From Atribacterota bacterium (GTDB lineage: Bacteria > Atribacterota > Phoenicimicrobiia > Phoenicimicrobiales > Stramentimicrobiaceae), in NCBI GenBank assembly GCA_040767965.1, contig JAXGNR010000012.1, forward strand, positions 1 through 56,237: a stretch of 56,237 bases of DNA. Reading direction: 5' to 3'. How positions within the stretch are numbered: position 1 is the first letter of the stretch; every line of letters begins with the position of its first letter. Both the position numbers and the translations under genes were made by a program. This document shows, one piece after another, positions 1-56,237 of this stretch. Below the pieces are notes generated by a model. The model was not told the origin of the DNA. It ran no database searches and saw only the letters and a list, made by a program, of their open reading frames with translations.

Positions 1-2418
1 TTCGATAATCTCTCTTAATTGATTATCTAATATATAAGCTTTGATAAATTGCCGTATTATATAAATCATTTTTGGCTCCGGATGATATATGGAGATAAAT
101 TTATCCACTTCTTCTTCCAGTAATTCATCTTTACTTTTAAATTTCTTAATCTTGCCAAAGATTTTTTCCAAAATTTCTCTTAAGGTTAAACGACGATCAA
201 CATTCACTGATTGTCTCAGTTTTTCCAGATTGAAATAATCTTCCGGTTTATTAAAAACTTCTTTTTTAATATGTTCTTCTGCTTCTTTGAATTTACCTTT
301 TTCAATGGACTGCATAATATAAGAATTTGATTTTACAGTCTCTTCAAATTTTTCAAATAGTTTTCGGTCAACCTTCATCCCTTTTGCGCCGATTGTGGTT
401 TCATTAAATTTAAATAATGGGTCAGGTACAATGCTTTTATATTCATCCGAAGAAACAGGCGGAGGATCACCAGATGGACCTTTACCACCACCAGTAGGCG
501 GTAATTTGATAACTTCATCATAATTATATTTTTCTTCAAAGTATTCACAGACCGCAAAAAAGTCAAATAATTTAAAGTTTGTTTTTTGCTGGCTGTATTT
601 TTCCAGTTTACCAATTTCATTTTTTTGTTGATGGTTAAAAGTATATTTACGGGTGCCTCGGCCTTTCATTTGGACAAAATAGGTAGGAGAAAATACTGGC
701 CTCATCAAACAAAGATTTAAAATATCCTCACAATCATATCCGGTAGTCATCATGCCAACGGTAACACAGACTCTGGTTTTGCTTGATTTGTATCCTTCCA
801 TAAATTTGGTATGGCCATTGAGATTATTATTAGCAAAATTGATAGTCATCCGTTGGGCATCCAGGATAATGGAAGTCACCTGAACTGCAAAATCAGAATT
901 ATATTTTCCGGGAAATATTTTATGGGCAAAATCATTTAAGATTTGGGTTATCTTGGAAGCATGATTCTGACTGACACAAAAAACAATACTCTTGCCTATC
1001 TCTCCGGTTATCGGATCAGTAAGCGCATTTTCCAGGAATGTTTTACAGAAAGTCATATTGGTCTTTTGAGAGAAGAATTTCTTCTCAAAATCCTTTTGAT
1101 AAAATGTTACTTCTTCATTCTGTTCTACTTCATTTTCTTCTTCGTGTTCGACACTTTTTTCAATATAAACTGAATAACCTTCATCTGACAAAAGCTGGGT
1201 GGTAATCTCTGTACGGGCATCGATAACAATAGGATTTACCAGATAACCATCCCGGACACCATCCAAGAGGGTATAACGGAAAGTCGGATCAGCTGATTCA
1301 CAACCAAAGGTAATATAAGTATCCAGAAGCTGTCTTTTTTCCAGCTGGCGTGGATCTTTTTGGGCCATTTTTTCACGGTCAATCTTTTTTAAGTAATCTT
1401 TGGGAGTTGCGGTTAGCCCCAATTTATATCCGGTAAAATATTCGAATAATGCACGACTGCTGCCATTGATTGAACGGTGTGCTTCATCAGAAATAACCAG
1501 GTCAAAGTCAGTCGGTGAAAACAGGTCTTTGTATTTATTGTTAAATAAAAGGGATTGAACGGTGGAAATAACAATTTCTGCCCTTATCCAGTCATCTCGA
1601 TTCTCTTTATATATTACAGTTTTATAATCATTTCTAAGGTATAAGATAAAATTCTTTCTAGCCTGCTCTTCCAATTCTAATCTGTCAACCAAAAATAAGA
1701 CTCTTTTGGCATTTCCGGAACGGAGAAATAACTTTATTACTCCTGCAGCAACTAATGTTTTTCCAGTGCCGGTAGCCATTTCAAAAAGAAATCTACTTTT
1801 TTCTTCTTTTACTGCATCCTGAATTGATTTGATGGCATTGATCTGATAATAGCGTAAGAATTTAAGTTTATTCTTATCGATAAATTCCTGGCTGGTATTA
1901 GGGTTTTTCCAATCAGGATTATCTTTGTAGTCAGGTTTTTGGGTAATAACAATATAATCGGCTTCTATCTGCTCACGCATTAAGTTTTGAGGATTTGGAT
2001 TAAAATCTTTCTTATATTTGATGGATTCTAATGTAGGGAATTTAGTAATAATAGCAGGGTTACCGAATTGAATATCCCAAAAATAGTGGAGATTACCATT
2101 TGATAGAATAACAAAGCGAACATTGAGAGAGCGGGCATATTTTCTAGCCTGCTCTTTTCCTGTAAGTGGATCTCGGTCTTCTTTTTTGGCTTCAAGGACA
2201 ATCAGCGGAAAACCTGATTCATCAAGAAGAAGAAAGTCTACAAAACCATTTTTTGTTTTTTCAAAATTCTCTCCAAGGTCGTTCAACCTTTTTTCTGTTA
2301 GTTTAGCATTTGTTTCCAGTAGAACATTTGCTTTGCCCTGAGGAGTATCAAAAAATCTCCAGCCTGCCTCTTCAAGAAGTTTATTGATTCGAATACGCGC
2401 TTTCGCTTCTTTGGGCAT
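1..2418 (-). CDS. hsdR: Type I restriction-modification endonuclease/helicase subunit R (partial, runs off left edge)
   Basis: Manual translation from ATG at 2418: MPKEAKARIRINKLLEEAGW...; nuclease motif VDFLLLDESGFPLIVLEAKK and QARKY; Walker A MATGTGKT; LFLVDRLEL; DEAHR; LTATP. Absent from the ORF track, apparently because no stop lies in the window. Confidence 0.9.
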   Translation of the reverse strand, partial: MPKEAKARIRINKLLEEAGWRFFDTPQGKANVLLETNAKLTEKRLNDLGENFEKTKNGFVDFLLLDESGFPLIVLEAKKEDRDPLTGKEQARKYARSLNVRFVILSNGNLHYFWDIQFGNPAIITKFPTLESIKYKKDFNPNPQNLMREQIEADYIVITQKPDYKDNPDWKNPNTSQEFIDKNKLKFLRYYQINAIKSIQDAVKEEKSRFLFEMATGTGKTLVAAGVIKLFLRSGNAKRVLFLVDRLELEEQARKNFILYLRNDYKTVIYKENRDDWIRAEIVISTVQSLLFNNKYKDLFSPTDFDLVISDEAHRSINGSSRALFEYFTGYKLGLTATPKDYLKKIDREKMAQKDPRQLEKRQLLDTYITFGCESADPTFRYTLLDGVRDGYLVNPIVIDARTEITTQLLSDEGYSVYIEKSVEHEEENEVEQNEEVTFYQKDFEKKFFSQKTNMTFCKTFLENALTDPITGEIGKSIVFCVSQNHASKITQILNDFAHKIFPGKYNSDFAVQVTSIILDAQRMTINFANNNLNGHTKFMEGYKSSKTRVCVTVGMMTTGYDCEDILNLCLMRPVFSPTYFVQMKGRGTRKYTFNHQQKNEIGKLEKYSQQKTNFKLFDFFAVCEYFEEKYNYDEVIKLPPTGGGKGPSGDPPPVSSDEYKSIVPDPLFKFNETTIGAKGMKVDRKLFEKFEETVKSNSYIMQSIEKGKFKEAEEHIKKEVFNKPEDYFNLEKLRQSVNVDRRLTLREILEKIFGKIKKFKSKDELLEEEVDKFISIYHPEPKMIYIIRQFIKAYILDNQLREIIE

Positions 2419-2584
2419 TACTTTTCCTTTATAAAATAATATTTCTAAAAATAGTGGCTACATTGATGAGGTGTAACTTTTATTATTTTAACAAATTAGA
2501 AATGTAAATTGCAAGAGAAATAATACTAGTTTTCAGTTGACGGTTTTTAGTTTTCAGAAAAATAATAATGCAGGTGATCTGTAT

Positions 2585-2618
2585 GAGATTACTTCGTCGC
2601 TACGCTTCTCGTAATGAC
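2585..2618. repeat. REP-like palindromic element (GAGATTRCTTCGTCGCT-CGC-YCTCGYAATGAC type)
   Basis: gagattacttcgtcgctacgcttctcgtaatgac: GC-rich imperfect palindrome in an AT-rich spacer, resembling a widespread intergenic palindrome family. Confidence 0.5.
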
Positions 2619-2922
2619 AAAGCAAGTGATATTAAAAACATGTGATTGCTCTGCCTGCCTCTTTAACATTATTAACATTAGTTAAGAGTAGGTTCAGGGA
2701 GAGAGTTGCAATCCTTTAAGAGATAGGTAATTATAATAAAAGACTATTTTTCGATATATAATTCATAAAATATCTTATGAAAGCTTTCAAGATGATTTTT
2801 GACACAGTATCTAAAAAACAGCAACTTATTAATAATATTGTTATTAGTAGTATACCATTTAGTTCTGACTAGTGCATGACAGGAATTACAATCCCAAAAA
2901 AGGAGAGGTTCTGTGTTTGTAT

Positions 2923-4363
2923 TCATTTCTTCCAAAATTCTGGGACAAATAAGATTAAAACTGTGAATATTTCTAATCTACCCAGCAGCATGCAGATTAT
3001 AAGGGTAATTTTACCAAAAGCAGGAATAAAGGCATAGTTTTGCAGCAGGTCCTACTAATCCTATTCCCGGTCCTACCTGCCTAAAGTAGCTGCAACTGCA
3101 CCTATAGCACTAGGAATATCCAGATTGTTAGCTGTCATGATAAAAACTCCTACCACAAAAACAAAAACATGAGCAGGAAAAAAGATTTTATGCTTTGCAT
3201 AATATCATCAGAAATCACTCTGCCGCCTAACCTGATAGGTAATACTGCATTTGGATGAATAATTTTATTAAAACTTTGCTTCAATTGTTTTAAAAGCAGC
3301 AACATTCGAACACTTTTTATATTCTGGCAGTAGAACCTACACAACCGCCTAAAAACATTAAGACAATCAAAATCAGCTGGGAAAAATCAGGCCAAAGACC
3401 ATAGTCTTTCGTATTTACAAAACCGGTTGTGGTGACAATAGAGACAACCTGAAAAGAGGTACAACGAATAGCTCAAGCATGGTATCATAGATAGAATATT
3501 GTCTTAACTGAATAGCAATTAACAAAATAGATACTAAAACAATTGCAGTAAAAAATATAAATTTTGATCTTTAAAATAAATCTTTTCTCTTCCCAAGGAA
3601 AACTTGAGTAATGAAGGCTGAAATTAACTGCTGAAATAAACATAAAAAAGATGATAATTATTTCAAAATACTATCATAATAAGCGATACTCAAATTTTAT
3701 GGTTGAATCCACCTGCTTCATACAGTGCCAAAAGTATTTATAACAGCATCATATAAAGGCATACCAAAGCCATACAGGCAAACAATTTCTCCAATAGTAA
3801 TCAGCATATAAATTATCCAGATAGTTTTGGCAGTTTCCACTATTCTGGGTTTTATTTTATCAATCTCAAAACCAAGTGAAATTCAGATTGCACCAATTTC
3901 ATTCCACTTACTCCCAATAATGGAAGCAAGGCTACGACTAACAGAATAATCCCCATACCACCAATACACTGAATTTCATTCCTCCACAACAAAACAGATA
4001 ATGGGTTAGCTTCAATGTCAGTTAAAATTGTGGCTCCGGTTGCGGTGTAGCCAGACATACATTCGAAATAGGCATCCAGAAAATTGGGAATGGTTTTTGT
4101 TAATAGAAATGGCAACGCACTAAAACTGAAACAATAACCTGTACCTAGAGTTGCTGTTAAATAGCTTTTTATTAATGGAATTTCTAAAAGGGCAAATCTT
4201 CTGAAAAATAAAGCCCACTAAAAATATAATTGCAATAGACCATAAAAAAGACGTAACTGTTTTATTCATTAAAATAAAAGCTACCAGAAGCGGCAAATCA
4301 TTAATAAGCTTAAATACACTAACAATTTACCTAATAAATTAACAACTACTTCTGGAAGTTCAT
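2923..4363 (-). pseudogene. trkH: TrkH/Ktr potassium uptake permease, multiply frameshifted
   Basis: Fragments [51 protein letters not shown] and LLGRLEIFTVLILFVPEFWKK* lie in different frames; ATG at 4363 with GAGGT RBS. Confidence 0.85.
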
Positions 4364-4419
4364 ATAAAAAACCTCGTTCTTTCTTTGTTTTAATACCGCA
4401 GTAATTATAACGAGGATCT

Positions 4420-4467
4420 TATAAAGGAAGTATTAATGTTTTTTTATTTATATAAAGATTCTATAAA
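4420..4467 (-). promoter_or_regulatory. Putative KdpE-binding direct repeats upstream of trkH
   Basis: Minus strand TTTATA-gaatc-TTTATA and TTAATA-cttcc-TTTATA (11-bp period), like the KdpE TTTATA-N5-TTTACA site; lies between kdpE and trkH. Confidence 0.6.
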
Positions 4468-4483
4468 GAAACAGGCCTGTATT

Positions 4484-5166
4484 CTATTCATCAGTAAATC
4501 GATATCCAATACCTACTTCAGTAAAAACATATCTGGGTTTGGCTGGATTTATTTCTAATTTTTCTTCTGATATTAGCCATAAATACTCTTAAAGACTGAA
4601 CATCACTCTCCAGATAAGTGCCCCATACATTTTTCAAAATATATTTATGGGTTAAAACTTTACCGGAATTTTTTACCAGTAGTGTCAAAATGTTGTATTC
4701 CATGGGAGTAAAATGCATTTTCTCACCATTCCTGATTACCTTATGTTTATCTAAATCAACTTCTAAGTCTGGCGCATTTTATATAAAACTATTTTTTCTT
4801 CTTTATCATTTTGATGATGACGGAAGATAACTCTAATTCTTGCCAATAATTCCTTTTATACTAAACGGTTTTGTCAGATAATCATCAGCTCCTGCATCTA
4901 ATGCTTCTACCTTTTCACTATCCTAATACGTGCAGAAACAACAACGATGGGGATGTCTGAAAATTCACGAACTTTTTTTATAATTTCCAATCCATCCATA
5001 TCAGGTGTTTCAAATCTAATATGATGGCTTTTAAATTTGGTTGGGTTGCTATTAAATTATATTTCTTTTCCGGTAGCTGCTTCTATGCATTCATATTCCT
5101 GGATTTAAGGGAAAAATCAAATTTAATTTTTCTAATTTTTGTGTCATCTTCAACAATTAAAAACAT
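4484..5166 (-). pseudogene. kdpE: KdpE-like OmpR-family response regulator, frameshifted
   Basis: LIVEDD, ALDAGADDYLTKPF, EYNILTLLVKNSGKVLTHKYILKNVWG, LRVFMANIRRKI, TEVGIGYRF across several frames. Confidence 0.85.
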
Positions 5167-5169
5167 CTT

Positions 5170-6654
5170 TTACCTCTTCTGCTCTATATCATTTTTAAGA
5201 TTTAAATAAAAACGAAAGGTAGAACCTTTTATATTATTATTTTTCACCTAAAATTTCTCCGCCATGCAAATTTACAATAGCCTTGCAAATTGCCAGACCA
5301 AGACCTATACCATGCTTTGCATCAATATGGGAATCGCGGGCAGTAAAAAATATGTCAAATAATTTTGGCAGGTTTATTCTCATTAAATTCCAGTTCCTTC
5401 GTCAATTACTTCAAACCAGACTTTTTCTTTTTCTTTATGAACACAATAGTAATTTCTCTCAGAAGGCAGAGTATGTTTAATAGCATTATCAAGGAGGTTG
5501 CCATCAATACCTGAATAATCAATTTCCATCCATGGAAATAAATAATGGTTCCTCAGGACTGAAATTGAAATTTCATGATTAGAAGCATATTTGGAAGCCT
5601 TATTGACAGCTTCTGCTACAATTTCTTCAGCTACCCCAGGTTGGATGTTTAAAGCCAGCTTCCCCTCCTGATTTTGGTCAGACTTAAAATATTCACTAAA
5701 CGGATAAGCCAGCCTGATTCCTCAAATATATCCTGCAGCAGTTTTATATTTTTCTCGTCATTTAACCTCTGGAGCAGCATTTCAGCTGCACCCATAATCC
5801 CTGTTAATGGGGTTCTCAGATCATGAGAAATAGCCCTTAAGAGATTACTTCCTTAACCGCTCCCTTTCAGTTTCAGCTTTAGCAGCCTTTTTCTGCTGTC
5901 AGGATTTCTCGTTGAATAGCAATATGATTTGCATAATAACAGAATCTAACAAAATACGATCCTCTTTATTCATTTCTTTGAAATCGTCAGGAAAACAGAT
6001 ATAACCCACAATTCTATCTCTAACTGTAATCGGGAAGGAAAAATGATTGGCACAATTTTTTTAATATCGTTCATTTCGATATATCTGGTGCTAATCCCAT
6101 AACCTGCCACTGCAGGAGCCAGTTCTTTGACTGTATTATCTTTGTGGTTAATAATAATAAAAATAATATCACTTTTAAACAAATCTACCAGTGCATTGCA
6201 TTGATACCAGGAGCATGACTACACCACCTGTTTTGGCCAGAGTGCTGGTAATTTGATATAAAGTTTGTGATTGTTTTTCCCTCTCATCAGCAAGCTCTTT
6301 GGAATAAATTAATTTACTGGTAATAGCGCTGGTAAAAATTGCAGCAAACAGAATTACTGTAAAAAGCAAAATGTAACTGGATCATTTACGCTAAAACTAT
6401 AGCGGGTCTGTAAAAAGAAATTAAAAGATAACATAGAAATAATCGAGGCAGCAATTCCGTAAAAATAGCCTTTGGTATATCGGGAAGTAACTAATACTGA
6501 CAGTATATAGATAACTACAAAATTAACCTCGGTAAAGCCTAAATGCTACCAATAAAGATAAAACTGTTGCTAAAACATTTAATAAAACGGTAATTGCTAT
6601 ATTTATAGTTATAGTTTTATTTTTAAACAGCACTTTTCTCACCGCACCCGGCAT
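5170..6654 (-). pseudogene. kdpD: KdpD-like sensor histidine kinase (DUF4118 TM + HisKA + HATPase; short form), frameshifted
   Basis: FNFFxTxPRYSF-type TM region, LLRAISHDLRTPLTGIMGAAEML H-box, NLLDNAIKH, GIGLGLAICKAIVNLHGG, GSTFRF; ends approximate. Confidence 0.8.
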
Positions 6655-6904
6655 AATACTTCAAAAATCTCTTTATAATTATTAAATATTTTTAAAATAA
6701 GATTAAAATACGAAAGAGTATGATAGATAATACCATTTTTTATTATTTTGTTAAATGTTAGGATTATTTACAATTCAAATCAGTCTTAATTTTGATTATT
6801 GAACATTGGTATTATTAGAAATTTTCATTTTATTTTTACTGCATAGATTTATATTATATAAATTTTACTCTGGCCAAATAGCAAATTTTGTAGTATAATT
6901 TTGT

Positions 6905-6922
6905 TTGTGCATTATTTCACAA
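6905..6922 (+). promoter_or_regulatory. Rex (NADH/NAD+ sensor) operator
   Basis: TTGTGCATTATTTCACAA closely matches the Rex consensus TTGTGAA-N4-TTCACAA; immediately after a TATAAT -10 (6894-6899) and upstream of the hydrogenase. Confidence 0.8.
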
Positions 6923-7008
6923 TGTTATAATAATTAAAATTATACCCTTAATAAACTGATATTTTAAGCAATAAGCTTATAAAATATAGAATTAAACAAG
7001 GAGTTAAT

Positions 7009-8880
7009 ATGTCAATAAAAATTGAAATAAATAATATACCGGTAGAAGTGGAAAAAGGAACAACTATTTTAAAGGCAGCAAAAGAAATTGGAATTAAAAT
7101 TCCCACTTTATGCTATTTGGAAGGTCTGCAAAACCCCGGATCTTGTCGCCTATGTCTGGTTGAAGTAGAAGGTGCAAACAACTTACTCCCTTCCTGCATA
7201 ACCGAAGTAGCTGAAGGCATGAAAATCAAGACAAATAGCAAAAGGGTCAGGCAGGCTAGAAAAATAGTATTGGAATTACTTTTAAGCTCTCATCCCTGGG
7301 AATGTAATACCTGTGATAGAAATCAGGATTGTGAATTGCAAACTTTAGCTGAAGAATATGGTATCAGAGAAGTGAGATTTCAGTCTTATAAAGTAAAATT
7401 ACCCTTAGATACCAGTACCCCGGGTATTGTCAGGGATCCCAATAAATGTATCCTGTGCCGGCGCTGTGTTACTGTCTGTCAGGAAGTACAAAAAGTATCC
7501 ACACTAGGACCTCGTTATCGCGGAATCAAAACAATCATTGGTCCTGGACAGGTTGATTTTTTATCAGATGCAGTGTGTGTACAATGCGGACAATGTGCTG
7601 CTGTCTGCCCGGTAGGCGCTATCAGTGAATGTGATGACACTGAAAAGGTATGGAATGCTATTGAAGATCCCCAAAAATATGTAGTAGTACAGACAGCTCC
7701 TTCTATCAGGGCAGCTCTGGGAGAATGTTTTGGCTTACAGCCAGGTACCCTGGTTAAAGGACGTATGGTTACTGCTTTAAGAAGATTGGGCTTTGATCAG
7801 GTTTTTGACACCAACTTCGCGGCTGATCTTACTATAATAGAAGAAGGACATGAACTACTGTCTCGCTTAAAGAAAAAATTAGTTGAAAAAGATGAAAATA
7901 CAAAACTTCCCATGTTTACTTCCTGCTCTCCGGGTTGGATAAATTATATGGAAAATTTTTATCCTGAATTAATTGATAATATTTCTACCTGTAAGTCACC
8001 ACAACAAATGTTTGGCGCTATAGCCAAAACCTATTTTGCCGATAAAATCGGTAAGAAAAAAGAGGATATGGTAGTGGTATCTATCATGCCCTGCACTGCC
8101 AAAAAGTTTGAATGTAATCGAGATGAAATGACCGATAGTGGAGTACAGGATGTGGATTATGTTCTGACTACCAGGGAATTGGGTAAGATGATTAAACGGG
8201 CAGGAATTGATTTTGTTAATTTGCCGGATGGGGAGATGGATGCCCCGTTAGGTATTTCAACAGGTGCAGCAGATATTTTTGCTAACACTGGTGGAGTTAT
8301 GGAAGCTGCCCTGCGAACTGCTTATGAAACAGTAACCGGGAGAAACTTACCTTTTGATAGATTACACATAACCCCGGTTCAGGGATTAGAAGGAGTTAAG
8401 GAAGCCCAGCTAACCATAAAAGATACATTACCAGAATGGAATTTTTTAGAAGGTGTAACATTAAAGGTAGCAGTTGCTCATGGCCTTGGAAATGCCAATA
8501 AAATAATTGAAGCTACCTCAAAAGGGGAAAAAGAATATCATTTTGTTGAAATAATGACCTGCCCGGGCGGTTGTATCGGAGGAGGAGGCCAGCCTCGTTT
8601 GACTACCGATGAAGTCAGAAAAGCCAGGATTCAGGCAATATATAAAGAAGATGAGGGTCGGGAGCTCAGAAAATCCCATGAAAATCCAGCTATTAAACAG
8701 CTGTATGATGAGTTCCTGGGAAAACCGCTGGGAGAAAAATCACATCACCTTCTTCATACGAAATATTTTGATAAGAAAAATAAAAAAGAGAAACAGGAAG
8801 ATAGAAAAATTCAAATTAGTTCACAAACAAAAAAAACAACTGTAAAGAAAAGAGATAAAGAATGCAGCATACGAACATAA
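7009..8880 (+). CDS. hydA: [FeFe]-hydrogenase group A catalytic subunit (2Fe-2S, His-ligated 4Fe-4S, 2x4Fe-4S, H-cluster)
   Basis: H-cluster motifs TSCSPGW, MPCTAKKFE, EIMTCPGGCIGGGGQP; HPWECNTC and CxxCxxCxxxC motifs. Confidence 0.95.
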   Translation: MSIKIEINNIPVEVEKGTTILKAAKEIGIKIPTLCYLEGLQNPGSCRLCLVEVEGANNLLPSCITEVAEGMKIKTNSKRVRQARKIVLELLLSSHPWECNTCDRNQDCELQTLAEEYGIREVRFQSYKVKLPLDTSTPGIVRDPNKCILCRRCVTVCQEVQKVSTLGPRYRGIKTIIGPGQVDFLSDAVCVQCGQCAAVCPVGAISECDDTEKVWNAIEDPQKYVVVQTAPSIRAALGECFGLQPGTLVKGRMVTALRRLGFDQVFDTNFAADLTIIEEGHELLSRLKKKLVEKDENTKLPMFTSCSPGWINYMENFYPELIDNISTCKSPQQMFGAIAKTYFADKIGKKKEDMVVVSIMPCTAKKFECNRDEMTDSGVQDVDYVLTTRELGKMIKRAGIDFVNLPDGEMDAPLGISTGAADIFANTGGVMEAALRTAYETVTGRNLPFDRLHITPVQGLEGVKEAQLTIKDTLPEWNFLEGVTLKVAVAHGLGNANKIIEATSKGEKEYHFVEIMTCPGGCIGGGGQPRLTTDEVRKARIQAIYKEDEGRELRKSHENPAIKQLYDEFLGKPLGEKSHHLLHTKYFDKKNKKEKQEDRKIQISSQTKKTTVKKRDKECSIRT

Positions 8881-9350
8881 AATGGATTTCAAGGACAGCC
8901 TTTTTGCTTGCTATTGCCCTGGTCTTCCAAATGGGAGGTTTTCCGCAATTTATAACAGGTCCATTAGTAAATACCGTGCTTTATCTGGCAGCGGTGATAG
9001 TTGGATGGCAGGGTGGGATTTTGATTGGTATTTTTACGCCGATTATTGCTGCTATGCGGGGGATTTTACCTCCTCCGCTAGCCCCTTTGATTCCTTTTAT
9101 TGCCCTGGGCAATGCAATACTGGTAATTTTATTTTTTTGGCTGAAATCAAAAAACAATATTCTGGCTATTATTATCGCCTCTTCAGCTAAATTTTTGATT
9201 TTAGTAAGTGCAGTAAAAATATTGGTTCAGGTTCCGCCTGCAATTGCTCAGATGATGAGTTTCCCTCAGTTAATAACTGCATTGGTAGGGGGATTTATTG
9301 CCCTTTTAATTGTGAAGATTTTTAAAAAGACTGATATTGAATTTAAATAA
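8862..9350 (+). CDS. ECF transporter S component (substrate unknown)
   Basis: 162-aa hydrophobic protein; ITGPLVNTVL, PFIALGN and PQLITAL motifs typical of S components. Confidence 0.75.
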   Translation: MQHTNIKWISRTAFLLAIALVFQMGGFPQFITGPLVNTVLYLAAVIVGWQGGILIGIFTPIIAAMRGILPPPLAPLIPFIALGNAILVILFFWLKSKNNILAIIIASSAKFLILVSAVKILVQVPPAIAQMMSFPQLITALVGGFIALLIVKIFKKTDIEFK

Positions 9351-9369
9351 AAAGTTGATTAGATAGAGA

Positions 9370-9413
9370 TAGTTTTATCAGGATGTCTATAAAATGACAT
9401 CCTGATAAAACTA
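9370..9413. terminator. Inverted repeat between convergent genes (likely bidirectional terminator)
   Basis: tagttttatcaggatgtc ... gacatcctgataaaacta, 18-bp perfect stem. Confidence 0.8.
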
Positions 9414-9426
9414 GTAGTCATAGTGA

Positions 9427-10170
9427 TTAATAATGTTTTACTTCTGCATGTTCCAGGTTTTCCCAAATTAACTCATTTCTATCCTGGAATTTCTTTACCA
9501 GCAATACAGACTTGTTTTCTTTTAATACTGTTTTTACCTTGCCTTTCAGGGATACCAATTCTTCATCTGAAAGTATTTGCCCATCTTCAGTACATGCTTT
9601 ATCTATTTCCCATTTCTCGCACAGATCTTTAATTTTGAATTTGCAGGGATTTTCTAAAATAAAATGGCTTCCACGGAACCTTCCGTCATTTCCGCTAAGC
9701 CGTAATCCAGTTCCCGCCAGAGCACCAATAACACCGTCTCCGGTTCCTCCATGTTCTGTTAAGTATATGGAAAGCTCTTCTGCCAGTTGGTAGGCATCCT
9801 GCTTGGATAATTTTTTTATTTTCGCTTTTCGGCCAAAATTGATAATTCTTTCGGGATATTTCACCTCATCCGGAAATACTACACACAAGCCAGGATCTGA
9901 TTCAGGTGCTGATTCTCTTTTTAAATAGGAAATAGACAGATCGATAATCCTTTCTATTTCCTTCCTTTGAGATATTTCCCCGGCAAAGCACATCACACTA
10001 TTGTGAGAGGTATAAGGGACTGACGGGTGAACGAATAGCTGGTGCCTGGTGATGCTGTCAGCTATCCCCCATCCGTTTTCAGTAATATTTTTCCTTATTT
10101 TCTCCAGTAGATGGCCGGTACCCGGCCAATCTTTCTGATCTGTATCATCAATTGCTAATAGATATCTCAT
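9427..10170 (-). CDS. TiaS (tRNA-Ile2 agmatinylcytidine synthetase) N-terminal-like protein lacking tRNA-binding domains; function unknown
   Basis: IDDTD..GT, RHQLFVHPSVPYTSHNS..C, SDPGLCV, GDGVIGALAG resemble TiaS catalytic-domain motifs; only 247 aa, no Zn ribbon. Confidence 0.6.
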   Translation of the reverse strand: MRYLLAIDDTDQKDWPGTGHLLEKIRKNITENGWGIADSITRHQLFVHPSVPYTSHNSVMCFAGEISQRKEIERIIDLSISYLKRESAPESDPGLCVVFPDEVKYPERIINFGRKAKIKKLSKQDAYQLAEELSIYLTEHGGTGDGVIGALAGTGLRLSGNDGRFRGSHFILENPCKFKIKDLCEKWEIDKACTEDGQILSDEELVSLKGKVKTVLKENKSVLLVKKFQDRNELIWENLEHAEVKHY

Positions 10171-10178
10171 CTGTTGAT

Positions 10179-11269
10179 TTATACATCCCCTTTTCTCAAG
10201 CGCATTCCTTCACCGCTTAATATCTTTTCTATATATTCATCTGTTAAATCCCATTCATAAAAGCTGGAATAAAAATATTTTACTTCTTCCTGCATACTGA
10301 TATCTTCAAACAAATCCGGATATAGCAGTTTGGCTACACATAAAATTGCTAGAGGTGTTTCCAGGGCATTAGTGGGATGACCCCACCGGGATACCCCATT
10401 GGGCATTTTATAAACTCTTTCATTTTTTACTGCCTGCAAATCAGCCCATTGTTCATTGGTAAGAATATATTTATCTACATTCTCTTCATTGACAATAATG
10501 ACTTCTGCATCCCAGAGTAATATTTGTTCTAAACTGGCAAAGTATTTATTTTCTAAAAACTTTAAATCTGTATCCAGGAAACATTGTGGGCTCCGGCAAT
10601 TTCCAGCCATTCAGCTGCCCGGGTACCCCTAGCGTCAGTCCTGGTTGCCTCGTTAACTGAATGATATACGGTAACTCTGTCTGAAAAAGGTATTTCCTTA
10701 ATTTTTTCCTGTACTCTTTCTATGCAATAATTATAATAATCAATATATTGTCTGGCTTCTTCAACCTCACCAAGGGCTTTGCCTATCATTTCCATAGAAA
10801 ACTGGTGCTCGGCAATAGATCCATAATCAATGACCAGATAGGGAATATCAAATTGCTCTATCTGGGCAACATAGGCTTCGCTAACCGCATTTTCTCCCTG
10901 GATAAACAGAATATCACAGTCGGCCCTGGCCAGCTCTTCAATGTTAATGACACTACTTTTACTGGGGACTAAGGCATCCTTAATATTTGGAAACATTTCT
11001 GTAAAGAGAACATCTCTTTTCAGTCCATCTACGATTGCCACAATGTCAGGTCCCCGGTTCAGTAAGGCAACAGCATGGCCGGAATAGGCAAATAGGCAAC
11101 CGATTCGCTCTATTTCTTCTGGATTAGGCACTTCTACTTCTCTATCAAAACAATCAATAACAATATTCTTTTCTGTAATTGCAGTCTCATCTGCTATAAT
11201 TGTTATGCTAAATGCAAATAATATACAAAAAATCATACTGAAAAAGATAATGAAATTTCTTTTAAACAT
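10179..11269 (-). CDS. Type II (Fe-siderophore/B12-class) ABC substrate-binding protein, split by one frameshift near 10576
   Basis: Signal peptide, DCFDREVEVP..IERI, INIEEL, SLEQILLWDAEVII, W..LQAVKNERVY; two overlapping ORFs are joined by restoring one C. Confidence 0.85.
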
Positions 11270-12092
11270 ATACTAAAGACTCCTTTTCTGAAATTTTTAT
11301 AGGGATGATATATTTCTGCTTTTTTAGATCATCCAAATCATAATCAATAATTTTGCATTCTATTTTAAATATTTTACTAATATTCTCTTTAGTCAACACC
11401 TCTCCAGGCCGTCCATAGATGGCAAATTTTTTTTCATTAAGCATGGCAGTAAAAGTTGTTAATCCATTATTCTCAAAATAAAAAGCATGATTCAGGTAAT
11501 GAGTTGCCAGAATAATAGATAAATTCTTTTTTTTGGCTAACTGCCTGGTTACCTCCAGAACAGTTAAACTGTTCTGGAAATCCAGATAAGTTGTGGGCTC
11601 ATCCATAATCATAATTTTTGATTGCTGAGCCAGTGCTCTGGCTATCATAACCAGCTGTCCTTCCCCACCGCTTAATTCAGTATATGGCCTGTGCATTAAA
11701 TGCTTTATACCTACAGTCTCAATGGCTTCATGAGAGGTTGAAACATCCTCTCTACCAGGAGACCCGAACATTCCAATATGGGAAGCTCTTCCCATTAGAA
11801 CAATTTCCTCAACTGTATATGGAAATGTTTTTTTATGTATTTGAGGGACATAAGCAATTGTTCGGGCAATTTCTCTTGCTTTTAGATAATTGATATTTTT
11901 CCCCTGTAATAATATTTCACCTTTTTTCAATGGGAAAATCCCCATAATGCAATCCAGGAGTGTTGTTTTTCCTGAACCATTAGGCCCTATCAGGCATATA
12001 ACTTCTCCGGCTTCCATCTGGAAATTAATATTTTCCAGAACATTGTGACGGCCATAACCAAAACCAGCTTCTTTTACTTCTAATAAAGACAT
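11262..12092 (-). CDS. ABC transporter ATPase, FecE/BtuD family
   Basis: GPNGSGKTT, LSGGE, MDEPTTYLD. Confidence 0.9.
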   Translation of the reverse strand: MSLLEVKEAGFGYGRHNVLENINFQMEAGEVICLIGPNGSGKTTLLDCIMGIFPLKKGEILLQGKNINYLKAREIARTIAYVPQIHKKTFPYTVEEIVLMGRASHIGMFGSPGREDVSTSHEAIETVGIKHLMHRPYTELSGGEGQLVMIARALAQQSKIMIMDEPTTYLDFQNSLTVLEVTRQLAKKKNLSIILATHYLNHAFYFENNGLTTFTAMLNEKKFAIYGRPGEVLTKENISKIFKIECKIIDYDLDDLKKQKYIIPIKISEKESLVYV

Positions 12093-12096
12093 CCTA

Positions 12097-13134
12097 CTAC
12101 CATCCCTTTCCCTTGGTCTTTTTTAAAAGATAGACAAAGAAGGGTCCGCCGATTAAGGCAGTAAGTATTCCCAGGGGTATTTCAGCCCCAATCAAAGTAC
12201 GACTTAAATTGTCCACCACAATCATAAAGAAAGCTCCCAGAAAAAAGCTGGCTGGAATAAGAATACGGTTATCATTACCGACCATCATCCGACCAATATG
12301 AGGCATAACTAAACCCACCCAGCCGATATTACCACTGACGCTAATCGCTCCAGCAGTAGCCAGCGAAGCACATAAAACCATAATAATTTTCGTCAGGATA
12401 TTATTAATGCCCAGTGCCTGGGCTTCTTTATCCCCCATTGACAGGACATTAATCTGCCAGCGCAGGGCAATTAATCCGAGAACACCAATAGAAATGGGTA
12501 TAATAGAAAAGTAGATATCTTGATACTGGGCAGTAGCCAGACTACCCATCAGCCAGAAGGTAATTGATGGTAATTTTTCAAAAGGGTCTGCTACAAATTT
12601 TGCAAAAGAAACCAGGGCAGAAAATATTGAAGACACAACCACACCACCTAACACCAGTGTAATTGTTGGAGTGGAATGGTAAATCTGTCCAATAAAAAAG
12701 CTCATTGCTACTGCTAACAAGGCAAAACCAAAGGCATAAAAATAAACCATATAATTCTGACCATATAGAATAATTGCCAGCACTGCACCAAAACTTGCTC
12801 CGGAGCTGACTCCCAAAATACCTGAACTTACCAAAGGATTCCGAAATAATCCCTGAAAGGCAGCCCCGCTAATAGCCAGGCTGCCTCCTACCATTGCACC
12901 CAGAATAGCCCTGGGCAATCTTATTTTCCAGACCACAGTGTTATAAATATTCGGAAAATCCTGATTAACCTGAGGATTAACAGTTACTCTGAATACAGCC
13001 ATGATGTCAGCCCAAGTCAAGGGATACCTGCCTATAAAAAGTGAGAAAAAAATCCCGATAAAAGGTAAAATGATAATTAATATCAGGAGAACACTATTCT
13101 TTTTTAATTTTAAAGCAGAAAAAATTTTTTGCAT
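12097..13134 (-). CDS. FecCD/BtuC-family ABC permease
   Basis: IRLPRAILGAMVGGSLAISGAAFQGLFRNPL, GNIGWVGLVMPH, EIPLGILTALIGGPFF. Confidence 0.92.
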   Translation of the reverse strand: MQKIFSALKLKKNSVLLILIIILPFIGIFFSLFIGRYPLTWADIMAVFRVTVNPQVNQDFPNIYNTVVWKIRLPRAILGAMVGGSLAISGAAFQGLFRNPLVSSGILGVSSGASFGAVLAIILYGQNYMVYFYAFGFALLAVAMSFFIGQIYHSTPTITLVLGGVVVSSIFSALVSFAKFVADPFEKLPSITFWLMGSLATAQYQDIYFSIIPISIGVLGLIALRWQINVLSMGDKEAQALGINNILTKIIMVLCASLATAGAISVSGNIGWVGLVMPHIGRMMVGNDNRILIPASFFLGAFFMIVVDNLSRTLIGAEIPLGILTALIGGPFFVYLLKKTKGKGW

Positions 13135-13166
13135 CTACATTCCGGTAATCATAATTTTGTTCAAAA

Positions 13167-13640
13167 TTATTTTATTGCCCCTAAGGCCATAAATTCCAAT
13201 ATCAGTTCTTCACCTAATTTTTCACCGCTTTTTGATTCTAATTCAGGAAAAATAATAATCTGGTAAGTCTTTAAAGATTCTATACCTTCTTTTATAATCA
13301 GGGTAATATTATTTCTCTTTTCTCTTTCAATCTGGTCATCAGCCATTTCAATTTCTACAGCTACTTCACTACCGCCTTCTTTGTTAATAACCTTGAAGCA
13401 TTGACTATTATTTTCACTGACTTCCATGTTAACTACATTCTTGCTGAAAGTGAATTCAATAACAATGTTTCTTTGTCCTTCATCATTTAATTCATCAGTC
13501 ATACGAAATGCTTCCAAAACCAGAGGATTCTTTCCACTGTCCTGTGCCATAGCAGAAATAGTTCCTAAGGTAAACACAACAACCAGAATAACAGCCAAAA
13601 TTAAATTTGATTTTTTTATACTCTGTAAATTTAAAAACAT
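13167..13640 (-). CDS. Secreted Ig-like (Big_5/SbsA-type) domain protein
   Basis: Signal peptide ending AMA; FTFSKNVVN...DDQI...KSGEKLG beta-rich pattern; GGAGG RBS before ATG 13640. Confidence 0.6.
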   Translation of the reverse strand: MFLNLQSIKKSNLILAVILVVVFTLGTISAMAQDSGKNPLVLEAFRMTDELNDEGQRNIVIEFTFSKNVVNMEVSENNSQCFKVINKEGGSEVAVEIEMADDQIEREKRNNITLIIKEGIESLKTYQIIIFPELESKSGEKLGEELILEFMALGAIK

Positions 13641-13670
13641 AAAAACCTCCAAATATTTTTTTGATTAAAA

Positions 13671-13702
13671 TAAAAAATCCTGTACTTTTCCCCGTACAGG
13701 AT
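13671..13702 (-). terminator. Riboswitch expression-platform intrinsic terminator
   Basis: ATCCTGTAC-ggggaaaa-GTACAGGAT followed by a U-tract, between the aptamer and the first gene. Confidence 0.8.
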
Positions 13703-13710
13703 ATAATTAT

Positions 13711-13803
13711 CTCTTCTTTCCAAACACGGGGGGCTCAGCAATTTCTCACTAAACCTGATGGTTAGCTTTCATGGAAAACCTTTAGAAAAACTAACTCGAA
13801 GAA
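13711..13803 (-). ncRNA. Moco/Wco riboswitch (Moco RNA motif), P3-lacking variant
   Basis: Minus strand CTTCGA-GTTAGTTTT-TCTAAA..CATGA-AAGCTAAC-CATC-AGGTTTAGTGA GAAA TTGCTGAGCC-CCCCGTGTTTGGAAAGAAGAG: GAAA tetraloop, receptor-like motif, conserved CCCGTRTTTGGAAAG, no P3. Confidence 0.85.
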
Positions 13804-13833
13804 AATTGTACAGTATTTAATTTAATAAAAGTT

Positions 13834-13862
13834 ATTATACACAATTAGTTATTTTAGTGCAA
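13834..13862 (-). promoter_or_regulatory. Sigma70 promoter for the riboswitch operon
   Basis: TTGCAC-17 bp-TATAAT about 30 nt upstream of the aptamer. Confidence 0.7.
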
Positions 13863-13904
13863 ATAGATGAACCGGATATAGCCTATATATCATCAGGCAA
13901 TCCA

Positions 13905-13949
13905 AATTAAAAAGAATAGATATATTCAATATATCTATTCTTTTTAATT
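13905..13949 (-). terminator. Hairpin after wtpA
   Basis: aattaaaaagaatagatata/tatatctattctttttaatt inverted repeat. Confidence 0.7.
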
Positions 13950-13962
13950 ATTCTATTTTTCC

Positions 13963-15054
13963 TTATTTTTCAATAACTATACTGGCTAATGATTGAGGAA
14001 GATTGTTTGAAAAATCCACAACTGGTGGATTTATGACTACCTGTCCGGTATTTTCCATTATTCTCTGGCCCTGGGGACTAAGAATGAATTCCATCAGTCT
14101 GATTGCCTCTTGTGGATTTGGGGCATTATTGGGAATTGTTATTCCGTAGATAATAGGTAAAATGTCATAATCCGGATTGACTGATAAAAACCTTTTAAAA
14201 GCAAGTTTGACTTTCATATTCGAGCATAATGCTTTAAATTCCTCAGAACCCAGATTTATCTCCGGTGGAAACTCCAGAAAATTAACCTCATGCTGCCGGG
14301 CAACACTTTTGTATTCAAAACCATAATCCAGATCACCTGACTGAATAGGAAAAAGTAATTTGATACTGGAATCCCGGATGGCAAGTCTCTCCGCTTCCAA
14401 AATTTCCGGAATTAGAATTGTGTAGCTGTCTTCATTTTTTTCCACCTTAATAGGATACGAGAATCTTCCAATTACATTATGCAGTAAATCTTTTTCCTGA
14501 TAAAAAATTTCTGCTAATTTTAAAGCCATCAATGACCTGTAGCCACAGGCATCAAATCGTGGATCTGAAATTCCAACTTTTACCTCTGGTCTGGAAAGAA
14601 TTTGATACCAATTATCGGTATTGATCTCATCATTGTATTTGCTTTGGGAAGTGTAAGCTAATCCCAGAATGTTTGTTCCAAACTGAATACACCAGCTGGC
14701 ATAAGGTTGCTGGCTTTCCGGAATCATTGTTTCGTACATCAGTTTTGGAATCAACGAATAGTCAGCTACTGCAACAATATCTGCAATAGGCTCTCCTGAA
14801 AAAGCTGGTAATTCGATTACATGCCGGATAACCTGAATACTGCCATGCCCTTCAACCAGGACATCAATCCCTGGATTTTCTGCCTCAAAGGCCTTTTCTA
14901 TAGCCCCAAAAGGAACTAACAAACTTCCGGCTGCCTGGATTTTCACAGATATCTTTTCCTGGTCCTGGCAAAAACCAGATAAAAATAGGCTGATTATCAG
15001 TATAATTAAGCAAGCTCCAAAGACTGTTTTCCTTAACAGTTTTATGGTCATCAT
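13963..15054 (-). CDS. wtpA: Tungstate/molybdate ABC substrate-binding protein, WtpA class
   Basis: AAGSLLVPF..E..F, EGHGSIQVIR, AVADY, SDPRFDACGYRS, FEYKSVA, IIYGITIP. Confidence 0.85.
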   Translation of the reverse strand: MMTIKLLRKTVFGACLIILIISLFLSGFCQDQEKISVKIQAAGSLLVPFGAIEKAFEAENPGIDVLVEGHGSIQVIRHVIELPAFSGEPIADIVAVADYSLIPKLMYETMIPESQQPYASWCIQFGTNILGLAYTSQSKYNDEINTDNWYQILSRPEVKVGISDPRFDACGYRSLMALKLAEIFYQEKDLLHNVIGRFSYPIKVEKNEDSYTILIPEILEAERLAIRDSSIKLLFPIQSGDLDYGFEYKSVARQHEVNFLEFPPEINLGSEEFKALCSNMKVKLAFKRFLSVNPDYDILPIIYGITIPNNAPNPQEAIRLMEFILSPQGQRIMENTGQVVINPPVVDFSNNLPQSLASIVIEK

Positions 15055-15102
15055 TCCTCTCCTGTTAAATAGAGAATTTTAAAAAGTTTTGGCTATTTGC
15101 CT

Positions 15103-16077
15103 TTAGGGAAAAATAACTTTAATTTCTTTTATTTGACCTACCTGCTCTTTCCCGGTTAAACCATCTCCTACCAACCTTAATGGCCAGGAATTTTCCGGTA
15201 AAGATTCTCCGTCTAGTTTATATGCCACAATGATATTATTCCTTCGGGCAATAGATGAGATTGGAAGTGTTGCACTAAATCCGTCTTCAGCAATAATTTC
15301 TACTTCATATCCGTCCTGGACCAATGAATCATTAAAGGCTTTTCCTTCATGAGGATTATCATCATCTACCCGTCCTACCAGTAGCCACAGGGGAATTCCT
15401 TCCCATTCTCTACCTTTATCATCAACATATCTGGTACCATGACAACCTTCGGCTGAACCAGATTCAAAAGTAGCCCGATCAATATTTTCATCCCGTGCAC
15501 CTTTCAACTGTAAAACCCAATCCTTAGGAGCAGGAACCAGCTCTATCTGTTCAACCCACTTACTCCACCAGTGACCGTCTGTTACCTGATTCTTCTCACT
15601 AAGAATAGCCAGTCTTAGGGGACCACCCAGCTCAAAGGTCATTGCTTCTCCATCAGTCATATAAGCCAGAATCATATGCAAATCACCATGGGGCACTTCA
15701 TTTAACGAAACAGGGTCATAGGTAATAAAATCATTTTCGGTTACTTGTTTATAACTGAAAGTCATGGCATAACCGTCTCTGGAAATGATTTTAACAGCTG
15801 TATCAGGGTTAATGCCTCCGACCATATCGCATATTTCCAGAACAGATACTCCTTTTAGTTCAAAAGGACCCTCAATAGCACCGGTGCTGCGCATTCTACC
15901 TCCCCAGCCTTCTAAAGCAGGTAAATCCATAATTTCCTCCAGAGTTAATGTTTTTACTGTATCACCGGATGTTATTTTCAGGGCAACATCTTCCTGAGCT
16001 GCCAAAACATTGCCTATTGTTAATGATAGCCCAAATATGACCAGAAAAATTATTGTTTTTAATTTATTAATCTTCAA
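15103..16077 (-). CDS. Secreted protein with two molybdopterin-binding (sulfite oxidase/MsrP-like) domains
   Basis: Duplicated pattern KGVSV..DGY..ILAY..DG..GPLRL..KWVEQI / WEGIPL..DGF..IVAY..DG..PLRLV..QIKEI; Sec-type signal peptide, no RR motif. Confidence 0.7.
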   Translation of the reverse strand: MKINKLKTIIFLVIFGLSLTIGNVLAAQEDVALKITSGDTVKTLTLEEIMDLPALEGWGGRMRSTGAIEGPFELKGVSVLEICDMVGGINPDTAVKIISRDGYAMTFSYKQVTENDFITYDPVSLNEVPHGDLHMILAYMTDGEAMTFELGGPLRLAILSEKNQVTDGHWWSKWVEQIELVPAPKDWVLQLKGARDENIDRATFESGSAEGCHGTRYVDDKGREWEGIPLWLLVGRVDDDNPHEGKAFNDSLVQDGYEVEIIAEDGFSATLPISSIARRNNIIVAYKLDGESLPENSWPLRLVGDGLTGKEQVGQIKEIKVIFP

Positions 16078-16161
16078 TTTATTTCCTCCTAGTTTTTTTA
16101 TATTTTAAAGATCGTGGTAATTTTTTCAGTTCAAATATAGATATAAATAATCCTCCTCTCT

Positions 16162-16965
16162 TTATATGTTTTCATTTCTCATGATTAAAATTCTTAATAT
16201 AATAAAGATAATAAGTGAAATCATTACTCCCAGGGCAGCTATAGGGCGGGCATAGAAAAGTCCAAAATTAAAGCGGTCAGATACCAAGACCGGCAATGTC
16301 TTTCCACTCTTCCCTAAAAAAGATACATTATAAGCAATGATCATTACTGCACCAAACTCACTTACACCTCTTCCCCACATAAGAATACAGCCGGAATAAA
16401 TGCTTTTTAAGGCTAAAGGAAGAGATATATACCAGAATACCTGCCAGTGTGAAGCGCCATAAGTATAGGCGGTTTCTTCCAGTTCAATATCTATTGACTT
16501 AAAACCTTCCTTAACTGAATCAATCAAAAAAGGAATACTTACAAACATCATTGCCAGGACAACTCCATAGAATGTCTGGAAAAATTCAATTCCGAAAAAA
16601 CTAAAAACTCTCCCCAGGAAATAATTACGGCCAAAAACAAACAAGAGAGCTATGCCGGCTGCAGAATGGGGAATAACAATGGGAATATCAATAACGGCTT
16701 CCAGTATCCCTTTACCAAAAAAATTGTGTCTGGCTAGCAGATAAGCCAATGGTATCCCCAGTAAAAATCCCAACATTGTTGCAAGCAGTGCTGCAATCAA
16801 TGTTAAACAGATAGAGTGATTCACTTCTGGATCTTTTACTGTATTACACAATACAGATAATGGAGTATAAAAAATTGTTTTTAATGGTGGAAGAAGTATA
16901 AACAGGATTGTCATGATACCAATTAAAATAAAGATTAGATAGAACAAATCAACATTTTTTCTCAT
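16162..16965 (-). CDS. wtpB: Tungstate/molybdate ABC permease (WtpB/ModB)
   Basis: PLAYLLAR..F.GK, IDIPIVIPHSAAGIAL, EETAYTYGAS, RGVSEFGA. Confidence 0.85.
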   Translation of the reverse strand: MRKNVDLFYLIFILIGIMTILFILLPPLKTIFYTPLSVLCNTVKDPEVNHSICLTLIAALLATMLGFLLGIPLAYLLARHNFFGKGILEAVIDIPIVIPHSAAGIALLFVFGRNYFLGRVFSFFGIEFFQTFYGVVLAMMFVSIPFLIDSVKEGFKSIDIELEETAYTYGASHWQVFWYISLPLALKSIYSGCILMWGRGVSEFGAVMIIAYNVSFLGKSGKTLPVLVSDRFNFGLFYARPIAALGVMISLIIFIILRILIMRNENI

Positions 16966-17040
16966 TTTAGCAAGTAACCCTTTATTCCTTTCTACACCAA
17001 CGAATATTTATACTTTCCATTTATTTGCTATTCACCAGGA

Positions 17041-17097
17041 AATAAAAAAACAGCACTTTTTGACATTAGTAACAACAAGTTACATCAAAAAGTACTG
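17041..17097 (-). terminator. Riboswitch expression-platform terminator
   Basis: CAGTACTTTTTGA...TCAAAAAGTGCTG followed by TTTTTTT. Confidence 0.75.
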
Positions 17098-17119
17098 CCC
17101 TATATTTAAATTTCATCTT

Positions 17120-17233
17120 TCTCTCCTTTCCAAATACGGGAGGTTTAAACATTTCTATTTAAACCCTTAAGACTTTTGAGGTCTTGCGTTTACCGGTCAT
17201 AGAAAACCCTTAGGCCAGGTAAATCGAAGAGAC
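17120..17233 (-). ncRNA. Moco riboswitch (Moco RNA motif), P3-containing variant
   Basis: Minus strand CTCTTCGA-TTTACCTGG-CCTAAG..TATGA-CCGGTAAA-cgc-AAGAC ctcaaaa GTCTT (P3)-GGTTTAAATA GAAA TGTTTAAACC-TCCCGTATTTGGAAAGGAGAG. Confidence 0.9.
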
Positions 17234-17284
17234 TTATTTATAAATTATAAAAATTCTATTTCCCTGTTAAAAGTAATTTAATTT

Positions 17285-17503
17285 TTAGTCATCCACTGCT
17301 ATCATAACATTGCTGGCCTTAACAACAGCATATACCTCTTTCCCTATTTCCAGTCCCAGATTATTAACAGATGATTTGGTGATTACAGAGGTTATTTCCA
17401 TTCCGTTAGGCAGTTCAACGATAATTTCATCATTAACTGCTCCTTCTTTAATCTCTTTTACAATACCTTTAAGCATATTTCTAGCACTTATCTTCATTTT
17501 CAT
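17285..17503 (-). CDS. mop: Molbindin / Mop (TOBE) molybdate-binding protein
   Basis: KISARNMLKG..SVIT..S..LGL..G..AVVKASNV. Confidence 0.92.
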   Translation of the reverse strand: MKMKISARNMLKGIVKEIKEGAVNDEIIVELPNGMEITSVITKSSVNNLGLEIGKEVYAVVKASNVMIAVDD

Positions 17504-17621
17504 ATCCTCCTGTTTACTTATTTATTTTTACAGGCAATTTTTCTGTTCGTTATTCATTATTATATATCATTATACTATTTTTTGTGAAATAATTTTTCTA
17601 TAGTTTTCTTTAAATATATCT

Positions 17622-18431
17622 TTAAATACGCAATAGAAGATTCCCAAAAAAAAGAAAGAGCAATAATACCCCTACTTCATTTAGTTCATTAACCGCTCCT
17701 ATAATGTCACCACAAATACCCTGTATCTTTGCAAAAGAATAAAAGATTAACAGATAAGTAATAATTGCTGAAAATACCAGAAAGTAAAATGTGAAATATG
17801 ATAATAGATAAAAGCTGCATATCACAGCAAAGAAAGTAGCTATCAATAACTCTTTCCCTCCCAAATATATAGTGAACATGCGCGATAAAGAGTTATCAGC
17901 AGAGGCAGGTTTCCCTGAATAGCCAGCCAGCACCATTGACCATCTTCCAATAACCGGAGCCAATAGCAATGCTTCTGATTTATAAGCAGCAGGTAAATTG
18001 TTTATTAACAGCAGTTTTAAAATAATCAACAAGATTAAGCCAATGGCTCCCTTTGCCCCTATAGCCCCATCTTTCATTATACGGATAATCTCCTGCTGGT
18101 TTTTGCCACCGGAGAATCCATCTACCATATCAGCAAAACCCTCCAGGTGCAGTCCTCCGCTTAAAAAGATCCAGATTGCAAGAATAATTCCATTGACTAA
18201 CAAAATATCAAAGTGAGTAAATCCAAGTAAATAATTTACACCCACCAGAATAAAACCAATAAAAATACCAACTATCGGAAAAAATACACTGGATTTTGAT
18301 AAATCCTCTTTTATATAATCCTGTTCTTGTTTTGGCTGCTCCTTATTAGGAGTGGAAAATAAAAAGCTAACAGGCAAGACTGTTAAAAAAGAAAAGGCCA
18401 GAAGAAACCTTCTACACAAGTTTTTCATCAT
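17622..18431 (-). CDS. cobS: Adenosylcobinamide-GDP ribazoletransferase (cobalamin synthase)
   Basis: GGLHLEGFADMVDG, IMKD..IGAKG, GICGDIIGA. Confidence 0.92.
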   Translation of the reverse strand: MMKNLCRRFLLAFSFLTVLPVSFLFSTPNKEQPKQEQDYIKEDLSKSSVFFPIVGIFIGFILVGVNYLLGFTHFDILLVNGIILAIWIFLSGGLHLEGFADMVDGFSGGKNQQEIIRIMKDGAIGAKGAIGLILLIILKLLLINNLPAAYKSEALLLAPVIGRWSMVLAGYSGKPASADNSLSRMFTIYLGGKELLIATFFAVICSFYLLSYFTFYFLVFSAIITYLLIFYSFAKIQGICGDIIGAVNELNEVGVLLLFLFFGNLLLRI

Positions 18432-18987
18432 TATTCCCTTTAATTAAAATCGGAATACCGGCCACCATCAGATATACTTTAGCAGAATTGGCTGCAATAA
18501 ATTGATTAGCTTTACCTAAGGTATCACGGAAAAAACGCCCCAGCGGATTTACAGGAACTAATCCCAACCCTACTTCATTTGATACAATAATTAATGTAGC
18601 TGAACTTTTTAATGATTGGTTGATAATTCCTTCTACCTGCATCATAATGTTTTCATTTATTTCCTGGTTTTCTGAACCTTCCTGATAGTTGGTCATAAGA
18701 TTAGAGACCAAAAGAGTGAGGCAATCAAGTAATATCACATCTACCTGTTGACTAATTTTCTTAATAATTGGGAGAATATTATAGGGTTCCTCATATGTTT
18801 GCCAATCGGTAGGGCGGTGAGCGCGATGCTTGTTTATCCTCTCATGCATCTCTTTATCTAAAGCCTGTGCAGTGGCAATAAAGGCAACCTTTCCACCATT
18901 GTCGCGAGCTATTTTTTCTGCAAAAGAGCTTTTCCCACTGCGAACTCCTCCGGTAATCAGAATTATATTTTTATTTGAATAAATCAT
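18412..18987 (-). CDS. cobU: Adenosylcobinamide kinase/guanylyltransferase
   Basis: GGVRSGKSSFAE, EMHERI..HR..R, LLDCLTL, VSNEVGLG..P, FRDTLG. Confidence 0.95.
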   Translation of the reverse strand: MIYSNKNIILITGGVRSGKSSFAEKIARDNGGKVAFIATAQALDKEMHERINKHRAHRPTDWQTYEEPYNILPIIKKISQQVDVILLDCLTLLVSNLMTNYQEGSENQEINENIMMQVEGIINQSLKSSATLIIVSNEVGLGLVPVNPLGRFFRDTLGKANQFIAANSAKVYLMVAGIPILIKGNNDEKLV

Positions 18988-19028
18988 TCTTTTTCCTGCT
19001 GATAATACAAATAATAGTTAAGTAACTG

Positions 19029-20090
19029 CTATTCTTTTAAATCATCAAATGTGGCCATTTTGTTAAGTAGCTTAAATCCTGTTTCAATAAAATTCATACC
19101 ATAAACAGCCCCGGTGCCTTCACCTAAATGCATTTTTAAATCAAAAATCGGTCTTTTCTGCAGATAAGATAAAGCAACAAGATGTCCCTTTTCCTTTGAA
19201 CAATGACTGGCAAACAGATAATCTTTTACTATGGGAACAAGGTGCACTGCCAGTAAGGCGCAGGCTCCTGATATTAAACCATCCATTACCACAGGCACTC
19301 TTCTGGCTGCCGCAGCCAGTATGCAACCGACCAGTCCTCCTATCTCAAATCCACCTACTTTGGCCAGAACATCCATTGGATCTTTGGGGTTTGGCTGATT
19401 TACAGTAATTGCTTTCTTGATTATAGCGGTTTTATGCTCAACTTCTTCAGGAGCAAGTCCGGTACCCATGTCTACTGTATCTTCAATTTTTGCTCCAGTT
19501 AAGAGACTGATAATAGCACTGCTGGCAGTGGTATTACCTATACCCATTTCACCTAATCCAATCAGGTTAATTTCCTGACAGGCATAGCTTTCTTCAAAGA
19601 CCTCATAACCGGTTAGAATAGATTTCTCAGCCATTTCAGGAGTCATAGCAGGACCGTTAACCATATTAAAAGTGCCATGAGCAATTTTCCTTTTATTTAA
19701 TCCTTTTAATTCTTTGATGTCTGCAAATTCCCCCTTAACACCAATATCTGTAATGGCTACCTCTATACCGAAATGTTCAGTTAAGATATTTATGGCAGCA
19801 CCGCCATTTAAAAAATTTAAAACCATCTGGCGGGTAATTTCAGCAGGATAAGCACTGATTTTTTCAACTGTTACTCCATGATCGGCTGCCATTAAAAAAA
19901 CTACTTTTCTCTTTAAAGGTGGATTTACTGTTCCATAAACTCCGGCTGCCAGGGCAATTATTTTCTCTAATTCGCCCAGGCTCTTGGCAGGTTTGGTTAA
20001 ATTATCAAATTTTTTTATAGTTATCTCTTCTAAATCTTTATTAACTGGCATAATTTTTTGAATTATTTTTTCAATTTTCTTATTTCTCAA
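19029..20090 (-). CDS. cobT: Nicotinate-nucleotide-DMB phosphoribosyltransferase
   Basis: LTKPAKSLG, AADHGV, GEMGIGNTT, LGEGTGA. Confidence 0.95.
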   Translation of the reverse strand: MRNKKIEKIIQKIMPVNKDLEEITIKKFDNLTKPAKSLGELEKIIALAAGVYGTVNPPLKRKVVFLMAADHGVTVEKISAYPAEITRQMVLNFLNGGAAINILTEHFGIEVAITDIGVKGEFADIKELKGLNKRKIAHGTFNMVNGPAMTPEMAEKSILTGYEVFEESYACQEINLIGLGEMGIGNTTASSAIISLLTGAKIEDTVDMGTGLAPEEVEHKTAIIKKAITVNQPNPKDPMDVLAKVGGFEIGGLVGCILAAAARRVPVVMDGLISGACALLAVHLVPIVKDYLFASHCSKEKGHLVALSYLQKRPIFDLKMHLGEGTGAVYGMNFIETGFKLLNKMATFDDLKE

Positions 20091-20733
20091 TTGAGCCAGC
20101 CTTTTCTTTTTGAAATTTTAGATGGGCTACATCATTTACCGAACTAACATAAAAACCACTTTCCTTTTCAAATTTCAATATGTTTAAAGCAGTAGATTCC
20201 TGTCTGATGTGCCATATATTTTTAATTGGGATTTCAAGTGCTAAGGCAATAATCATTCTTGTTACTCCGCCATGACAAACAATAATTATTGTTTTTTCTT
20301 TGTTTTCTTCATAATGATCCGCAATTACTTTATCTAAAGCTGATTTAACTCTTTTTTGTAAATCAAAAACACTTTCTCCGCCTGAGAGTGGTGAATCAGG
20401 TTGATTCCACCATCCGGGTGAAATACTTTCTCCTATTTTCTGATTATATTCTTCAAGCTTTAATCCTTCCCATACTCCAAAATGAATTTCCCTAAAACCT
20501 GGTTCTATGGATAATGGTGTTTCTCGATTCTGTAACACAATTTTTGCTGTATTGACAGCTCTTTTCAAATCACTACTATAAGCAGCATCAATTTTCTCCC
20601 CACTTAAACGCTTGCCTAACTGTTCAGCCTGCCAGATACCTTTTTCAGTTAATTCAACATCCTGGTGGCCTGAGAATCTTCTTTCAACATTACTTTGTGT
20701 TTCACCATGCCTTATTACCAAAAATTTCAACAT
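20080..20733 (-). CDS. cobC: Alpha-ribazole phosphatase (histidine phosphatase)
   Basis: RHGET, SSDLKRA, REIHFGVWEG, CHGG; operon context. Confidence 0.85.
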   Translation of the reverse strand: MLKFLVIRHGETQSNVERRFSGHQDVELTEKGIWQAEQLGKRLSGEKIDAAYSSDLKRAVNTAKIVLQNRETPLSIEPGFREIHFGVWEGLKLEEYNQKIGESISPGWWNQPDSPLSGGESVFDLQKRVKSALDKVIADHYEENKEKTIIIVCHGGVTRMIIALALEIPIKNIWHIRQESTALNILKFEKESGFYVSSVNDVAHLKFQKEKAGSIEK

Positions 20734-20896
20734 TTTACAAACCTTCTACTATTCTTATTTATATAATTATTTAATTTATTATAATATAAAATCTGGTAAA
20801 ACTTTATAACATCCTTACCAGTAATTAATTTTCGCTCTTTTATTCTATGCCATAGTGGGCTAATTAACTTATCTAATAAATATCTTATAAATATTA

Positions 20897-22213
20897 TCAC
20901 TGCTTTTTTGCAGATACCGGCAAAGATTTCAGATAAACATGTGGAAAATGGTATTGTCCTGATACCCAGGTAGCCTTTTCTCCTACTCCCAGTATATTTT
21001 TCATAACCTCAAAAGCATTGCCAGCAATCATTACATTTTTTACCCGACCTGTTACCTGGCCATTTTTAATTTTAAATCCCAGTTGAACATTATTAGAGAA
21101 GGACCCACTTAGGACATTGCCCTGGCCTAATCCCAGAACCTGATCAACTATAATACCTTCTTTAATATCTTTTATCATCTCTTCCATTGACATTTCCCCT
21201 TCCGGAATAACAAGATTACTTATTCCGGGGGCAGGGGGAGAACTGTAACCAGGTCTCAATCCGTTACCGGTAGGCTCTACTTCGGCTTCGGCAGCATTTT
21301 GCAAATCATAATAATAATTTTCCAGCACTCCATTTTTTATCAATGGTAATCTTTGCATCTTAATTCCTTCATCATCATAAGGAGCACTTCCTCCGGCATA
21401 GTCAATAGTACCATCACTATACATTGAAAAAAGGGGGCTCCATACCAGTTGTCCTTTTTTGTCACCCAAAGGTGATATTTTCTTATTTACTGATCGGCCA
21501 TTTAATCCGCTGATGAAAGGTAAAATCAATACTAATAAAGCTTTCGGAGTAAAAATGACTGGCATATTTCCACTTTCAATATCTACAATTTTAGAACTCC
21601 ATTTTATTTTCTGTTCAAGCTTTTCCCAAAAAATATCCAAAGGCATGGAATCACTACCCCACTGTTGAGATTCCATCAGCATTAACATATCATTTTCAGT
21701 AGTATTTTGAACCATAACAGAATAAGCAAACATGGTTTGTTCGTACTGAAAAGAGCCTCCAAAAGTATTGTAGTATTCCACCGTGCTTTCTTGTTTTGTT
21801 AAACCGGCATCACAGCGAAAATCTGCATTTATGGAATTGATTTTTTTAATAATCTTGTTTCCTTCTTCAATCATTTCGGCAATAGTTTTTTCTTTGATTT
21901 TTTTATCAGACATCTGCAGATTTAAATCAGTGGCAGGGATAATTTTTTCTGGAAAATTAAAATAAGCTTTTTGCCCGAATTGAGATACTTCAATAGCTTT
22001 TTCCAACATGCGATTTATTTGTTCCTGTGAAGTTGCGGAAGAAAATCCTATTTTATTATTCTGAATAATTCTCAGGGCCCATCCTTCTAACTCCTCTGCA
22101 TTAATGGATTTCAGTTGATTCATTTCATAATCAATGGGAATAGATTTATAATTGACCCGAAATAACTCTCCTGCCGGAACTTTTTGTTTTATTTTTTCTA
22201 TAATCTGTTGCAT
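20897..22213 (-). CDS. pmbA: PmbA/TldE family protein
   Basis: PYDDEG, TGNG, paired with tldD, no HExxGH motif. Confidence 0.85.
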   Translation of the reverse strand: MQQIIEKIKQKVPAGELFRVNYKSIPIDYEMNQLKSINAEELEGWALRIIQNNKIGFSSATSQEQINRMLEKAIEVSQFGQKAYFNFPEKIIPATDLNLQMSDKKIKEKTIAEMIEEGNKIIKKINSINADFRCDAGLTKQESTVEYYNTFGGSFQYEQTMFAYSVMVQNTTENDMLMLMESQQWGSDSMPLDIFWEKLEQKIKWSSKIVDIESGNMPVIFTPKALLVLILPFISGLNGRSVNKKISPLGDKKGQLVWSPLFSMYSDGTIDYAGGSAPYDDEGIKMQRLPLIKNGVLENYYYDLQNAAEAEVEPTGNGLRPGYSSPPAPGISNLVIPEGEMSMEEMIKDIKEGIIVDQVLGLGQGNVLSGSFSNNVQLGFKIKNGQVTGRVKNVMIAGNAFEVMKNILGVGEKATWVSGQYHFPHVYLKSLPVSAKKQ

Positions 22214-22214
22214 A

Positions 22215-23585
22215 TTAACGATTCCCTCCTACTACTACATTTCGAATTCGGATATGAGGGCTACCAAAGGTTACCGGTAAAGGGCTCTGTCCGCCTTTAC
22301 CACATCCTCCTCCAGATTCAATAATTCTTAAATCATTTCCAATTCCTTCAATATTGTACAATGTATCAAAGAGATTACCTGTTAGAGTAATATCTCTTAC
22401 CGGTTCAGAAATACATCCATTTTCGATCATATAGCCTTCTCCGGCACTAAAGGTATACATTTCAAAAGTAGTATTACCGCCATAGAATTGACGGGCGTAA
22501 ATGCCTTTTTCAATTCCGTTGAACAGGTCTTTATAAGGAGTTTTACCCTGCTCTATATAAGTGTTGGTCATTCGCACAATTGGTTTATGCTGATAACCGA
22601 TTGTTCTGGCATTACCGGTGAGACTTTCACCCATTTTGGCAGCTGTTTCCCGGGAATGCAACCTGCCAACCAGAACCCCATCTTTAATTAAATAATTCTT
22701 TCTGGTTGGTACGCCCTCGTCATCATATTTGGAGGAACCCAAAAGGCCTGGCAAAGAGCCATCATCTACTACACTAAGTTCAGGTGAACCAATATTTTTT
22801 CCTATCTGCATTATATTGCGCATTCTGGAATCTTCATATAAAAAATCAGCCTCGCTCAAATGTCCAAAGGCTTCATGTATAAAAACGCCAGCCAGGATTG
22901 GATCAAGAACAACTGTAAATTCTCCTCCATTAACCGGTTTGGCTTTTAACAGATTGGCTGCTCTTCTGGCTGCCCTATGGGCGACAGAAGAAAGCTGTTC
23001 TGCTATCTCATATCCTTTTATACTCCCTGAACTTTCAGTAGCCATCTGCACATCATCTCCATTACGGGCAATCGCTGTAAAATGAATATTTAAAGATGGT
23101 TTCTCCTGGTAAATATAAGTTCCATCTGAATTAGCAAAATGGGTAACTGTATATCTGTCACTGTAATTGACAATTGAAGATTGAATTTTTGGACTGTATT
23201 TAATTATTATATTGCTATAATTTTGAAGCATAGACGATTTTTCTTTTAAGCTGACTTTTCTGAAATCTCGCTTATATTCTGTTGCATATAAATGCTCTAC
23301 TACGGGTTCAGTTTCAGCTAAAAAACTTTTATCATGCCCGATTAAAGTGGCTATTTCAATAGCCTGGTCAGCTTTTTTTTCCAGTTCATCCCAGCGGTTA
23401 AAAGTTACAAATCCCCAACGGCCATTTACCAGAGCTCGCACATTGCCACCTTTTTCCTGGGAACTGCTTATCTTTTCCATTTCTTTGCCCTGGAAGCGAA
23501 TTTGTGAAGATTCATTTTCTTCTAATCGAATTTCCAGGTAATCTGCTTTTTTTTTAGAAATCACTTCAGTTAATCTGTTTTGCAT
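22215..23585 (-). CDS. tldD: TldD metalloprotease
   Basis: HEAFGHLSEAD, YDDEG, RMTNT, GGCGKGGQ. Confidence 0.92.
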   Translation of the reverse strand: MQNRLTEVISKKKADYLEIRLEENESSQIRFQGKEMEKISSSQEKGGNVRALVNGRWGFVTFNRWDELEKKADQAIEIATLIGHDKSFLAETEPVVEHLYATEYKRDFRKVSLKEKSSMLQNYSNIIIKYSPKIQSSIVNYSDRYTVTHFANSDGTYIYQEKPSLNIHFTAIARNGDDVQMATESSGSIKGYEIAEQLSSVAHRAARRAANLLKAKPVNGGEFTVVLDPILAGVFIHEAFGHLSEADFLYEDSRMRNIMQIGKNIGSPELSVVDDGSLPGLLGSSKYDDEGVPTRKNYLIKDGVLVGRLHSRETAAKMGESLTGNARTIGYQHKPIVRMTNTYIEQGKTPYKDLFNGIEKGIYARQFYGGNTTFEMYTFSAGEGYMIENGCISEPVRDITLTGNLFDTLYNIEGIGNDLRIIESGGGCGKGGQSPLPVTFGSPHIRIRNVVVGGNR

Positions 23586-23647
23586 AATTTCCTCCTGCTA
23601 CCTTCTAATGCAAATTCTGTAATTAATATTTTTGTATTTGTTTTTAT

Positions 23648-24646
23648 TTATTCTTCTATATTTTCAGCATTTTCGGTGCTGTTTTCCATAATATTTTGTT
23701 CTTCCAGATAAATTGATCTTTCCAACCACCAAACCCATTCACTCCATCTTCTATCAATATTTTTACTTTCTTCTTTCAGTCCTATCAAACCATTGATTTT
23801 GGCATCAGTATCATCAGCATAAAAAAGGGCTACTGCTGGAAGAGTGCTGGGTAATTTGGGGGAACCAAATTCAAATTTTCCATGATGGCTTAAAATGGCA
23901 TGTTTTACCATTAAAGATAAATCTTCCGGAAAATTATTAATCTTTTTAATTTTACTGTCAATTATTTCAGTACCAATAATAATATGTCCGATTAGTTTTC
24001 CCTTATCGGTATATTCTATTGTTCCATTCAGCTTGTATTCTTCGATCTTCCCAATGTCATGCAGAAGAGCAGTTGTTATTAAAAGATCCCTGTTTACCTG
24101 GGGATATATCCTGCAAATTGCTTCACAAAAATTAGCTACATTAATAGTGTGCTCTGCTAACCCTCCCCGGTAAGCCTGATGTAATTTTTTAGCTGCCGGA
24201 GCATTCATAAATTTTTCCCGGAAATCAGGTTCGTTAAATAAGCTGGCTAATAATTTTTTCAAATATAAATTGCTGACAGAATTAATTTTTTCGTCAACTT
24301 CCTGCATTATTTCATTGATATTTCTCTCTGTAGAAGGCAAAAAATCTGCCGGATTGTAATCTTTAGCTTTCTGCAGAGTATGAATAGTCATCTGTAGCTG
24401 ACCATTATTTCTTTTTTTTGTTATCTGTCCTTCTATCTGGGCAAATATTATTTGTTCATATTCTGTTCTTTTTGGAACAGAGATATCCCATACAATGGCT
24501 TCTACTTCACTACTTTTATCAGCAATTTTCAAAAAGCCATCAACTGTTTCTCCATTTCTCCTGAGGCGAAATTCCATTTCCTTAATATAAAAAATACCTT
24601 TTACCCGATCGCCTATATCTAATTGATTAAGATTTTTGTATATCAA
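23648..24646 (-). CDS. yhaM: 3'-5' exoribonuclease YhaM (OB fold + HD domain)
   Basis: APAAKKLHQAYRGGLAEHT, LLHDIGK, GHI, ILSHHG..EFGSP. Confidence 0.88.
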   Translation of the reverse strand: MIYKNLNQLDIGDRVKGIFYIKEMEFRLRRNGETVDGFLKIADKSSEVEAIVWDISVPKRTEYEQIIFAQIEGQITKKRNNGQLQMTIHTLQKAKDYNPADFLPSTERNINEIMQEVDEKINSVSNLYLKKLLASLFNEPDFREKFMNAPAAKKLHQAYRGGLAEHTINVANFCEAICRIYPQVNRDLLITTALLHDIGKIEEYKLNGTIEYTDKGKLIGHIIIGTEIIDSKIKKINNFPEDLSLMVKHAILSHHGKFEFGSPKLPSTLPAVALFYADDTDAKINGLIGLKEESKNIDRRWSEWVWWLERSIYLEEQNIMENSTENAENIEE

Positions 24647-24779
24647 TTATGATAACCTCAACTTTTTATAATAATACAAGTATAACCTGTTATTTCAGCA
24701 ATCAGCTATCATTATATAATAAAAAACTGTTTTTTAAAAATAAGTCTGTTTTTCCTGTATAAATACAAATGAGATTTCC

Positions 24780-24808
24780 TTGACAAGTTTTCTTATTTTC
24801 ACTATTCT
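24780..24808 (+). promoter_or_regulatory. Sigma70 promoter of the tRNA
   Basis: TTGACA-17 bp-TATTCT. Confidence 0.6.
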
Positions 24809-24860
24809 AATAAAGTAATGAATAGCAAATCATTTTTACCAGCAGCCAGCAGTTTTATTA

Positions 24861-24948
24861 GCCGAAGTGGCGGAATCGGTAGACGCGCTACGTTCAGGGC
24901 GTAGTAGGTCTCGCACCTGTGGGGGTTCAAATCCCCCCTTCGGCACCA
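24861..24948 (+). tRNA. tRNA-Leu (anticodon CAG)
   Basis: GCCGAAG acceptor stem, CTACG-TTCAGGG-CGTAG anticodon arm, long variable arm, GGTTCAAATCC, encoded CCA. Confidence 0.96.
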
Positions 24949-25008
24949 ATATCCAATACTTCCTTCACATTTCCCATTAAGTTATTCAAGTACTTTCTGG
25001 TTTTATCA

Positions 25009-25995
25009 TTAACCAAAAAATACAGTAATTATCTCATCTAAAGAAATATCACCAAAATAATGCTTTAGATTAAATTTTGCTAAAACATTTTTAACAGCAT
25101 TTAGCTCATAGTTTACATTTTGGAAGGCATCTTCAATTTCTGATACTTCCTGTACTGATAGAAAATCACCAAAAATCTGACAATTCTCTATTATTCCTTT
25201 TTTAACATCCAATAAAGCTTCAATTTTACCGCCTGAAAATCTTCTGGAATTCTTAATAGTATAAGCAGGAGAATAACCGAAATTCCATTCCCAGGTATTG
25301 TATTTTGTATCAACTAAAAACAGTATGTTTTTTATATCAGCATCAGTTAATATATATTCATCAATTTCCTTGTCTTTAAATAATTCTTTTAAAATCTCAC
25401 CTCTAAATTGTTCAACGCTTTGCTGTTGCCTGATGTATTCTTTTATATTGGCAACTCTGCTTCGCACTGATTTAATCCCTTTAGATTGAATTTTGTCAAG
25501 GCTTACCTGTAAGACATTGGGCATGACATCCAGATCAGTATCAAAAAGTAAGGTGCCATGGTGAAGTAGTTTATTTCTAAAAAGACGTTGGGCATTTCCT
25601 GATATTTTTTTGCCTTCAACTGTAATATCATTACGTCCAGACAGTTGGGCAGGAACACCCATATTATGCAAAGCCTCTACCACCGGTAAAGTGAATTTTT
25701 TTATATTTACATTGTCTTTTTCATCGAAAGTCATTAAAAAGGTAAAATTTAAATTTCCTAAATCCTGATAAACAGCTCCTCCTCCTGAAAGTCTGCGGAC
25801 AACATTTATCTTATGTTCATCAACATAAGGCATATTTATCTCTTCTATAGTATTTTGATTATTCCCTACTACAACTGTCGGCTCATTACGCCATAAAAAG
25901 ATGACATCATCATTTATAATATTGTTTTTCAATAAATATTCTTCTAAGGATAAGTTAAAATATGGGCTGTGTGAATGACTGTCAATGTATTTCAT
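25009..25995 (-). CDS. lplA: Lipoate-protein ligase
   Basis: RRLSGGGAVYQDLGN, GRND, KISGNAQ, HHGTLL, KGIKSVRSRV. Confidence 0.93.
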   Translation of the reverse strand: MKYIDSHSHSPYFNLSLEEYLLKNNIINDDVIFLWRNEPTVVVGNNQNTIEEINMPYVDEHKINVVRRLSGGGAVYQDLGNLNFTFLMTFDEKDNVNIKKFTLPVVEALHNMGVPAQLSGRNDITVEGKKISGNAQRLFRNKLLHHGTLLFDTDLDVMPNVLQVSLDKIQSKGIKSVRSRVANIKEYIRQQQSVEQFRGEILKELFKDKEIDEYILTDADIKNILFLVDTKYNTWEWNFGYSPAYTIKNSRRFSGGKIEALLDVKKGIIENCQIFGDFLSVQEVSEIEDAFQNVNYELNAVKNVLAKFNLKHYFGDISLDEIITVFFG

Positions 25996-26280
25996 TTTTA
26001 CCTCTCATATCAAATATTTTTTGAATGTAATGTTAAGATATATAATATTGATTATTATAATACATTATTATTAAAAAAATCCAAAAATAAGGGAGATATA
26101 GACAATCAATGGTTTTCATTACAGATAAATTAAGAATATTCAGGGATGCAATTCTCCTAAAGAATATTTTTATCTTTTTTGGATGCAATTTTTCAGGTAT
26201 TGACAATAATGGTATTATTATGAAAATAATAACTACTATTAATAGCAGATAACATCTTCTTAAATTTTCAGGAGGAAAGA

Positions 26281-28457
26281 ATGTCATCCTTTAAAACTCT
26301 GACCGAAATGTTAAAAAATAATACCAAAAATTTCGGCAATAAGATTGCCTTTAAAGTAAAAAAACAAAATGAATTTGAGCCAATAACTTATAATGAGCTA
26401 TATGAAAAAATCAAAGAATTGGGAACTGGCTTCCTGGAAATAGGTATCAAAGAATTTGATCATGTAGGGTTGGTCAGTGAAAATAGATTAGAGTGGATAA
26501 TTTCAGATATGGCAGTTATCCATTTAAGGGCTGCAGATGTTCCATGCAGCGGAAATAGCTCTTCAAAGGATCTTTATTTTAAATTAAACCATTCAGACGC
26601 TAGTTCAGTAATCCTGGAAGGTGAAAAACAATTTAATAGCTTCCTTCAGATAAATAATCCTCTGCCGAAAATTACAAATATAATTTTAATAGATAAAATC
26701 GATGTTTTTTCTAAATCTGATGAAGTGCCTGAATGGGCAAATCCAGTTGATTTTCAGGAAAACGGTAAAATTAGAAAATCTTTCGAAAAAGCAATCAAGA
26801 ATTTATAAAAAATGAAAATGCTACCTTATTCTTATCTCCCGGAGCTCTAGAGTTTTTACAAAAATACCTTGATAATAATCAGGAAATGTCAGCACTATCT
26901 GATAAGGAAAAATTGCCAAAGGACTTTATCAAGGAAAGTATTCTGCAAAGAGTATTTCTGATTGATAAAGAATACAACGAAAAATATTCCTTTAATATTT
27001 ACTCTTTTAAATACCTTTCACAAAAAGGTCGTGAACTTTTAAAACAAGGAGATACCCGCCTGGAGAAAATTGCCGATAGCGCTAAAGAAGATGATTTAGT
27101 TACAATTATTTATACTTCCGGCACTACAGCTGACCCTAAAGGGGTTATGCTGGTACATTCCAACTTTGTTCATAATGTTCGGGTAATGCCTCCAGTGCAG
27201 GAAATTAATAAAGATGATCGTTTTCTGTCAGTGTTGCCTTCCTGGCATATCTTTGAAAGAACAGCAGAATATCTGGCCTTAACAGTGGGCGCCTCTACGG
27301 CTTATAGCAAACCATTTAAACAAATACTTTTACCAGACCTTGCTGCAGAAAAACCTACTATTATGACCAGTGTTCCCAGAATATGGGAAAGTGTTTACCA
27401 GGGCGCTATTTTAAAAGCTAAAAAAGGAAGTCCTCTTAAAAAAAAGATATTTGATTGGGCTTTTGGGATAGGTAAAAAATACAAAAAAGCTGAAAATATT
27501 GTCAATAACACTATCCCATTATTTGACAGACTGGAATTCACAACAGAAGAAGTTAAAAAAGCCAAAAAAACTCTCTTTCAATTGGGATGGCAATACAAAT
27601 TAGCAGATAAATTAGTTTACAAAAAAATTAGAGAAGTAGCAGGAGGAAAGCTTAGGTTTGCCATAAGCGGTGGCGGAGCCCTTCCGGATAATGTTGACAA
27701 TTTTTTTGATATAGCAGGTATTTTTGTTTGTGAAGGATACGGTTTGACTGAAACCGCACCTGTTTTATCTGCCAGAAATCCCAATGCTCGCATTATGTCA
27801 ACAGTTGGAGAAACTATGCCAGAAGCTGAGCTAAAAATTGTGGACAAGGACAATCTTAGCAGGGAACTCCCTAATGGCGAAACCGGAGTAGTGCTGGTTA
27901 AAGGGCCTATGGTTATGAAGGGATATTACAAAAACGAGGAAAAGACTGCTGAAGTAATTCAGGATGGATGGTTTAATACCGGTGATTTAGGCAGAAAGAC
28001 AAAAAATGGAAAATATTTACAGCTGGTCGGCAGATCTAAAGATACTATAGTTTTAAGAGGCGGAGAAAATGTTGAACCTCAGCCTTTAGAGGAAAAATTA
28101 CTGGAAAGTGAATTTATCAATATGGCTGTAGTAGTAGGGCAGGACAAACCCCGCTTAGGAGTACTGATTGTACCTAACTTCGAATCTTTGAAATCATTGT
28201 GGGAAAAAGAAAAAAAGAAGATTGAAAGCTTGAGCGAAGCCATAAAAGATCCAAATATCATCACTCTTTTTCAAAAAGAGGTAAAAAGGCTGATTTCTCG
28301 TGAAAATGGATTTAATCCCTTTGAAACAGTAATGGGAATCGCAATATGCCCTAAGGAGTTTTCCATAGAAGCAGGCGAACTGACGGAAACATTAAAAGTA
28401 AAAAGATTTGAAATCCATAACAAATATCAGGAATTAATCAATAAAATTTGCGGGTAA
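26281..28457 (+). CDS. Long-chain fatty acid-CoA ligase, split by one frameshift near 26797
   Basis: YTSGTTADPKG, EGYGLTE, WFNTGD, GRSKD..LRGGENVEP; adding one A in 'atcaaga' fuses the two ORFs. Confidence 0.88.
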
Positions 28458-28535
28458 GGATTATTGACATCCTATAACTCTATTCAAAAATGTACTTCAA
28501 CGAAATTAATTTATTCATTAGTAATTTTTAAGAAT

Positions 28536-29822
28536 TTATTTTGATATTAATGGTAATACCATTGCACCAAGATCATATATTATTACCTTAGCATCATCCC
28601 CATATTTTGCCCTGGTAATATTAATGGCTTCCTGAAAAGTACTTACAACTTTTTGTGATTTCAATGTTGGTGTGCTTGAAGGAAATCCTTTTGTAACCAT
28701 TAACATATCTGATTTTTTTAATGAGAGTAAATGCCTGTGAATAGCGCAGGCATTTCTTGAATTATCAAACATTTTCCCTTTTTTTTCTTCCCAATACCTA
28801 GATAAATCTTCCCACTCGTCTCTCAAGGAATCAAAGTAAAAAATTATTTCGTGCTGCGAATCTCCAAAACCTTCAGGACATTCTGCAATTATAATTCTAG
28901 TTCCTCCTTTTTTTACAACAGAATCAGCATTATACCCTGAGATAGCAGCTTGTCCCCAGTAATGAAATTTAGGGTCAGATGTAGTAATAACAATATCTGC
29001 TTCTTCTTTAAAAAAAATACAATTATTTTTTTTAAATACATCAATACATTTTTTTTGTGTCTCTACAGCTTCACCAGAATAAATAGCACTAATCTTTCCT
29101 TGTTGATCCAGTAAAATATTAATAACCATATCCAAGCCTGACAATTTGGCTGCTTCCTTAATATTTTCCCAAAAAGGATTACCTGTTGTTTTGCCAATTT
29201 CAACATTTTTTTCGATGACTGGTAATGCATGGGTATAATTTATTGTTTCTTTGCCAGCTATCCCGGGACAAATAATTTTTGGCCCTCCTGCAAAACCAGC
29301 CCAGGGGTGAATTTCTACTATTCCTATCCCAATTATAAAGTCAGCATCTGTTGCTAATTTATTAATATAAATTGGTATATTATTTTTAGTTTTTCCAATA
29401 TAAGTCAAACTTTTTTTATCAAGTGAATTATGATGTATTATTTCGTAATTACTACATATTTTTTCACCAAACTTATCAATTTTTTCTTTTGGTGTCATTT
29501 CTCTATGAAATCCTGTTGCAACGATAATCTTAATATTTTCTTTCCTGACATTTTTATCAAATAAAAAATTTAATAATTCAGGCAATATGTCTTTAGTTGG
29601 GGTAGGTCTTGTATAATCATCAGAAACAATGAGGATTTTGCTTTTACTGTTTATTTTAGAAGTATCGACAATTCCTATTAACTTTTCAAGACTCTTCTTT
29701 ACTTCAAAATCAATATTTCCTAAAACTTTAACATCTTCTTTGGTTTTTCCTAATACTACATTATTGAAAGGAATTTTAAATTTTTTAATCTTATTGCCAA
29801 CATGCAAAGAAAAAGTATACAT
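28536..29822 (-). CDS. LarA-family nickel-pincer-dependent racemase/epimerase
   Basis: DYTRPTP, ATGFHR, HPWAGFAGGPKIICPG, GNP. Confidence 0.88.
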   Translation of the reverse strand: MYTFSLHVGNKIKKFKIPFNNVVLGKTKEDVKVLGNIDFEVKKSLEKLIGIVDTSKINSKSKILIVSDDYTRPTPTKDILPELLNFLFDKNVRKENIKIIVATGFHREMTPKEKIDKFGEKICSNYEIIHHNSLDKKSLTYIGKTKNNIPIYINKLATDADFIIGIGIVEIHPWAGFAGGPKIICPGIAGKETINYTHALPVIEKNVEIGKTTGNPFWENIKEAAKLSGLDMVINILLDQQGKISAIYSGEAVETQKKCIDVFKKNNCIFFKEEADIVITTSDPKFHYWGQAAISGYNADSVVKKGGTRIIIAECPEGFGDSQHEIIFYFDSLRDEWEDLSRYWEEKKGKMFDNSRNACAIHRHLLSLKKSDMLMVTKGFPSSTPTLKSQKVVSTFQEAINITRAKYGDDAKVIIYDLGAMVLPLISK

Positions 29823-29919
29823 TAAACACCTCTCATATTGCCTTTTTAAAATTAGTAAACCTGGACAATATTACTTTTTAAATTTTCTTTATTAAAAATA
29901 AAGTCTAATTTAATATTAA

Positions 29920-30723
29920 TTAAGCAGCTATCCATCCACCATCAACTAATAATATATGACCATTAATAAACTTTGATGCATCAGATGCTAAGAATATCAC
30001 TGGCCCAAAAAGATCATCTAGTTGGCCTAACCTTTTCATGGGAATTCTATCCAATACCCAATTTAATCTATTTTTATCTTCTAAAAAAGATTTACTCATT
30101 TTTGTTATAGTAAAGACTGGAGCAATCGCATTTACATTTATACCTTCAGGACCCCATTCAATCGCCAAAGATCTTGTCAATTGATTTACAGCTCCCTTGC
30201 TTGGAGCATATGCTAAATCCTCTTTTCTGCCTTGAAATCCTCGCACAGAAGAAATATTAATAATTTTACCATTTTTTCTTTCCAGCATATGTTTACCAAC
30301 ATTTTTACAACAAAGAAAAACAGACTTGAGATTAACATCCATCACTTCCTGCCATTTCATAGCATCAAATATTTCTGATTTCTCTAAATATCCCGTTCCT
30401 TGACTATTTACTAATATGTCTATTTTTTTATATTTAGAAAGCACAAAGTCAACCATATTTTTAACTTGCCTTTCATCAGTAACATCAGCAGAAAAATAAT
30501 TTCCAGCTGGCCCCATACTATTAATTGCCTCTGCTGTTTCAGAAAGCCCTTCTGGTCCTCTGCTGACAACACATACATTAACACCAGCCCCGGCCAGCGC
30601 CAAAGACATGGCCTGGCCCAAACCCTTATTGCCACCAACAACAATAGCATTTTTGCCTTTTATGTTAAATTGGTTATTTATATTTTTTGCTTCATTGACT
30701 AAATCATTAAGCTCTAATACCAT
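29920..30723 (-). CDS. SDR oxidoreductase (KduD/gluconate 5-dehydrogenase-like)
   Basis: GGNKGLG, YAPSK, NAIAP, RIPMKRLG, VDGGW. Confidence 0.88.
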   Translation of the reverse strand: MVLELNDLVNEAKNINNQFNIKGKNAIVVGGNKGLGQAMSLALAGAGVNVCVVSRGPEGLSETAEAINSMGPAGNYFSADVTDERQVKNMVDFVLSKYKKIDILVNSQGTGYLEKSEIFDAMKWQEVMDVNLKSVFLCCKNVGKHMLERKNGKIINISSVRGFQGRKEDLAYAPSKGAVNQLTRSLAIEWGPEGINVNAIAPVFTITKMSKSFLEDKNRLNWVLDRIPMKRLGQLDDLFGPVIFLASDASKFINGHILLVDGGWIAA

Positions 30724-30769
30724 ATAAATCCCTCCATAAGGTGTATTGAATATTTTAGAATTCTATTAA

Positions 30770-31969
30770 CTACATTAAAACTCCGTTTGCATAAAACTGT
30801 AAAAGTTCTTTATAATTTGTTCTTTTTTCTGTAACAGTTAGTTTTCCAGAAGATACACTTATTATTTCTTGAAATATTTCTTCTCCTACCTCATCTATAG
30901 ATTTATCACCATTAATAATATCACCAGCGTATACATCAAAATATTGCTTTTCAGAAATATCTTCTGGACTACCTAATATTTTTATTACAGGTAATGTTGA
31001 TAATCCACAAGGATAAGAAGGAAGTCCCCTGAATCTAGCTGGCAATCCTCCGGCAAAACTAAATATCTGTAATTGAGCTCCTGCAGTGAACATACCTAAA
31101 AACAACTGTGATGCTTGTGTTGTACCATCCATAAAATAAAGCCCTGGCTTTTGAGGCTTCTCTCCGTATTCGAGTGCTCCCATCAATGGAGTTGTTCCCC
31201 CTTTAGCAATAGCACCTAGTGATTTTTCTTCAATTGTGGTTAAGCCACCCTGTATATTTCCTTTTGTTGGTTCAGAACCTAATATATCTACACCATAATT
31301 ATAAATATCTTTATTCATTTGATTAACAAAATTTAGCAATTTATTTGCAACATCTTCACCTGTAGCCCTTTTTGCTAATACTTTTTCAGCACCTATTAAT
31401 TCAGCCGTTTCGGAAAAGATTACCTTTCCTCCTTTGGATACAAGGATGTCAGATGCCTTGCCGGTAGAAGGATTACTTGAAATAGCTGAAATTGAACCAG
31501 AACCACCACATTTAATACCTATAGTTAAATTTTTTATATCACAAGACACTCTAGTTTCATCTGATGCTTTTGCTACCATATCACTAAGAATTGTTATCCC
31601 CTTGTCTATTAAATTCTGATAACCACCATCCTTTTCTATTGATAACATTTCAACTCTTTTTTTTTCTAATTTTATTTTCTCGGCAATTTCTTCTATTTTT
31701 ATGCCTTCACATCCGATACCAACTAATAGAACTGAATGAATATTCGGATTACTACCCATCCCCACTAGTGTTTTTTCAGCTCTTTTCAAATCAGGGCCAA
31801 CTCTAATGCAAGCATGATTATGTAGCATTGGATTAACTCCTTTTACTTTTGATGCAAGTTCAAATGCTATTTCATTAGCACATCCAATAGTTGGTATTAT
31901 AGCTACATAATTTCTTATACCAACACTTCCATTTGCTCTTTTATATCCTAAAAAATTCATTACCATCAC
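30770..31969 (-). CDS. UxaA/GarD-family dehydratase catalytic subunit (no SAF domain)
   Basis: GYKRANGSVGIRN, GIGCE, KCGGS, SETAE, GNIQGGLTTIEEKSLGA. Confidence 0.85.
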   Translation of the reverse strand: MMVMNFLGYKRANGSVGIRNYVAIIPTIGCANEIAFELASKVKGVNPMLHNHACIRVGPDLKRAEKTLVGMGSNPNIHSVLLVGIGCEGIKIEEIAEKIKLEKKRVEMLSIEKDGGYQNLIDKGITILSDMVAKASDETRVSCDIKNLTIGIKCGGSGSISAISSNPSTGKASDILVSKGGKVIFSETAELIGAEKVLAKRATGEDVANKLLNFVNQMNKDIYNYGVDILGSEPTKGNIQGGLTTIEEKSLGAIAKGGTTPLMGALEYGEKPQKPGLYFMDGTTQASQLFLGMFTAGAQLQIFSFAGGLPARFRGLPSYPCGLSTLPVIKILGSPEDISEKQYFDVYAGDIINGDKSIDEVGEEIFQEIISVSSGKLTVTEKRTNYKELLQFYANGVLM

Positions 31970-32027
31970 TCCTATAATTTTTTATTAATACATTAATTTA
32001 TCAATTTGTTATTTTTATTAAATTTGA

Positions 32028-33319
32028 TTAAATTTTTGTTTTTAATAACCCAGCAATCTTGGAATAAATGATCAATCCTGGCACATAGGTAATTAAAAAA
32101 AGAACTGCTATTTCAGCAAATAAAAAAGGCAAAATTGCCTTGTATAATCTTCCAAGCCCAACGTTAGCTATCCCTGATGTAACAAATAGAGTCACTCCTA
32201 CAGGTGGTGTTATTAATCCTATTTCCAAATTAACTATAACAACTAAAGCATAATGCAATGGATCAATCCCCAACGTATTAGGCAACAGGTGTTAATATTG
32301 GAACCATTATTAAAAGAGCAGGAGCAAGATCTAAAATCATCCCAATCAATAACAATAAAATATTTGTAATTAGTAAAAACATTAATTGAGAATTGGCAAA
32401 TGCCATAAAAAGCCGCTACTTTCTGAGGTATTTGCAATATAGTAAGAACCTCATCCCATATTGCTGGCTGAAGCAATTATAAACATTACAGAAGAAGTCA
32501 TTTTAGCACTCTCAAACATCAAAGGAAATAAATCTTTAAAAATAATTGTTTTAAAATAATATCTGCAAATAAGAAAGGAATACAAAACAGCCGCCCCGCA
32601 GCTTCGGCCGCTGTAAAAACACCTAATAAAATTCCTCCCAAAATTAAAACTGGTAAACCAAGTGCAGGCAAAGTTCTAATAAAAGCTTTTGTTATTTTAT
32701 AGATAGATGGCTTGTCCTCAGATAATGGATATTTTCTTTTTTGAAATAATATATACAGTAACCATTAATCCAGTTCCCACTAAAATCCAGGGATAATTCC
32801 AGCTAAAATAATGCAGCTACAGATAATCGCCTTGGCAACAACTGCATATATAATCATAGTAACGCTCGGGGGAATAATTGGTCCGATAATTGCAGAAGCA
32901 GCTGTAACAGCAGCAGAAAAATCTTTATCGTATCCCCCTTTCTCCATCAATGCCATTTCAATAGGTCCTAAAGCAGCTAAATCAGCAGTTGCTGTTCCGC
33001 TTAAACCTGCAAAAAGCATACTACTAATTACATTGACATGTCCGAAGCCTCCAGCTATATGCCCTACAAGATTTTTAGAAAAATTTACTAAACTCTCGGT
33101 TATCCCACCTTTATTCATAATTTTTCCTGAAAGTATAAATAAAGGAATAGCCAAAAAAGTAAAAAAATCAATCCCTACTACCATTCTTTGAGGAATTGCC
33201 AGCAGGTTACCACCCAGCATAAGGTAAGAACCAATTGAGACAATGCCAATGGCAAACCCTATAGGCAAACCGATTATTATTAAGAATAAAAAAACTAATA
33301 AAATATAAAGAGCAATCAA
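32028..33319 (-). pseudogene. dctM: TRAP large permease DctM, multiply frameshifted
   Basis: LAIPLFILSG, SGTATAD, IGPIIPPS, GVFTAAEAA, IGLITPPVG in different frames. Confidence 0.85.
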
Positions 33320-33348
33320 TTGAACTTCCCTCTACTTTCTGTTTAATT

Positions 33349-33855
33349 TTACATATTTTCTTTTTTAGAAATATCATCAATTTTATTTACTATATAAGGG
33401 ATTAAATTTATCAAAATCAACATTGAACCTATAACAGGAGCCGCATATATCCAAGCAATTGATATTTCTAATGTTGGGGTTGTAATATTTTTTGTTAACT
33501 CTATTAACCCTTTACCTTTGACTATGATTAAAATGGAAAATATAAAAATCAGAACCCCATGGAATATATACATAATTTTCTGTCCTCGTGGAGGAAGTTT
33601 GTTTATAAAAAGATCAAGAAAAGGATGACTGTTTTCTTTCAAATTTATTGCAATTGTTAAGTAGGTAATCCAGATTAACAAATATCTTGCCCCCTCATAA
33701 ACATAAGGAAAAGAACGGCCGGTATGCTTCACTATCAAGAACCTATAAAATATTTGGACAAGAATTGATAGTACCAAAATACCCATTAAAAAAATTATCA
33801 TATGTTTTATCTTTGAATCTATAAAATCTGAAATATTTTTTATTTTTCTCAACAA
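33349..33855 (-). CDS. dctQ: TRAP small permease DctQ
   Basis: QIFYR, E.ARYLLIW, four TM segments, context. Confidence 0.85.
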   Translation of the reverse strand: MLRKIKNISDFIDSKIKHMIIFLMGILVLSILVQIFYRFLIVKHTGRSFPYVYEGARYLLIWITYLTIAINLKENSHPFLDLFINKLPPRGQKIMYIFHGVLIFIFSILIIVKGKGLIELTKNITTPTLEISIAWIYAAPVIGSMLILINLIPYIVNKIDDISKKENM

Positions 33856-34384
33856 ATTAACCTCCAGTTATAGTTTTAAAAATACAAATATTTAAAATTT
33901 TATTAATGAATAAATAGGATTATTTAAATTTGTTTTATTTATAATTGACTATAGACAATACTTAAAAAATTCATTGATTAATTTATCAAGCAAGATTAGG
34001 GTTAAAAAAGTTTAATATAAAAAATAGATTACTCTTAACCTTACATTTAAGGATAAGATAAGATTAGCTGAAAAAAATATCTTAAATAGTATTACAAAAT
34101 ATAATTTTTTATGAAAAAATTATTTCCAGTTATTTTCAATGGTTGATATTTACATAATGCTTAATCAGATAATAAATAAAGGACATTCCATTTTTTGGAT
34201 GTCCTAAGTCAATTTTTATTTAAGTTTTCTCCTTAAATATTAATTGTTTTCAATTGTTTTTCCTTTATTTTATATAAATATTTTGTATAAAAAATTTCCG
34301 TTTGCCAAAAAACTTTCATATTTATAATACTTTACTTAAACTATCTAAATTAAAATTTATGAACTTTATTCATATTTATTTTTT

Positions 34385-34434
34385 ATACAATTTAACCAGA
34401 TGATTATTTAAAAGAGCATCTGGTTAAATTGTAT
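34385..34434 (-). terminator. Long hairpin after dctP
   Basis: atacaatttaaccagatg / catctggttaaattgtat, 18-bp perfect stem. Confidence 0.7.
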
Positions 34435-34488
34435 TTATATAAATTTTAGTAAGAAAAAATAATTTAAATAATAGTAATTTACATTTCC

Positions 34489-35505
34489 TTATTTGTTATA
34501 GTTACTCAGTTCTAAAAACATCTCATCAACAACATCATCTCCTAGTTGTTCTCTGAGGTATGCTTCTCCAGATGGCCTTACAGCTTCTTGCCATTTAGCG
34601 GCTTCTTCAGGTGTAGGATTATATATTTCTAAATAGTCTGCAAGATATTTTAACCCTACTTCTTCTTGTAACATTTGCATAACTCTCATAACAATAGTGC
34701 CCCTTTCAGCGCCGGCCAATACAATTTCTTGAAGATCTGTAGGTAGGTTCTTGAAAAAGTTATTATCTAATAATACAAAGCAGAAAGAAGCAGTATGTCC
34801 GTCTAAAGTCATATATTTTTGGACTTCAAAAGTTAAGTCCTGTCTAATGCTAACAATTGGATTCTCTTGTCCATCAACTACACCTTGTTGGATAGCACTA
34901 TACATTTCTGCAGAAGGAATTGGTTCAGCTATAGCACCTAAATCTTCCACCATATTAATAAATATCGGGCTTTCCATTACCCTGAATTTTATTCCTTTTG
35001 CATCTTCTGGAGTTCTAAGTTCACGAATATTGTTTGTAAAGTGGCGGAATCCTTTAGGAGCCATAGAAACTATTTTTAGGTTTAGTTTCTGGGTAACATC
35101 CTCTACTAAATTCTGACCCCACTGACTATTTAAAAGATAAACACTTTCCTCTACTGACTGAAATAGTCCTGGCATATTTAGCAAATTAATTTTTGGGTAT
35201 AAACCAGAAAGGCCTGCAGAATCAATGGATACAGATTGGATATTCCCCATCATAGCTCCTTCAAGCAAATCTCTGAAGTTTCCTAATTGGCCAGCTGGAT
35301 ATATTTCTACTTTAATCCTTCCCTGGGATGCTCTTTCAACATAACCCTTAAACACACTTATATATGCAGTATCAACATTTTCAAAAACAGTTAACTCAGG
35401 GCTAACATAAGCGTGTTTAATAATATATTCTTGAGCAAATGATGTCTGTCCTAAGAAAAGTAATATTAAAACCATTAAAAATAAAGTGACATAATTTCTT
35501 TTCAT
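34489..35505 (-). CDS. dctP: TRAP substrate-binding protein DctP
   Basis: IYPAGQLG, GFRHFTN, GIKFRVM, YSAIQQGVVDGQEN. Confidence 0.92.
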   Translation of the reverse strand: MKRNYVTLFLMVLILLFLGQTSFAQEYIIKHAYVSPELTVFENVDTAYISVFKGYVERASQGRIKVEIYPAGQLGNFRDLLEGAMMGNIQSVSIDSAGLSGLYPKINLLNMPGLFQSVEESVYLLNSQWGQNLVEDVTQKLNLKIVSMAPKGFRHFTNNIRELRTPEDAKGIKFRVMESPIFINMVEDLGAIAEPIPSAEMYSAIQQGVVDGQENPIVSIRQDLTFEVQKYMTLDGHTASFCFVLLDNNFFKNLPTDLQEIVLAGAERGTIVMRVMQMLQEEVGLKYLADYLEIYNPTPEEAAKWQEAVRPSGEAYLREQLGDDVVDEMFLELSNYNK

Positions 35506-35675
35506 ATAAAAACCTCCAGATTTAATTATTTTTTATTAACCTTTATCAAGCTATATAAATTTTTTCTATATTTATTATCACCTCCAAATTATTTTTTTAT
35601 TTTACTTTTATTAATTTTATTGTACTCTACGGTTGTTTTAACAAACTAATTGGTATATTGCATCTCAAGGCATCT

Positions 35676-36763
35676 CTAATTACAATGTTTTGAGATATTT
35701 TCTTTGTTTAAAGTAAGACCTATACCAGGCTTATCTGGAATTTCAATAAATCCATTAATCGGTTTAGGTGGATTTATAAATACAAGATCATCCAAAGGCT
35801 CAAACATAATTAATTTTTCTAGTATTAAACCATTGGTAATAGAGCCAACTAAATGCATATGCATATATTCCATGGCATGAGGAGCAACAGGCCTATTCCA
35901 GGCTTGTGCTATCATAGCCATTTTCATCCATTCAGTTATTCCACCACATTTTGTAACGTCAAACTGTAAAATATCAGCAGATTTGCTGATTAATAAGTCT
36001 CTTGCGCCATACTTTGTATATTCGTGCTCTCCTGTAGCTACTGGCATGTCTATAGATTCTCTTACTTTTGCCGGCCTTCAAAGTCATCCGCTATAACTGG
36101 TTCTTCATATAAATATATATTACAATCTTTATACCATTAGCTACATAGATTGCAACTGCTGAAGTATAAGCATTATTAGCATCAACTAATAAATCTATTT
36201 TTTCCTATATTTTTTCTTACCATCTTTACTCTTTTAATATCTTCATCGGGTGATTTACCAGAATTAACTCCTACTTTCATTTTTACTGCCTTATACCCAT
36301 TTTCTACCATTGACATAATTGAATCAACAAGCTCTTTATCACTATAAGAAGTCCATCCACCACTTGCATAAACCGGAACTTTCTTTTTACCTCCTAAATA
36401 TTTATAAAGAGGCAATCCAACTGATTTTGCTTTTAAATCCCATAGGGCAATATCAATAGCACTAAGGCTTAAAAAAGCTAATCCTTTTCTGCCAATGCCT
36501 CTCATAAATTGGAAAATCTCATCCCAAATAAATTCGGAATCAAAAGGGTTCTTGCCGATTACTAAATTTTTAAGGTCTTTTTCAATTAACAATTTTGTAG
36601 CATCTCCGCCCACCTCGCTATAGGTTATACCTATTCCTGTTAAATCATTATCAGTATGCAGGCATACGATCACATAACCGACTTTATCAACTACTCTTGT
36701 CGAATCAGCTATATTTTTCAATGGATAATCAACAACAAATACTTCAATATTTTTGATTTTCAT
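35676..36763 (-). pseudogene. Mandelate racemase/enolase-superfamily acid-sugar dehydratase, frameshifted around 36070-36200
   Basis: SAIDIALWDL, YASGG, KMK, DANN, EEP, ATGEHE, GGITEW, APH. Confidence 0.85.
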
Positions 36764-37165
36764 TTTTTAACCTTTCTTTTATATATTTTTAGATAACTTA
36801 TTGATTAGAAATAACTAATTTGATTAGGATCTGATTAGGAATATATAATGGCAATTTATTTAATTTATAGATATAGCCATTAAGAGTAATCTTTTTGTAA
36901 GAAACCTGATAATCAAATCTTTTAATATTTCATTATCTTAAAAGAGCTGACCAGAGTACCGATTTTTTGTTAGAAAATTTTACTATCTTAAATCCTTTTC
37001 TGATAAGAATCTTTTTACAAGAACCTAGATAGAAAAATATTTAATTGATTGATAAAAATAGTAAGTAAATATATTTAAAAGTTAATATATCTTTTATTGA
37101 TTGTAGATTTAAAAATGTAACAAAATTTATTATTTTTAATTAAGTATAAACCTAAAATTAACTTG

Positions 37166-38627
37166 TGTCAATTATTCGAATTGCCTCATCAAAAATATAA
37201 TTGAAAAAGTATCGATGCCTCATATAAAAATCTAACTGAAACTATTTTAATTATAGGACAATCTCCTCTATATTGGAAGAAGAAAGATCTTTCCAATAGA
37301 GGGGAGGCTAAGGAGATGTTAACTATGAGGCAGAAAAAAGCAGTAACCAGGGAATTGCAGAATAGATACCAGAAAGCCAGAAAAAAGGAAAAAATAATGA
37401 TCCTGAATGAATTTACTCAACTGACCGGCTATAACCGCTGTTATGCCAGTCAGTTACTTGGTAAAAGTAAAATACTGGGTTATGTTCAGATAGCTGGAGA
37501 AAAGTTCAATTATGTACGCAATTATCAGAAATCCAGGAAAAGGAACAGCTACTATGACCAGGAGGTTCTAATTGCCTTAAAGAAGATCTGGAAAGAAGCT
37601 GATTACATCTGCTCCAAACGACTGTCTCCCTTCTTAGAGAATTCATTCAGGTATTAGAAAAACATGGAGAAATAAAACTTACTCCCAAGATAAGAGAAAA
37701 ACTCTGTAGCATCTCTGCTAGTACCATTGATCGGCTGTTAGCTGATACCAAAAAGAAACAGCAGCTCAAGGGCAGGTCCACTACCAGACCGGGAAGCCTC
37801 TTGAAGAAGAATATCCCGATACGTACTTTCAGTGAGTGGGATAATGCTAAGCCCGGCTTCTTCGAGGTAGACTTAGTCAGCCACGATGGAGGACTGTCTA
37901 AAGGTGACTTTATCCAGAGTCTCAATTTTACCGATATTGCTACCTGTTGGGATGAGATGATAGCAGTTAAGAATAAGGCCCAAAGATGGGTCTTTGCCGG
38001 AATCAAAGAGATTAAAGAAAGGTTGCCCTTTACCATCTTAGGCTTTGATTCAGATAATGGCAGTGAATTCATCAATCATCACCTCATAGTCTATTGCGAA
38101 GAACAACAGATTACCTTTACCAGAAGCAGACCTTACCGTAAGAATGATTCCTGCTACATTGAGCAGAAAAACTGGTCTGTTATTAGAAGGACTGTGGGTT
38201 ATGGAAGGTATGATACTGATAGAGAGCTTTGCCTGTTAAATAAACTGTATGGTTATCTGAGATTGTATGTGAATTTCTTCCAGCCGGTGAGAAAGTTAGT
38301 ACAAAAAGAAAGGATCGGGAGCAGGGTTATCAAAAGATATGATGTAGCTCAAACACCTTATCGCAGGGCATTGGCTTCACCTCTTGTCTCAGAGGAAATT
38401 AAGATGCAGTTACAAAAACAATATGCTATGCTAAATCCAGCACAGCTTAAAAGAGAAACTACTAAACTACAGAATCAGCTTTACAAAGCAAATATTTTAA
38501 AACAGAATAGAGAAAAAGAAACTGTTCTGAGTGAAAAACCTCAAAACAGCTTCGATTACATTTCTACTTGAGGCAGCGTATTAGCTTTCGATTAGATTTT
38601 TAGGTGAGGCAACAGGTATTTTTGAAA
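37166..38627 (+). mobile_element. Insertion sequence (IS481/ISNCY-like) with multi-repeat terminal IRs
   Basis: Left end TGTCAA-N9-TTGCCTCA; right end (reverse complement) TTTCAA-N9-TTGCCTCA; two TGCCTCA..AAAAT.TAA..GAA repeats at each end. Confidence 0.75.
37316..38571 (+). CDS. DDE integrase-core transposase, split by one frameshift near 37640
   Basis: PGFFEVDLVSH, DSDNGSEFIN, FTRSRPYRKND..IEQKN; N-terminal ORF 37316-37657 continues in the next frame. Confidence 0.85.
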
Positions 38628-38722
38628 GGCAAAATATATTATCGAAAGCTTAGTAAATATTAATGAAGATACTAAAATATTAAAAAAATTAGGTTTTATA
38701 CCATGGCATAATAAGTAATATC

Positions 38723-39940
38723 TCAAATAAACAAGATGCTCATCACAAAATAATTAGCTATTATCACTATTAATAAAGACAGGAAAAATTTCCAGTAATC
38801 TTTATAAAGATCTGCTGTTGAAACCTGCATATATTCACAGGTAAAGAGCTGACATAAATGCAAAGGTGAAAAGAAATAACCAATAAAACTCCAAATGTAA
38901 GTGAAATGAGTATATAGCAACAATTGTCTACTGCTAATAGGCAGCATTAATAAAATTGGGATTACCACCCCTAAGGCAGTAGGCTGGAATCCGGTTGTGA
39001 TACCAAAAAAGAAAGCAGTTATGATTATTCCCAGCATAATGGTACTTTCATTGCTGAAAATATTAGTTAAAAAACCCAGCAGAGAACCCATTTGACCCAT
39101 AACTCCCTGTATAAGATAAACACCTATTATAGCAATCAATATTTTTATACTAAAAGCCTTTGCTGCGTCTTTCAAAAATGTTTTAGTTGGGTGCAGCATA
39201 TATAATATACACAGATTAATTAACATACCAAAATAAAAAGGTACTTTAAAAAACAGGTTTAAAAGCACTGCAGTATAAACCGGAGAAGTATATTTTAACA
39301 ATTTAATTAAGTTGGGCAAGATTGGTTTTCCGGATGGTATAGCATCTTCTTTTACCTGTCTGATATATAAGTAGTATCCTAATAAGCAGTACAATATAAC
39401 AAAGATTATATTTAAACCGATAAGACTGTAAATGGGTATTTCCGGAGCAATTGAGGCAATAAGTAGAAATCCTGAGCTATAAGGCATAATATTCATAGCA
39501 ATATGCCTGTAAACCAGGTTGATAATAGCACGCTTGGTGTGGGGAATATTTGAATCCTCTCCTAATCCGTTAATAAAAGGTGCAGACATAATTGCTCCAC
39601 CGGGGACAGACAACAAGCCAACTAAAGCCGGGATAAACATTAATGTAAATCTTTTGCTTCTTACTACTGAAATAAGGTAATTAATAACATGATCAATAAT
39701 GCCATACTGTTTTAGAAGTACTCCTAAAATTCCAACTTCTAAAATAATTATATATTGCTGTACTTTTCTAATATTTAAAAAAGTCCCGGCAAGAACTGCT
39801 CCCATATCAGCAAAATCCAATCCCCCAATTAAGGCCATCATCACAGCACAAATACAAATAGCAATACCTATAGGGACATTTTTTTTATTCAAAAATGGAA
39901 TAGTCAAAAAAGACACTATTACAGCTATAAATTCTCGCAT
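38723..39940 (-). CDS. DUF401-family membrane transporter
   Basis: PALVGLLSVPGGAIMSAP, INLVYRH, SPLHLC. Confidence 0.8.
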   Translation of the reverse strand: MREFIAVIVSFLTIPFLNKKNVPIGIAICICAVMMALIGGLDFADMGAVLAGTFLNIRKVQQYIIILEVGILGVLLKQYGIIDHVINYLISVVRSKRFTLMFIPALVGLLSVPGGAIMSAPFINGLGEDSNIPHTKRAIINLVYRHIAMNIMPYSSGFLLIASIAPEIPIYSLIGLNIIFVILYCLLGYYLYIRQVKEDAIPSGKPILPNLIKLLKYTSPVYTAVLLNLFFKVPFYFGMLINLCILYMLHPTKTFLKDAAKAFSIKILIAIIGVYLIQGVMGQMGSLLGFLTNIFSNESTIMLGIIITAFFFGITTGFQPTALGVVIPILLMLPISSRQLLLYTHFTYIWSFIGYFFSPLHLCQLFTCEYMQVSTADLYKDYWKFFLSLLIVIIANYFVMSILFI

Positions 39941-40332
39941 TCTCTTACCTCTATTATGTATTTATGTTTTATAAAATTTAAATTATTTTAAATCAATAAA
40001 ATAGAGCCCCATATAATTTAAAGAATATTAGGGCTCCATTTTATATTTTTTGACAATTTTTTAGTTTAATACAGCCTGAGATATTCTACTTGTAATATTT
40101 TAACACTATTTTTTATATTTTTTAAGCTGGAATGAATTTTATTAATAAATATTAAAATCTATTTAAGGAAATAAAGCATGTATCTACAGATTTTAGTTTA
40201 AATTAATCTATTAAAAATTACAAATATATATTCCTTTTATTTAGCCTATAAAAGTTACAATAATAAGTATTATTGAAAACCAATACAAATTTGTTTTAAC
40301 ATCAAATAAGATGCAATACTGGAAATTATGAT

Positions 40333-41310
40333 TCAGGATATTTGGTGGAAATAATTTTCGTTTGGTATTTCTGAAATTCTGTTTTCCAAAACCTTTAAGG
40401 CTATGTCTGCTACCTGTTCTCCCATTCTCATATAAGATTCCAGTGCTGTTCCCGCAATATGTGGGGTTATAATAATATTATTCAAATTAAATAACGGGCA
40501 ATCTGTTGGTAACGGTTCTTGTGGAAAAGTATCCAGCCCAGCCCCTGCAATTTCATCACTTTCCAAGGCTTTTACCAGGGCTTCCTGGTCAATTATCGCT
40601 CCTCTGGCAGTATTTATCAAATAAGCACTTTTTTTCATTTTCTTCAATTCATTTGTGCTTATTAATTTCTCTGTTTGCTCAGTTAAAGGACAATGGATAC
40701 TGACAACATCTGATTCTTCCAGCAATCTATCTAAAGACTGCACCAGTTTAATGTTTTCAGGTTCTTTTGTTAAAAAAGGATCATAAGCTAAAACCTTTAC
40801 CCTAAATGGATTTAATAATTCCGTAAGTCTTCTGCCAATCCTGCCCAACCCAATTAAGCCAACTGTTTTTCCATTTAGCTCGGTAGCCTGATATTTTCCC
40901 TGATTCCATTGCTTATTAACTTTTAATTCCTGATCATAACGATTTACTTGTTTCATTAAAGTCATAATTAATGCTAAAGCATGCTCTGCTACTGACTCAA
41001 AATTAGCAGTAGGGGTATAAAAAACCGGAATATGTTGTTTTTTTGCTTCTTCAATATCTATATTGTCAACTCCCACTCCATGTTTGATTATCGCTTTCAG
41101 ATTAGTAGCTGAATTAATAACTTTAGAATTAATTTTTCCTACTCTTACGACAAATAGATCAAAATTAATTTTTTTAATTAAATCAATCATTTCTTCTTCT
41201 TTAATTCCTTTTGGAACTAAATGCACATCAGCTTTTGTTTTTATTCTATTTATTGCCTCCTCATAAATGGGAGCTGTCAGTAAAACATTATACTTGCTCA
41301 CAGATACCAC
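40333..41310 (-). CDS. D-2-hydroxyacid dehydrogenase (SerA-like, no ACT domain)
   Basis: HGVGVDNID, GLGRIG, INTARG, TPHIAG. Confidence 0.9.
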   Translation of the reverse strand: MVSVSKYNVLLTAPIYEEAINRIKTKADVHLVPKGIKEEEMIDLIKKINFDLFVVRVGKINSKVINSATNLKAIIKHGVGVDNIDIEEAKKQHIPVFYTPTANFESVAEHALALIMTLMKQVNRYDQELKVNKQWNQGKYQATELNGKTVGLIGLGRIGRRLTELLNPFRVKVLAYDPFLTKEPENIKLVQSLDRLLEESDVVSIHCPLTEQTEKLISTNELKKMKKSAYLINTARGAIIDQEALVKALESDEIAGAGLDTFPQEPLPTDCPLFNLNNIIITPHIAGTALESYMRMGEQVADIALKVLENRISEIPNENYFHQIS

Positions 41311-41341
41311 CTCTATTATTCAATATTGATTATATTAATAT

Positions 41342-42832
41342 TTATTTCTTTACTGCTTTATTCATTTTCAATCCAACAAAAATAGAAAATACAGAAAGAA
41401 TAATCATTACAATACAAATTGGTCTGGTGAAAAATATAGACCATTCTCCATGGCTTATCATTAAAGCACGTCTAAATCCTCTCTCAGCAATCGGTCCTAA
41501 GATGGCACCCAGCAGGATTGCCGGCATTGGGTATTTAGCTAAAGTTAAAAAATAACATATTGTACCTATCCCTATTGTTATCCATACATCAAAAAAATAT
41601 TGACGGGTTGCATATGAACCTAATAATGTTACCAGCAGCATGGCTGGTGTTAATATATACAAAGGAATATTAGCAATTCTAGCAAAAAAACGGCTAGCAT
41701 AGTAACCTAATCCAAACATAATGAAGTTTGCAAAAATTGTTGCTGCAATATAACTGTATGTAATGTCAGCATATCTTGTAAAAAGCTCATGACCCGGTAT
41801 TAAACCGTGAATCATTAAAGCCCCTAGCATAACAGCTGAAGCGGCATTGCCCGGAATCCCTAATGTCAATAAAGGAACCATGGAACCACCTTGAACAGCA
41901 TTATTAGCTGCCTCTGCAGCTACAATTCCTTCGGTTATCCCTGTTCCAAAATCATCTGGATTTTTCGAATTTCTTTTAGCTTCACTATAACCAATCCAGC
42001 AAGCAATATTCGCACCTGCTCCTGGAATAATACCAATAATTGTACCGATAATACTGGAACGTAATAAAGTTTTCCAATAGCTGATAATTTCTTTAAATGA
42101 AACACTGTGCCCTATTTTTCCTCCCAGCTCACCACTTAAACTCACCTGTTTATTTTGAAAACTTTCTTTAATCATCATCATACACCTGGGAAAAGCAAAT
42201 AAAGAAAGGATTAAAGGAATCATTGGGATACCATCATACAAATACATTTGTTGAAAAGTAAATCGGCTTGCCCCAGCGATTGCATCAATACCAACTGTAC
42301 TCAACAATAAACCAAAAACACCTGCCAGCAACCCTTTTATAATTGATCTGCCAGCAAGAGAAGCAATTAATGTTAATCCAAAGATTGCTAATACAAAATA
42401 TTCAGCTGGTCCAAACATAACTGTAACCTTTGCCAGTATAGGGGAAAAAAATAAAAGAACTATTCCACCAAATATTCCACCTATTGTTGAAGCTATAATG
42501 GAAGTTGTCAGAGCCTTTTGTCCTTGCCCTTTTCTAGTCATTGCTAATCCATCAGCAACTGTTGCAGCTGCTGCTGAAGTTCCTGGCACTCCTACCATTA
42601 TTGCAGTAATACTGCCACCATAAATCGCCCCGGCATAAACTGCTGCCAACATTGGTAAAGCTACATTTGGATTCATACCAAAAGTAAAAGGTATTAACAA
42701 TGCCATAGCCAAAGCCGCCCCAAATCCTGGTAGGGCGCCTGCGAGGATACCCCATGATACCCCAATAACCATAAACATTATTGTATAAAAATTAAATAAA
42801 TTCGCTACCCCATTTAAAAAATAATTTATCAT
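41342..42832 (-). CDS. tctA: Tripartite tricarboxylate transporter TctA
   Basis: GALPG, YGGSI..PGT, EAANNA, LTLGIPG. Confidence 0.93.
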   Translation of the reverse strand: MINYFLNGVANLFNFYTIMFMVIGVSWGILAGALPGFGAALAMALLIPFTFGMNPNVALPMLAAVYAGAIYGGSITAIMVGVPGTSAAAATVADGLAMTRKGQGQKALTTSIIASTIGGIFGGIVLLFFSPILAKVTVMFGPAEYFVLAIFGLTLIASLAGRSIIKGLLAGVFGLLLSTVGIDAIAGASRFTFQQMYLYDGIPMIPLILSLFAFPRCMMMIKESFQNKQVSLSGELGGKIGHSVSFKEIISYWKTLLRSSIIGTIIGIIPGAGANIACWIGYSEAKRNSKNPDDFGTGITEGIVAAEAANNAVQGGSMVPLLTLGIPGNAASAVMLGALMIHGLIPGHELFTRYADITYSYIAATIFANFIMFGLGYYASRFFARIANIPLYILTPAMLLVTLLGSYATRQYFFDVWITIGIGTICYFLTLAKYPMPAILLGAILGPIAERGFRRALMISHGEWSIFFTRPICIVMIILSVFSIFVGLKMNKAVKK

Positions 42833-42896
42833 TTATAATTAATCCTCACTGTAATAAATATTACCTATTTATTCTTCAAAAATCAAAAATAAGCTA

Positions 42897-43403
42897 TTAG
42901 AACATTTTTTCTATTAATAATGGTAATCTCAAATTTAGTCCATATTTAAATAACAAAACAATAGCAAAAGGAACTAATATTGCCAGATACAATTTTCCAA
43001 GAGCTTCTTTTTTGTTCATAAATAGCATAATTACCAACATGGCAATAAATGAGCTTAAGTCAAATCCAATATATTGAAAACCTATCAGAAACAACACACA
43101 GATCAGAACTAGAATAATTGGATAAAATTCATAATAATTATTAATTTTTTTTACTTTTATATTACTTTTGTTAGTTATATTTTCTTTTTTCTTTTCTGTC
43201 TTTTCTATTTGTAATTCTTTTCTGCTTTTAAAATTGAAATAAACTAATAAAAAGCATAAAAAAAACATAAGATAAGTTAAAAGTTGCGGAAATAAAGCTG
43301 AAGCAACTCTTAGATTACTAGACTGATTTAACACAATTAAACCTAATAATACAAATCCTAAATATATACAAAGATCTAAATTTATTTCATTTATTTTTTT
43401 CAT
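42897..43403 (-). CDS. tctB: Tripartite tricarboxylate transporter TctB
   Basis: Small protein with 4-5 TM segments, ALFP and L.LP motifs, between tctC and tctA. Confidence 0.8.
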   Translation of the reverse strand: MKKINEINLDLCIYLGFVLLGLIVLNQSSNLRVASALFPQLLTYLMFFLCFLLVYFNFKSRKELQIEKTEKKKENITNKSNIKVKKINNYYEFYPIILVLICVLFLIGFQYIGFDLSSFIAMLVIMLFMNKKEALGKLYLAILVPFAIVLLFKYGLNLRLPLLIEKMF

Positions 43404-43422
43404 AAATAATCCCTTTTAAATA

Positions 43423-43468
43423 TTTTCCGGGAATAAATTATAGCTTAATAAAAATTATTCCCGGAAAA
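43423..43468 (-). terminator. Intercistronic hairpin after tctC
   Basis: ttttccgggaataa / ttattcccggaaaa. Confidence 0.65.
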
Positions 43469-43489
43469 ATTTTCCTATTAATTTATACC

Positions 43490-44479
43490 TTAATTTGCTG
43501 CTTCCAGAATTTTCTTTGTATTATCCTGTAATTCAGATAAATGATTTTTAAATTCAGGGCCATTTAAATAACCTAATGTTGATTTTATACCAATCTTTTC
43601 CGCTTCTATCAGGAATTGAGGATCTTCTAATACTTCCTTTAAAGTTTTGCTTAGAATTTCAACATATTCCTCTGGAGTTCCGTTAGGAGCAGCCAAACCT
43701 CTATCTGAACCTACTTCAAAAGCATAACCTAATTCTCTATAGGTTGGTACATCTGGTAAAAACTCCATCCTTTGGTTACCGGCTACAGCCAAACATTTTA
43801 CCTGTCCAGCTTCAATTTGAGGTTGCCATTCAGTGGAACCGCTAGTTCCTACATCAATATGTTTTCCCAGAATTGCAGAGCGTGTTTCTGAAACTCCATC
43901 AAAAGGAATATAGCTAAATTTGGCACCAGAAACATCTTCTAATAATGCAGCATGAATATGATGAGTGCCCCATAGTAGTGTTCCTCCTATATTTACTCTA
44001 CCAGGATTTTCTTTTGCATAAGCAACCAGATCATCAATTGAATTAAATGGACTATCAATTGGAACTACTGCTGCAGATGGGTCATATTGAATTCTACCGA
44101 TTGGGGAAAAATCATCTTTAAAATTAAAATCAACCCCGTCTCTTGTTAACTCCATAGTGACTATACTCATAGTGGTGATAGAGCCAATTGTATAGCCATC
44201 AGGCTCAGCCATTGCTAAAGTAGTATAACCAATCTGCCCTCCTGCTCCGGAGTAATCTTCTACTATAAAATTAACTCCCAATTTTTCTCCCATAAATCTT
44301 GTGACCAATCTAATCATAGTATCAGTGCCCCCACCAGGGGATACATGCACAATTACTTTAATATCCCTTTCAGGATAAGCAGCCAATACAGGAGAAGATA
44401 TTCCCATTAAAAAACAAACTAAAATAACCATTAAAGCTATTGAATACAATATTTTTTTAAACATACTTATTACCTCCAT
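43490..44479 (-). CDS. tctC: Tripartite tricarboxylate transporter substrate-binding protein TctC
   Basis: YPERDI..PGGGTD, GAGGQIG, PDGYT, PDVPT..ELG. Confidence 0.92.
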   Translation of the reverse strand: MEVISMFKKILYSIALMVILVCFLMGISSPVLAAYPERDIKVIVHVSPGGGTDTMIRLVTRFMGEKLGVNFIVEDYSGAGGQIGYTTLAMAEPDGYTIGSITTMSIVTMELTRDGVDFNFKDDFSPIGRIQYDPSAAVVPIDSPFNSIDDLVAYAKENPGRVNIGGTLLWGTHHIHAALLEDVSGAKFSYIPFDGVSETRSAILGKHIDVGTSGSTEWQPQIEAGQVKCLAVAGNQRMEFLPDVPTYRELGYAFEVGSDRGLAAPNGTPEEYVEILSKTLKEVLEDPQFLIEAEKIGIKSTLGYLNGPEFKNHLSELQDNTKKILEAAN

Positions 44480-44552
44480 TACTTATTTTTTAACTTCTTT
44501 AATTTTATTTAAATTTTTATTTTTTGCACACCTCCTTTTATTGAAAAATATT

Positions 44553-45329
44553 TTATTTAAATTTTTTAACAGTACCTTCCCAGGCATTTCTTAGGATTGT
44601 GTAATCATGACCAATCTCAATCATCTGACAGCCCATATCAATATATTTTTGAGCTTCTTCTTCCCAGGGATAACCAACTCCAATCATAACATGTTTTCCG
44701 TTATTTTTAGCTGCCTTAATAGTTTTTTTAAGAGCATCCTGTACATCAGGATGGTTTTTTTGAGGAGCAGGCAATCCCATATTCAGTGAGAAATCTGCCG
44801 GACCAAATAAAACAAAATCCAATCCTTCTAATGACATAATATTATCAATATCCTGTACTGCTTTTGGATCTTCTATCATTACACCAACTAATAATTCTCT
44901 ATTGCTCCATTTAATCCATTCTTCTCCAGCCCTGGTACCAAAGCCTGATGAAAACACATTACCGCTATAACCTCTTTCTCCAGCAGGTGGAAATTTTGCA
45001 GCATTAATTATTTCTTTTACTTCTTCGCTGTTTTGTATATCCGGGATTATAAAACCCATTGCTCCAATTTCATATATTTTTCTTATTAAATATGGATTAT
45101 TCTTATCAATTCTAGGCAAGGCAGCTATATCTCCAACAACAGCAGCTCTCATCATATGTTCCATACTCTGATCCTGTCTCCAGGCATGCTCATTTTCTAT
45201 CCGGCAAAAATCCAATCCACAATATCCAGCCAGTTCTACCAGATTTGGACTGAAAACATTAATACAAGTACCAAATGCAACCTTTCCATCTTTTAGGGTC
45301 TGTTTTAATTTATTAGGTTTTAATTCCAT
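44553..45329 (-). CDS. HpcH/HpaI class II pyruvate aldolase
   Basis: ENEH, KFPPAGERG, MIE, FGPADFS. Confidence 0.9.
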   Translation of the reverse strand: MELKPNKLKQTLKDGKVAFGTCINVFSPNLVELAGYCGLDFCRIENEHAWRQDQSMEHMMRAAVVGDIAALPRIDKNNPYLIRKIYEIGAMGFIIPDIQNSEEVKEIINAAKFPPAGERGYSGNVFSSGFGTRAGEEWIKWSNRELLVGVMIEDPKAVQDIDNIMSLEGLDFVLFGPADFSLNMGLPAPQKNHPDVQDALKKTIKAAKNNGKHVMIGVGYPWEEEAQKYIDMGCQMIEIGHDYTILRNAWEGTVKKFK

Positions 45330-45350
45330 TTTTATTACCTTTCCTTTAAA

Positions 45351-46241
45351 TTATTTTTTTTCGTAAAAAACGACTTTTTTATCTATTAATATTTTTTCTT
45401 CTTTCTCCAGTCTCTTTATCGCTTCTTCCCTGTTTAGAGAAAATACACCAGCAATAATAGCATCGGCCAAAGCCATTAAAGTAACATTTGAATTATGAAA
45501 TGTAGCACTTTGTGTATTTGCTAATAGGCTTAGCTTAGAAATTTGATAGAGTGGAGACAAATGGCTATCAGTAACAGAAATGACAGTTATTCCTCTTTTA
45601 TAAGCATATTGAGCAAACTCAACAGTAATTGAGGTATAACGAGGTATACCTATTGCAATAATTATATCTTTTTCATTTAATTCTGGAAATATGTCATAAT
45701 ATCCATAATCACAATTATTTAAAAAGATAACATCAGAAACAATTTTTTTTAATTCAAAATATAAAAAATGACCTACAGAAAATGAACTTCGATTAGCAAT
45801 AATAATTTTTTTTCTTGCAGAAAATATAATTTCTGAAAATTCTTTAATTTTTTTATAATCTGTATTATTTATTAAATTAAACATATTCTCATAAGATTTA
45901 TTTAATGAAATCTGGATAATGTTTTTTTCTTTATGATTTTTATAATTTTTTGCCTTTGCTAATTGCCCTGAAAACTTCATTTCTTCGATAACAAACTTAC
46001 CTAAATCTTTTTGAAATTCAGGATAACCTTTGTAACCAATGCTTTTTACAAAACGAATCAATGTGGAAGAATCTGCTTTTATTTTTCCAGCAATATTATA
46101 AGCAGACAAAAAAGGAACTTCAAATTTGTTGGCAATTATATATCTAACGAAGCGCTTTTGTGTTTTTGTAAATTTATTATAATTTTCTTCTAAGAGTTGA
46201 AAAATATTCTCATTTTTCTCTATATGCATTTTATTTACCAT
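45351..46241 (-). CDS. RpiR/MurR-family transcription regulator
   Basis: STLIRFVKSIGYKGY HTH plus SIS domain (SVTDSHLSPL). Confidence 0.9.
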   Translation of the reverse strand: MVNKMHIEKNENIFQLLEENYNKFTKTQKRFVRYIIANKFEVPFLSAYNIAGKIKADSSTLIRFVKSIGYKGYPEFQKDLGKFVIEEMKFSGQLAKAKNYKNHKEKNIIQISLNKSYENMFNLINNTDYKKIKEFSEIIFSARKKIIIANRSSFSVGHFLYFELKKIVSDVIFLNNCDYGYYDIFPELNEKDIIIAIGIPRYTSITVEFAQYAYKRGITVISVTDSHLSPLYQISKLSLLANTQSATFHNSNVTLMALADAIIAGVFSLNREEAIKRLEKEEKILIDKKVVFYEKK

Positions 46242-46245
46242 TTAT

Positions 46246-46296
46246 GCAATATATATTGTTTTTATAAATATTAACAATCTACATTGCTATTGTCAA
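46246..46296 (-). promoter_or_regulatory. Promoter with two palindromic operators upstream of the RpiR gene
   Basis: TTGACA-17 bp-TAATAT; RCAAT-N4-ATTGY palindromes at 46274-46287 (in the spacer) and 46246-46259. Confidence 0.6.
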
Positions 46297-46329
46297 TATT
46301 TATCCTGATCTAAAATTTTTCTAAAAAAT

Positions 46330-46365
46330 AAAAAAGAAACTTATCACAAAGACAGTTTCTTTTTT
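46330..46365 (-). terminator. Intrinsic terminator
   Basis: aaaaaagaaact / agtttctttttt. Confidence 0.65.
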
Positions 46366-46392
46366 TGCAGTTTAAAAAGATGGCTATAAAAC

Positions 46393-46986
46393 TTATTTCA
46401 CCAGATCTTTTCCCAGCCCAAAGGCTTTTTCAAGGTACTCCGGACAATTCTTGGCTCCTTCTTTATAATCTGATTTTTTAACGACCAGAGTGTCCATCAG
46501 TTCAATATTGGCAAAATATTTACACCATATACTAACAGGTACTAAGGCATGTTTAGGATTTGTTGATATATTGGCAACCCAGATAAAAAGAGCTTTTTTT
46601 CTTTTTTTTAGCCTGGATTTGAAATTTAATTTGTTATCTGGTAGGGTTATCATTTCTGCAAGGCAATTTGATCTGTCAATTACTGTTTTTAATTGAGCAC
46701 AAATTGTGCCAAAATAAGCAGGTGCTCCGATAATTAAATAATCTGCATTTTCTAGAATATCATAAATTATATCCATTCCATCATGAAAAAAACAATACTC
46801 AGGAGCAGGAAACCTTTCGCAGGCCTGACAGGGAATCATCTTGAGATCATTCAAATAAATTTTCTCAACATCAGATCCCGCTTCTTGAGCACCTTCTAGT
46901 GCTTTGGTAACCATAGTATCAGTATTCATCCCTTTTCTTGGACTACCTATAATGCCAACTGTTTTAAATGTCATTTTCTTCTCCAA
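46393..46986 (-). CDS. Iron-sulfur flavoprotein / NADPH-dependent FMN reductase family
   Basis: GSPRKGMNT, CQACE...C, PAYFG..AQLKTVIDR. Confidence 0.85.
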   Translation of the reverse strand: MEKKMTFKTVGIIGSPRKGMNTDTMVTKALEGAQEAGSDVEKIYLNDLKMIPCQACERFPAPEYCFFHDGMDIIYDILENADYLIIGAPAYFGTICAQLKTVIDRSNCLAEMITLPDNKLNFKSRLKKRKKALFIWVANISTNPKHALVPVSIWCKYFANIELMDTLVVKKSDYKEGAKNCPEYLEKAFGLGKDLVK

Positions 46987-46999
46987 TATTTTAATTTTT

Positions 47000-47944
47000 C
47001 TATATTATATTTAATTTCGTACATATTTCCTCAATAGTGGGGATAGTTATTTGCAGTTCATTCGACATACGGATTAAGGTTCCACCAAAGATATCCCCTT
47101 CATGTCTCCCTGTCCCTTTTTCATAGTCCCTTTGAAAAGATGTTTTGGTATCAAAAGGAAAATTGTTTGCTATTTTCAAAACATTTTCCAAAATATTTTC
47201 TTTAAATCTAATTTTTTTTGCCTGGCCAATTCTGATTACTTCCTGGATAATATTTATAGTTATTTTTTTTAGTTCTGCATCTGCCATTACCTCTCCGATT
47301 GTTTTATCAGCATAAGCAGTTATTAAACTAAAAGGGGCAATAAAAATATATTTTTCCCAGACTATCTCAGATATGTTTTCAGTCATTGAAGCATTTATTT
47401 CCATCAGTTGAAAAAAATTGTTAATTTTTTGATAATCATAATTTTTCATTTCCTGATCCTGACCAAAAAATATTTTGCCTGCTGGTCCTTTTTGTCTGAC
47501 TACTGCCGGTTTTTCAATGCTGGAGGAAATATAAACACAGGCTGGCAAAACAACTGTATCTGGTAAATTTTCTTTTACACGGTCATAGATGTCAATACCA
47601 TTTAACAAGGGAAGTACTATAGTTTGTGGTGAGATATTTTTTGAAATTGAAATAGCTGCTTCATTTAAATCATATCCTTTCACGCAAAGCAGGTAAAGGT
47701 CAGGTGTGGGAATTTGGGTTATGTTATCTGTAGAAAGATGAGGAACACTTGTTGTTTCCCCATCATCAGTTATAAGTTTAAGCCCTTTTTGATGAAGTGC
47801 CAGTAAGTTCTCTCCCCGACTTATAAAGGAAACTTTTAGATCATTGTAGTTCCCAGTGTTTATTTTATGGGCAATTTTCCCACCAAAATAGCCTCCTACT
47901 CCTCCAATACCGTATATACAAATATTTTTAATTTTTTTTGTCAT
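47000..47944 (-). CDS. panE: Ketopantoate reductase family
   Basis: GIGGVGG, CVKGY, LLNG, WEKY, TSFQRD. Confidence 0.85.
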   Translation of the reverse strand: MTKKIKNICIYGIGGVGGYFGGKIAHKINTGNYNDLKVSFISRGENLLALHQKGLKLITDDGETTSVPHLSTDNITQIPTPDLYLLCVKGYDLNEAAISISKNISPQTIVLPLLNGIDIYDRVKENLPDTVVLPACVYISSSIEKPAVVRQKGPAGKIFFGQDQEMKNYDYQKINNFFQLMEINASMTENISEIVWEKYIFIAPFSLITAYADKTIGEVMADAELKKITINIIQEVIRIGQAKKIRFKENILENVLKIANNFPFDTKTSFQRDYEKGTGRHEGDIFGGTLIRMSNELQITIPTIEEICTKLNII

Positions 47945-47959
47945 CTATTTTCTCCTGAA

Positions 47960-48796
47960 TTAATTATAATTTTGAATATTTTTTTGAAGAAAAGAAATTA
48001 TTTTTTGCAATAAATCAATGCCCAGATAAGGGCTATTGACTTCTATCACTAAATTTCTTTTATATTTATTTTTTTGCAGTACTGCAAAAAAATTAAGCCA
48101 ATCCAAATCACCTTCCCCGGGAGGAAGATGACAGTCCTTTCTACTATCAACTATACCGTCAGAAACATGAATGCCAACAGGCAGATTTTTTTCATTTAAT
48201 TCAGTCAGTATAGATTGTATTTGTTTATTTACAAAGCAATGAGAAATATCCAAGCAGGTTTTTATATTTGGCTGCTTGAGAATTTTAATTATCTCTAAAG
48301 ACATTTCCCAGTTACACCCGGATGGCCAACCCTGGCTTGGAGGTAGATTTTCAAATGCTAAATCGAGGCCATACACTCCGGCTTCTTTACCCATCTTCAG
48401 CCATAGTGATAAGCTTTTTTTCAAAAGGTGAATTTCTTCTTTATCTCTTGTTATATTTTCTTCACCAGCAATTACAGGTGGGTGTATTACCAGATATTTT
48501 GCTTTATAAGCCTTTCCTTTTTTACAGCATTTCTGAAACTTCATAAAATAGCTTTCATATTCATCCTCTGAAATGATACAATCCTTCTTAAAAGGTGCAT
48601 GTAGTGATCCAACAATAATTCCAGCTGTTTCCATTTGTGGTAACAAGTTTTTAATTACTATTTCTACCCCAGTTTCAGCAAAGAAACCATCCTGGTCCCA
48701 TAATTCATAATTATTAATTTCTATACCATTATGCAGTTTCAACAGATCCTCAAGAGTTTTAATTTTTAAAAAACCTGTCGCTAAACTTAAATTTAT
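47960..48796 (-). CDS. Sugar phosphate isomerase/epimerase (xylose isomerase-like TIM barrel)
   Basis: SLHAP, VIHP, FENL, CLDISH, HVSD, HLPPGEG, VIE; frame stays open upstream of the 48742 TTG to an AGGAGG-preceded ATA at 48796. Confidence 0.82.
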   Translation of the reverse strand: MNLSLATGFLKIKTLEDLLKLHNGIEINNYELWDQDGFFAETGVEIVIKNLLPQMETAGIIVGSLHAPFKKDCIISEDEYESYFMKFQKCCKKGKAYKAKYLVIHPPVIAGEENITRDKEEIHLLKKSLSLWLKMGKEAGVYGLDLAFENLPPSQGWPSGCNWEMSLEIIKILKQPNIKTCLDISHCFVNKQIQSILTELNEKNLPVGIHVSDGIVDSRKDCHLPPGEGDLDWLNFFAVLQKNKYKRNLVIEVNSPYLGIDLLQKIISFLQKNIQNYN

Positions 48797-49253
48797 TTTT
48801 GGCCTCCTAAACCTAAATACGATATATTTTTCTAGAATTTTTTCATAAAAGAAATAATATCAAATTTGTGTTTTATTAACTTCATCTATTTTATCTACAA
48901 TACCAACATTAGATTTAATGATAATTTTGTATTTTATGCAGGGTGTTTATTATGCTAATTCCTAGTTTTTTAAATTATCTTAATCAGTAAAAAGATGCTG
49001 CTGTGTTTCAGGTATATCTTTCAGGTATATTTTGAATAGTTCATTCATTTTTTAGCCATCAACTTTGTAATTATTTTAGTCTAAACATCCTATGTTGTAA
49101 AGAAACTGCCTTTTAGAACCATTATTATACTTTTTATTTATATTGTTCAAAACAGGTCTTATTTTATTAATTGCTAATACTTATTTTTTCTAATTACTTA
49201 TTGATTTATTTAATTTTTTGCATGTGGTAAGATAAGTGATAATAATTTAATAA

Positions 49254-49660
49254 ATGGTCACTGCTTTTATGGAAGAAAATATTGTCTTTTTAATACTCAG
49301 TATAACTTTGATTTTTTTTGTCTGGGGAAAAATCCGTTATGATTTTGTGGCCTTAATTGCCCTTTTTGCAGTAATTGTTTTTAAGATTATTCCAGCAGAG
49401 AAAGCCTTCACAGGATTCGCTCATCCGGCAATAATTACAGTAGCAGCAGTAATGGTAGTCAGTCAGGGCCTTCAGGATTCTGGACTTATAGATTTAGTTG
49501 CCCGCTGGTTATTAAAGTTAGGAAATAATTTCTTTATAATACTCTGGTAATGAAACCAGGTGGCTACAAATTTAATGATTACTGGCGAATGGGTTTACCT
49601 TTGCAGATTTTTATTATAATAATTGCCATTCCTTTGATAATCCTTTTTTGGCATCCTTAA
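49254..49660 (+). pseudogene. SLC13/TrkA-C di/tricarboxylate permease remnant with a large internal deletion
   Basis: N-terminus RYDFVAL..AFTGFAHPAIITVAAV directly abuts the family's C-terminus NTLVMKPGGYKFNDYWRMGLPL in another frame. Confidence 0.8.
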
Positions 49661-49828
49661 TTTTTAAAATTGCACTCATTTTCCGTCTATAGCATAAAAA
49701 CAAATATTTTTTGTCATTGACTTTACTTTTTTTAAGGTTATAATGGTAAACGAGTTTTGTTGATTTTTAAAATTCAAAAAAATCTTCAAAAACTCTTTTT
49801 TTATAAGGAATTATAAGGAATTAATACT

Positions 49829-50503
49829 ATGAAAAAATATTATAAACGCTTTTTCTCTTTAATATTTGGACTTTTTTTATTTGCCTTTGGCATTGTACTT
49901 ACAATGAAAGCCAATATTGGTTATGCCCCCTGGGATGTATTCCAGGTCGGATTATCGAAAACTGTTGGCATAAGTCTAGGCAGTATATCTATCCTGGTGG
50001 GAGTTTTCCTGGTAATAATAACTGTATTGCTTGGCGAAAAAGTAGGATTTGGCAGTATTTTAAACATGATCCTGATTGGAGTATTTCTGGATATTATCCT
50101 TAAATTTAATCTAATACCGGAAAATAGTAATTTCTTAGCAGGTATTTTAATACTGATAGTTGGTTTATTTATTATTTCTCTTGCTTCCTATTTTTATATA
50201 GGATCTGGTTTAGGAGCCGGTCCCAGGGACAGCCTGATGGTAGCTATCACAAAAAAATCAAAACTTCCCATTGGTATGTGTCGGGGAATGATCGAGGCTA
50301 CTGTTGTTTTTATAGGATGGTTATTAGGTGGCATGGTGGGTTTAGGAACAGTGATAGCTGTTTTTGCAATTGGATTTTGTGTACAGATTACCTTCAAATT
50401 ATTACAATTTGATGTTACAAAAGTGGAACATGAAACCTTAGATAAAACATTTAAAAATATTTTCCATAAAAATTACCCGGAAAAAGAAATTATATCAAAA
50501 TAA
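49829..50503 (+). CDS. YczE/YyaS/YitT-family membrane protein
   Basis: GYAPWDVF, LGAGPRDSLM, GGMVGLGT. Confidence 0.85.
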   Translation: MKKYYKRFFSLIFGLFLFAFGIVLTMKANIGYAPWDVFQVGLSKTVGISLGSISILVGVFLVIITVLLGEKVGFGSILNMILIGVFLDIILKFNLIPENSNFLAGILILIVGLFIISLASYFYIGSGLGAGPRDSLMVAITKKSKLPIGMCRGMIEATVVFIGWLLGGMVGLGTVIAVFAIGFCVQITFKLLQFDVTKVEHETLDKTFKNIFHKNYPEKEIISK

Positions 50504-50528
50504 ACAAAAAATTTTACCCATAATCTAT

Positions 50529-50566
50529 AAAAAATAAGCCTCCCTTTTGGGGAGGCTTATTTTTTT
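50529..50566. terminator. Bidirectional intrinsic terminator
   Basis: aaaaaataagcctccc-tttt-ggggaggcttatttttt. Confidence 0.9.
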
Positions 50567-50634
50567 AGTTAGGAGGTCTAAAAATGAAAAAGTTATTTGT
50601 TGGTTGGTTGGTTTGCTTTTTCAATTTTCAAACT
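50529..50634 (-). ncRNA. Candidate ~105-nt sRNA with an anti-Shine-Dalgarno motif
   Basis: Minus-strand TTGACA (50663-50668) and TGnTAAAAT promoter, no annotated gene between it and the terminator, CCTCCT just before the terminator. Confidence 0.45.
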
Positions 50635-50725
50635 TTCTATATTTTAACATGAATAATTTTATTGTCAACCGACTTCTAAAAAATTTTTTTTGATTTTTTC
50701 ATAATTATCTATTATGATATTAAAT

Positions 50726-50739
50726 AGAACATATGTTTG
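50726..50739 (+). promoter_or_regulatory. LexA SOS box (Gram-positive type)
   Basis: AGAACATATGTTTG matches GAAC-N4-GTTY, just after a TATGAT -10, upstream of the helicase. Confidence 0.7.
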
Positions 50740-50822
50740 CTTTTTATAAGCAGGAAATTTACCTGGAAACAAAGAAAAATCCAATTAATAATCAATAAAT
50801 ATGATAAATATTGTAGGCAGAA

Positions 50823-53714
50823 ATGAAAATAGAACAATTAGAGTATTTTGGAATTCCTTCTTATTTAGTAGAAATTTGGAAAAAACATTATTCACCTTCT
50901 TTATTACCTGTACAGGAAAAGGCAGTTTGTAATTTTAATCTTTTACAACACAATTCTGTTTTTGAATCAGAAAATTTAAATGGTAAAAATCACGACTTTA
51001 AAAACCTGCTGGTTATTTCACCAAGTTCTTCAGGTAAAACATTCCTGGCTGAAATGGCTATTATGCAGCAAGTCTGTTTAAATAGAAAAGCCCTTTTTCT
51101 GGTCCCTTTACGTGCTTTGGCTGAGGAAAAATATCAGCATTTTGTTAAGCTATATCAAGAAATCGGTTTAAAAATAATTCTATCTTCCAGAGATCACAGA
51201 AAGGATGATAAAAATATAATTAATGGTAATTTTCATGTTGCTATTGTTGTTTATGAAAAATTCTATTACTTTCTTCTACAATATCCTCAATTTTTAAGCA
51301 ATGTATTTTTAATAATTGCAGATGAAGCGCAGCTAATACAGGACTTCCAGCGAGGACCCAGTTTGGAAAATAATTTTAATTATGTAAAAAATAATTTCCC
51401 CCACATCAGGATAATTGCCCTTTCAGCTTTTCTGGAAAATTTTCACAGATATGCCAAATGGTTATCAGCAACTGTTCTATTTTCAAAATACAGGCCGGTC
51501 GAATTACAAAAAGGCATCGTGCGGAAAGGAATTTTTAGATATGTTGAGCACAACACTGGTACCAAAGGAGAGGATATTTTTTTCTCACCCCAAAAAGCTC
51601 AGGAATGTAATTTGGCTAGTTATTTAAAAAATACTTTACTGTACCTGCTGAATTTTAATGAATCAAGTTTAGTCTTTTTCTCTACCAAAAAAGAGGTCCG
51701 ATTATGGACTAGTTGGCTGGCAGATCAATTCTCTTTGCCTCCTGCAAAAAGCGTTATTGATAAACTGAAAACTATGGAAAATTCTACTTCCCGGGAAGAA
51801 TTGATTTTTTTCCTGCAAAAAGGGATCAGTTACCATTGCGCAGATCTGTCATGGCAAGAGAGACATTTTATCGAGGAAGGAATTAGAAATAGTGATATTA
51901 AGATAATTTGCGCAACAGGGACTCTTTCTATGGGAGTTAATTTACCGGTAAATAATGTAATTATGACCGGACAGAAAGTTGTATTAAAAGAAGATATCTA
52001 TTCAAATAAATTCTACCACAAAAAAACTCTTTCCCTCTCTGAAGTAGAAAATATGGGAGGACGAGCTGGTCGTTTTAATCAGAAAAATAATTTTGGAAGG
52101 ATGATTTTTTTGGCTCCTTCTTTTATTGAATTAACTTCCTATCAAAAATTATATTTCCAAGTCCAGGAAGATACTTCACCGGAAATAAGTTATATTTGTA
52201 GGGAAACTGATGAAGCCCAATCGTCAATATTAACAAAAAATATGAAAATAGAAGAAGATTTAATGACTTTTTTGCTCCAGCAAATTGCCTTTACTTCTCA
52301 ACCTATAAAAGATCTTCTCTCTTTAATTCATAATAAAAAACAAACCCAAAATGATAATCTCTGGCAATATTCTTTTTCCGGCAAAATAACTAAAAAAGAG
52401 CTGTGGGAAAAGCTGCACCAATTGGTAAAACAAAATTTAATTCATGTTTATAATAAAAAGTTTTGTAAGCTTACAGAATTGGGTAAATTGATAGTTTCAA
52501 AAGGAATTTCCTATAAAACATACACACATTTTTTGTATTGGCTAAACTCAAAAAAAAATAGTGGGATTAATGAATTGGAAATTATTCTTCTGCTTGCCCA
52601 ATGTGCTGATGGTGAAGAAATCTATATCAGTGGATTGAATAATACCCCTAATGGAAAACAAAAAACATTTTTTAACAAACAATTAGAATGTTTGCGTATC
52701 CGATTATTGAATCTGGTATTTGAACAAAACGAGGAACACAAGCTAATTTTTCAAAAATTACTTCGTTTTGATAAAAATTCACACTTATTCCAAAATCAAA
52801 AATCAACCAGAAATAATTTATTAATTATGAAAATAACTCTACTGATGTATGATTGGATTAACAACAGGGAGATCAGAGAAATAGAAGAAGAATATGGTCT
52901 TTTAAAAGGATCCGTTAAAAATATTGGAGAGAGATTTTCCTGGCTTGCTGATACTTTATCGGCGATGATGACAAAGATAAATCAAGGTGAATATAAAATC
53001 AATGACCTAAAAAAAGTAAGACAAATCTCTTACAGGTTAAATACAGGCATCAGAACTCCAGACATTCCTTTATCTAAACTACAAATACCAGGTCTTACTC
53101 GAGGCTATATTCAAAAATTAGTACAGGAAGGATACAATAATGCCCGCTGCTTGCAAGAACTGAATATAGCAGATCTTGAAAAAATACTACCCCCTTTGCT
53201 TGCAAGAAATATAAAAGACAATTTTAATTTTCCTGAAAAAGGGAAATTTCTTTCTTCTAATAGCAAAATTCAATTACAATTATCAAAAAGAAAGACTAGT
53301 GATGATATTAATACTCCTGCTTCTACTCATGATGCTTTTCTCCAGGATAATAATGTAGTAAAAGAAATAGATATAATTATTGACAATTATCGTCCAGATA
53401 AAATTTTATTCTGCAGTTCGGATATAAAGGTTAATAAAATTAGTTTTCAGCTTATTTCTCTGCTGGCAGATAATCAAGGTAAAATGATTTCTTATGACGA
53501 AATTATTGATAATCTATGGCCAGCTGATGAAGATGCTACCTATCATAGGCTCTGGTATCATCTGGGAAAGCTGAGAAATGGTATTAAATCAATAATTAAA
53601 AATCAAAACATCTCAGGTTCTCCAGAAAAATATATCCAGGAAAAAATATTAAAGGTTTTTCCAGGAAGAGGCCTGCTGCTTGACGCAAAGATCCTGGTAA
53701 AAATAAAAAACTAA
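50823..53714 (+). CDS. Ski2/Hel308-like SF2 DNA helicase with a C-terminal winged-helix domain
   Basis: LLPVQ, SPSSSGKT, VPLRALAEEK, DEAQ, ALSA, RPVEL, TLSMGVNLP, MGGRAGR, LTELGK, HhH-like region; C-terminal YDEIIDNLW..LGKLR..PGRGLLL. Confidence 0.85.
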   Translation: MKIEQLEYFGIPSYLVEIWKKHYSPSLLPVQEKAVCNFNLLQHNSVFESENLNGKNHDFKNLLVISPSSSGKTFLAEMAIMQQVCLNRKALFLVPLRALAEEKYQHFVKLYQEIGLKIILSSRDHRKDDKNIINGNFHVAIVVYEKFYYFLLQYPQFLSNVFLIIADEAQLIQDFQRGPSLENNFNYVKNNFPHIRIIALSAFLENFHRYAKWLSATVLFSKYRPVELQKGIVRKGIFRYVEHNTGTKGEDIFFSPQKAQECNLASYLKNTLLYLLNFNESSLVFFSTKKEVRLWTSWLADQFSLPPAKSVIDKLKTMENSTSREELIFFLQKGISYHCADLSWQERHFIEEGIRNSDIKIICATGTLSMGVNLPVNNVIMTGQKVVLKEDIYSNKFYHKKTLSLSEVENMGGRAGRFNQKNNFGRMIFLAPSFIELTSYQKLYFQVQEDTSPEISYICRETDEAQSSILTKNMKIEEDLMTFLLQQIAFTSQPIKDLLSLIHNKKQTQNDNLWQYSFSGKITKKELWEKLHQLVKQNLIHVYNKKFCKLTELGKLIVSKGISYKTYTHFLYWLNSKKNSGINELEIILLLAQCADGEEIYISGLNNTPNGKQKTFFNKQLECLRIRLLNLVFEQNEEHKLIFQKLLRFDKNSHLFQNQKSTRNNLLIMKITLLMYDWINNREIREIEEEYGLLKGSVKNIGERFSWLADTLSAMMTKINQGEYKINDLKKVRQISYRLNTGIRTPDIPLSKLQIPGLTRGYIQKLVQEGYNNARCLQELNIADLEKILPPLLARNIKDNFNFPEKGKFLSSNSKIQLQLSKRKTSDDINTPASTHDAFLQDNNVVKEIDIIIDNYRPDKILFCSSDIKVNKISFQLISLLADNQGKMISYDEIIDNLWPADEDATYHRLWYHLGKLRNGIKSIIKNQNISGSPEKYIQEKILKVFPGRGLLLDAKILVKIKN

Positions 53715-53787
53715 AACATTTTTGCATTTTAAAATAATAACTCTTAAAATATGATAGCATGAATATTGATTTAATTACTCAGGAATA

Positions 53788-54711
53788 TTGAGAATAATGA
53801 ATAATAACACATTTAAAGAACAACTCAACAATAGAACAAAAAAAGGGATATTAATAGCATCATTATCTCTTGTTTCCAATCTAGTGCTGGCAATTTTTAA
53901 ATACTGGATAGGAATTCAGCTTGCTTCTATTGCCATCCTGGCAGAAACCTGGCACACTTTAAGCGACTCCCTTACTTCTTTTATGGTAATTATAGGATTT
54001 AGAATGGGAGCAAAACCACCTGACAAACAGCACCCCTTTGGTCATGGACAGACTGAAACAATCTCTTCCCTTATTATAGCTATTATCCTGTCATTAGTAG
54101 CTTTTAATTTTTTTGTTAAATCAATTAACAGATTATTGCAACAGCAGTCAGTGCAATACAATAAGACTGCCCTTTTTATCTTTATTATTTCTTTAATAGT
54201 AAAAGAGGTAATGGCTCAGATTTCTATCAAAACCGGCAAAAAAATTGACTCTGACTCATTGATTGCTGATGGCTGGCATCACCGCAGCGATGCCCTGGCT
54301 TCCCTGATTGTTATCATTGGTATTGTTCTTAATCCTTATTTCTGGTGGGCCGATGGTTTTATGGGAATGATTGTTTCTCTTATTATTGCCAAAATAGCCT
54401 TTGATATTCTAAAAGACACTACAAGTATTCTTATTGGAGAAAAACCAGAGGAATTGTTTCTTGAAAAACTGGAAAATATAATCAGAAAAGACGCTCCTTA
54501 TAATGTGCAACTACATCATATTCATTTGCATCGTTATGGAAATCATCGGGAATTAACATTTCATATTGTGTTGCCAGGAGAAATGAAACTAAAGCAGGCA
54601 CATAAAATTGCTACTCAACTTGAGGAAAAAATTAATTCTGAGATGTCAGTAGAAACCACTATTCATATAGAAAGTTCAGATGATAAACCTGTTAATAAAA
54701 AAGTTATTTGA
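53788..54711 (+). CDS. Cation diffusion facilitator (FieF-like)
   Basis: HTLSD, PPDKQHPFGH, ADGWHHRSD, AHKIA, IHIE. Confidence 0.92.
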   Translation: MRIMNNNTFKEQLNNRTKKGILIASLSLVSNLVLAIFKYWIGIQLASIAILAETWHTLSDSLTSFMVIIGFRMGAKPPDKQHPFGHGQTETISSLIIAIILSLVAFNFFVKSINRLLQQQSVQYNKTALFIFIISLIVKEVMAQISIKTGKKIDSDSLIADGWHHRSDALASLIVIIGIVLNPYFWWADGFMGMIVSLIIAKIAFDILKDTTSILIGEKPEELFLEKLENIIRKDAPYNVQLHHIHLHRYGNHRELTFHIVLPGEMKLKQAHKIATQLEEKINSEMSVETTIHIESSDDKPVNKKVI

Positions 54712-54828
54712 AAAATGACTTTGTAGGCTTAGTTGAATTCTATAAATTTTATTTATGGATTATAATGCTGTATTAATAATTTTTATCTTATTATAAAGAA
54801 TAATTTTATTAAAAGGAAAAAATTACAA

Positions 54829-55962
54829 TTGACAATAAACAAATTGAATCACAACACAGAAAAAATATCCATGATCTCAGGAGAATTTACTGAACCAAAA
54901 CTGGAACAAGAATTTTTCTCCTACATGTTAGAAGAAACCATTGAACATTTTAGCCACAATTTGCTAATTATAAGCCTTTTATTTCTACTGTTTATTATTC
55001 CTGATTATTTTCTTATTGCGGAAAAAACAAGATTTAATATTATATTTCTTATCAGAATACTCTTTTTCCTATTATCTGTCCTTTACTATTTCCGCATTCA
55101 TTATATGCCTGATAATCTCTATGTTTTTTCGACAGTATATGAAATTTTCGGGGCAATTTTATTCTGGGGATTACTGATTTTTTATGAGCACCCGGATGTC
55201 ATGATACATCAACAGGGACTTATTGTTGTGATTTTGGCCATCTTTTTTATTATTCCAAATAGGTTTTGTATAAAAACATTAATGTCAATTATCGTTTTAA
55301 CTGTTTTTTTTCTAATTGCATTTTTTAGAGGATTGCTTTCTGTATCGAGTTCTTCCTGGGGATTACTGATTTTTTCTGGATTGGTTTTTGTCTTTTGTGC
55401 TATGACTACCAGAAGAATAAATAGATTGTATAGAATTCAATTTCAAAATAGCCTGGAATTAGCCAAAATATCCAATACTGATACATTAACTGGTGCTTAT
55501 AATCGATTAAAATACGATGAAGAGCTAAAAAGAGAAATATCCCGTGCTCACAGATACCAGCTTGCCCTTTCCGGCATTATGTTTGATCTGGATAATTTTA
55601 AAAAAATCAATGATGAGTTTGGTCACCTGGAAGGAGATAAGGTGCTAAAAAAAGTGACTCTTCTCATTCAAAATATAATCAGGGAAAATGACCAGCTATT
55701 CCGCTGGGGCGGAGAAGAATTTATTATACTGCTTCCGAATACTGAACTAAATTCTGCCATCCAAATGGCACAGCGGATTAAAGATAGCATAAGTAATGAA
55801 CAGTACTTTTCGACTAAATCACTTACCTGTAGCTTTGGAGTTACCTCGTTAATGAAAGATGATACAGAAGTAAGTTTTACTAATCGGCTTGACAAACTGC
55901 AATATCAGGCAAAAAATAAAGGGAAAGACTGTATTGTTGCTGATTTACTAGGTAATATTTAA
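54829..55962 (+). CDS. Membrane-anchored diguanylate cyclase
   Basis: TM N-terminus; DTLTGAYNR, DLDNFKKIND, RWGGEEF. Confidence 0.92.
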   Translation: MTINKLNHNTEKISMISGEFTEPKLEQEFFSYMLEETIEHFSHNLLIISLLFLLFIIPDYFLIAEKTRFNIIFLIRILFFLLSVLYYFRIHYMPDNLYVFSTVYEIFGAILFWGLLIFYEHPDVMIHQQGLIVVILAIFFIIPNRFCIKTLMSIIVLTVFFLIAFFRGLLSVSSSSWGLLIFSGLVFVFCAMTTRRINRLYRIQFQNSLELAKISNTDTLTGAYNRLKYDEELKREISRAHRYQLALSGIMFDLDNFKKINDEFGHLEGDKVLKKVTLLIQNIIRENDQLFRWGGEEFIILLPNTELNSAIQMAQRIKDSISNEQYFSTKSLTCSFGVTSLMKDDTEVSFTNRLDKLQYQAKNKGKDCIVADLLGNI

Positions 55963-55997
55963 GTTTGTTTGTGTTGGGAGAGGGGAAAGATGAGAAG

Positions 55998-56215
55998 TAA
56001 TAATGCAGAATTGCAAGTTTGGAATAGTGCAATACTGGAAGAATGGAAAAGTTCAAAGATTGGAATAATGCAAGAGAAAAGATTATTTGCTTGGAAAATT
56101 GCAATAATGGAATTATGGAATAAAAAAACCTAGGACTAAGAGTAGAATAATGCAATATCGCATCAATGGGAAATATAGGAAGCAAAATGGAAGATTGGAA
56201 GGATTAAATATTGGA
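55998..56215. repeat. Degenerate ~8-mer purine-rich tandem repeat (TGGAATAA/TGGAAGAA/TGCAATAA)
   Basis: tggaatag tgcaatac tggaagaa tggaaaag ... tgcaataa tggaatta tggaataa. Confidence 0.6.
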
Positions 56216-56237
56216 AAATTTTCCTGTTGTTAGTATA

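Follow-up and report, generated by a model that had tools for sequence, protein, structure and literature searches.

A riboswitch-led operon pairing a MolB-like importer with a TiaS-like enzyme: a candidate tungsten-supply module in an Atribacterota bacterium

What does a bacterium take up through an "iron ABC transporter" that stands behind an RNA switch for a tungsten or molybdenum cofactor, and why should that transporter be encoded with an enzyme resembling one that acts on archaeal tRNA? These questions are raised by a module at positions 9427-13862 of a contig from an Atribacterota bacterium (the window, by which we mean the whole stretch of 56,237 nucleotides that was analysed). We argue, leaning only slightly to this side, that the operon is a supply module for tungsten (and possibly also molybdenum) with an extra ATP-dependent step. 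No publication on this combination of genes turned up in a literature search, which agrees with the initial annotation, where no characterised pathway of this kind was known.

The operon and its RNA switch

The module lies entirely on the minus strand and consists of a riboswitch and terminator followed by five co-oriented genes, in the order secreted Ig-like protein, FecCD permease, ATPase, binding protein and TiaS-like protein, with intergenic gaps of -8 to +32 nt by ORF coordinates. Promoter, P3-less aptamer and terminator follow one another as first described, and the description of the genes as co-oriented and tightly spaced holds as well. The features are these:

13834..13863, minus strand: sigma-70-like promoter, TTTGCA-18-TATAAT, by consensus match only (10/12 positions)
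13697..13813, minus strand: Moco/Tuco riboswitch aptamer of the P3-lacking class, by RF01055 covariance match
13667..13702, minus strand: intrinsic-terminator-like hairpin (9 bp, 8-nt loop) plus T-run, the putative expression platform, by folding and sequence
13167..13640, minus strand: small secreted protein, homologue of Big_5 Ig-like proteins, 157 aa from the ATG at 13640
12097..13134, minus strand: MolB-like type II ABC permease of the FecCD family, 345 aa (Pfam FecCD, E 5.6e-88)
11262..12092, minus strand: MolC-like ABC ATPase, 276 aa (Pfam ABC_tran, E 1.2e-33)
10179..11269, minus strand: MolA-like substrate-binding protein (Peripla_BP_2), its frame broken by a 1-nt deletion near 10576/10577
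9427..10170, minus strand: stand-alone TiaS-TCKD-like putative ATP-using enzyme, 247 aa, by profile and structure comparison
9370..9413, no strand assigned: 18-bp hairpin between convergent genes, by MFE fold of 9340-9430 (-27.1 kcal/mol)

Promoter-like sites number 31 against 30.6 expected from shuffles, that is, they show no enrichment in this AT-rich region. The hairpin at 9370..9413, judging from its predicted fold, is probably a two-way terminator that closes the operon.

The claim of a P3-less Moco-motif RNA can be put to Rfam directly, and the RF01055 search recovers the aptamer with E 1.1e-12 and 62.5 bits, where the gathering score is 36, over model positions 1-135 and with the P3 columns deleted. 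The core (P1, P2, P4, P5, the GNRA (GAAA) tetraloop and the conserved CCUCCC...GGAAAG) is present in the cmscan alignment; P1, P2, P4 and P5 form again when the aptamer is folded by itself (MFE); and RNAalifold, applied to five RNAs of the same genome, gives compensatory changes in 16 of 32 pairs. Where P3-bearing RNAs have 22 nt, the orthologous RNA of a relative (L007:6341-6457) has a 4-nt linker. In the portions of Regulski 2008 (PMC2408646) on which we draw, P3-less RNAs are tied to users of the tungsten cofactor, and the window's RNA shares with the RNAs described there the full-length RF01055 match, P1/P2/P4/P5, the GAAA tetraloop and membership in the P3-lacking class. What differs is the genes under control, which in those portions are Mod/Tup/Wtp-type transporters, biosynthesis genes and cofactor-using enzymes. 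(The supplementary gene tables of the same paper may already include such "hypothetical" genes.) Apart from Moco and one tRNA, no Rfam family was found in the window at the gathering score.

The terminator hairpin itself (13702..13677) lies directly 3' of the aptamer, its 5' arm overlapping the final 6 nt of the Rfam match, and a near-identical hairpin stands behind the other P3-less RNA of the genome, ahead of the moeA/moaA-like ORFs. In which direction would such a platform work? We assume that cofactor turns it OFF. A truncated fold offers an alternative pairing of 13813-13807 with 13697-13691, and this predicted pairing could act as an antiterminator extending P1, which would run against the assumed direction.

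The genome around this switch has at least six full-length AOR-type (AFOR_N) ORFs, a putative tupABC-like gene trio and, by NCBIfam, wtpB/wtpA, and the other P3-less RNA leads putative moaA/moaC/moeA-like ORFs.

The first gene of the operon begins at an ATG (13640) with GGAGG 5 nt ahead of it, although the ORF list gives an alternative start, a TTG at 13652, that would make the product 161 aa; its N-terminus looks, by eye, like a signal peptide. The initial annotation had called it Ig-like. The window's protein has no Pfam match of its own, even at E<=1, and we keep the label because its homologues carry Big_5 (PF13205), which was found in 6 of 6 scanned members of their cluster (c4) at 25.7-56.3 bits against a cut-off of 23.6. 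To these homologues, which occur in 20 loci, tblastn links the window's protein at E 1e-12 to 8e-21.

The importer and its solved relatives

Permease and ATPase are of the families first named for them. Among solved structures, the permease is closest to HI1471/MolB (2nq2; E 5.4e-68, 232.8 bits, residues 20-343 aligned), which leads HmuU (171 bits) by 60 bits and stands further above FhuB (147) and BtuC (136). The best NCBIfam matches of the ATPase are type II importer ATPases (heme, corrinoid, FecE), all under cut-off. As for the binding protein, a Peripla_BP_2 gene is indeed present, as had been described, but not as one frame: it is split into two ORFs (11269..10562, 235 aa, and 10610..10179, 143 aa) by a 1-nt deletion at alignment column 693 relative to two Atribacterota relatives, in which a single ORF codes for 364-372 aa. 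Two public runs contain contigs of 99% or greater similarity in which an extra G follows position 10576, and in them the frame is intact. When the intact orthologue of the relative (L007) is searched against the PDB, its residues 36-339 align with residues 3-320 of MolA (3psa) at E 1.4e-24, and 4ovk is matched at E 3.5e-30; BtuF is absent among the 12 matches.

The initial annotation had proposed that the "iron ABC transporter" actually imports a tungsten or molybdenum species, and its best solved relatives, MolB and MolA, likewise place it in W/Mo metabolism. These belong to MolBC-A of Haemophilus influenzae (HI1470/HI1471/HI1472; 2nq2, 3psa/3psh), a low-affinity type II importer that, in the passages of PMC4031551 and PMC4245157 used here, transports molybdate, with MolA binding both molybdate and tungstate. 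A FecCD-type permease, an ATPase, a class III binding protein and a place in Mo/W metabolism are common to the two systems, whereas the P3-less Moco riboswitch, the preceding Ig-like protein and a near-constant TiaS-like partner are found here. The permease is only about 39% identical to HI1471 (counted by eye on the alignment), and orthologues found with the TiaS-like gene share 54-68% of their residues with the window's permease, from which it does not follow that the substrate is the same as in Haemophilus.

One might suppose instead that we are dealing with an ordinary importer of iron, heme or corrinoids, and that the TiaS-like protein is a kinase or modifier of RNA or protein, placed near W/Mo genes for regulation. 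We regard this as highly improbable. On the side of a corrinoid importer are cobalamin lower-ligand-like genes that we recognise by eye in ORF translations 4 kb upstream of the operon; against it, BtuC and HmuU fall far below MolB, and no cobalamin riboswitch was found in the window. Two identities were tried and rejected: an iron-type importer, the closest solved relatives being MolB and MolA and not BtuC, HmuU or FhuB, and cobalamin uptake (BtuCD-F), with no RF00174 in the window at the gathering score and BtuC at 136 bits against 233 for MolB.

The TiaS-like enzyme and its company

The other half of that supposition concerns the last gene. Its product is a cytoplasmic protein that by its modelled structure has the TiaS kinase (TCKD) fold, and it carries the DDTD and Thr18 motifs, so that the TiaS-like gene of the initial annotation is a real one. 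It scores 26.3 bits with PF22641 (cut-off 27), and a profile search of the PDB finds TiaS (E 2e-8), in which DDTD and T18 line up with those of the window's protein. The AF2 model (pLDDT 90.9) superposes on TiaS (3amt_A) with Z 20.2 and rmsd 2.2 over 154 aa (VIA), the next unrelated match having Z 7.9; Foldseek gives TiaS at E 2e-9. With E<=1e-3 as the threshold the family comprises 6841 proteins, and D8, D9, T10, D11 and T18, which match the same positions of TiaS, are invariant in 20 of 20 members.

TiaS itself is the archaeal tRNA(Ile2) 2-agmatinylcytidine synthetase (3amt, 3amu, 5xob, 4rvz; 3u02), and the two proteins share the N-terminal TCKD fold of about 155 residues, DDTD, Thr18 and a glycine-rich G-x-IGALA-x-G loop. 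But TiaS, at about 420 aa, also has FLD (ferredoxin-like), OB and zinc-ribbon domains, whereas the window's protein (247 aa) is bacterial, lacks all of these tRNA-binding domains, has a different C-terminal domain and sits in a context of W/Mo transport and not of translation. That C-terminal domain, beta-rich and about 85 aa long, has no PDB match above Z 2.5 when modelled alone. Full TiaS identity was rejected (NF040849, 32.5 bits against a cut-off of 600, covering only profile positions 1-154 of 422), as was methanogenesis marker protein 11 (TIGR03280, 47 bits against 255.8). Automatic database names for family members are TiaS or DNA-binding protein. Such names, and the excerpted account of TiaS in PMC11938285 as a kinase of dual RNA and protein specificity that acts on tRNA and on itself, would favour a modifier of RNA or protein; the missing domains and the NF040849 score tell against one, as do the 11 loci in which a P3-less Moco riboswitch stands directly ahead of the TiaS-like gene.

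With what, then, does this gene travel? Among 301 genomes, the TiaS-like gene occurs in 21 and a close MolB-like permease in 22, both being found together in 20, which upholds the earlier idea that enzyme and importer are coupled. AOR genes are present in 20 of 21 carriers and in 163 of 280 other genomes (Fisher p 3.6e-4, with kinship among genomes ignored).

In a second sample, of 80 TiaS-like loci from many phyla whose ORFs were clustered crudely, MolBC-A-type parts are found in 39 loci, ECF-type parts in 16, both in 3 and neither in 28. The ECF-type loci encode EcfA-A', EcfT (CbiQ) and an S component matching PF09819, and we liken them to the dedicated group I ECF importers (CbiMNQO/NikMNQO); the window's importer is of the type II ABC kind. 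A co-directional upstream riboswitch match is present in 27 of the 80 loci (in 11 of these, at most 350 nt from a lone TiaS-like gene), and 48 of the 50 riboswitch matches in the sample are P3-less. The remaining 53 loci had no riboswitch, nor did a rescan of 7 of them with Rfam itself give a match. Further neighbours are MoSto-like AA_kinase, MOT1 and TupA-like proteins and MoeA. Gram-negative loci have a TonB-dependent receptor beside the module (in 9 of 13 ECF-only loci against 2 of 36 MolBC-A-only loci); Gram-positive loci have Big_5 and SLH surface proteins. Across phyla, the TiaS-like gene travels with W/Mo transporters.

What might the cargo be?

That the importer is almost always encoded with the TiaS-like enzyme points to a step in tungsten supply that has not been described. 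Plentiful tungsten cofactor would lead the aptamer to favour termination, and the operon would be off; when the cofactor runs short, an extracellular tungsten species would be captured by the MolA-like binding protein together with the Ig-like surface protein, a MolB2C2-like pump would bring it into the cell, and the TiaS-like enzyme would spend ATP on this cargo or on passing it to cofactor synthesis, perhaps by transferring a phosphoryl or adenylyl group, as TiaS does with cytidine. The simplest candidates for the cargo are tungstate, molybdate and simple derivatives of them (a thio-anion, a small chelate). The initial annotation had gone further on two points: the passing of cargo to a dedicated enzyme, which gene linkage would suggest, and a possibly bulky cargo (intact pterin or a metallophore), which, since the closest characterised relative carries a bare oxyanion, becomes one possibility among several. 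To our knowledge, Tup and Wtp, the ordinary tungstate importers, need no such enzyme, and as both appear to be encoded in the genome already, this speaks against plain tungstate as the cargo. TonB receptors and Big_5/SLH surface proteins, too, are met more often where a cargo is scarce or bulky, an observation against tungsten supply in this simple form.

If not plain tungstate, what else? In vitamin salvage, the gene for the importer is usually accompanied by one for a cytoplasmic enzyme that consumes ATP. By analogy with vitamin importer/kinase pairs, the near-constant pairing might mean that the importer takes up a molybdopterin-type pterin (dephosphorylated cofactor, precursor or breakdown product) from its anoxic environment that the TiaS-like kinase traps or reactivates, which we think possible rather than probable. 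[quoted passage not shown] Yet an oxyanion is what the nearest solved relatives of binding protein and permease handle, the neighbours are often metal-related (MOT1, TupA-like, MoSto-like), molybdopterin is apparently made by the bacterium itself (the putative moaA/moaC/moeA-like ORFs), and neither of the two Oxidored_molyb proteins gave a match in PDB sequence searches. That the TiaS-like protein is specifically a small-molecule kinase (or adenylyl or phosphoryl transferase) acting on such an imported pterin, with importers repressed through the riboswitch by cofactor, is doubtful; if it were true, the MolBC-A-like and ECF importers would be the first systems for uptake of the W/Mo cofactor or its precursors in bacteria.

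Or tungsten or molybdenum might arrive bound to a secreted chelator, which the TiaS-like enzyme would modify inside the cell, or from which it would free the metal there, at the cost of ATP. This is unlikely: no chelator-biosynthesis genes were seen in the window's operon or recurrently in the 80 loci (by the crude ORF clustering), and the pathway of solved MolBC is narrow and said to suit a small substrate (PMC4245157, in the passages used). The same passages have type II ABC importers usually carrying chelates, the uneven share of TonB-dependent receptors between ECF-only and MolBC-A-only loci is on the side of a chelator, and one locus includes in its operon a DUF364/DUF4213 "putative heavy-metal chelation" protein.

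The operon and its leader

What does an importer carry when its genes stand behind a riboswitch of the kind that senses molybdenum or tungsten cofactor, and why should a kinase-like enzyme travel with it? The Rfam scan of the window found two Moco-family RNAs, one with a P3 stem and one without, and the RF01055 match to the second bears out the P3-lacking aptamer proposed in the initial annotation. The rest of that description (a promoter, then aptamer and terminator, then five co-oriented and tightly spaced genes) is likewise present on the minus strand, the promoter as a promoter-like site of a kind seen 31 times against 30.6 expected from shuffles. The five ORFs are separated by gaps of -8 to +32 nt.

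Features of the riboswitch-headed operon and its flanks
17241..17107, minus: P3-bearing Moco RNA (Rfam, 78.4 bits)
about 13905-13940: AT-rich hairpin and T-run behind wtpA, dividing the operon from the upstream one
13863..13834, minus: promoter-like TTTGCA-18-TATAAT upstream of the P3-less RNA, a consensus match only
13813..13697, minus: P3-less Moco RNA, P3 columns deleted (RF01055, 62.5 bits against a gathering score of 36, E 1.1e-12)
13702..13667, minus: 9-bp hairpin and T-run directly 3' of the aptamer
13640, minus: ATG behind GGAGG, start of the first ORF
ORF 1, minus: 157/161 aa, N-terminus signal-peptide-like as judged by eye
ORF 2, minus: 345 aa, FecCD (Pfam E 5.6e-88)
ORF 3, minus: 276 aa, ABC_tran (E 1.2e-33)
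ORF 4, minus: Peripla_BP_2 protein, present as two pieces
ORF 5, minus: 247 aa, TiaS_TCKD match below threshold (26.3 bits against 27)
about 9370-9413: 18-bp hairpin that probably ends the operon, against a convergent gene

The fourth gene (11269..10179, minus) is one base short at alignment column 693, which splits its frame near 10576-10577; two Atribacterota relatives, at loci L007 and L008 (TiaS-like proteins 80% and 70% identical to that of the window), have a single binding-protein ORF of 364-372 aa. We compared contigs from four public runs with positions 9300-13950. One RNA-library run and one DNA run, of separate studies, each contain a contig that agrees with the window at 99% or more and has an extra G behind 10576, by which the frame is restored; to judge by these contigs, the break goes back to an assembly error or to strain variation and is no feature of the system. 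The RNA-library contigs span parts of 9980-10901; because such contigs can derive from DNA, this cover is no proof of transcription, and stretches without it carry no meaning.

The importer and its genome

The initial annotation had doubted the label "iron ABC transporter," and the solved structures side with it. The best solved relative of the permease is HI1471 (MolB, 2nq2; E 5.4e-68, 232.8 bits, residues 20-343, about 39% identity counted by eye on the alignment), and HmuU, FhuB, and BtuC score lower, at 171, 147, and 136 bits. The intact binding protein of L007 matches first an unnamed binding protein (4ovk, E 3.5e-30) and then HI_1472 (MolA, 3psa/3psh; E 1.4e-24, residues 36-339). MolBC-A is a type II importer; its binding protein MolA has low affinity for the two anions that it binds, molybdate and tungstate, and its pathway is said to fit a small substrate (PMC4031551, PMC4245157). 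With MolB and MolA as the closest named solved relatives, and with no cobalamin riboswitch in the Rfam scan of the window, we rejected iron, heme, or B12 as what the importer carries.

The source genome (2.33 Mb, 30 contigs) holds six RF01055 matches, one of them below the cut-off. Such RNAs precede a tupABC-like trio; wtpB, a secreted partial Oxidored_molyb protein, and wtpA (wtpB and wtpA being NCBIfam names); moeA, a moeA-like gene, moaA, moaC, and a mog-like gene, behind the other P3-less RNA with a near-identical terminator; the operon studied here; and two further sets (gene names outside the window rest on the first residues of the ORFs only). There are eight matches to AFOR_N, a domain of AOR-type enzymes, of which at least six lie in open frames 619-656 aa long, and there is a single TiaS-like gene.

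Several neighbors deserve mention in their own right. In the window's wtp operon (13963-17241, minus), the P3-bearing riboswitch heads wtpB, a secreted 324-aa protein with a partial PF00174 (Oxidored_molyb) match in two stretches (E 1.2e-14), and wtpA, with no ABC ATPase ORF in that operon. Four ORFs at 17622-20733 (minus) resemble, by eye from their translations, the cobalamin lower-ligand genes cobS, cobU, cobT, and cobC. On another contig of the genome (G000:C9, about 73.7-78.3 kb), a Moco-like RNA that falls short of the cut-off (33.8 bits against 36) stands ahead of a second MolB-like permease and an ATPase, each 40% identical to its counterpart in the window, and of an ORF resembling a binding protein, and no TiaS-like gene is found there; the genome's top-scoring Moco RNA (80.9 bits), at G000:C9:84107-84258 (+), stands ahead of ORFs of 281 and 485 aa.

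The TiaS-like family and its company

The fifth gene belongs to a family of at least 6841 relatives (E<=1e-3 in a search of 5.8 billion clusters), nearly all of about 245-260 aa and labeled "hypothetical." The ESM Atlas returned only the protein's own kind, in "hypothetical" or "DNA-binding" clusters, of whose members 13-17% carry TiaS_TCKD. Twenty diverse members share (near-)invariant I7, D8, D9, T10, D11, G17, T18, and G19, as well as the stretches RHQL, PYTSHNS, DPG, and a glycine-rich HGGxGxGxxGALAGxGL. Thr18 is reportedly, from the TiaS papers of 2011, the autophosphorylated residue, and the family profile meets the TiaS structures at E about 2e-8, placing DDTD and T18 opposite their TiaS counterparts. 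In structure comparison, an AF2 model (pLDDT 90.9) aligns best with TiaS (Z 20.2, rmsd 2.2, 154 aa) and then with 3u02 (Z 15.0), and no further chain scores above Z 7.9; Foldseek agrees on TiaS (E 2e-9).

Is it then a TiaS? It is not: the equivalog model gives 32.5 bits against 600, over profile positions 1-154 only. Unlike TiaS, the protein ends in a C-terminal domain (residues 163-247) without a structural match at Z>=5; modeled alone (pLDDT 85.8) to see whether it is a molbindin/TOBE-type oxyanion domain, and compared with 48161 chains, it gave none at that threshold (best Z 2.5), and Pfam gave nothing at E<=0.01, which makes such a domain neither more nor less likely. A weak likeness to the pterin pyrophosphokinase HPPK (Foldseek E about 1e-2, Z 6.2) is one among many to ferredoxin-like folds and was not counted as evidence. 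A role in RNA modification, like iron or B12 uptake, strikes us as very improbable.

To see what company these genes keep, one genome per species was scanned; at least 425 loci were confirmed, of which 80 were kept. Culturable carriers among them include Sporomusa ovata, Clostridium magnum, Neobacillus niacini, and Geomonas species. Judged by tblastn searches with the window proteins and by clusters of crudely called ORFs, transporter parts that lie within 7 kb and in the same orientation are of the MolBC-A type only in 36 of the 80; 13 have ECF-type parts only, 3 have both, and 28 have neither, the last an upper bound because antisense ORFs sometimes displaced true genes in high-G+C loci. Across phyla, the permease orthologues at these loci share 53-68% identity with the window permease. 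Pfam, run on cluster representatives, found Big_5 in six of six homologues of the secreted protein, and other neighbor clusters comprise TonB-dependent receptors, fused EcfA-A', CbiQ/EcfT, a PF09819 S component, SBP_bac_11 (TupA/ModA-like), MFS_MOT1, MoaE, giant surface proteins with SLH and Big_5, and an AA_kinase that we read as MoSto-like.

A covariance model (R1), built from the source genome's five above-threshold RNAs, found 50 matches in the 80 loci at E<=0.1. The P2-P4 linker is 4-10 nt in 48 of these, which are P3-less, and 22 nt in the other two; P3-less RNAs have been linked to tungsten-cofactor users by Regulski et al. (PMC2408646). At 27/80 loci a co-directional match lies upstream of the TiaS-like gene: in 11, from Geobacter, Geomonas, and relatives, it stands 87-326 nt ahead of a solitary TiaS-like gene, and in 13 it heads an operon of (Big_5), permease, ATPase, binding protein, and TiaS-like gene. 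At L023, opposite-strand ORFs intervene, and the match at L039 is weak (E 0.017). An Rfam rescan of 7 loci without an R1 match found none, so the absences there are no artifact of R1; at many of the other loci the upstream flank is short.

Among 301 sampled genomes of the phylum of locus L016 (completeness >=80), the TiaS-like profile (E<=1e-20) is found in 21, the window permease (E<=1e-95) in 22, and the two together in 20, as a rule on one contig with about 3 kb between them. Permease matches are weakest (52% and 47% identity) in the two genomes that have the permease alone, and in the sole TiaS-only genome the gene is split over contig ends. AFOR_N, present in 183/301, occurs in 20/21 carriers of the TiaS-like gene against 163/280 others (odds ratio 14, Fisher p 3.6e-4, kinship ignored).

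Cargo, enzyme, and variations on the arrangement

That the operon belongs to tungsten or molybdenum metabolism is well supported. For the rest, we take as most likely, with moderate confidence, a scheme in which plentiful cofactor would make the riboswitch shut the operon off, the importer would bring in a tungsten species, and the TCKD enzyme would spend ATP on that species or on its hand-over.

What might that species be? The enzyme almost always accompanies the MolB-like importer subfamily, and it also occurs alongside ECF importers, TonB receptors, and Ig-like proteins of the cell surface; in addition, Tup and Wtp pumps are present in the same genome, which together argues for a cargo other than plain tungstate and therefore keeps two other routes in play. 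Salvage of a pterin would suit these facts, and we consider it rather unlikely; PDB sequence searches with two secreted Oxidored_molyb proteins, one of them the window's 324-aa protein, found nothing and so showed no likeness to known pterin-binding proteins. Uptake with a metallophore, to which the same ECF, TonB, surface-protein, and Tup and Wtp observations lend themselves, we find doubtful. The ATP-dependent step in tungsten supply that our preferred scheme would add is directly testable.

In the accepted view, W/Mo cofactor supply proceeds from Mod, Tup, or Wtp oxyanion pumps to MoaA-E, MogA/MoaB, MoeA, and MobA, and tungsten enzymes (AOR, W-FDH) are important both in the anaerobic turnover of carbon and in biocatalysis of CO2 reduction. 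For a maturation pathway specific to tungsten, described recently, the abstract lists only MoeA1, MobB, MobA, and FdhD (PMC13197769). The initial annotation knew of no characterized pathway with this gene set, and neither did the literature that we searched (subscription journals and supplements lay outside it), where nothing was found joining a Moco riboswitch to TiaS, or MolBC to a riboswitch, or energy-coupling factor, molybdopterin, riboswitch, and salvage. Among the matches listed, there was nothing relevant for TiaS-like, TCKD, DUF1743, or methanogenesis marker protein 11, and none that brings agmatidine synthetase together with tungsten or the molybdenum cofactor. [quoted passage not shown]

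Some loci elaborate on the theme. Giant S-layer-homology proteins, which may be surface receptors for the cargo, lie between riboswitch and importer genes at L016:92-5653 (SLH, RCC1 repeats, fn3, and a Shr-like heme-protein-interacting domain), L031:2313-6077 (SLH and Big_5), and L054:2021-6046. Three Syntrophomonadaceae loci (L028:8350-10762, L033:6184-8449, and L046:8453-10762) have three tandem TiaS-like paralogues, 31-45% identical to the window protein, behind the importer genes. P3-less riboswitch matches also come in series: three in a row ahead of TupA-like transporter genes (L050:11928-12430, minus), two ahead of an SLH/Big_5 giant gene (L057:2325-2593, +), and several in tandem at L011:294-1115 and 9443-9914 (+). 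One riboswitch-headed operon (L075:3419-13400) combines MolBC-A-type genes, a TiaS-like gene, and ECF-type genes with genes for a Phosphodiest/Metalloenzyme protein, for an Oxidored_molyb protein that is secreted, and for a "heavy-metal chelation" protein (DUF364/DUF4213). Finally, in Sporomusa ovata (L030) and at L035, a heterodisulfide-reductase-like membrane protein of 670-690 aa with CCG and 4Fe-4S domains adjoins the TiaS-like gene, and at L035 its gene sits directly behind a P3-less riboswitch.

Follow-up and report, generated by a model that had tools for sequence, protein, structure and literature searches.

Proteins with the TiaS kinase (TCKD) fold have been characterized as archaeal tRNA(Ile2) 2-agmatinylcytidine synthetases (TiaS; PDB 3AMT, 3AMU, 3AU7, 4RVZ, 5XOB and 3U02), which hold the tRNA through their FLD, OB-fold and zinc-ribbon domains. 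In the accessible part of a 2026 survey, this fold is described as confined to extremophilic archaea (PMC13397572). On the side of transport, the MolBC-A system (HI1470-HI1472) of Haemophilus influenzae is presented, in the available portion of its description, as a type II ABC importer for molybdate/tungstate, and that portion makes no mention of a TiaS-like partner (PMC4031551). The residues holding the oxyanion in MolA are given in the available part of a preprint as Y114, K221, R264 and Y301 (bioRxiv 10.64898/2026.10.15.759412). A second group of comparable systems is found in Eubacterium limosum, whose fetABC1 and fetABC2 operons, according to the portion of the report at hand, encode FecCD-type 'Fe ABC' transporters behind P3-less RF01055 riboswitches followed by a terminator, with FetABC1 being induced by tungsten limitation (PMC11725836). 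Loss of the P3 stem in RF01055 characterizes the riboswitch type proposed, in the accessible text of two studies, to sense the tungsten cofactor (PMC2408646, PMC11725836).

The locus described here lies in a window of 56,237 nucleotides, the whole stretch of DNA that was analysed, from an Atribacterota bacterium. The last gene of an operon within this window (9427..10170, minus strand) encodes a 247-aa TiaS-kinase-like protein, called TIAS throughout this work. The DDTD, PYTSHN and GxGVIGALA motifs named in the original prediction are all borne out by this ORF, in which they correspond to I7-D8-D9-T10-D11, P52-Y53-T54-S55-H56-N57 and G144-D145-G146-V147-I148-G149-A150-L151-A152-G153. The ORF is not a chance one, since 6841 of 7707 candidate proteins match it at E<=0.001, mostly over 100% of its length and with sizes of 242-267 aa; an index-free search further revealed matches to 757 cluster representatives. 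An AF2 model of TIAS was obtained with pLDDT 94.6 and pTM 0.91. A single-sequence search of the PDB retrieved no TiaS and returned chance rows only (E 0.28), and hence a profile search was needed. With the TIAS profile, residues 1-155 matched the TiaS structures 3amt, 3au7 and 4rvz at E ~2e-13 and 3u02 at E 6.8e-14. Foldseek aligned the model with 3amt at E 3.7e-11 and with 4rvz at an rmsd of 2.5 over 159 columns, and VIA-align gave Z 22.7 to 3amt_A (rmsd 1.9 A, 155 aligned residues), the next unrelated chain reaching Z 7.5. The Pfam model TiaS_TCKD (PF22641) scores 26.3 bits on TIAS, with a gathering threshold of 27, and its precomputed label is present on many close homologues. By the profile and structure comparisons, residues 1-155 clearly constitute a TiaS kinase (TCKD) fold, as had been predicted. 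The TCKD-like domain as delimited by profile, Foldseek and VIA-align (residues 1 to ~160; 9691..10170, minus strand) carries IDDTD, T18, TRHQL, PYTSHNS, GSDPG and GxGVIGALAG.

Identity between TiaS and TIAS is only 20-23%, and what is common to both are the IDDTD, PY-T--N, PG and GxG-IGALA motifs, R42 and the position of T18. At residue 18, the position of TiaS autophosphorylation, the 51 aligned TIAS sequences have T in 45 cases and S in five. In the same alignment D8, H43, N57, G146 and G149 are each conserved in 51/51 and D9, T10 and D11 each in 50/51; the conservation of the DDTD motif points to a putative use of ATP. The family also has invariant polar residues of its own, namely H43, Q44, S55, H56, S58, K117, D162 and R164. 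For the first six, the aligned TiaS sequences show no equivalent; the GNDGR run at 160-164 lies outside the stretch aligned with TiaS (residues 1-155). The NCBIfam TiaS model (NF040849) reaches 32.5 of the 600 bits set as its cutoff, aligned over no more than positions 1-154 of its 422, and by Pfam and NCBIfam TIAS is without the FLD, OB and zinc-ribbon domains of TiaS, ending at residue 247 with a different C-terminal domain. The earlier description of TIAS as stand-alone and devoid of tRNA-binding modules therefore holds, but that of a mere catalytic domain does not quite, as a further conserved, family-specific domain occupies residues ~163-247 (9430..9684, minus strand). Neither this domain nor the place of the gene at the end of an importer operon had been noted in the original prediction. 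This domain of ~85 residues is predicted to be beta-rich with one helix and had pLDDT 85.1 when modelled separately with 60 sequences. Compared with solved folds, it gave no Foldseek match at E<=0.001 (rows at E>=0.38), and its best VIA-align score against 48161 chains was Z 2.3, to ubiquitin-like domains. The Foldseek rows themselves, comprising anthrax lethal factor and others at TM ~0.2, are noise. A further relative is methanogenesis marker protein 11 (TIGR03280), a family specific to methanogens for which we know of no function. Its C-terminal half (135-282 of 292) matches TIAS 3-156 with E 1.8e-12, better than the TiaS model does, yet at 47 bits, where the cutoff is 255.8, and its N-terminal half is missing from TIAS.

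TIAS belongs to a large, bacterial and uncharacterised family, which, unlike archaeal TiaS, occurs patchily and in bacteria, with its genes lying in operons for Mo/W uptake. Records of homologues include those of Natronincola ferrireducens, Clostridium polyendosporum and Neobacillus. Ten longer homologues were found, two of them fused to DAO and a BFD-type [2Fe-2S] domain and eight without a Pfam family. Protein atlas clusters carry only 'hypothetical' or 'DNA-binding' as names, some homologues in public records are named TiaS, which for such bacterial proteins is misleading, and a search of the open literature returned no description of the bacterial family. A scan of genome contigs with the single TIAS protein identified one locus.

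The operon in the window reads, from 5' to 3', as promoter, P3-less Moco riboswitch, terminator, Ig-like protein, MolB-like permease, ATPase, MolA-like binding protein and TIAS, with its five genes overlapping or separated by gaps of <=32 nt, and the entire arrangement is kept in a relative at 80% identity. All elements are on the minus strand. A sigma-70-like promoter match (13834..13863; TTTGCA-18-TATAAT, 10 of 12 positions, a consensus match only) precedes the aptamer of the Moco family (13697..13813), which scores 62.5 bits with the RF01055 covariance model against a gathering score of 36; the riboswitch invoked by the original prediction is thus real and heads the same operon as TIAS. Model positions 58-73, corresponding to P3, are deleted in its alignment, and from this absence we propose that the riboswitch is of the predicted tungsten-cofactor type. 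Adjoining the aptamer, a sequence scan revealed a terminator-like hairpin with a T-run after it (13677..13702; 9-pair stem, then TTTTTATTTT), the likely expression platform. The first gene (13167..13652) encodes a small secreted or membrane-anchored Ig-like (Big_5-type) protein with an N-terminal hydrophobic segment. Pfam gave no match for this copy, which clusters with Big_5-matching homologues and with larger forms containing SLH, fn3 and Shr-like_HID domains. It is followed by a FecCD-family type II ABC permease (12097..13134; Pfam FecCD E 5.6e-88), an ABC transporter ATPase of MolC/BtuD type (11262..12092; Pfam ABC_tran E 1.2e-33) and a MolA-like substrate-binding protein (10179..11269), the stop codon of which lies 8 nt ahead of the TIAS start codon. 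In this assembly the binding-protein gene has lost one base near 10576/10577 and thereby falls into two frames, 10562-11269 and 10179-10610, both of which match Pfam Peripla_BP_2; DNA alignment reveals the missing base. Five relatives, L001 among them, have the gene intact, with 363 aa, and in four public runs every contig over the site has an extra base, suggesting that the frameshift is not general. RNA-library contigs on this operon cover 10354-10890 only, outside the TIAS gene.

The importer finds its best solved relatives among molybdate/tungstate systems. The permease matches MolB (2nq2, HI1471) with E 5.4e-68 and 232.8 bits, followed by HmuU with 171 bits and BtuC with 136 bits, and the binding protein matches best 4ovk, a structure with unknown ligand (E 3.5e-30), and second, over the full length, MolA (3psa; E 1.4e-24). 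MolBC-A and the operon in the window share a Mo/W context, to judge from the available portion of the MolBC-A description (PMC4031551), and the latter adds a surface Ig-like protein, a TiaS-like enzyme and riboswitch control. Its likeness to fetABC1 and fetABC2 extends to the FecCD-type importer, the P3-less riboswitch and the terminator, and those operons are read, in the part of the report available, as encoding iron importers (PMC11725836). The MolA residues Y114, K221, R264 and Y301 as given in the partly available source align to A128, T216, E263 and H298 in the intact L001 binding protein, so that 0/4 are kept in this phmmer comparison, which is alignment-dependent and employs a numbering offset of 21 deduced here; hence the cargo of the binding protein may not be the free oxyanion.

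Association with uptake systems is not restricted to the window. In 5/5 other TIAS-bearing genomes of the phylum, the binding-protein gene is directly upstream of TIAS. Of a set of 79 distant loci, encoding homologues with 42-50% identity to TIAS, 54 have a neighbour on the contig, and in 18 of these the gene next upstream encodes a MolA-like binding protein. A cassette of the window type, or else an uptake system of ECF or TonB type, is found again beside these homologues. Within <=8 kb, the 79 loci contain FecCD permeases (15), TonB-dependent receptors (11), ECF-type modules (CbiQ in 5, a putative S component in 7) and Mo/W genes, i.e., ModA-like (5), MOSC (4), the MOT1 molybdate transporter (3) and MoSto-like amino-acid kinases (3), and a ~70-aa cysteine-rich acidic protein is encoded after the TIAS gene in 7/53 loci. 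In 14/79 loci, in addition to the window, a riboswitch of the Moco family stands at the head of the TIAS operon or immediately before TIAS; 35 loci have none and 30 are cut by the contig end, these counts including hand corrections for L003, L004 and L059 and the near-duplicates L007 and L022. P3 is absent in 13 of 15 aligned riboswitches, and the two with P3 head a neighbouring wtpA operon, not TIAS. The link of TIAS to molybdenum/tungsten via the riboswitch is hence robust across distant loci.

The host organism is tungsten-dependent, its genome giving eight matches to the AOR family. Its Moco pathway is complete, and MoaA, MoaC, MoaB/MogA and two MoeA proteins are encoded behind another riboswitch. 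The presence of MoaB/MogA and two MoeA led to rejection of TIAS as a substitute for the MPT adenylyltransferase, and that of MoaA and MoaC to rejection of the host as a cofactor auxotroph. TIAS was found in 6/72 genomes of the phylum, and among genomes of the same family AOR genes are present in 20/20 and TIAS in only six, so that TIAS is not obligatory for the maturation of tungsten enzymes; a tracking of AOR enzymes by TIAS was likewise rejected. Consistent with the earlier statement that TilS performs the tRNA job in bacteria, the host has its own TilS (TIGR02432, 189.3 bits vs a cutoff of 93.6; C-terminal domain TIGR02433, 35.7 vs 20.2). The cysteine-rich mini-protein, the MoSto-like kinase and the FAD oxidoreductase were absent in a search of the host genome, which gave weak matches to unrelated ABC/kinase genes.

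Taking these data together, we consider it somewhat better than an even chance that TIAS catalyses an ATP-dependent accessory reaction in the cytoplasm that contributes to the acquisition of tungsten/molybdenum, and is not a tRNA enzyme. This reading is built on the fold, the motif conservation, the operon structure, the riboswitch and the recurrent linkage to uptake, from which we infer that ATP is used, and also the kind of chemistry, its substrate and which way the flow runs, as follows. When the cofactor is scarce, the P3-less riboswitch and the terminator would let the uptake operon be expressed, and when it is plentiful the operon would be switched off. The importer would bring tungstate/molybdate, or a bound form, into the cytoplasm, where TIAS would act on what is delivered, likely by transferring a phosphoryl or adenylyl group onto an oxygen atom, and the metal so treated would become available for tungsten/molybdenum cofactor synthesis. 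A parallel is provided by cobalamin uptake, in which importers are paired with an ATP-dependent adenosyltransferase. There, a TonB receptor with a type II ABC or ECF importer and feedback by a cofactor riboswitch are likewise combined with a cytoplasmic, ATP-using finishing enzyme, although this is analogy only, as the adenosyltransferase has no sequence or fold relation to TIAS. Several observations weigh against such an acquisition step: the MolA oxyanion residues of the partly available source are all replaced in the binding protein, surface Big_5/SLH proteins, TonB receptors and ECF modules go more typically with vitamins or complexed nutrients than with small anions, 35/79 loci have no riboswitch, AOR is present in 20/20 family genomes and TIAS in six, and the binding-protein gene is frameshifted in this assembly, albeit not generally as public contigs suggest.

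Some of these observations speak for cofactor salvage, in which the importer would take up a pterin (molybdopterin, cPMP or Moco/Tuco from other cells) that TIAS phosphorylates or adenylylates for re-use, much as in the cobalamin pairing above. The architectures beside TIAS, TonB with type II ABC, ECF and surface capture, are those for vitamins and complexed nutrients, none of the four oxyanion residues reported in the available MolA text is retained, and the binding-protein family is rich in invariant Trp, Tyr, Arg and His. The target of TiaS chemistry is the oxygen of a ring carbonyl, a group also present in pterins, and feedback by the finished cofactor suits salvage as well as metal uptake. 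However, the host makes its own molybdopterin (MoaA, MoaC, MoaB and two MoeA), neighbours elsewhere act at the level of the metal (ModA-like, MOT1, WtpA and the MoSto-like kinase), the permease has its closest solved relative in the oxyanion importer MolB and no pterin-binding domain was detected; salvage is considered unlikely. Of the candidates in the original prediction, neither a pterin nor the MCD cytosine gains support here relative to the oxyanion, or to an imported complex. The partner may also be a small protein in place of the small molecule that had been predicted, and TIAS as a regulatory protein kinase would control tungsten storage or uptake through autophosphorylation at T18 or through a partner such as the four-cysteine protein, the MoSto-like storage protein or the transporter. 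This proposal is in line with the hydroxyl side chain kept at residue 18 in 50/51 sequences, with the cysteine-rich protein following the gene in 7/53 loci and with the MoSto-like kinases in 3/79 loci. We nevertheless regard it as quite unlikely, with the mini-protein, the MoSto-like gene and the fused oxidoreductase not found in the host, where the TIAS gene is yet intact and conserved, and with many family-specific invariant polar residues that would suggest a defined pocket for a small ligand.

In a further reading, the FecCD-type system would import an iron complex that TIAS processes, its co-regulation with the tungsten cofactor being due to the richness of tungsten enzymes in iron. According to the accessible part of the E. 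limosum report, the ABC systems behind Tuco riboswitches are called iron transporters and the iron content is higher on lactate, but the same text has FetABC1 induced by tungsten limitation (PMC11725836). NCBIfam relates the binding protein weakly to iron/siderophore binding proteins, whereas the best solved relatives are MolB and MolA (233 vs 171 bits for the permease, 90 vs <=50 bits for the binding protein). Moreover, the other neighbours are Mo/W genes, and shut-off of the operon at plentiful cofactor suits tungsten supply better than iron supply, making the iron explanation highly improbable. Even less credence is given to an RNA-modifying enzyme that would, as TiaS does, modify a cytidine in tRNA or in some other RNA, with the C-terminal domain binding the RNA. 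The sole characterised relatives of TIAS are indeed tRNA enzymes, but the FLD, OB and zinc-ribbon domains are lacking, the NCBIfam TiaS score is far from its cutoff (32.5 bits vs 600), TilS is encoded in the host and genomic linkage is consistently with uptake systems and Mo/W riboswitches. A role in tRNA(Ile) modification in particular is very unlikely, because the gene is patchy, occurring in 6/72 genomes of the phylum.

The TIAS family, whose thousands of bacterial members are repeatedly tied to uptake systems and tungsten-cofactor riboswitches, is a tangible candidate for a step missing from current accounts of how tungsten is chosen over molybdenum, delivered and inserted. The TiaS kinase fold is widespread in bacteria, in a non-RNA role if TIAS acts as favoured here, and the data suggest that FecCD-type 'iron' importers behind Tuco riboswitches have possibly been misread. 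A more specific version of the acquisition step, which we put forward only tentatively and rate as improbable, is that TIAS would be the first enzyme to activate the tungsten (or molybdenum) oxyanion itself, phosphorylating or adenylylating tungstate as it leaves a dedicated importer. If this were true, the metal would be trapped in the cell and an activated, metal-selective species would be handed to the cofactor-insertion machinery. The position of TIAS in its operon points to an undescribed step in the acquisition of tungsten by anaerobes.

The ORF at 9427-10170 (-), encoding 247 residues, is a real, conserved gene, and its product carries the three motifs of the original prediction exactly as claimed, with IDDTD at residues 7-11, PYTSHN at 52-57 and GDGVIGALAG at 144-153. 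When 5.8 billion proteins were searched through a word index, 6841 of the 7707 candidates matched at E<=0.001, and the best 120 of these 6841 are nearly all 242-267 aa long and cover the whole query, while 1.84 billion cluster representatives, compared without an index, yielded 757 matches (500 at E<=1e-10, 130 at E<=1e-30). Databases call these homologues 'hypothetical protein', with the name TiaS in a few records, and a description of this bacterial TiaS-like family was not found in the literature searched. D8, H43, N57, G94, A126, G146, G149 and L156 are invariant in a 51-sequence alignment, and most other motif residues are conserved in at least 90% of these sequences. Three related loci (L034, L050, L054) contain two or three tandem paralogous copies. 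Two homologues (P0170 and P0253) are fusions with an FAD oxidoreductase (DAO) that bears a BFD-like [2Fe-2S] domain, and a DAO-type oxidoreductase with such a domain is also encoded 3' of the TiaS-like gene in locus L071 (10962-12461).

Scored against existing models, the protein reaches 26.3 bits with Pfam TiaS_TCKD, the kinase domain of archaeal TiaS (threshold 27), and matches NCBIfam methanogenesis marker 11 (47 bits, cutoff 255.8) and NCBIfam TiaS (32.5 bits, cutoff 600, model positions 1-154 of 422) weakly and partially. The family profile aligns residues 1-155 in every case with the TiaS structures 3AMT, 3AU7 and 4RVZ (E ~2e-13) and 3U02 (E 6.8e-14). Using an alignment-based AlphaFold model (pLDDT 94.6, pTM 0.91), Foldseek placed TiaS entries at ranks 1-9 (best 3amt, E 3.7e-11; 4rvz rmsd 2.5 A over 159 columns), so that the predicted N-terminal fold proved to be that of the TiaS TCKD and not an unrelated one. 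VIA-align against 48161 representative chains gave 3amt_A at Z 22.7 (rmsd 1.9 A, 155 residues) and 3u02_A at Z 15.4, with the next chain at Z 7.5. Together, the profile, Foldseek and VIA-align matches identify the N-terminal domain as a TCKD domain. The C-terminal residues 163-247, modelled alone from 60 homologues (pLDDT 85.1), gave no Foldseek match at E<=0.001 and no matching fold in VIA-align (best Z 2.3). The protein therefore has none of the TiaS tRNA-binding modules, yet with this C-terminal domain, private to the family, it is more than a bare catalytic domain; the proposed stand-alone catalytic domain without tRNA-binding modules thus holds for the missing modules and fails for the bare domain.

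According to the HMMER alignment, TiaS and the TiaS-like protein have in common IDDTD, R42, P-Y-x-T-x-x-N, P-G and GxG-IGALA; the acidic motif is intact in a TiaS-type nucleotide-cleaving fold. T18 corresponds to the autophosphorylation position of TiaS. Residues H43, Q44, S55, H56, S58 and K117 are private to the bacterial family, and a strongly conserved GNDGR run (160-164) lies outside the TiaS-aligned stretch. Judged by fold and motifs, the protein would work like the TiaS kinase domain, but it departs from TiaS in every other point compared, namely domain set, equivalog score and AUA-decoding role. A 2026 survey restricts the TiaS superfamily to extremophilic archaea and lists its chemistry as PPi-type cleavage (PMC13397572), and PMC11938285 describes a kinase specific for both RNA and protein.

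The TiaS-like gene is the last of five tightly packed genes on the minus strand, preceded by those for a secreted 161-aa Ig-like protein (13652-13167), a FecCD permease (13134-12097), an ABC ATPase (12092-11262) and a Peripla_BP_2 binding protein lying in two frames (11269-10179), past whose stop it starts by 8 nt. Given this spacing it is likely co-transcribed with the importer, and the lack of a signal sequence points to a cytoplasmic product. Ahead of the five genes lie a promoter-like site (13863-13834, -), an RF01055 aptamer of the Moco family (13813-13697, -; 62.5 bits) lacking the P3 stem (model positions 58-73 deleted), and a terminator-like hairpin with a T-run (13702-13677, -), and the operon is predicted to be controlled by this P3-less riboswitch and terminator. 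The 161-aa protein belongs to a surface-protein family marked by a Big_5 Ig-like domain and by a 'MADDQ' stretch that is conserved. Its large relatives additionally possess SLH anchors as well as fn3 and Shr-like haem-receptor domains (L021 3256-6033, L030 2946-6158, L025 10860-12872); such domains suggest cell-surface cargo capture in bacteria without an outer membrane. Convergent with the TiaS-like gene, at 7009-9350 (+), a gene for the large subunit of an [FeFe]-hydrogenase shares 19 nt with one for a 162-aa membrane protein that resembles ECF S-components (29.2 bits against a cutoff of 30.7).

Loss of P3 has been associated with tungsten-cofactor sensing by Regulski et al. 2008 (PMC2408646) and in a 2024 E. 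limosum study (PMC11725836). A second Moco-family riboswitch retaining P3 (17241-17107, -; 78.4 bits) heads an operon (13963-17241, -) for an ABC permease, a secreted Oxidored_molyb-domain protein and the tungstate-binding protein WtpA (TIGR03730, 291.5 bits), within which no ATPase gene was found. A P3-containing, 'Moco-type' switch before the WtpA gene is at odds with a simple P3 rule. Directly upstream of these Mo/W loci, a cobalamin lower-ligand/salvage cluster encodes CobS, CobU, a CobT-type phosphoribosyltransferase and a histidine phosphatase (17622-20733, -).

The importer appears MolBC-A-like by sequence comparison. The nearest solved structure to the permease is HI1471, the MolB permease of Haemophilus influenzae (E 5.4e-68, 232.8 bits; HmuU 171 and BtuC 136 bits), and the intact 363-aa binding protein of L001, an 80%-identity relative with both riboswitches and all genes in the same order, matches 4OVK of unknown ligand (E 3.5e-30), MolA/HI1472 over its full length (E 1.4e-24) and 4PAG (E 6.6e-20), with iron- and nickel-binding proteins far behind (E 1.5e-12 or weaker). 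MolBC-A is described as a type II importer of molybdate/tungstate (PMC4031551). The four oxyanion contacts given for MolA in a 2026 preprint (bioRxiv 10.64898/2026.10.15.759412), Y114, K221, R264 and Y301, align to A128, T216, E263 and H298; none of the four is conserved, and hence the cargo may be other than the free oxyanion. Invariant positions occupied by Trp, Tyr, Arg or His are numerous among the 18 distinct binding proteins linked to the TiaS-like gene. Compared with three relatives (L001, L084, L086), the window's binding-protein gene is one base short near 10576/10577, its frames overlapping at 10562-10610. Since the extra base is present in all contigs that span this position in four public runs, one of which, from an RNA library, is otherwise near-identical, the frameshift is probably a strain-specific lesion or an assembly error.

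Beyond the window, 80 metagenomic loci (39-52% identity) and L001 made a set of 81, with a recognisable TiaS-like gene in 79. The immediate upstream neighbour, where present on the contig, is a MolA-like binding protein in 18/54 loci and, second commonest among named ones, a putative ECF S-component in 4/54. Within 8 kb of the gene in these 79 loci occur FecCD permeases (15), Big_5/SLH surface proteins (12), TonB-dependent receptors (11), ExbB (7), ExbD (6), CbiQ/EcfT (5), ModA-like proteins (5), HTH plus PBP-like regulators (5), MOSC (4), MOT1 (3) and MoSto-like amino-acid-kinase proteins (3). Linkage of the gene to Mo/W genes and to uptake machinery of three types is thus recurrent. With a covariance model derived from 15 riboswitches, 21 of 87 sources gave matches, and a riboswitch heads the operon of, or directly precedes, the TiaS-like gene in 14/79 loci plus the window, with none in 35 and a contig end cutting a further 30 (L003, L004 and L059 corrected by hand; L007 and L022 near-duplicates). 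It lies immediately 5' of the gene itself in L002, L003, L004, L009, L015, L059 and L060. P3 is missing in 13 of the 15 aligned riboswitches, and both that have it belong to the wtpA operon. In several loci (L015 11229-13982, L033 11413-14168, L068 2977-5711) the gene adjoins an ECF-type importer that consists of a fused double ATPase, a T component resembling CbiQ, and a ~185-aa membrane protein without Pfam family, which may be a new S component. A ~70-aa acidic cysteine-rich protein is the immediate downstream neighbour in 7/53 loci; it bears the conserved motif SCYNCRYRRW...F.C (L060 10741-10968, L003 1686-1904, L034 2232-2447, L071 10771-10983 and others) and is absent from the window's genome.

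Within the phylum, six of the 72 genomes carry the TiaS-like gene, and all six belong to a single family (5/19 besides the window's genome). All five other carriers have the binding-protein gene directly upstream, and four show the ATPase, the fifth locus being cut. The window's genome (98% complete, 2.33 Mb) has one copy, eight AOR-family and six RF01055 matches, TilS, and an operon that has a riboswitch at its head and encodes two MoeA, MoaA, MoaC/MOSC and MoaB; with TilS and these Moe and Moa proteins present, the gene replaces neither TilS nor a known cofactor-synthesis step. AOR genes occur in 20/20 genomes of the family with or without the TiaS-like gene, which is therefore dispensable for these tungsten enzymes and has an accessory function travelling with its importer.

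At slightly better than an even chance, we infer that this function is an ATP-dependent modification of what the importer delivers, letting tungsten (or molybdenum) enter cofactor synthesis at low cofactor. Pterin salvage is an unlikely reading of the same operon, and slightly less likely still is a regulatory protein kinase targeting itself or small partners. RNA modification, the activity of TiaS on tRNA(Ile2), has the smallest chance of all. An accessory to iron uptake is scarcely more probable than that: it follows how the 'Fe ABC' operons located downstream of Tuco riboswitches in E. limosum were interpreted, but one of these operons is induced by tungsten limitation, which tungsten supply fits at least as well.

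The 2024 study (PMC11725836) regards the E. limosum FecCD-type ABC operons that follow P3-less riboswitches as iron importers. Because of that induction and by analogy with the operon of the window, they may instead be tungsten-related importers.

Follow-up and report, generated by a model that had tools for sequence, protein, structure and literature searches.

In the original description of the Moco RNA family, presence of the P3 hairpin goes with Moco genes and its absence with tungsten-cofactor genes, the P3-lacking variant accounting for 58 of 176 RNAs, and the authors noted that direct ligand binding had not been demonstrated (Regulski 2008, PMC2408646). A preliminary description of the locus studied here had stated both points in agreement with that paper, and a literature search at listing level turned up no subsequent paper on the binding or structure of Moco or Wco RNAs. 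Genomes carrying both variants were already reported in 2008, for example that of the cultured Moorella thermoacetica, and wtpA was taken there to indicate tungsten use; the supplement also records FecCD/FepC/TroA-type operons downstream of Moco RNAs in Desulfitobacterium hafniense and Syntrophomonas wolfei (PMC2408646). Here we analysed a window of 56,237 nucleotides, positions 1 to 56,237 of contig JAXGNR010000012.1 (assembly GCA_040767965.1), from a lineage of uncultured Atribacterota that is represented by metagenome assemblies. Atribacterota are not among the groups named in the 2008 abstract (PMC2408646).

Two Moco-family RNAs of different structural type

The entire window was searched with cmscan at Rfam gathering thresholds (36 bits for RF01055), which yielded two RF01055 matches and one tRNA; no further RF01055 match at E<=1 was found within positions 5000-24000. 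Both matches span the full model on the minus strand (Table 1) and enclose the ranges 17120-17233 and 13711-13803, which had previously been assigned to the motif with no strand given. In the covariance alignment, the first copy (P3+) carries P3 between P2 and P4 as AAGAC-CUCAAAA-GUCUU, with a 7-nt loop and no non-standard pair flagged (plus-strand positions 17169-17185), whereas in the second copy (P3-) the corresponding model positions are deleted and the remaining core is intact; the AAGAC/GTCTT hairpin of the preliminary description and its absence from the second copy are thus borne out. Both copies retain the multistem junction of P1, P2, P4 and P5 with its conserved junction nucleotides, GAAA in the P4 loop, CUAA(G/A)G in P2, and the core CC(U/C)CCCGU..UUGGAAAG(G/A)AG with few non-standard pairs, and each lies in a 5' leader together with an expression platform. 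The two RNAs are real, independent members of RF01055, one per structural type.

With the Moco riboswitch class, whose prototype is the E. coli moaA leader (PMC2408646), the P3+ copy shares P1-P5, the GAAA P4 tetraloop, the CCUAAG P2 receptor bulge, the P3 hairpin, the core CCUCCC...GGAAAGGAG and a position before Mo-related transport genes. The P3- copy resembles the Tuco/Wco variant in the loss of P3, the core, the position before an oxyanion importer, and a genomic background that includes AOR and Tup-like genes; it differs in nothing essential, a MolBC-A-like importer and two extra genes lying downstream. The pair is a tidy instance of a pattern known since 2008 and does not represent a novel type of element. 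We consider it probable that each RNA acts as a transcription-terminating OFF switch on the molybdate/tungstate supply operon that follows it.

Table 1 Features of the two riboswitch-operon units, in the order of transcription (window positions).
Feature	Position	Strand	Evidence
mop, 72-aa molbindin (TOBE/Mop domain)	17285-17503	-	PF03459 64.5 bits; TIGR00638 81.9 bits
Moco-type riboswitch aptamer with P3	17107-17241	-	RF01055 78.4 bits, E 2.3e-17; model 1-135 of 135, not truncated
Candidate 16-codon leader ORF	17066-17116	-	Read from sequence; overlaps P3+ terminator
Intrinsic terminator of P3+ switch	17040-17099	-	22-pair stem at about 17099-17051; U7 at 17050-17044
WtpB-like type I ABC permease (wtpB')	16162-16965	-	PF00528 56.4 bits; NF040839 (WtpB) best NCBIfam match, 257.6 bits, below cut-off 340
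Secreted 324-aa protein, two sulfite-oxidase-fold/PruR-like modules	15103-16077	-	PF00174 54.7 bits, two partial stretches
WtpA-class substrate-binding protein, divergent paralogue (wtpA')	13963-15054	-	TIGR03730 291.5 bits, above cut-off 242.75
Hairpin after wtpA'	13905-13949	-	21 pairs, A+U-rich, -25.4 kcal/mol, z-score -6.5
Wco(Tuco)-type riboswitch aptamer without P3	13697-13813	-	RF01055 62.5 bits, E 1.1e-12; full model 1-135, P3 positions deleted
Intrinsic terminator of P3- switch	13667-13702	-	9-pair stem 13702-13677, then U6AUUUU
Small secreted protein, 161 aa from TTG	13167-13652	-	First gene of operon in 5/5 loci of this class
FecCD-family type II ABC permease, MolB-like	12097-13134	-	PF01032 295.4 bits
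ABC ATPase of type II importer	11262-12092	-	PF00005 117.1 bits
MolA-like Peripla_BP_2 binding protein, split	10179-11269	-	PF01497 26.1 + 24.3 bits for the two halves
247-aa protein, last gene of operon	9427-10170	-	Weak TiaS-TCKD PF22641 26.3 bits (cut-off 27); TIGR03280 47 bits (cut-off 255.8)

The P3+ RNA precedes an operon with a divergent WtpA

Profile matches confirmed the arrangement proposed earlier, with the P3+ RNA before a WtpA-class transporter and the P3- RNA before a FecCD-type importer. The P3+ RNA is adjoined upstream on the same strand by mop, which lies 46-120 nt before the switch in six of the eight orthologous loci that have at least 200 nt of upstream DNA. The secreted 324-aa protein encoded between permease and binding protein has 589 homologues at E<=1e-5 and no PDB match by sequence. 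Its AlphaFold model (pLDDT 85.7) was closest in Foldseek to PruR, a 'putative pterin binding protein' (7kom, E 1.9e-7, TM 0.77 on target), with sulfite oxidases ranking after it.

The binding protein passes the TIGR03730 model, and its best PDB matches are the archaeal ModA/WtpA proteins MJ1186 and AF_0094, of the group to which P. furiosus WtpA also belongs. The label 'WtpA-class' in the preliminary description hides a divergent paralogue: the window protein scores 316 bits with NF003196, below the cut-off of 355, whereas the canonical paralogue of relatives passes both models, and its identity to the phylum's canonical WtpA is 30-34%. The genome holds no other full WtpA-class gene. The protein is of a class that is ambiguous between Mo and W, and its operon carries the family label 'tungstate WtpA'. 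The unit also departs from WtpABC operons in its tandem PruR-like gene between permease and binding protein, in its sub-cut-off permease, and in having no WtpC: no ATPase gene was found in the unit, and no match in the genome reaches the WtpC cut-off.

The P3- RNA precedes a MolBC-A-like operon

HI1470/HI1471/HI1472 are, as we take it, MolBC-A of Haemophilus influenzae, a type II molybdate/tungstate ABC importer. Among solved structures, the MolB-like permease is closest to HI1471 (2nq2, E 5.4e-68, versus 3.3e-49 for HmuU and 1.5e-38 for BtuC). The binding-protein frame is broken in the assembly by a 1-base loss at 10576/10577, within a C-run, a frameshift absent from other samples. An intact 362-aa orthologue matches HI_1472 (3psa) second-best, at 2.7e-24, its best match being not MolA but the unnamed 4ovk (1.1e-29). 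This combination of FecCD permease, ATPase and Peripla_BP_2 protein related to HI1471 and HI_1472, under a Mo/W cofactor riboswitch, points to a putative MolBC-A-type molybdate/tungstate transporter, which by analogy would carry the oxyanion as MolBC-A does. Two genes are additional to MolBC-A. The small secreted protein probably starts at ATG 13640, giving 157 aa; it has no Pfam or NCBIfam match, and an Ig-like (Big_5) lead came from the protein atlas only. The TCKD-like 247-aa protein, present in four of the five loci of this class, resembles TIGR03280 (methanogenesis-marker-11) below the cut-off. A similar composition is seen in the FepD/FecCD-FepC-TroA operons of the 2008 supplement, which carry COG2014 (PMC2408646).

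The split molA gene raises the alternative that the P3- unit is here a decaying relic, its importer broken and its riboswitch kept by inertia, and one relative, whose orthologous RNA reaches no more than 30.2 bits and whose molB is truncated, would fit such decay. However, a frame-restoring extra base was present in both of the two contigs from other runs that span the site, and a base loss within a C-run is the pattern expected of an assembly error. In addition, the aptamer scores 62.5 bits, the terminator is intact, the remaining genes of the operon are all open, and molA is covered by RNA-library contigs, possibly through DNA carry-over. We regard a relic as highly improbable, and two working supply operons remain our preferred reading.

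P3 status follows the downstream gene class across the phylum

The whole genome holds six RF01055 copies, two with P3, three without, and one atypical copy below the cut-off. Outside the pair, the P3- copies stand before Tup-like ABC genes and before moeA-moeA-moaA-moaC-mogA, and the second P3+ copy stands before an aldo-keto reductase (AKR) gene. MoaE was not found in any of the 79 Atribacterota genomes surveyed. AOR is represented by five strong matches, one weaker match and one broken copy, alongside two FdhA, one other bis-MGD enzyme and a MobA-like gene; by its gene content, the host cell is rich in tungsten enzymes. No member of the XDH family was found in the genome and the sole sulfite-oxidase family match is the PruR-like protein of the P3+ operon, so that by the same content the genome has no obligately Mo-dependent enzyme.

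In the survey of 79 Atribacterota genomes, 103 of 110 RF01055 matches were studied. Four atypical copies that the alignment measure had miscalled as P3- were set apart manually by means of one CM alignment, and the P3 calls agreed with CM alignments in all eight representatives. The 79 P3- matches precede Tup-like genes (26), MPT synthesis genes (14), AOR-containing operons (14, two of them with the tungsten-cofactor maturase TIGR04317), canonical WtpABC (12), MolBC-like operons (5) and Peripla_BP_2-FecCD-ATPase-DUF364 operons (5), with no downstream DNA in three cases. The 20 P3+ matches precede the divergent wtpB'-X-wtpA' operon (10), FeFe hydrogenase with ECF-S (6), and, once each, ALDH, AKR, and a Mo aldehyde oxidoreductase (NF045668, 1226.8 bits, above the cut-off of 1100) with a MocA-like gene; one has no downstream DNA. 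The P3 sequences of the other P3+ subtypes differ yet stay complementary. Among the 103 matches, every downstream gene class went with one variant alone, P3+ or P3-: the sole Mo-specific operon of the phylum is P3+, no AOR or Tup operon lies behind a P3+ copy, and canonical WtpA is behind P3- in 12 of 12 cases while the divergent, window-type WtpA is behind P3+. Because the RNAs within each gene class are close kin, the survey provides some 11 observations at the level of classes and not 99 independent data points. This segregation supports, without proving, a Moco/Wco split.

The P3+ RNA would then sense Moco and the P3- RNA the tungsten cofactor, which would make the first unit a molybdenum line and the second one of several tungsten lines. 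This reading is supported by the other copies of the genome, which fit the split, by the AOR-rich cell, by the phylum survey and by the 2008 correlation. Against it stand the 'tungstate WtpA' label on the P3+ operon, the lack of an obligate Mo enzyme, a P3+ unit without ATPase, and the frameshifted molA.

A different view is that both RNAs sense the same ligand, either Moco and Wco undiscriminated or the whole cofactor pool, and that P3 is a neutral decoration co-inherited with operon lineages. Since in the alignment a separate RNA subtype belongs to each gene class, vertical co-inheritance alone would keep the classes unsplit; in E. coli, removing P3 from the RNA was reported to abolish regulation instead of altering its specificity (Regulski 2008, PMC2408646), and the present genome lacks an obligately Mo-dependent enzyme. 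On the other hand, the two variants coexist in 13 of the 42 Atribacterota genomes with located matches, two WtpA paralogues of one phylum lie behind opposite variants, and the unambiguous markers sort as predicted: several different AOR operon types, the Tup-like genes and the tungsten-cofactor maturase accompany P3-, and P3+ goes with the operon of the Mo aldehyde oxidoreductase and its MocA-like gene. The 2008 data from other phyla gave the same correlation between P3 and genes (PMC2408646). A shared ligand thus seems unlikely to us, though it is the most serious of the alternatives.

It is also conceivable, but improbable, that the ligand of the P3- class is metal-free molybdopterin or a pterin intermediate preceding it, so that this class controls pterin synthesis and all metal importers, only P3+ reading the metal-loaded cofactor. 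The P3- copies before MPT-synthesis operons and before four different importers would suit this, as would the published link between P3-lacking RNAs and the biosynthesis of MPT, a pathway shared by both cofactors (PMC2408646). However, P3- copies also precede AOR genes, whose shut-off upon build-up of metal-free pterin makes little sense, and where tungsten dominates the cell it is simpler to suppose that Wco controls MPT synthesis. We retain a Moco/Wco split between the two RNAs as the more probable reading.

The preliminary description had presented the locus as a natural pair for testing Mo versus W discrimination in one cell. The pair exists, but it is not special, given the further copies in this genome, the frequency of co-occurrence and the 2008 precedent. 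The host is uncultured, so that such tests would need a heterologous or in vitro setting; comparable pairs exist in cultured organisms such as Moorella thermoacetica.

Expression platforms and proposed regulation

Each copy is followed by its own intrinsic terminator, as had been noted earlier. The P3+ terminator lies 8 nt past the aptamer and appears in both the MFE and the centroid structure of the 221-nt leader (z-score -3.47); it was missed by a simple terminator scan because its stem is poor in G-C pairs. Other genomes retain both hairpins at the orthologous loci (10 P3+ and 5 P3- sequences), and both arms of the stem show changes there. The P3+ terminator is the consensus hairpin across the 10 orthologues, where compensating changes include GUACU/GUGCU versus GUGUU/AUCAC, and the P3- terminator is conserved in four clear orthologues and has a fully changed stem in one of them (CCGCAUG/CAUGCGG). 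No antiterminator helix was identified for either switch.

The hairpin after wtpA' is likely the end of the first transcription unit. Promoter-like sites were seen upstream of mop (17588-17559, 11/12 matches, such sites being no commoner than in shuffled sequence) and before the P3- aptamer (13863-13834, 10/12 matches, weak evidence). The hairpin and the latter site suggest that the two operons are separate units. The triple array of Syntrophomonas wolfei (Regulski 2008; Sherlock et al. 2022, PMC9481103) likewise has several RF01055 copies on one strand within a few kb with their own terminators. Unlike that serial array, the window copies differ in type and have whole operons, a terminator hairpin and a promoter-like site between them, which argues that they are neighbours and not a tandem logic gate.

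In the proposed mechanism, the first unit would run (mop)-P3+ aptamer-terminator-wtpB'-tandem PruR-like periplasmic protein gene-wtpA'-strong closing hairpin, and the second promoter-like site-P3- aptamer-terminator-small secreted protein gene-MolB-like permease-ATPase-MolA-like-TCKD-like. When cofactor is plentiful, the aptamer would close P1, the downstream hairpin and U-run would form, and transcription would stop; when it is scarce, readthrough of the operon would bring more oxyanion import. We infer this OFF logic from the position of the terminators and by analogy with the E. coli moaA precedent. The platforms differ, the E. coli switch hiding the ribosome site of the regulated gene itself (PMC2408646), whereas the conserved GGAG of the P3+ copy precedes a short candidate leader ORF and not the regulated gene. 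This GGAG forms part of the 3' strand of P1, with an AUG 6 nt later from which the candidate frame reads through the 5' arm of the terminator. GGAG followed by AUG is found in 10/10 orthologues, and in eight of the ten an ORF of 10-16 codons enters the terminator arm.

Two Moco RNA variants precede two transporter operons

The whole window was scanned with covariance models at the Rfam gathering thresholds, and three matches were returned: two to RF01055, the Moco RNA motif, and one to a tRNA. The two RF01055 RNAs, termed copy A and copy B, were each aligned over the entire model. In the covariance-model alignment the P3 positions of copy A are occupied (AAGAC-CUCAAAA-GUCUU, plus-strand numbering 17169-17185), whereas those of copy B are deleted. 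The preliminary description had reported both structural variants here; its intervals fall within the two matches, and the observation is therefore confirmed. A permissive scan of 5000-24000 at E<=1 gained no further copy. From their sequences, copies A and B look functional and are true members of two riboswitch classes already known, Moco and Wco (molybdenum and tungsten cofactor), and they appear to control two different Mo/W uptake operons.

Features of the window and of other contigs (C4, C6, C9) of the same genome
Feature	Position	Strand	Details
Copy A, RF01055, P3+	17241-17107	-	78.4 bits, E 2.3e-17, entire 135-position model; precedes wtpB' - PruR-like - wtpA'
Copy B, RF01055, P3-	13813-13697	-	62.5 bits, E 1.1e-12, entire 135-position model; precedes MolBC-A-like operon
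mop (molbindin)	17285-17503	-	directly upstream of P3+ switch, same strand
Candidate leader ORF	17066-17116	-	16 codons behind copy A aptamer; spans terminator 5' arm
Copy A terminator	about 17099-17051	-	22-pair hairpin and seven U; starts 8 nt past aptamer
wtpB', WtpB-like permease			best NCBIfam match WtpB, 257.6 bits (cut-off 340)
Secreted 324-aa protein	15103-16077	-	two partial Oxidored_molyb matches
wtpA', WtpA-class binding protein			TIGR03730 291.5 bits (> 242.75); NF003196 316 bits (< 355)
Hairpin between units	13949-13905	-	21 pairs, A+U-rich, directly after wtpA; z-score -6.5
Promoter-like site between units	13863-13834	-	weak evidence
Copy B terminator	13702-13677	-	9-pair hairpin, then U6AUUUU; shares 6 nt with aptamer
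molA, MolA-like binding protein	10179-11269	-	split in two frames; one-base loss at 10576/10577
FeFe hydrogenase and ECF S-component	7009-9350	+	group A6, 623 aa, 7009-8880, and 162 aa; adjoin mol operon
P3+ RNA (locus L001)	C9:84107-84258	+	80.9 bits, genome's best P3+; precedes aldo-keto reductase (DkgA-like), then phosphodiesterase/sulfatase-like gene
P3- RNA	C4:321688		77.6 bits; precedes Tup-like ABC genes
P3- RNA	C6:175992		61.4 bits; precedes moeA - moeA fusion - moaA - moaC/MOSC - mogA
Atypical RNA (locus L006/L007)	C9:78163-78291	-	33.8 bits, below cut-off
Broken AOR gene	C4:762876-763985	-	several stops and frame changes

The genes cobC-cobT-cobU-cobS stand upstream of copy A, followed by the gene of a 72-aa molbindin (Mop/TOBE). 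The closest solved relatives of the wtpA' product are archaeal ModA/WtpA proteins. No ATPase gene was found in the copy A unit, and none of the ten ABC ATPase matches in the genome reached the WtpC cut-off as a partner for the WtpB-like permease. For the 324-aa protein a sequence search of the PDB gave no match, and information came from the fold search. Each half of its model (pLDDT 85.7) resembles the PruR "putative pterin binding protein" 7kom (E 1.9e-7, TM 0.77 on the target), and sulfite oxidases rank behind PruR. The protein is devoid of the usual dimerisation domain and belongs to a widespread family (589 homologues); its C212 and H213 do not vary across 35 homologues. Judged from the predicted model, this "molybdopterin oxidoreductase" is a secreted tandem of two PruR-like/sulfite-oxidase-fold modules.

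The mop gene was directly upstream of the P3+ switch, on the same strand, in six of the eight orthologous loci with enough upstream DNA. When contigs of four public runs were aligned to 9300-17700, RNA-library contigs spanned 17123-17316/17318, taking in the 3' end of mop and part of aptamer A; this is compatible with read-through from mop or possibly with DNA carry-over. Because mop adjoins the P3+ switch and these contigs bridge both, the switch may sit between cistrons and not at a 5' end. Two of the RNA contigs stop together at 17123, which is no evidence of a 3' end as both come from one study. Three DNA-contig joints link 13617-13947 with 17518-17600, their sides being only 21-23 letters long.

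The operon behind copy B encodes, in order, a small secreted protein, a FecCD permease, an ABC ATPase, a Peripla_BP_2 binding protein and a 247-aa protein. The small secreted protein (161 aa) had no Pfam or NCBIfam match, and the 247-aa protein resembles the TCKD domain of TiaS at sub-threshold level only; protein-atlas rows for the two are leads only. HI1471 is the closest solved relative of the permease (E 5.4e-68), and HmuU and BtuC come far behind it. An intact 362-aa orthologue of the binding protein (locus L013) matches the unnamed structure 4ovk (1.1e-29) and HI_1472 (2.7e-24). HI1470/71/72 are understood to form the MolBC-A molybdate/tungstate importer (PMC4031551). The preliminary description had placed a FecCD-type transporter behind the P3- copy; a FecCD permease is indeed there, but with HI1471 as its nearest solved relative and HI_1472 among the matches of the orthologous binding protein, the most likely reading of the system is a MolBC-A-like importer of oxyanions rather than of iron or B12. 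In molA the window is short of one C in a C-run, over which the orthologue reads ...AGAHNVSLDADLKF. Two public contigs extend across this position. Their sources are an RNA library and, in a separate study, a DNA library, and both carry an extra base that restores the frame; the break is therefore probably an assembly error, or, with lower likelihood, strain-specific. RNA-library contigs, possibly from DNA carry-over, also cover 10354-10890 of molA.

Each leader carries its own terminator

As the preliminary description had proposed, each aptamer is followed by its own hairpin and U-run. The copy A hairpin is seen in MFE and centroid folds alike, and was missed by a simple terminator scan because its stem is poor in G-C pairs. 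Both hairpins form the consensus structure in aligned orthologous leaders from Atribacterota (ten for A, five for B), with stem changes on both sides; in one B orthologue the stem is wholly different in sequence. Promoter-like sites carry little weight here because they are no commoner than in shuffled sequence (40 observed against 36.4 +/- 6.0). We assign the two leaders to different transcription units and read each as an OFF switch of the terminator type, inferring the OFF direction from the layout and from E. coli precedent.

No antiterminator helix was identified in the leader of copy A or copy B. For copy B, a long-range helix between CUGUAC in the 5' flank and the terminator's 3' arm was considered as an antiterminator and dropped, being absent in the relatives G076 and G070. 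In copy A, the 3' strand of P1 contains a GGAG with an AUG 6 nt downstream, opening the candidate leader ORF. GGAG followed by AUG after 6-10 nt is present in all ten leaders of the wtpB' class, and in eight of them an ORF of 10-16 codons runs on into the terminator's 5' arm, with two reading frames represented relative to this arm; an ORF of this length is not improbable in itself in A+U-rich sequence. The GGAG-N5/6-AUG arrangement also occurs in P3+ leaders of the hydrogenase/ALDH class and is absent from the P3- mol and moeA classes. Such a layout would allow termination in the P3+ switch to be decided through the leader ORF. With cofactor scarce and P1 open, a ribosome translating the ORF, and not an antiterminator helix, would prevent termination.

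The two forms separate by gene class across Atribacterota

RF01055 was searched in 79 Atribacterota genomes, that of the window included. Matches were found in 44 genomes, all within three of seven families, and 104 of the 110 matches were above the cut-off. We studied 103; the other seven lay at contig ends or on contigs without fetched DNA. P3 was scored on the alignment by counting the residues that separate P2 from the P4 loop, and this call agreed with the covariance-model alignment in eight of eight representatives of different classes. Match length alone was rejected as a criterion: three long matches (150, 159 and 128 nt) are P3- and carry insertions in the loop of P2. Downstream same-strand ORFs were classed by BLASTP to the annotated genes of the host genome and by Pfam/NCBIfam scans of representatives.

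Gene classes downstream of 103 RF01055 matches
Form	Downstream genes	Matches
P3- (79)	Tup-like ABC, moeA often next	26
P3-	moeA-moeA-moaA-moaC	14
P3-	AOR-containing operons, several layouts; two with TIGR04317 tungsten-cofactor maturase	14
P3-	canonical WtpABC; binding protein NF003196 373.7 bits (> 355)	12
P3-	small secreted protein - MolBC-like - TCKD-like	5 (one, h110, sub-cut-off)
P3-	Peripla_BP_2 - FecCD - ATPase - DUF364	5
P3-	downstream DNA missing	3
P3+ (20)	wtpB' - PruR-like - wtpA'	10
P3+	FeFe hydrogenase and ECF S component	6
P3+	two ALDH and hydrogenase	1
P3+	Mo aldehyde oxidoreductase (NF045668 1226.8 bits, > 1100), YqeC, MobA/MocA-like	1
P3+	AKR	1
P3+	downstream DNA missing	1
Atypical (4)	WtpA-fusion operon	4

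No gene class was split between P3+ and P3- among the 103 matches, which include three sub-cut-off, poorly aligned ones (h107, h109, h110). The alignment measure called the four atypical matches P3-, and they were set apart by hand after covariance-model alignment of the host-genome copy. Because the RNAs within each class are close kin, the survey amounts to about eleven class-level observations.

In Regulski 2008 (PMC2408646), 58 of 176 RNAs lacked P3 and went with tungsten-related genes, so the correlation cited in the preliminary description is real. Its remark that direct ligand binding is poorly established also holds: the 2008 authors were unable to test binding because the ligands are unstable. 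In the library searched, no later paper listed reports Moco/Wco RNA binding or structure, and none mentions both "Atribacter" and "riboswitch"; such later reviews as were found regard Moco and Wco as two classes on the basis of the 2008 work. Parts of that work already place Moco RNAs, in its supplement, ahead of FepD/FecCD-FepC-COG2014-TroA operons and of sulfite-oxidase-family genes, and use wtpA as a tungsten marker. A "tungstate" WtpA behind a Moco-type RNA is an apparent paradox, which dissolves when the two WtpA paralogues are told apart: the canonical one stands behind P3-, and the divergent one, whose operon has the PruR-like gene but no ATPase, behind P3+. The labels "tungstate transporter WtpA" and "iron-siderophore FecCD" can mislead in Mo/W contexts. 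As an independent data set, the phylum survey separates the forms cleanly by gene class, the two WtpA paralogues included; on this basis the two binding proteins are predicted to differ in metal preference. Read from sequence context, the surrounding data strengthen the Moco/Wco hypothesis, short of proof.

Discrimination between Mo and W cofactors by the two RNA forms has been an open question from 2008 onward, as the instability of the ligands defeats ordinary binding assays. The locus does not settle it and is not the sole place for a test, but supplies, within a single genome, leaders of both types that are compact and terminator-based. The pair, which the preliminary description had singled out as a natural test, is convenient but not unique: both variants occur in 13 of the 42 genomes with located matches, and organisms carrying both were already noted in Regulski 2008 (PMC2408646). 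The same-strand order of a P3+ wtpB' operon followed by a P3- MolBC-like operon also occurs in G076 and G065, and in degenerate form in G067; in G065, canonical WtpABC behind a further P3- copy, the third, comes next on the same contig. On a short contig of the relative G060, a core-motif regular expression found no P3- copy in the interval from wtpA to the gene of the small secreted protein.

Metal use in the host genome and a two-line reading

The host genome (2.33 Mb, 30 contigs, 33% G+C) has six RF01055 matches, five above the cut-off. Permease relatives at 84-97% identity lie on contigs of uncultured Atribacterota, Candidatus Oleihabitans and Candidatus Stramentimicrobium. The atypical RNA has short P2 and P4, no GAAA loop and a P3-like hairpin in the covariance-model alignment, and precedes genes for a WtpA-like fusion, for a second type II ABC importer with a BtuF-like binding protein, FecCD and an ATPase, and for a MOT1-family molybdate transporter. 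RNA and operon recur in three further genomes, and the RNA may represent a third structural subtype. Neither gene behind the P3+ RNA of L001 (DkgA-like; type I phosphodiesterase/sulfatase-like) has an evident Mo or W link.

The genome contains five strong AOR matches, one weaker match and one broken copy, with two FdhA, one other bis-MGD enzyme and one MobA-like gene. No XDH-family enzyme was found in it, nor any member of the sulfite-oxidase family besides the 324-aa protein. Given this set, the host is a tungsten-rich cell in which a molybdenum need is plausible.

Taken jointly, these features admit a tentative reading, which we consider rather doubtful as a whole, in which Atribacterota possess two separate riboswitch-gated metal supply lines and termination in the P3+ line may be decided by the leader ORF. 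The P3+ (Moco-type) line would feed a neofunctionalised, molybdate-dedicated WtpA/WtpB paralogue without its own ATPase, working with the periplasmic tandem PruR-like pterin-fold protein and the molbindin. The P3- (Wco-type) line would feed Tup-like and canonical Wtp systems, together with two importers of type II. A bolder extension, for a phylum in which none of 79 genomes gave a MoaE match, is that these importers and the PruR-like protein might handle the oxyanion not bare but in a pterin-bound form.

Cofactor synthesis and P3+ enzyme loci

MoaE (PF02391) was matched in none of the 79 Atribacterota genomes (43 of high quality) at E<=0.01, while 11 of 14 reference genomes gave a match in a control search. 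Since MoaA, MoaC, MogA and MoeA are nevertheless present, an MPT synthase that is not orthologous, or a MoaE that has diverged strongly, is suggested; AOR genes are many. MoaC of the host genome is fused to a MOSC domain. The FeFe hydrogenase/ECF-S pair stands behind a P3+ riboswitch in six relatives. A decayed riboswitch ahead of the window's hydrogenase was sought and rejected: the 640-nt gap was empty by cmscan at E<=1, and blastn similarity was confined to the coding region. In the close relative G076, P3+ RNAs precede two NAD-type aldehyde dehydrogenases (L047, C15) and, separately, the Mo aldehyde oxidoreductase (L056, C45), which looks like cofactor-dependent switching between isofunctional enzymes.

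Follow-up and report, generated by a model that had tools for sequence, protein, structure and literature searches.

The question raised by this locus, in a 56,237-nucleotide stretch of Atribacterota DNA (the window), is what a secreted protein built like a molybdoenzyme is doing between the permease and binding-protein genes of a tungstate/molybdate (Wtp) uptake operon. A first-pass annotation, made from the sequence alone, had proposed that this protein, here called X, leaves the cell without cofactor and acts as a scavenger or carrier instead of an oxidoreductase.

The gene and its locus

The open reading frame of X proved to be real, with a Sec-type signal peptide followed by two truncated folds of the sulfite oxidase (SUOX) type, and its reported placement between wtpB and wtpA was borne out by the PF00528/WtpB and TIGR03730 matches of the flanking genes (Table 1). 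The start codon is TTG, with an AGGAGG ribosome-binding site 7 nt upstream. PF00174 is the sole Pfam domain found and covers two stretches of the protein (54.7 bits against a cut-off of 24). At E ≤ 1e-3 a word-index search returned 589 homologues and an exhaustive search 956 representatives, and the Protein Atlas clusters to which X belongs carry only the generic name 'Oxidoreductase molybdopterin binding domain'. Three metatranscriptome libraries contain contigs identical to two parts of the gene (15284-15565 and 15644-15794) and to the X/wtpA junction (14989-15139), bearing in mind that RNA libraries may contain DNA and that the gaps are uninformative.

Table 1. Features of the X locus; positions are those of the window
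Feature	Position	Strand	Evidence
X gene, 324-aa tandem SUOX-fold protein	15103..16077 (stop codon included)	-	ORF list and translation
X signal peptide, residues 1-27, Sec type	15997..16077	-	Read from translation
Domain A, residues 30-184, truncated SUOX/PruR-like fold, predicted WtpA-docking face	15526..15990	-	VIA-align, invariant columns, predicted interface
Domain B, residues 185-324, second truncated SUOX fold	15106..15525	-	Model, fold search, invariant columns
wtpA, class III tungstate/molybdate-binding protein	13963..15054	-	TIGR03730, 291.5 bits (cut-off 242.75)
wtpB-like ABC permease	16162..16965	-	PF00528; best NCBIfam match WtpB, 257.6 bits (below cut-off 340)
Moco/tungsten-cofactor riboswitch RF01055, P3 stem present, heads wtpB-X-wtpA	17107..17241	-	78.4 bits (gathering score 36)
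Second RF01055 riboswitch, P3 stem deleted, heads downstream type-II ABC importer genes	13697..13813	-	62.5 bits
Mop/TOBE molbindin-type 72-aa protein, upstream of riboswitch	17285..17503	-	PF03459, 64.5 bits; TIGR00638, 81.9 bits
Downstream riboswitch-controlled cluster	10179..13652	-	Pfam; conserved in 4 Atribacterota loci
161-aa secreted protein of the cluster	13167..13652	-	
FecCD permease of the cluster	12097..13134	-	Pfam
ABC ATPase of the cluster	11262..12092	-	Pfam
Split Peripla_BP_2 of the cluster	10562..11269 and 10179..10610	-	Pfam

Two riboswitches of the same family lie in this region, and they were read by the P3-stem rule for Moco and tungsten-cofactor riboswitches given in PMC2408646; the P3 columns are missing from the alignment of the second. 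No wtpC gene scored above cut-off anywhere in the host genome, which holds at least six intact AOR-family genes, taken here as a sign of tungsten demand. Elsewhere in the window, an ORF-poor region of 4.6 kb (2419-7008) contains no tandem repeats, notable direct repeats or Rfam family.

Domain structure and conserved residues

Sequence searches of the PDB with the whole of X gave only marginal matches (E 0.28) and domain profiles did scarcely better, so that assignment of the SUOX fold needed fold searches. The two repeats described in the first-pass annotation were recovered in several ways: apart from the two PF00174 stretches, the halves of X align to each other (BLASTP E 2e-4; profile-profile comparison 95.6% probability, E 1e-8), and each half separately was assigned the SUOX fold. 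Domain A (segment 27-183) aligned with the PruR structure 7kom at a VIA-align Z of 15.8 (rmsd 2.3, 127 of 134 residues), with the PruR structures 7kp2 and 7rkb (a neopterin complex) at Z 15.7 and 14.3, and with sulfite oxidase at Z of about 15. Domain B, modelled alone with a pLDDT of 94, matched SoxC (Z 16.3), SorA (15.1) and PruR (15.1, for 7kp2, over 119 of 138 residues), the next unrelated fold standing at Z 5.4. As modelled, both domains resemble the cofactor-less pterin binder PruR as closely as they do true enzymes (Z about 15-16).

The invariant residues of domain A are Ser64, Gly66, Asp101-Gly-Tyr103 and the motif T-D-G-H169-W-W-x-K-W, and those of domain B are Cys212-His213, Asp238-Asp239, His243 and W-P-L-R301. 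The earlier observations on the molybdenum-ligand cysteine hold, that on domain B approximately. In domain A the hairpin of residues 54-78 contains no Cys and the Cys-equivalent region is variable (W/M/V/P/Y/Q), as is position 58 across the family. The G-C-H-G motif of domain B places Cys212 roughly at the Mo-ligand position, judged by aligned ranges, and its Cys212-His213 pair is invariant in 53 of 53 sequences.

Comparison with PruR suggests one possible function for domain A. Its Tyr103 aligns with the Tyr that stacks on the pterin in PruR, its Asp101 with the pterin-bonding Asn, and its Trp cluster (170/171/174) lies, by aligned ranges, near the second stacking Trp. X might therefore be a pterin-responsive modulator, in which domain A binds a free small pterin (for example one that is excreted or derived from cofactor) in a remnant pocket and only the liganded form binds WtpA, so that tungstate uptake is tuned by extracellular pterin. 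The PruR structures are the closest solved ones, the contact predicted with WtpA (see below) uses exactly the pocket face, and PruR itself, as described in the available text of PMC11194511, is a precedent, being a SUOX fold exported through Sec whose binding to a periplasmic partner domain depends on ligand. However, the P-W motif of PruR is missing from X, the corresponding variation at position 58 being family-wide, and around X in 75 loci no pteridine reductase and no DcpA-type partner was seen, nor a GGDEF or EAL one among the recurrent neighbour clusters. The Moco riboswitch and the fusions of related domains to WtpA and TupA also point to metal supply and not to signalling, and we consider a pterin-responsive role unlikely.

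Export and the question of catalysis

Extracytoplasmic molybdoenzymes of the SUOX family are exported via Tat as cofactor-loaded proteins. The N-terminus of X has a hydrophobic stretch (helix 3-24 in the model, with low pLDDT at 21-28) and a predicted cleavage site at L-A-A / Gln28, but no Arg-Arg, confirming on the translation the lack of a twin-arginine motif that had been claimed for it. A crude regular-expression screen of the family found RR-like strings in only 3 of 99 ORFs from the X loci and in 6 of 263 proteins from the database, and a screen of the same kind found a lipobox in 61 of the 99 locus ORFs. Because TatA and TatC are unmatched in the host genome, which is 98% complete and is the basis for the absence calls made here, and because the signals of the family are of Sec or lipoprotein type, folded, Moco-loaded export of X cannot happen in this organism.

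It has to be considered whether X is nonetheless a true extracytoplasmic Mo/W enzyme, MsrP-like or sulfite-oxidising, that stands in a transporter operon by chance and perhaps acts on Mo/W species. Its PF00174 score is above cut-off, the invariant Cys212 lies roughly where a Mo-ligand Cys would be expected, and its relatives are publicly annotated as 'DMSO/TMAO reductase YedYZ catalytic subunit' or 'molybdopterin-dependent oxidoreductase'. Set against this, the NCBIfam enzyme equivalog models score only 20-29 bits on X where their cut-offs are 420-600, and the export route of such enzymes is missing. The absence of an MsrQ-like partner, already noted in the first pass, extends to the whole host genome (no match to PF01794), and no haem or other redox domain occurs in the genome or in the X loci. 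Both domains are of PruR size, a form reported in the available text of PMC11194511 as unable to accommodate Moco. A catalytic role thus seems very improbable. Since both domains are truncated and a redox partner is missing, X is unlikely to be an oxidoreductase, and a binding or carrier role would be the better reading of its sequence. Of the original proposal, export in the apo form and the doubt about catalysis are supported, with capture of Moco or metal as its conjectural part; uptake of a whole cofactor through WtpB, an oxyanion permease, is unlikely.

Conservation, linkage and fusions

Linkage of X to Wtp genes was studied in 75 X loci from species-representative genomes. The gene immediately downstream of X is wtpA in 61 of the 65 loci with enough flank, and whole-locus phmmer counts found WtpA in 65 and WtpB in 56 of the 75. 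These loci span at least six phyla (Atribacterota, Chloroflexota, Actinomycetota, Hadarchaeota, Bipolaricaulota and Planctomycetota), and X is a conserved member of Wtp operons. Of 11 loci sampled from relatives, 7 have RF01055 ahead of the X operon, and MoaC, MoaD/ThiS and a GntR + PBP_like regulator are repeatedly found in the neighbourhood. Within its own phylum X is patchy, being present in 11 of 81 sampled genomes (two of them weak matches) against 22 of 81 for the WtpA family, so that Wtp systems in general do not depend on X.

The association extends to single polypeptides. One natural fusion, a 729-aa ORF (L060:5956-8145), joins domains A and B to a WtpA that passes TIGR03730, and this is the only case in which X itself is fused. 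A third SUOX-like domain of roughly 110 aa forms the C-terminus of WtpA-type proteins in five loci and of TupA-like proteins in two, and other fusion partners of SUOX-like domains are a Peripla_BP_2 protein, an ABC_cobalt membrane protein and SLH. According to purpose-built HMMs, the SUOX-like domains joined to WtpA, TupA and Peripla_BP_2 are of neither type A nor type B. The long representatives of the family (about 650-820 aa) were considered as WtpA-X fusions and rejected, as none of 20 tested had a binding-protein domain; they are arrays of A/B repeats, some with SLH, CARDB or dockerin, and such arrays reach 9 matched stretches and 3139 aa.

These arrays, the fusions to Peripla_BP_2, ABC_cobalt and SLH, and the frequent lipobox would all be expected if X were a generic surface scaffold, in which ligand-free SUOX modules that bind proteins or the envelope tether binding proteins at the surface of monoderm or archaeal envelopes with no metal chemistry involved. 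A scaffold of this kind does not explain why linkage is specific to W/Mo binding proteins (the 61 of 65 loci with WtpA, and the TupA-like fusions) and to the Moco riboswitch. The invariant residues are moreover of a polar pocket type (Ser, Asp, Tyr, His, Lys, Trp and Cys-His) with no hydrophobic patch, and contact with WtpA is predicted to lie at its ligand cleft. We think a purely structural role quite unlikely.

Predicted complex of X with WtpA

Prediction of the X-WtpA complex gave an ipSAE of 0.62 (0.61-0.64 in three runs), the best of three controls scoring 0.00. The mark used separates solved complexes (116 of 157 attain it) from mismatched pairs (2 of 215), and these counts are only approximate here as unpaired alignments were used. 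At least 93% of the contacts agree between runs, with partner pLDDT of at least 87. All contacts of X fall within domain A, its conserved face lying over the WtpA cleft, and they are enriched in invariant residues (8 of 25 against 32 of 271 elsewhere; odds ratio 3.5, one-sided Fisher p 0.01). On WtpA the contacts form a circle around the cleft (residues 43, 46, 68-71, 167-168, 217-218 and 227-232), with no enrichment in conserved residues (6 of 33 against 33 of 299, p 0.17). The score expresses the confidence of the model, and as such the prediction supports binding of X to WtpA. Binding proteins also use the cleft face to dock on the permease, and a stable complex of X with WtpA would therefore prevent delivery; the contact must be transient, or else the pose is wrong. 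Synteny, fusion, the shared Moco riboswitch and a complex prediction that passes the mark together point to X as an obligate companion of WtpA.

The tungsten ligands of WtpA

The WtpA of this locus matches PDB entries at E values from 5e-47 to 7e-72, among them 3cfz (7e-72) and 2onk (7e-67). By residue mapping on 3cg1, its Asp168 corresponds to Asp160 of the P. furiosus protein and Ser230 occupies the Glu218 column (ligand numbering from the available text of PMC10221389). The same pattern holds in 48 X-linked WtpAs: Asp160 is kept in all 48, and the Glu218 column contains Ser (39), His (3), Asp (3), Asn (2) or Ala (1) and in no case Glu. WtpA-like proteins of the same phylum without linkage to X also have Ser in this column, with a Glu two residues later, so the loss of Glu218 is not specific to X-linked WtpAs.

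Covariation was examined by pairing WtpA with the best domain A of each locus. Over 55 loci, Asp appears in the Glu218 column only in the three whose canonical X lacks His169, which on a quick tree amounts to two independent events only; three loci with His both in that column and at position 169 of X run counter to the trend.

Proposed role

We favour, with moderate confidence, the view that X serves WtpA/WtpB tungstate (molybdate) uptake as an accessory subunit outside the cytoplasm and has no catalytic function; most likely it acts at the tungstate site, either on WtpA or together with it. X would be produced through the riboswitch when tungsten or molybdenum cofactor is scarce, would leave the cell unfolded through Sec, in many species with a lipid anchor, and would fold without molybdopterin. 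The face of domain A that was formerly the cofactor pocket (Ser64, Asp101-Gly-Tyr103 and Asp167-Gly-His169) would then cap the mouth of the WtpA ligand cleft, where the docked domain may aid capture, holding or hand-over of the oxyanion. Because the X-linked WtpAs are without the second tungsten-binding carboxylate, X could possibly donate a ligand to the metal bound by WtpA. Domain B, with its invariant Cys-His, may be a second binding module.

A more detailed version of this accessory role, which we regard as doubtful, is that of a composite tungstate site. Where WtpA has lost the Glu218-type carboxylate to Ser, the Asp167-Gly-His169 loop of X would enter the cleft and complete, gate or hand over the tungsten coordination sphere, while the Cys-His domain B, multiplied in the giant surface proteins, would serve as an antenna that concentrates oxyanions beforehand, possibly thio-species in sulfidic habitats. 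If this were true, an ABC binding protein would share its ligand site with an accessory protein, and a Moco fold would have been reused for handling bare metal. The X and WtpA pair (His169/Asp167 against Ser230) would bear on the selectivity and very high affinity of uptake for tungstate.

Comparison with known systems

PruR, characterised from Agrobacterium, Vibrio and Klebsiella (7kos, 7kom, 7kp2, 7rkb), is described in the available text of PMC11194511 as a periplasmic pterin binder with a truncated SUOX fold too small for Moco, which works by binding an extracytoplasmic domain of a partner encoded by the next gene. X shares with it Sec export, a truncated SUOX fold of about 135-150 aa (Z 14-16, rmsd 2.1-2.8) and the conserved pocket Tyr (Tyr103). 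It differs in having tandem A and B domains or more, in lacking the P-W motif by which PruR replaces the Cys, in having Asp101 for the PruR Asn, and in the invariant Cys-His of domain B, which PruR does not have. The neighbour and predicted partner of X is WtpA and its operon is under a Moco riboswitch, whereas the partner of PruR is the DcpA cyclase/phosphodiesterase; X occurs in Atribacterota, Chloroflexota, Actinomycetota and archaea, and PruR in Proteobacteria. The class of cofactor-less SUOX folds, recognised only recently, would with X be extended from signalling to metal acquisition.

With the SUOX molybdoenzymes (sulfite oxidase, SorA, SoxC, MsrP/YedY) X has in common the Moco-core fold, PF00174, the D-G-Y and (W/V)-K-W motifs, and in domain B a Cys near the Mo-ligand position. 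Unlike them it has no Tat export, dimerisation domain, haem or MsrQ partner, its domains are cut short, there is no Cys in domain A, and the enzyme models fall far below their cut-offs. Hundreds of database entries named 'molybdopterin-dependent oxidoreductase' or 'YedY' are probably not enzymes, and such mislabelling of X-type proteins inflates counts of the molybdoproteome.

In concept X may be likened to ZinT, a zinc-binding helper in the periplasm that docks on ZnuA, the binding protein for zinc. By this analogy both would be helpers outside the cytoplasm, free or anchored, that bind a cognate ABC binding protein in metal recruitment under scarcity, although their folds are unrelated and the substrate of X would be an oxyanion where that of ZinT is a cation.

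The WtpA of this locus is homologous to those of P. furiosus WtpABC (3cg1) and A. fulgidus ModA/WtpA (2onk) and keeps the Asp160-type ligand. In the texts searched, PMC6147048 and PMC4725937 among them, no SUOX-like protein is described as a neighbour or fusion partner of WtpA or TupA. Uptake of W and Mo is described in the available sources in terms of three-component ABC systems, ModABC, TupABC and WtpABC, and the available texts of PMC5517513 and PMC10221389 present the archaeal model Wtp operons as such, with no accessory mentioned. The present locus departs from these operons in having a fourth, secreted component intercalated and Ser in place of the Glu218-type ligand. A fourth conserved extracytoplasmic component would revise the three-component picture of W/Mo uptake, and would do so for the anaerobes dependent on tungsten that are dominant in sediments, digesters and landfills.

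Gene structure, repeats and export

It is very probable that X, a tandem protein with an N-terminal domain A and a C-terminal domain B, is a Sec-exported, cofactor-less protein of the sulfite oxidase (SUOX) fold and belongs functionally to Wtp operons for tungstate/molybdate uptake under Moco riboswitch control. The descriptive points made on X in the first-pass annotation were all borne out. It had been placed between wtpB and wtpA, and a TIGR03730-passing wtpA does lie on one side and a permease gene on the other. The two sulfite-oxidase-like repeats reported correspond to two stretches matched by Pfam PF00174 (Oxidored_molyb; 54.7 bits against a cut-off of 24) and to halves that are related by BLASTP (E 2e-4) and by profile-profile comparison (probability 95.6%, E 1e-8). 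The start codon is TTG, 7 bases downstream of AGGAGG, and the translated N-terminus is a classical Sec-type signal with a Lys-rich start, a hydrophobic core and L-A-A preceding Gln28, lacking Arg-Arg as had been stated. Metatranscriptome contigs from three libraries are identical to portions of X and to the X/wtpA junction, the presence of a contig in an RNA library not being proof of transcription.

Locations of the principal features in the window, the source genome (G000) and the loci of relatives (L numbers)
Feature	Location	Strand	Remarks
X gene	15103-16077	minus	324-codon ORF
wtpB-like permease gene	16162-16965		flanks X
wtpA	13963-15054		flanks X; above TIGR03730 equivalog cut-off
RF01055 riboswitch, P3 present	17107-17241	minus	Rfam 78.4 bits; directly upstream of wtpB-X-wtpA
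Second RF01055 riboswitch, P3 deleted	13697-13813	minus	Rfam 62.5 bits
TupA/TupB/ATPase-TOBE operon	G000:C4:321688-324585 (L101)		own Moco riboswitch in front
WtpA-type fusions with third SUOX-like domain	L008:4448-5908, L011:2322-3713, L014:4393-5991, L019:4522-5997, L023:4446-5822		
TupA-like C-terminal fusions with third SUOX-like domain	L045:4288-5688, L064:1525-2895		
Further fusions of third SUOX-like domain (Peripla_BP_2/ABC_cobalt set)	L027:1-1734, L069:4841-5959		

Relatives of X are annotated publicly as 'DMSO/TMAO reductase YedYZ catalytic subunit' or 'molybdopterin-dependent oxidoreductase', an enzyme annotation that is probably wrong. That X is a true Mo/W enzyme seems to us scarcely credible. 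The first-pass annotation had seen a Cys in the second repeat at approximately the Mo-ligand position, and Cys212-His213 of domain B is indeed invariant and located there, the placement being rough; it was also right that Cys is absent from the domain A hairpin and that an MsrQ-like partner is missing, PF01794 having no match in the source genome, where X is the sole PF00174 gene. TatC and TatA had no match anywhere in this genome (2.33 Mb, 30 contigs, 98% complete), and identical searches gave matches in 11 of 14 control genomes. Run over the whole X family, a crude regular expression flagged an RR-like string in 3 of 99 ORFs at the loci and in 6 of 263 proteins from the database. No such string resembles a good Tat consensus, and a lipobox is present in 61 of the 99 locus ORFs. 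Judged from sequence, a cofactor-loaded X would have no export route.

Fold of the two domains

In an AlphaFold2 model of X derived from 53 homologues (pLDDT 88, pTM 0.60), the best fold match of domain A (residues 27-183) was PruR, a periplasmic pterin-binding SUOX-fold protein (7kom; Z 15.8, rmsd 2.3 Å, 127/134 residues), with near-equal scores for sulfite oxidase, SoxC and SorA (Z about 15). Domain B, modelled separately (pLDDT 94) and compared with 48,161 representative chains, matched SoxC (Z 16.3), SorA (Z 15.1), PruR 7kp2 (Z 15.1, 119/138 residues) and residues 149-311 of chicken sulfite oxidase (Z 12.9), the best unrelated fold reaching only Z 5.4. Because of these matches, both domains as modelled are truncated, PruR-sized versions of the SUOX fold.

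Association with Wtp genes and domain fusions

A word-index search returned 589 matches to X, and an exhaustive search 956 representatives at E<=1e-3, of which 638 were at E<=1e-10. Scanning one genome per species gave 75 loci, in which phmmer searches with the window neighbours as queries found WtpA in 65 and WtpB in 56. Among the 65 loci whose sequence extends 600 bases or more beyond the downstream end of X, 61 have wtpA as the next gene; at L008, one of the four exceptions, a WtpA fusion protein is encoded immediately upstream. The commonest gene order is X-wtpA-wtpB-ATPase. In Atribacterota it is wtpB-X-wtpA with the adjacent ATPase absent, and wtpB has no wtpC next to it in either the window or the relatives from that phylum. 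The family occurs in taxa including Atribacterota, Chloroflexota, Actinomycetota, Hadarchaeota, Bipolaricaulota (Acetothermia) and one Planctomycetota genome. It is patchy among 81 sampled Atribacterota genomes, with X in 11 (2 of these by weak matches only) and WtpA-family matches in 22, and each strong X match adjoins a WtpA. MoaC recurs near X in 6 loci, MoaD/ThiS in 5, and a GntR + PBP_like regulator in 10.

At L060, which falls outside the 61/65 count through its ORF assignment, one 729-aa ORF (5956-8145) takes in both X domains, A and B, together with a WtpA passing TIGR03730. A third type of SUOX-like domain, of about 110 aa with D-G-Y and W-V-K motifs and a conserved Cys pair, was missed by our A and B profiles. 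It forms the C-terminus of WtpA-type proteins encoded just upstream of X at L008, L011, L014, L019 and L023, and of TupA-like proteins at L045 and L064 that score 254 and 243 bits against NF041772, under its cut-off of 400. Other fusions join it to the C-terminus of a Peripla_BP_2 protein, to an ABC_cobalt membrane protein and to an SLH protein; standing alone, it makes up lipoprotein ORFs of one domain next to X (L040, L052, L062, L056, L060, L067, L012). Architectures called with our profiles were AB (186), ABB (53), A (29), ABA (18), BBBAB (11), ABBBAB (9) and rarer forms. Twenty long X relatives considered as WtpA fusions were ruled out as such, being A/B arrays, some with SLH, CARDB or dockerin. 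Giant proteins among database representatives P0123-P0220 reach 3139 aa with up to 9 matched A/B stretches, and some bear these same modules. Searches of openly available full texts brought up no account of WtpA or TupA being linked, or fused, to a SUOX-like protein, and passages of a comparative Mo-genomics paper that lists new domain fusions (PMC6147048) contain none either.

Predicted contact between X and WtpA

WtpA 31-362 and X 29-324 were predicted as a complex in one job, with an author-built alignment for each. The ipSAE was 0.62 (runs 0.61, 0.64, 0.62), the best of three controls being 0.00, with contact agreement of at least 93% between runs and partner pLDDT of at least 87. Of 157 solved complexes, 116 attain the ipSAE mark, as do 2 of 215 mismatched pairs; these counts are only a rough guide because author-built alignments were used. 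The model supports binding without demonstrating it, and no experimental structure in which a SUOX fold is bound to a binding protein is known to us.

Confident contacts of X are confined to domain A (62-66, 94, 101-104, 106-108, 110, 120, 124-127, 167-169, 183, 185-186), a set of 25 in which 8 are invariant, compared with 32 of 271 in the rest of X (odds ratio 3.5, p 0.01). Conserved residues are not enriched on the WtpA side (6/33 vs 33/299, p 0.17). That X is a ligand-free surface scaffold appears to us distinctly improbable. The predicted WtpA contacts ring the ligand cleft and include residues beside the conserved A-G-S and G-S loops, Phe167-Asp168, Glu217 and Arg227-Lys232, the X loop Asp167-Gly-His169 and Ser64 being set against WtpA 227-229 and 167. 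We lean towards the reading that X docks through domain A onto the WtpA cleft, where it would assist oxyanion capture or hand-over.

Riboswitches and tungsten genes

Among 11 relatives drawn from different phyla, RF01055, the Rfam family of the Moco/tungsten-cofactor riboswitch, was found upstream of the X operon in seven (L003, L008, L016, L025, L038, L060, L070) and was absent at four loci (L021, L024, L031, L047). The source genome has six RF01055 sites in total, one under the gathering score, and those outside the window cluster head a TupABC-like operon and MoeA/MoaA genes. With the TupAB-ATPase operon, the Wtp cluster and at least six intact genes for AOR-family tungstoenzymes, this genome invests heavily in tungsten.

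P3-less variants of the Moco riboswitch have been associated with tungsten-cofactor metabolism by Regulski et al. (PMC2408646). The P3-less copy in the window heads four genes at 10179-13652(-). One encodes a secreted protein of 161 aa, for which a language model alone suggests a Big_5-like Ig domain; the others encode a FecCD permease, an ABC ATPase and a split Peripla_BP_2. This places an importer of type II (BtuCD-like) within the regulon of the Mo/W cofactor. It could be a MolBC-type oxyanion importer or could serve something larger. The split gene, with overlapping ORFs at 10179-10610 and 10562-11269(-) covering Pfam profile positions 45-169 and 183-233, is a frameshift, pseudogene or assembly error, its counterpart in relative L003 (10817-11908, 363 aa) being intact. 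Elsewhere in the genome, G000:C9:76764-78074(-) (L104:2465-3775) encodes a 436-aa protein matching the WtpA N-terminal lobe only, adjoining Peripla_BP_2 and BtuC-like permease genes behind a sub-threshold RF01055 (33.8 bits), making this the second site in the genome where WtpA-like and type-II importer genes occur together. The window also contains cobS, cobU and cobT (cobalamin lower-ligand genes; 17622-20090(-)) directly upstream of the Mop gene, a [FeFe]-hydrogenase large-subunit gene (7009-8880(+)) and, at 2419-7008, 4.6 kb of ordinary GC (0.33) with no ORF over 87 aa on either strand and no tandem repeats, notable direct repeats or Rfam families.

Comparison with known systems

The published account of PruR describes a truncated SUOX version that is exported via Sec, lacks the Mo-ligand Cys and has a shortened pocket accommodating a small pterin, not Moco (PMC11194511). 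When domain A is aligned by profile to Agrobacterium PruR, its invariant Asp101 takes the place of the Asn that bonds the pterin and its invariant Tyr103 that of the stacking Tyr; the Tyr is shared, whereas the Asn is replaced by Asp. That X is a PruR-like, pterin-dependent modulator of WtpA is, in our judgement, unlikely.

In P. furiosus WtpA tungsten is ligated directly by Asp160 and Glu218, according to Hagen's review (PMC10221389). Alignment to the 3cg1 sequence (constant offset 28) maps these to Asp168 and Ser230 of the window WtpA. Among 48 X-linked WtpAs the first column is Asp in all and the second Ser in 39, His in 3, Asp in 3, Asn in 2, Ala in 1 and Glu in none; Atribacterota WtpA-like proteins unlinked to X also have Ser there, with Glu two residues later. 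When the best domain A of each of 55 loci was paired with its WtpA, X-169/WtpA-230 were H/S in 46, H/H in 3, H/N in 2, H/A in 1, Q/D in 2 and L/D in 1; every locus with Asp at WtpA-230 therefore has an X without His169, and a quick WtpA tree makes this two independent events. It is conceivable, if doubtful, that X completes the tungsten site of WtpA: the P. furiosus protein has the Glu218 ligand, whereas that of the window retains Asp168 and has Ser230 in its place.
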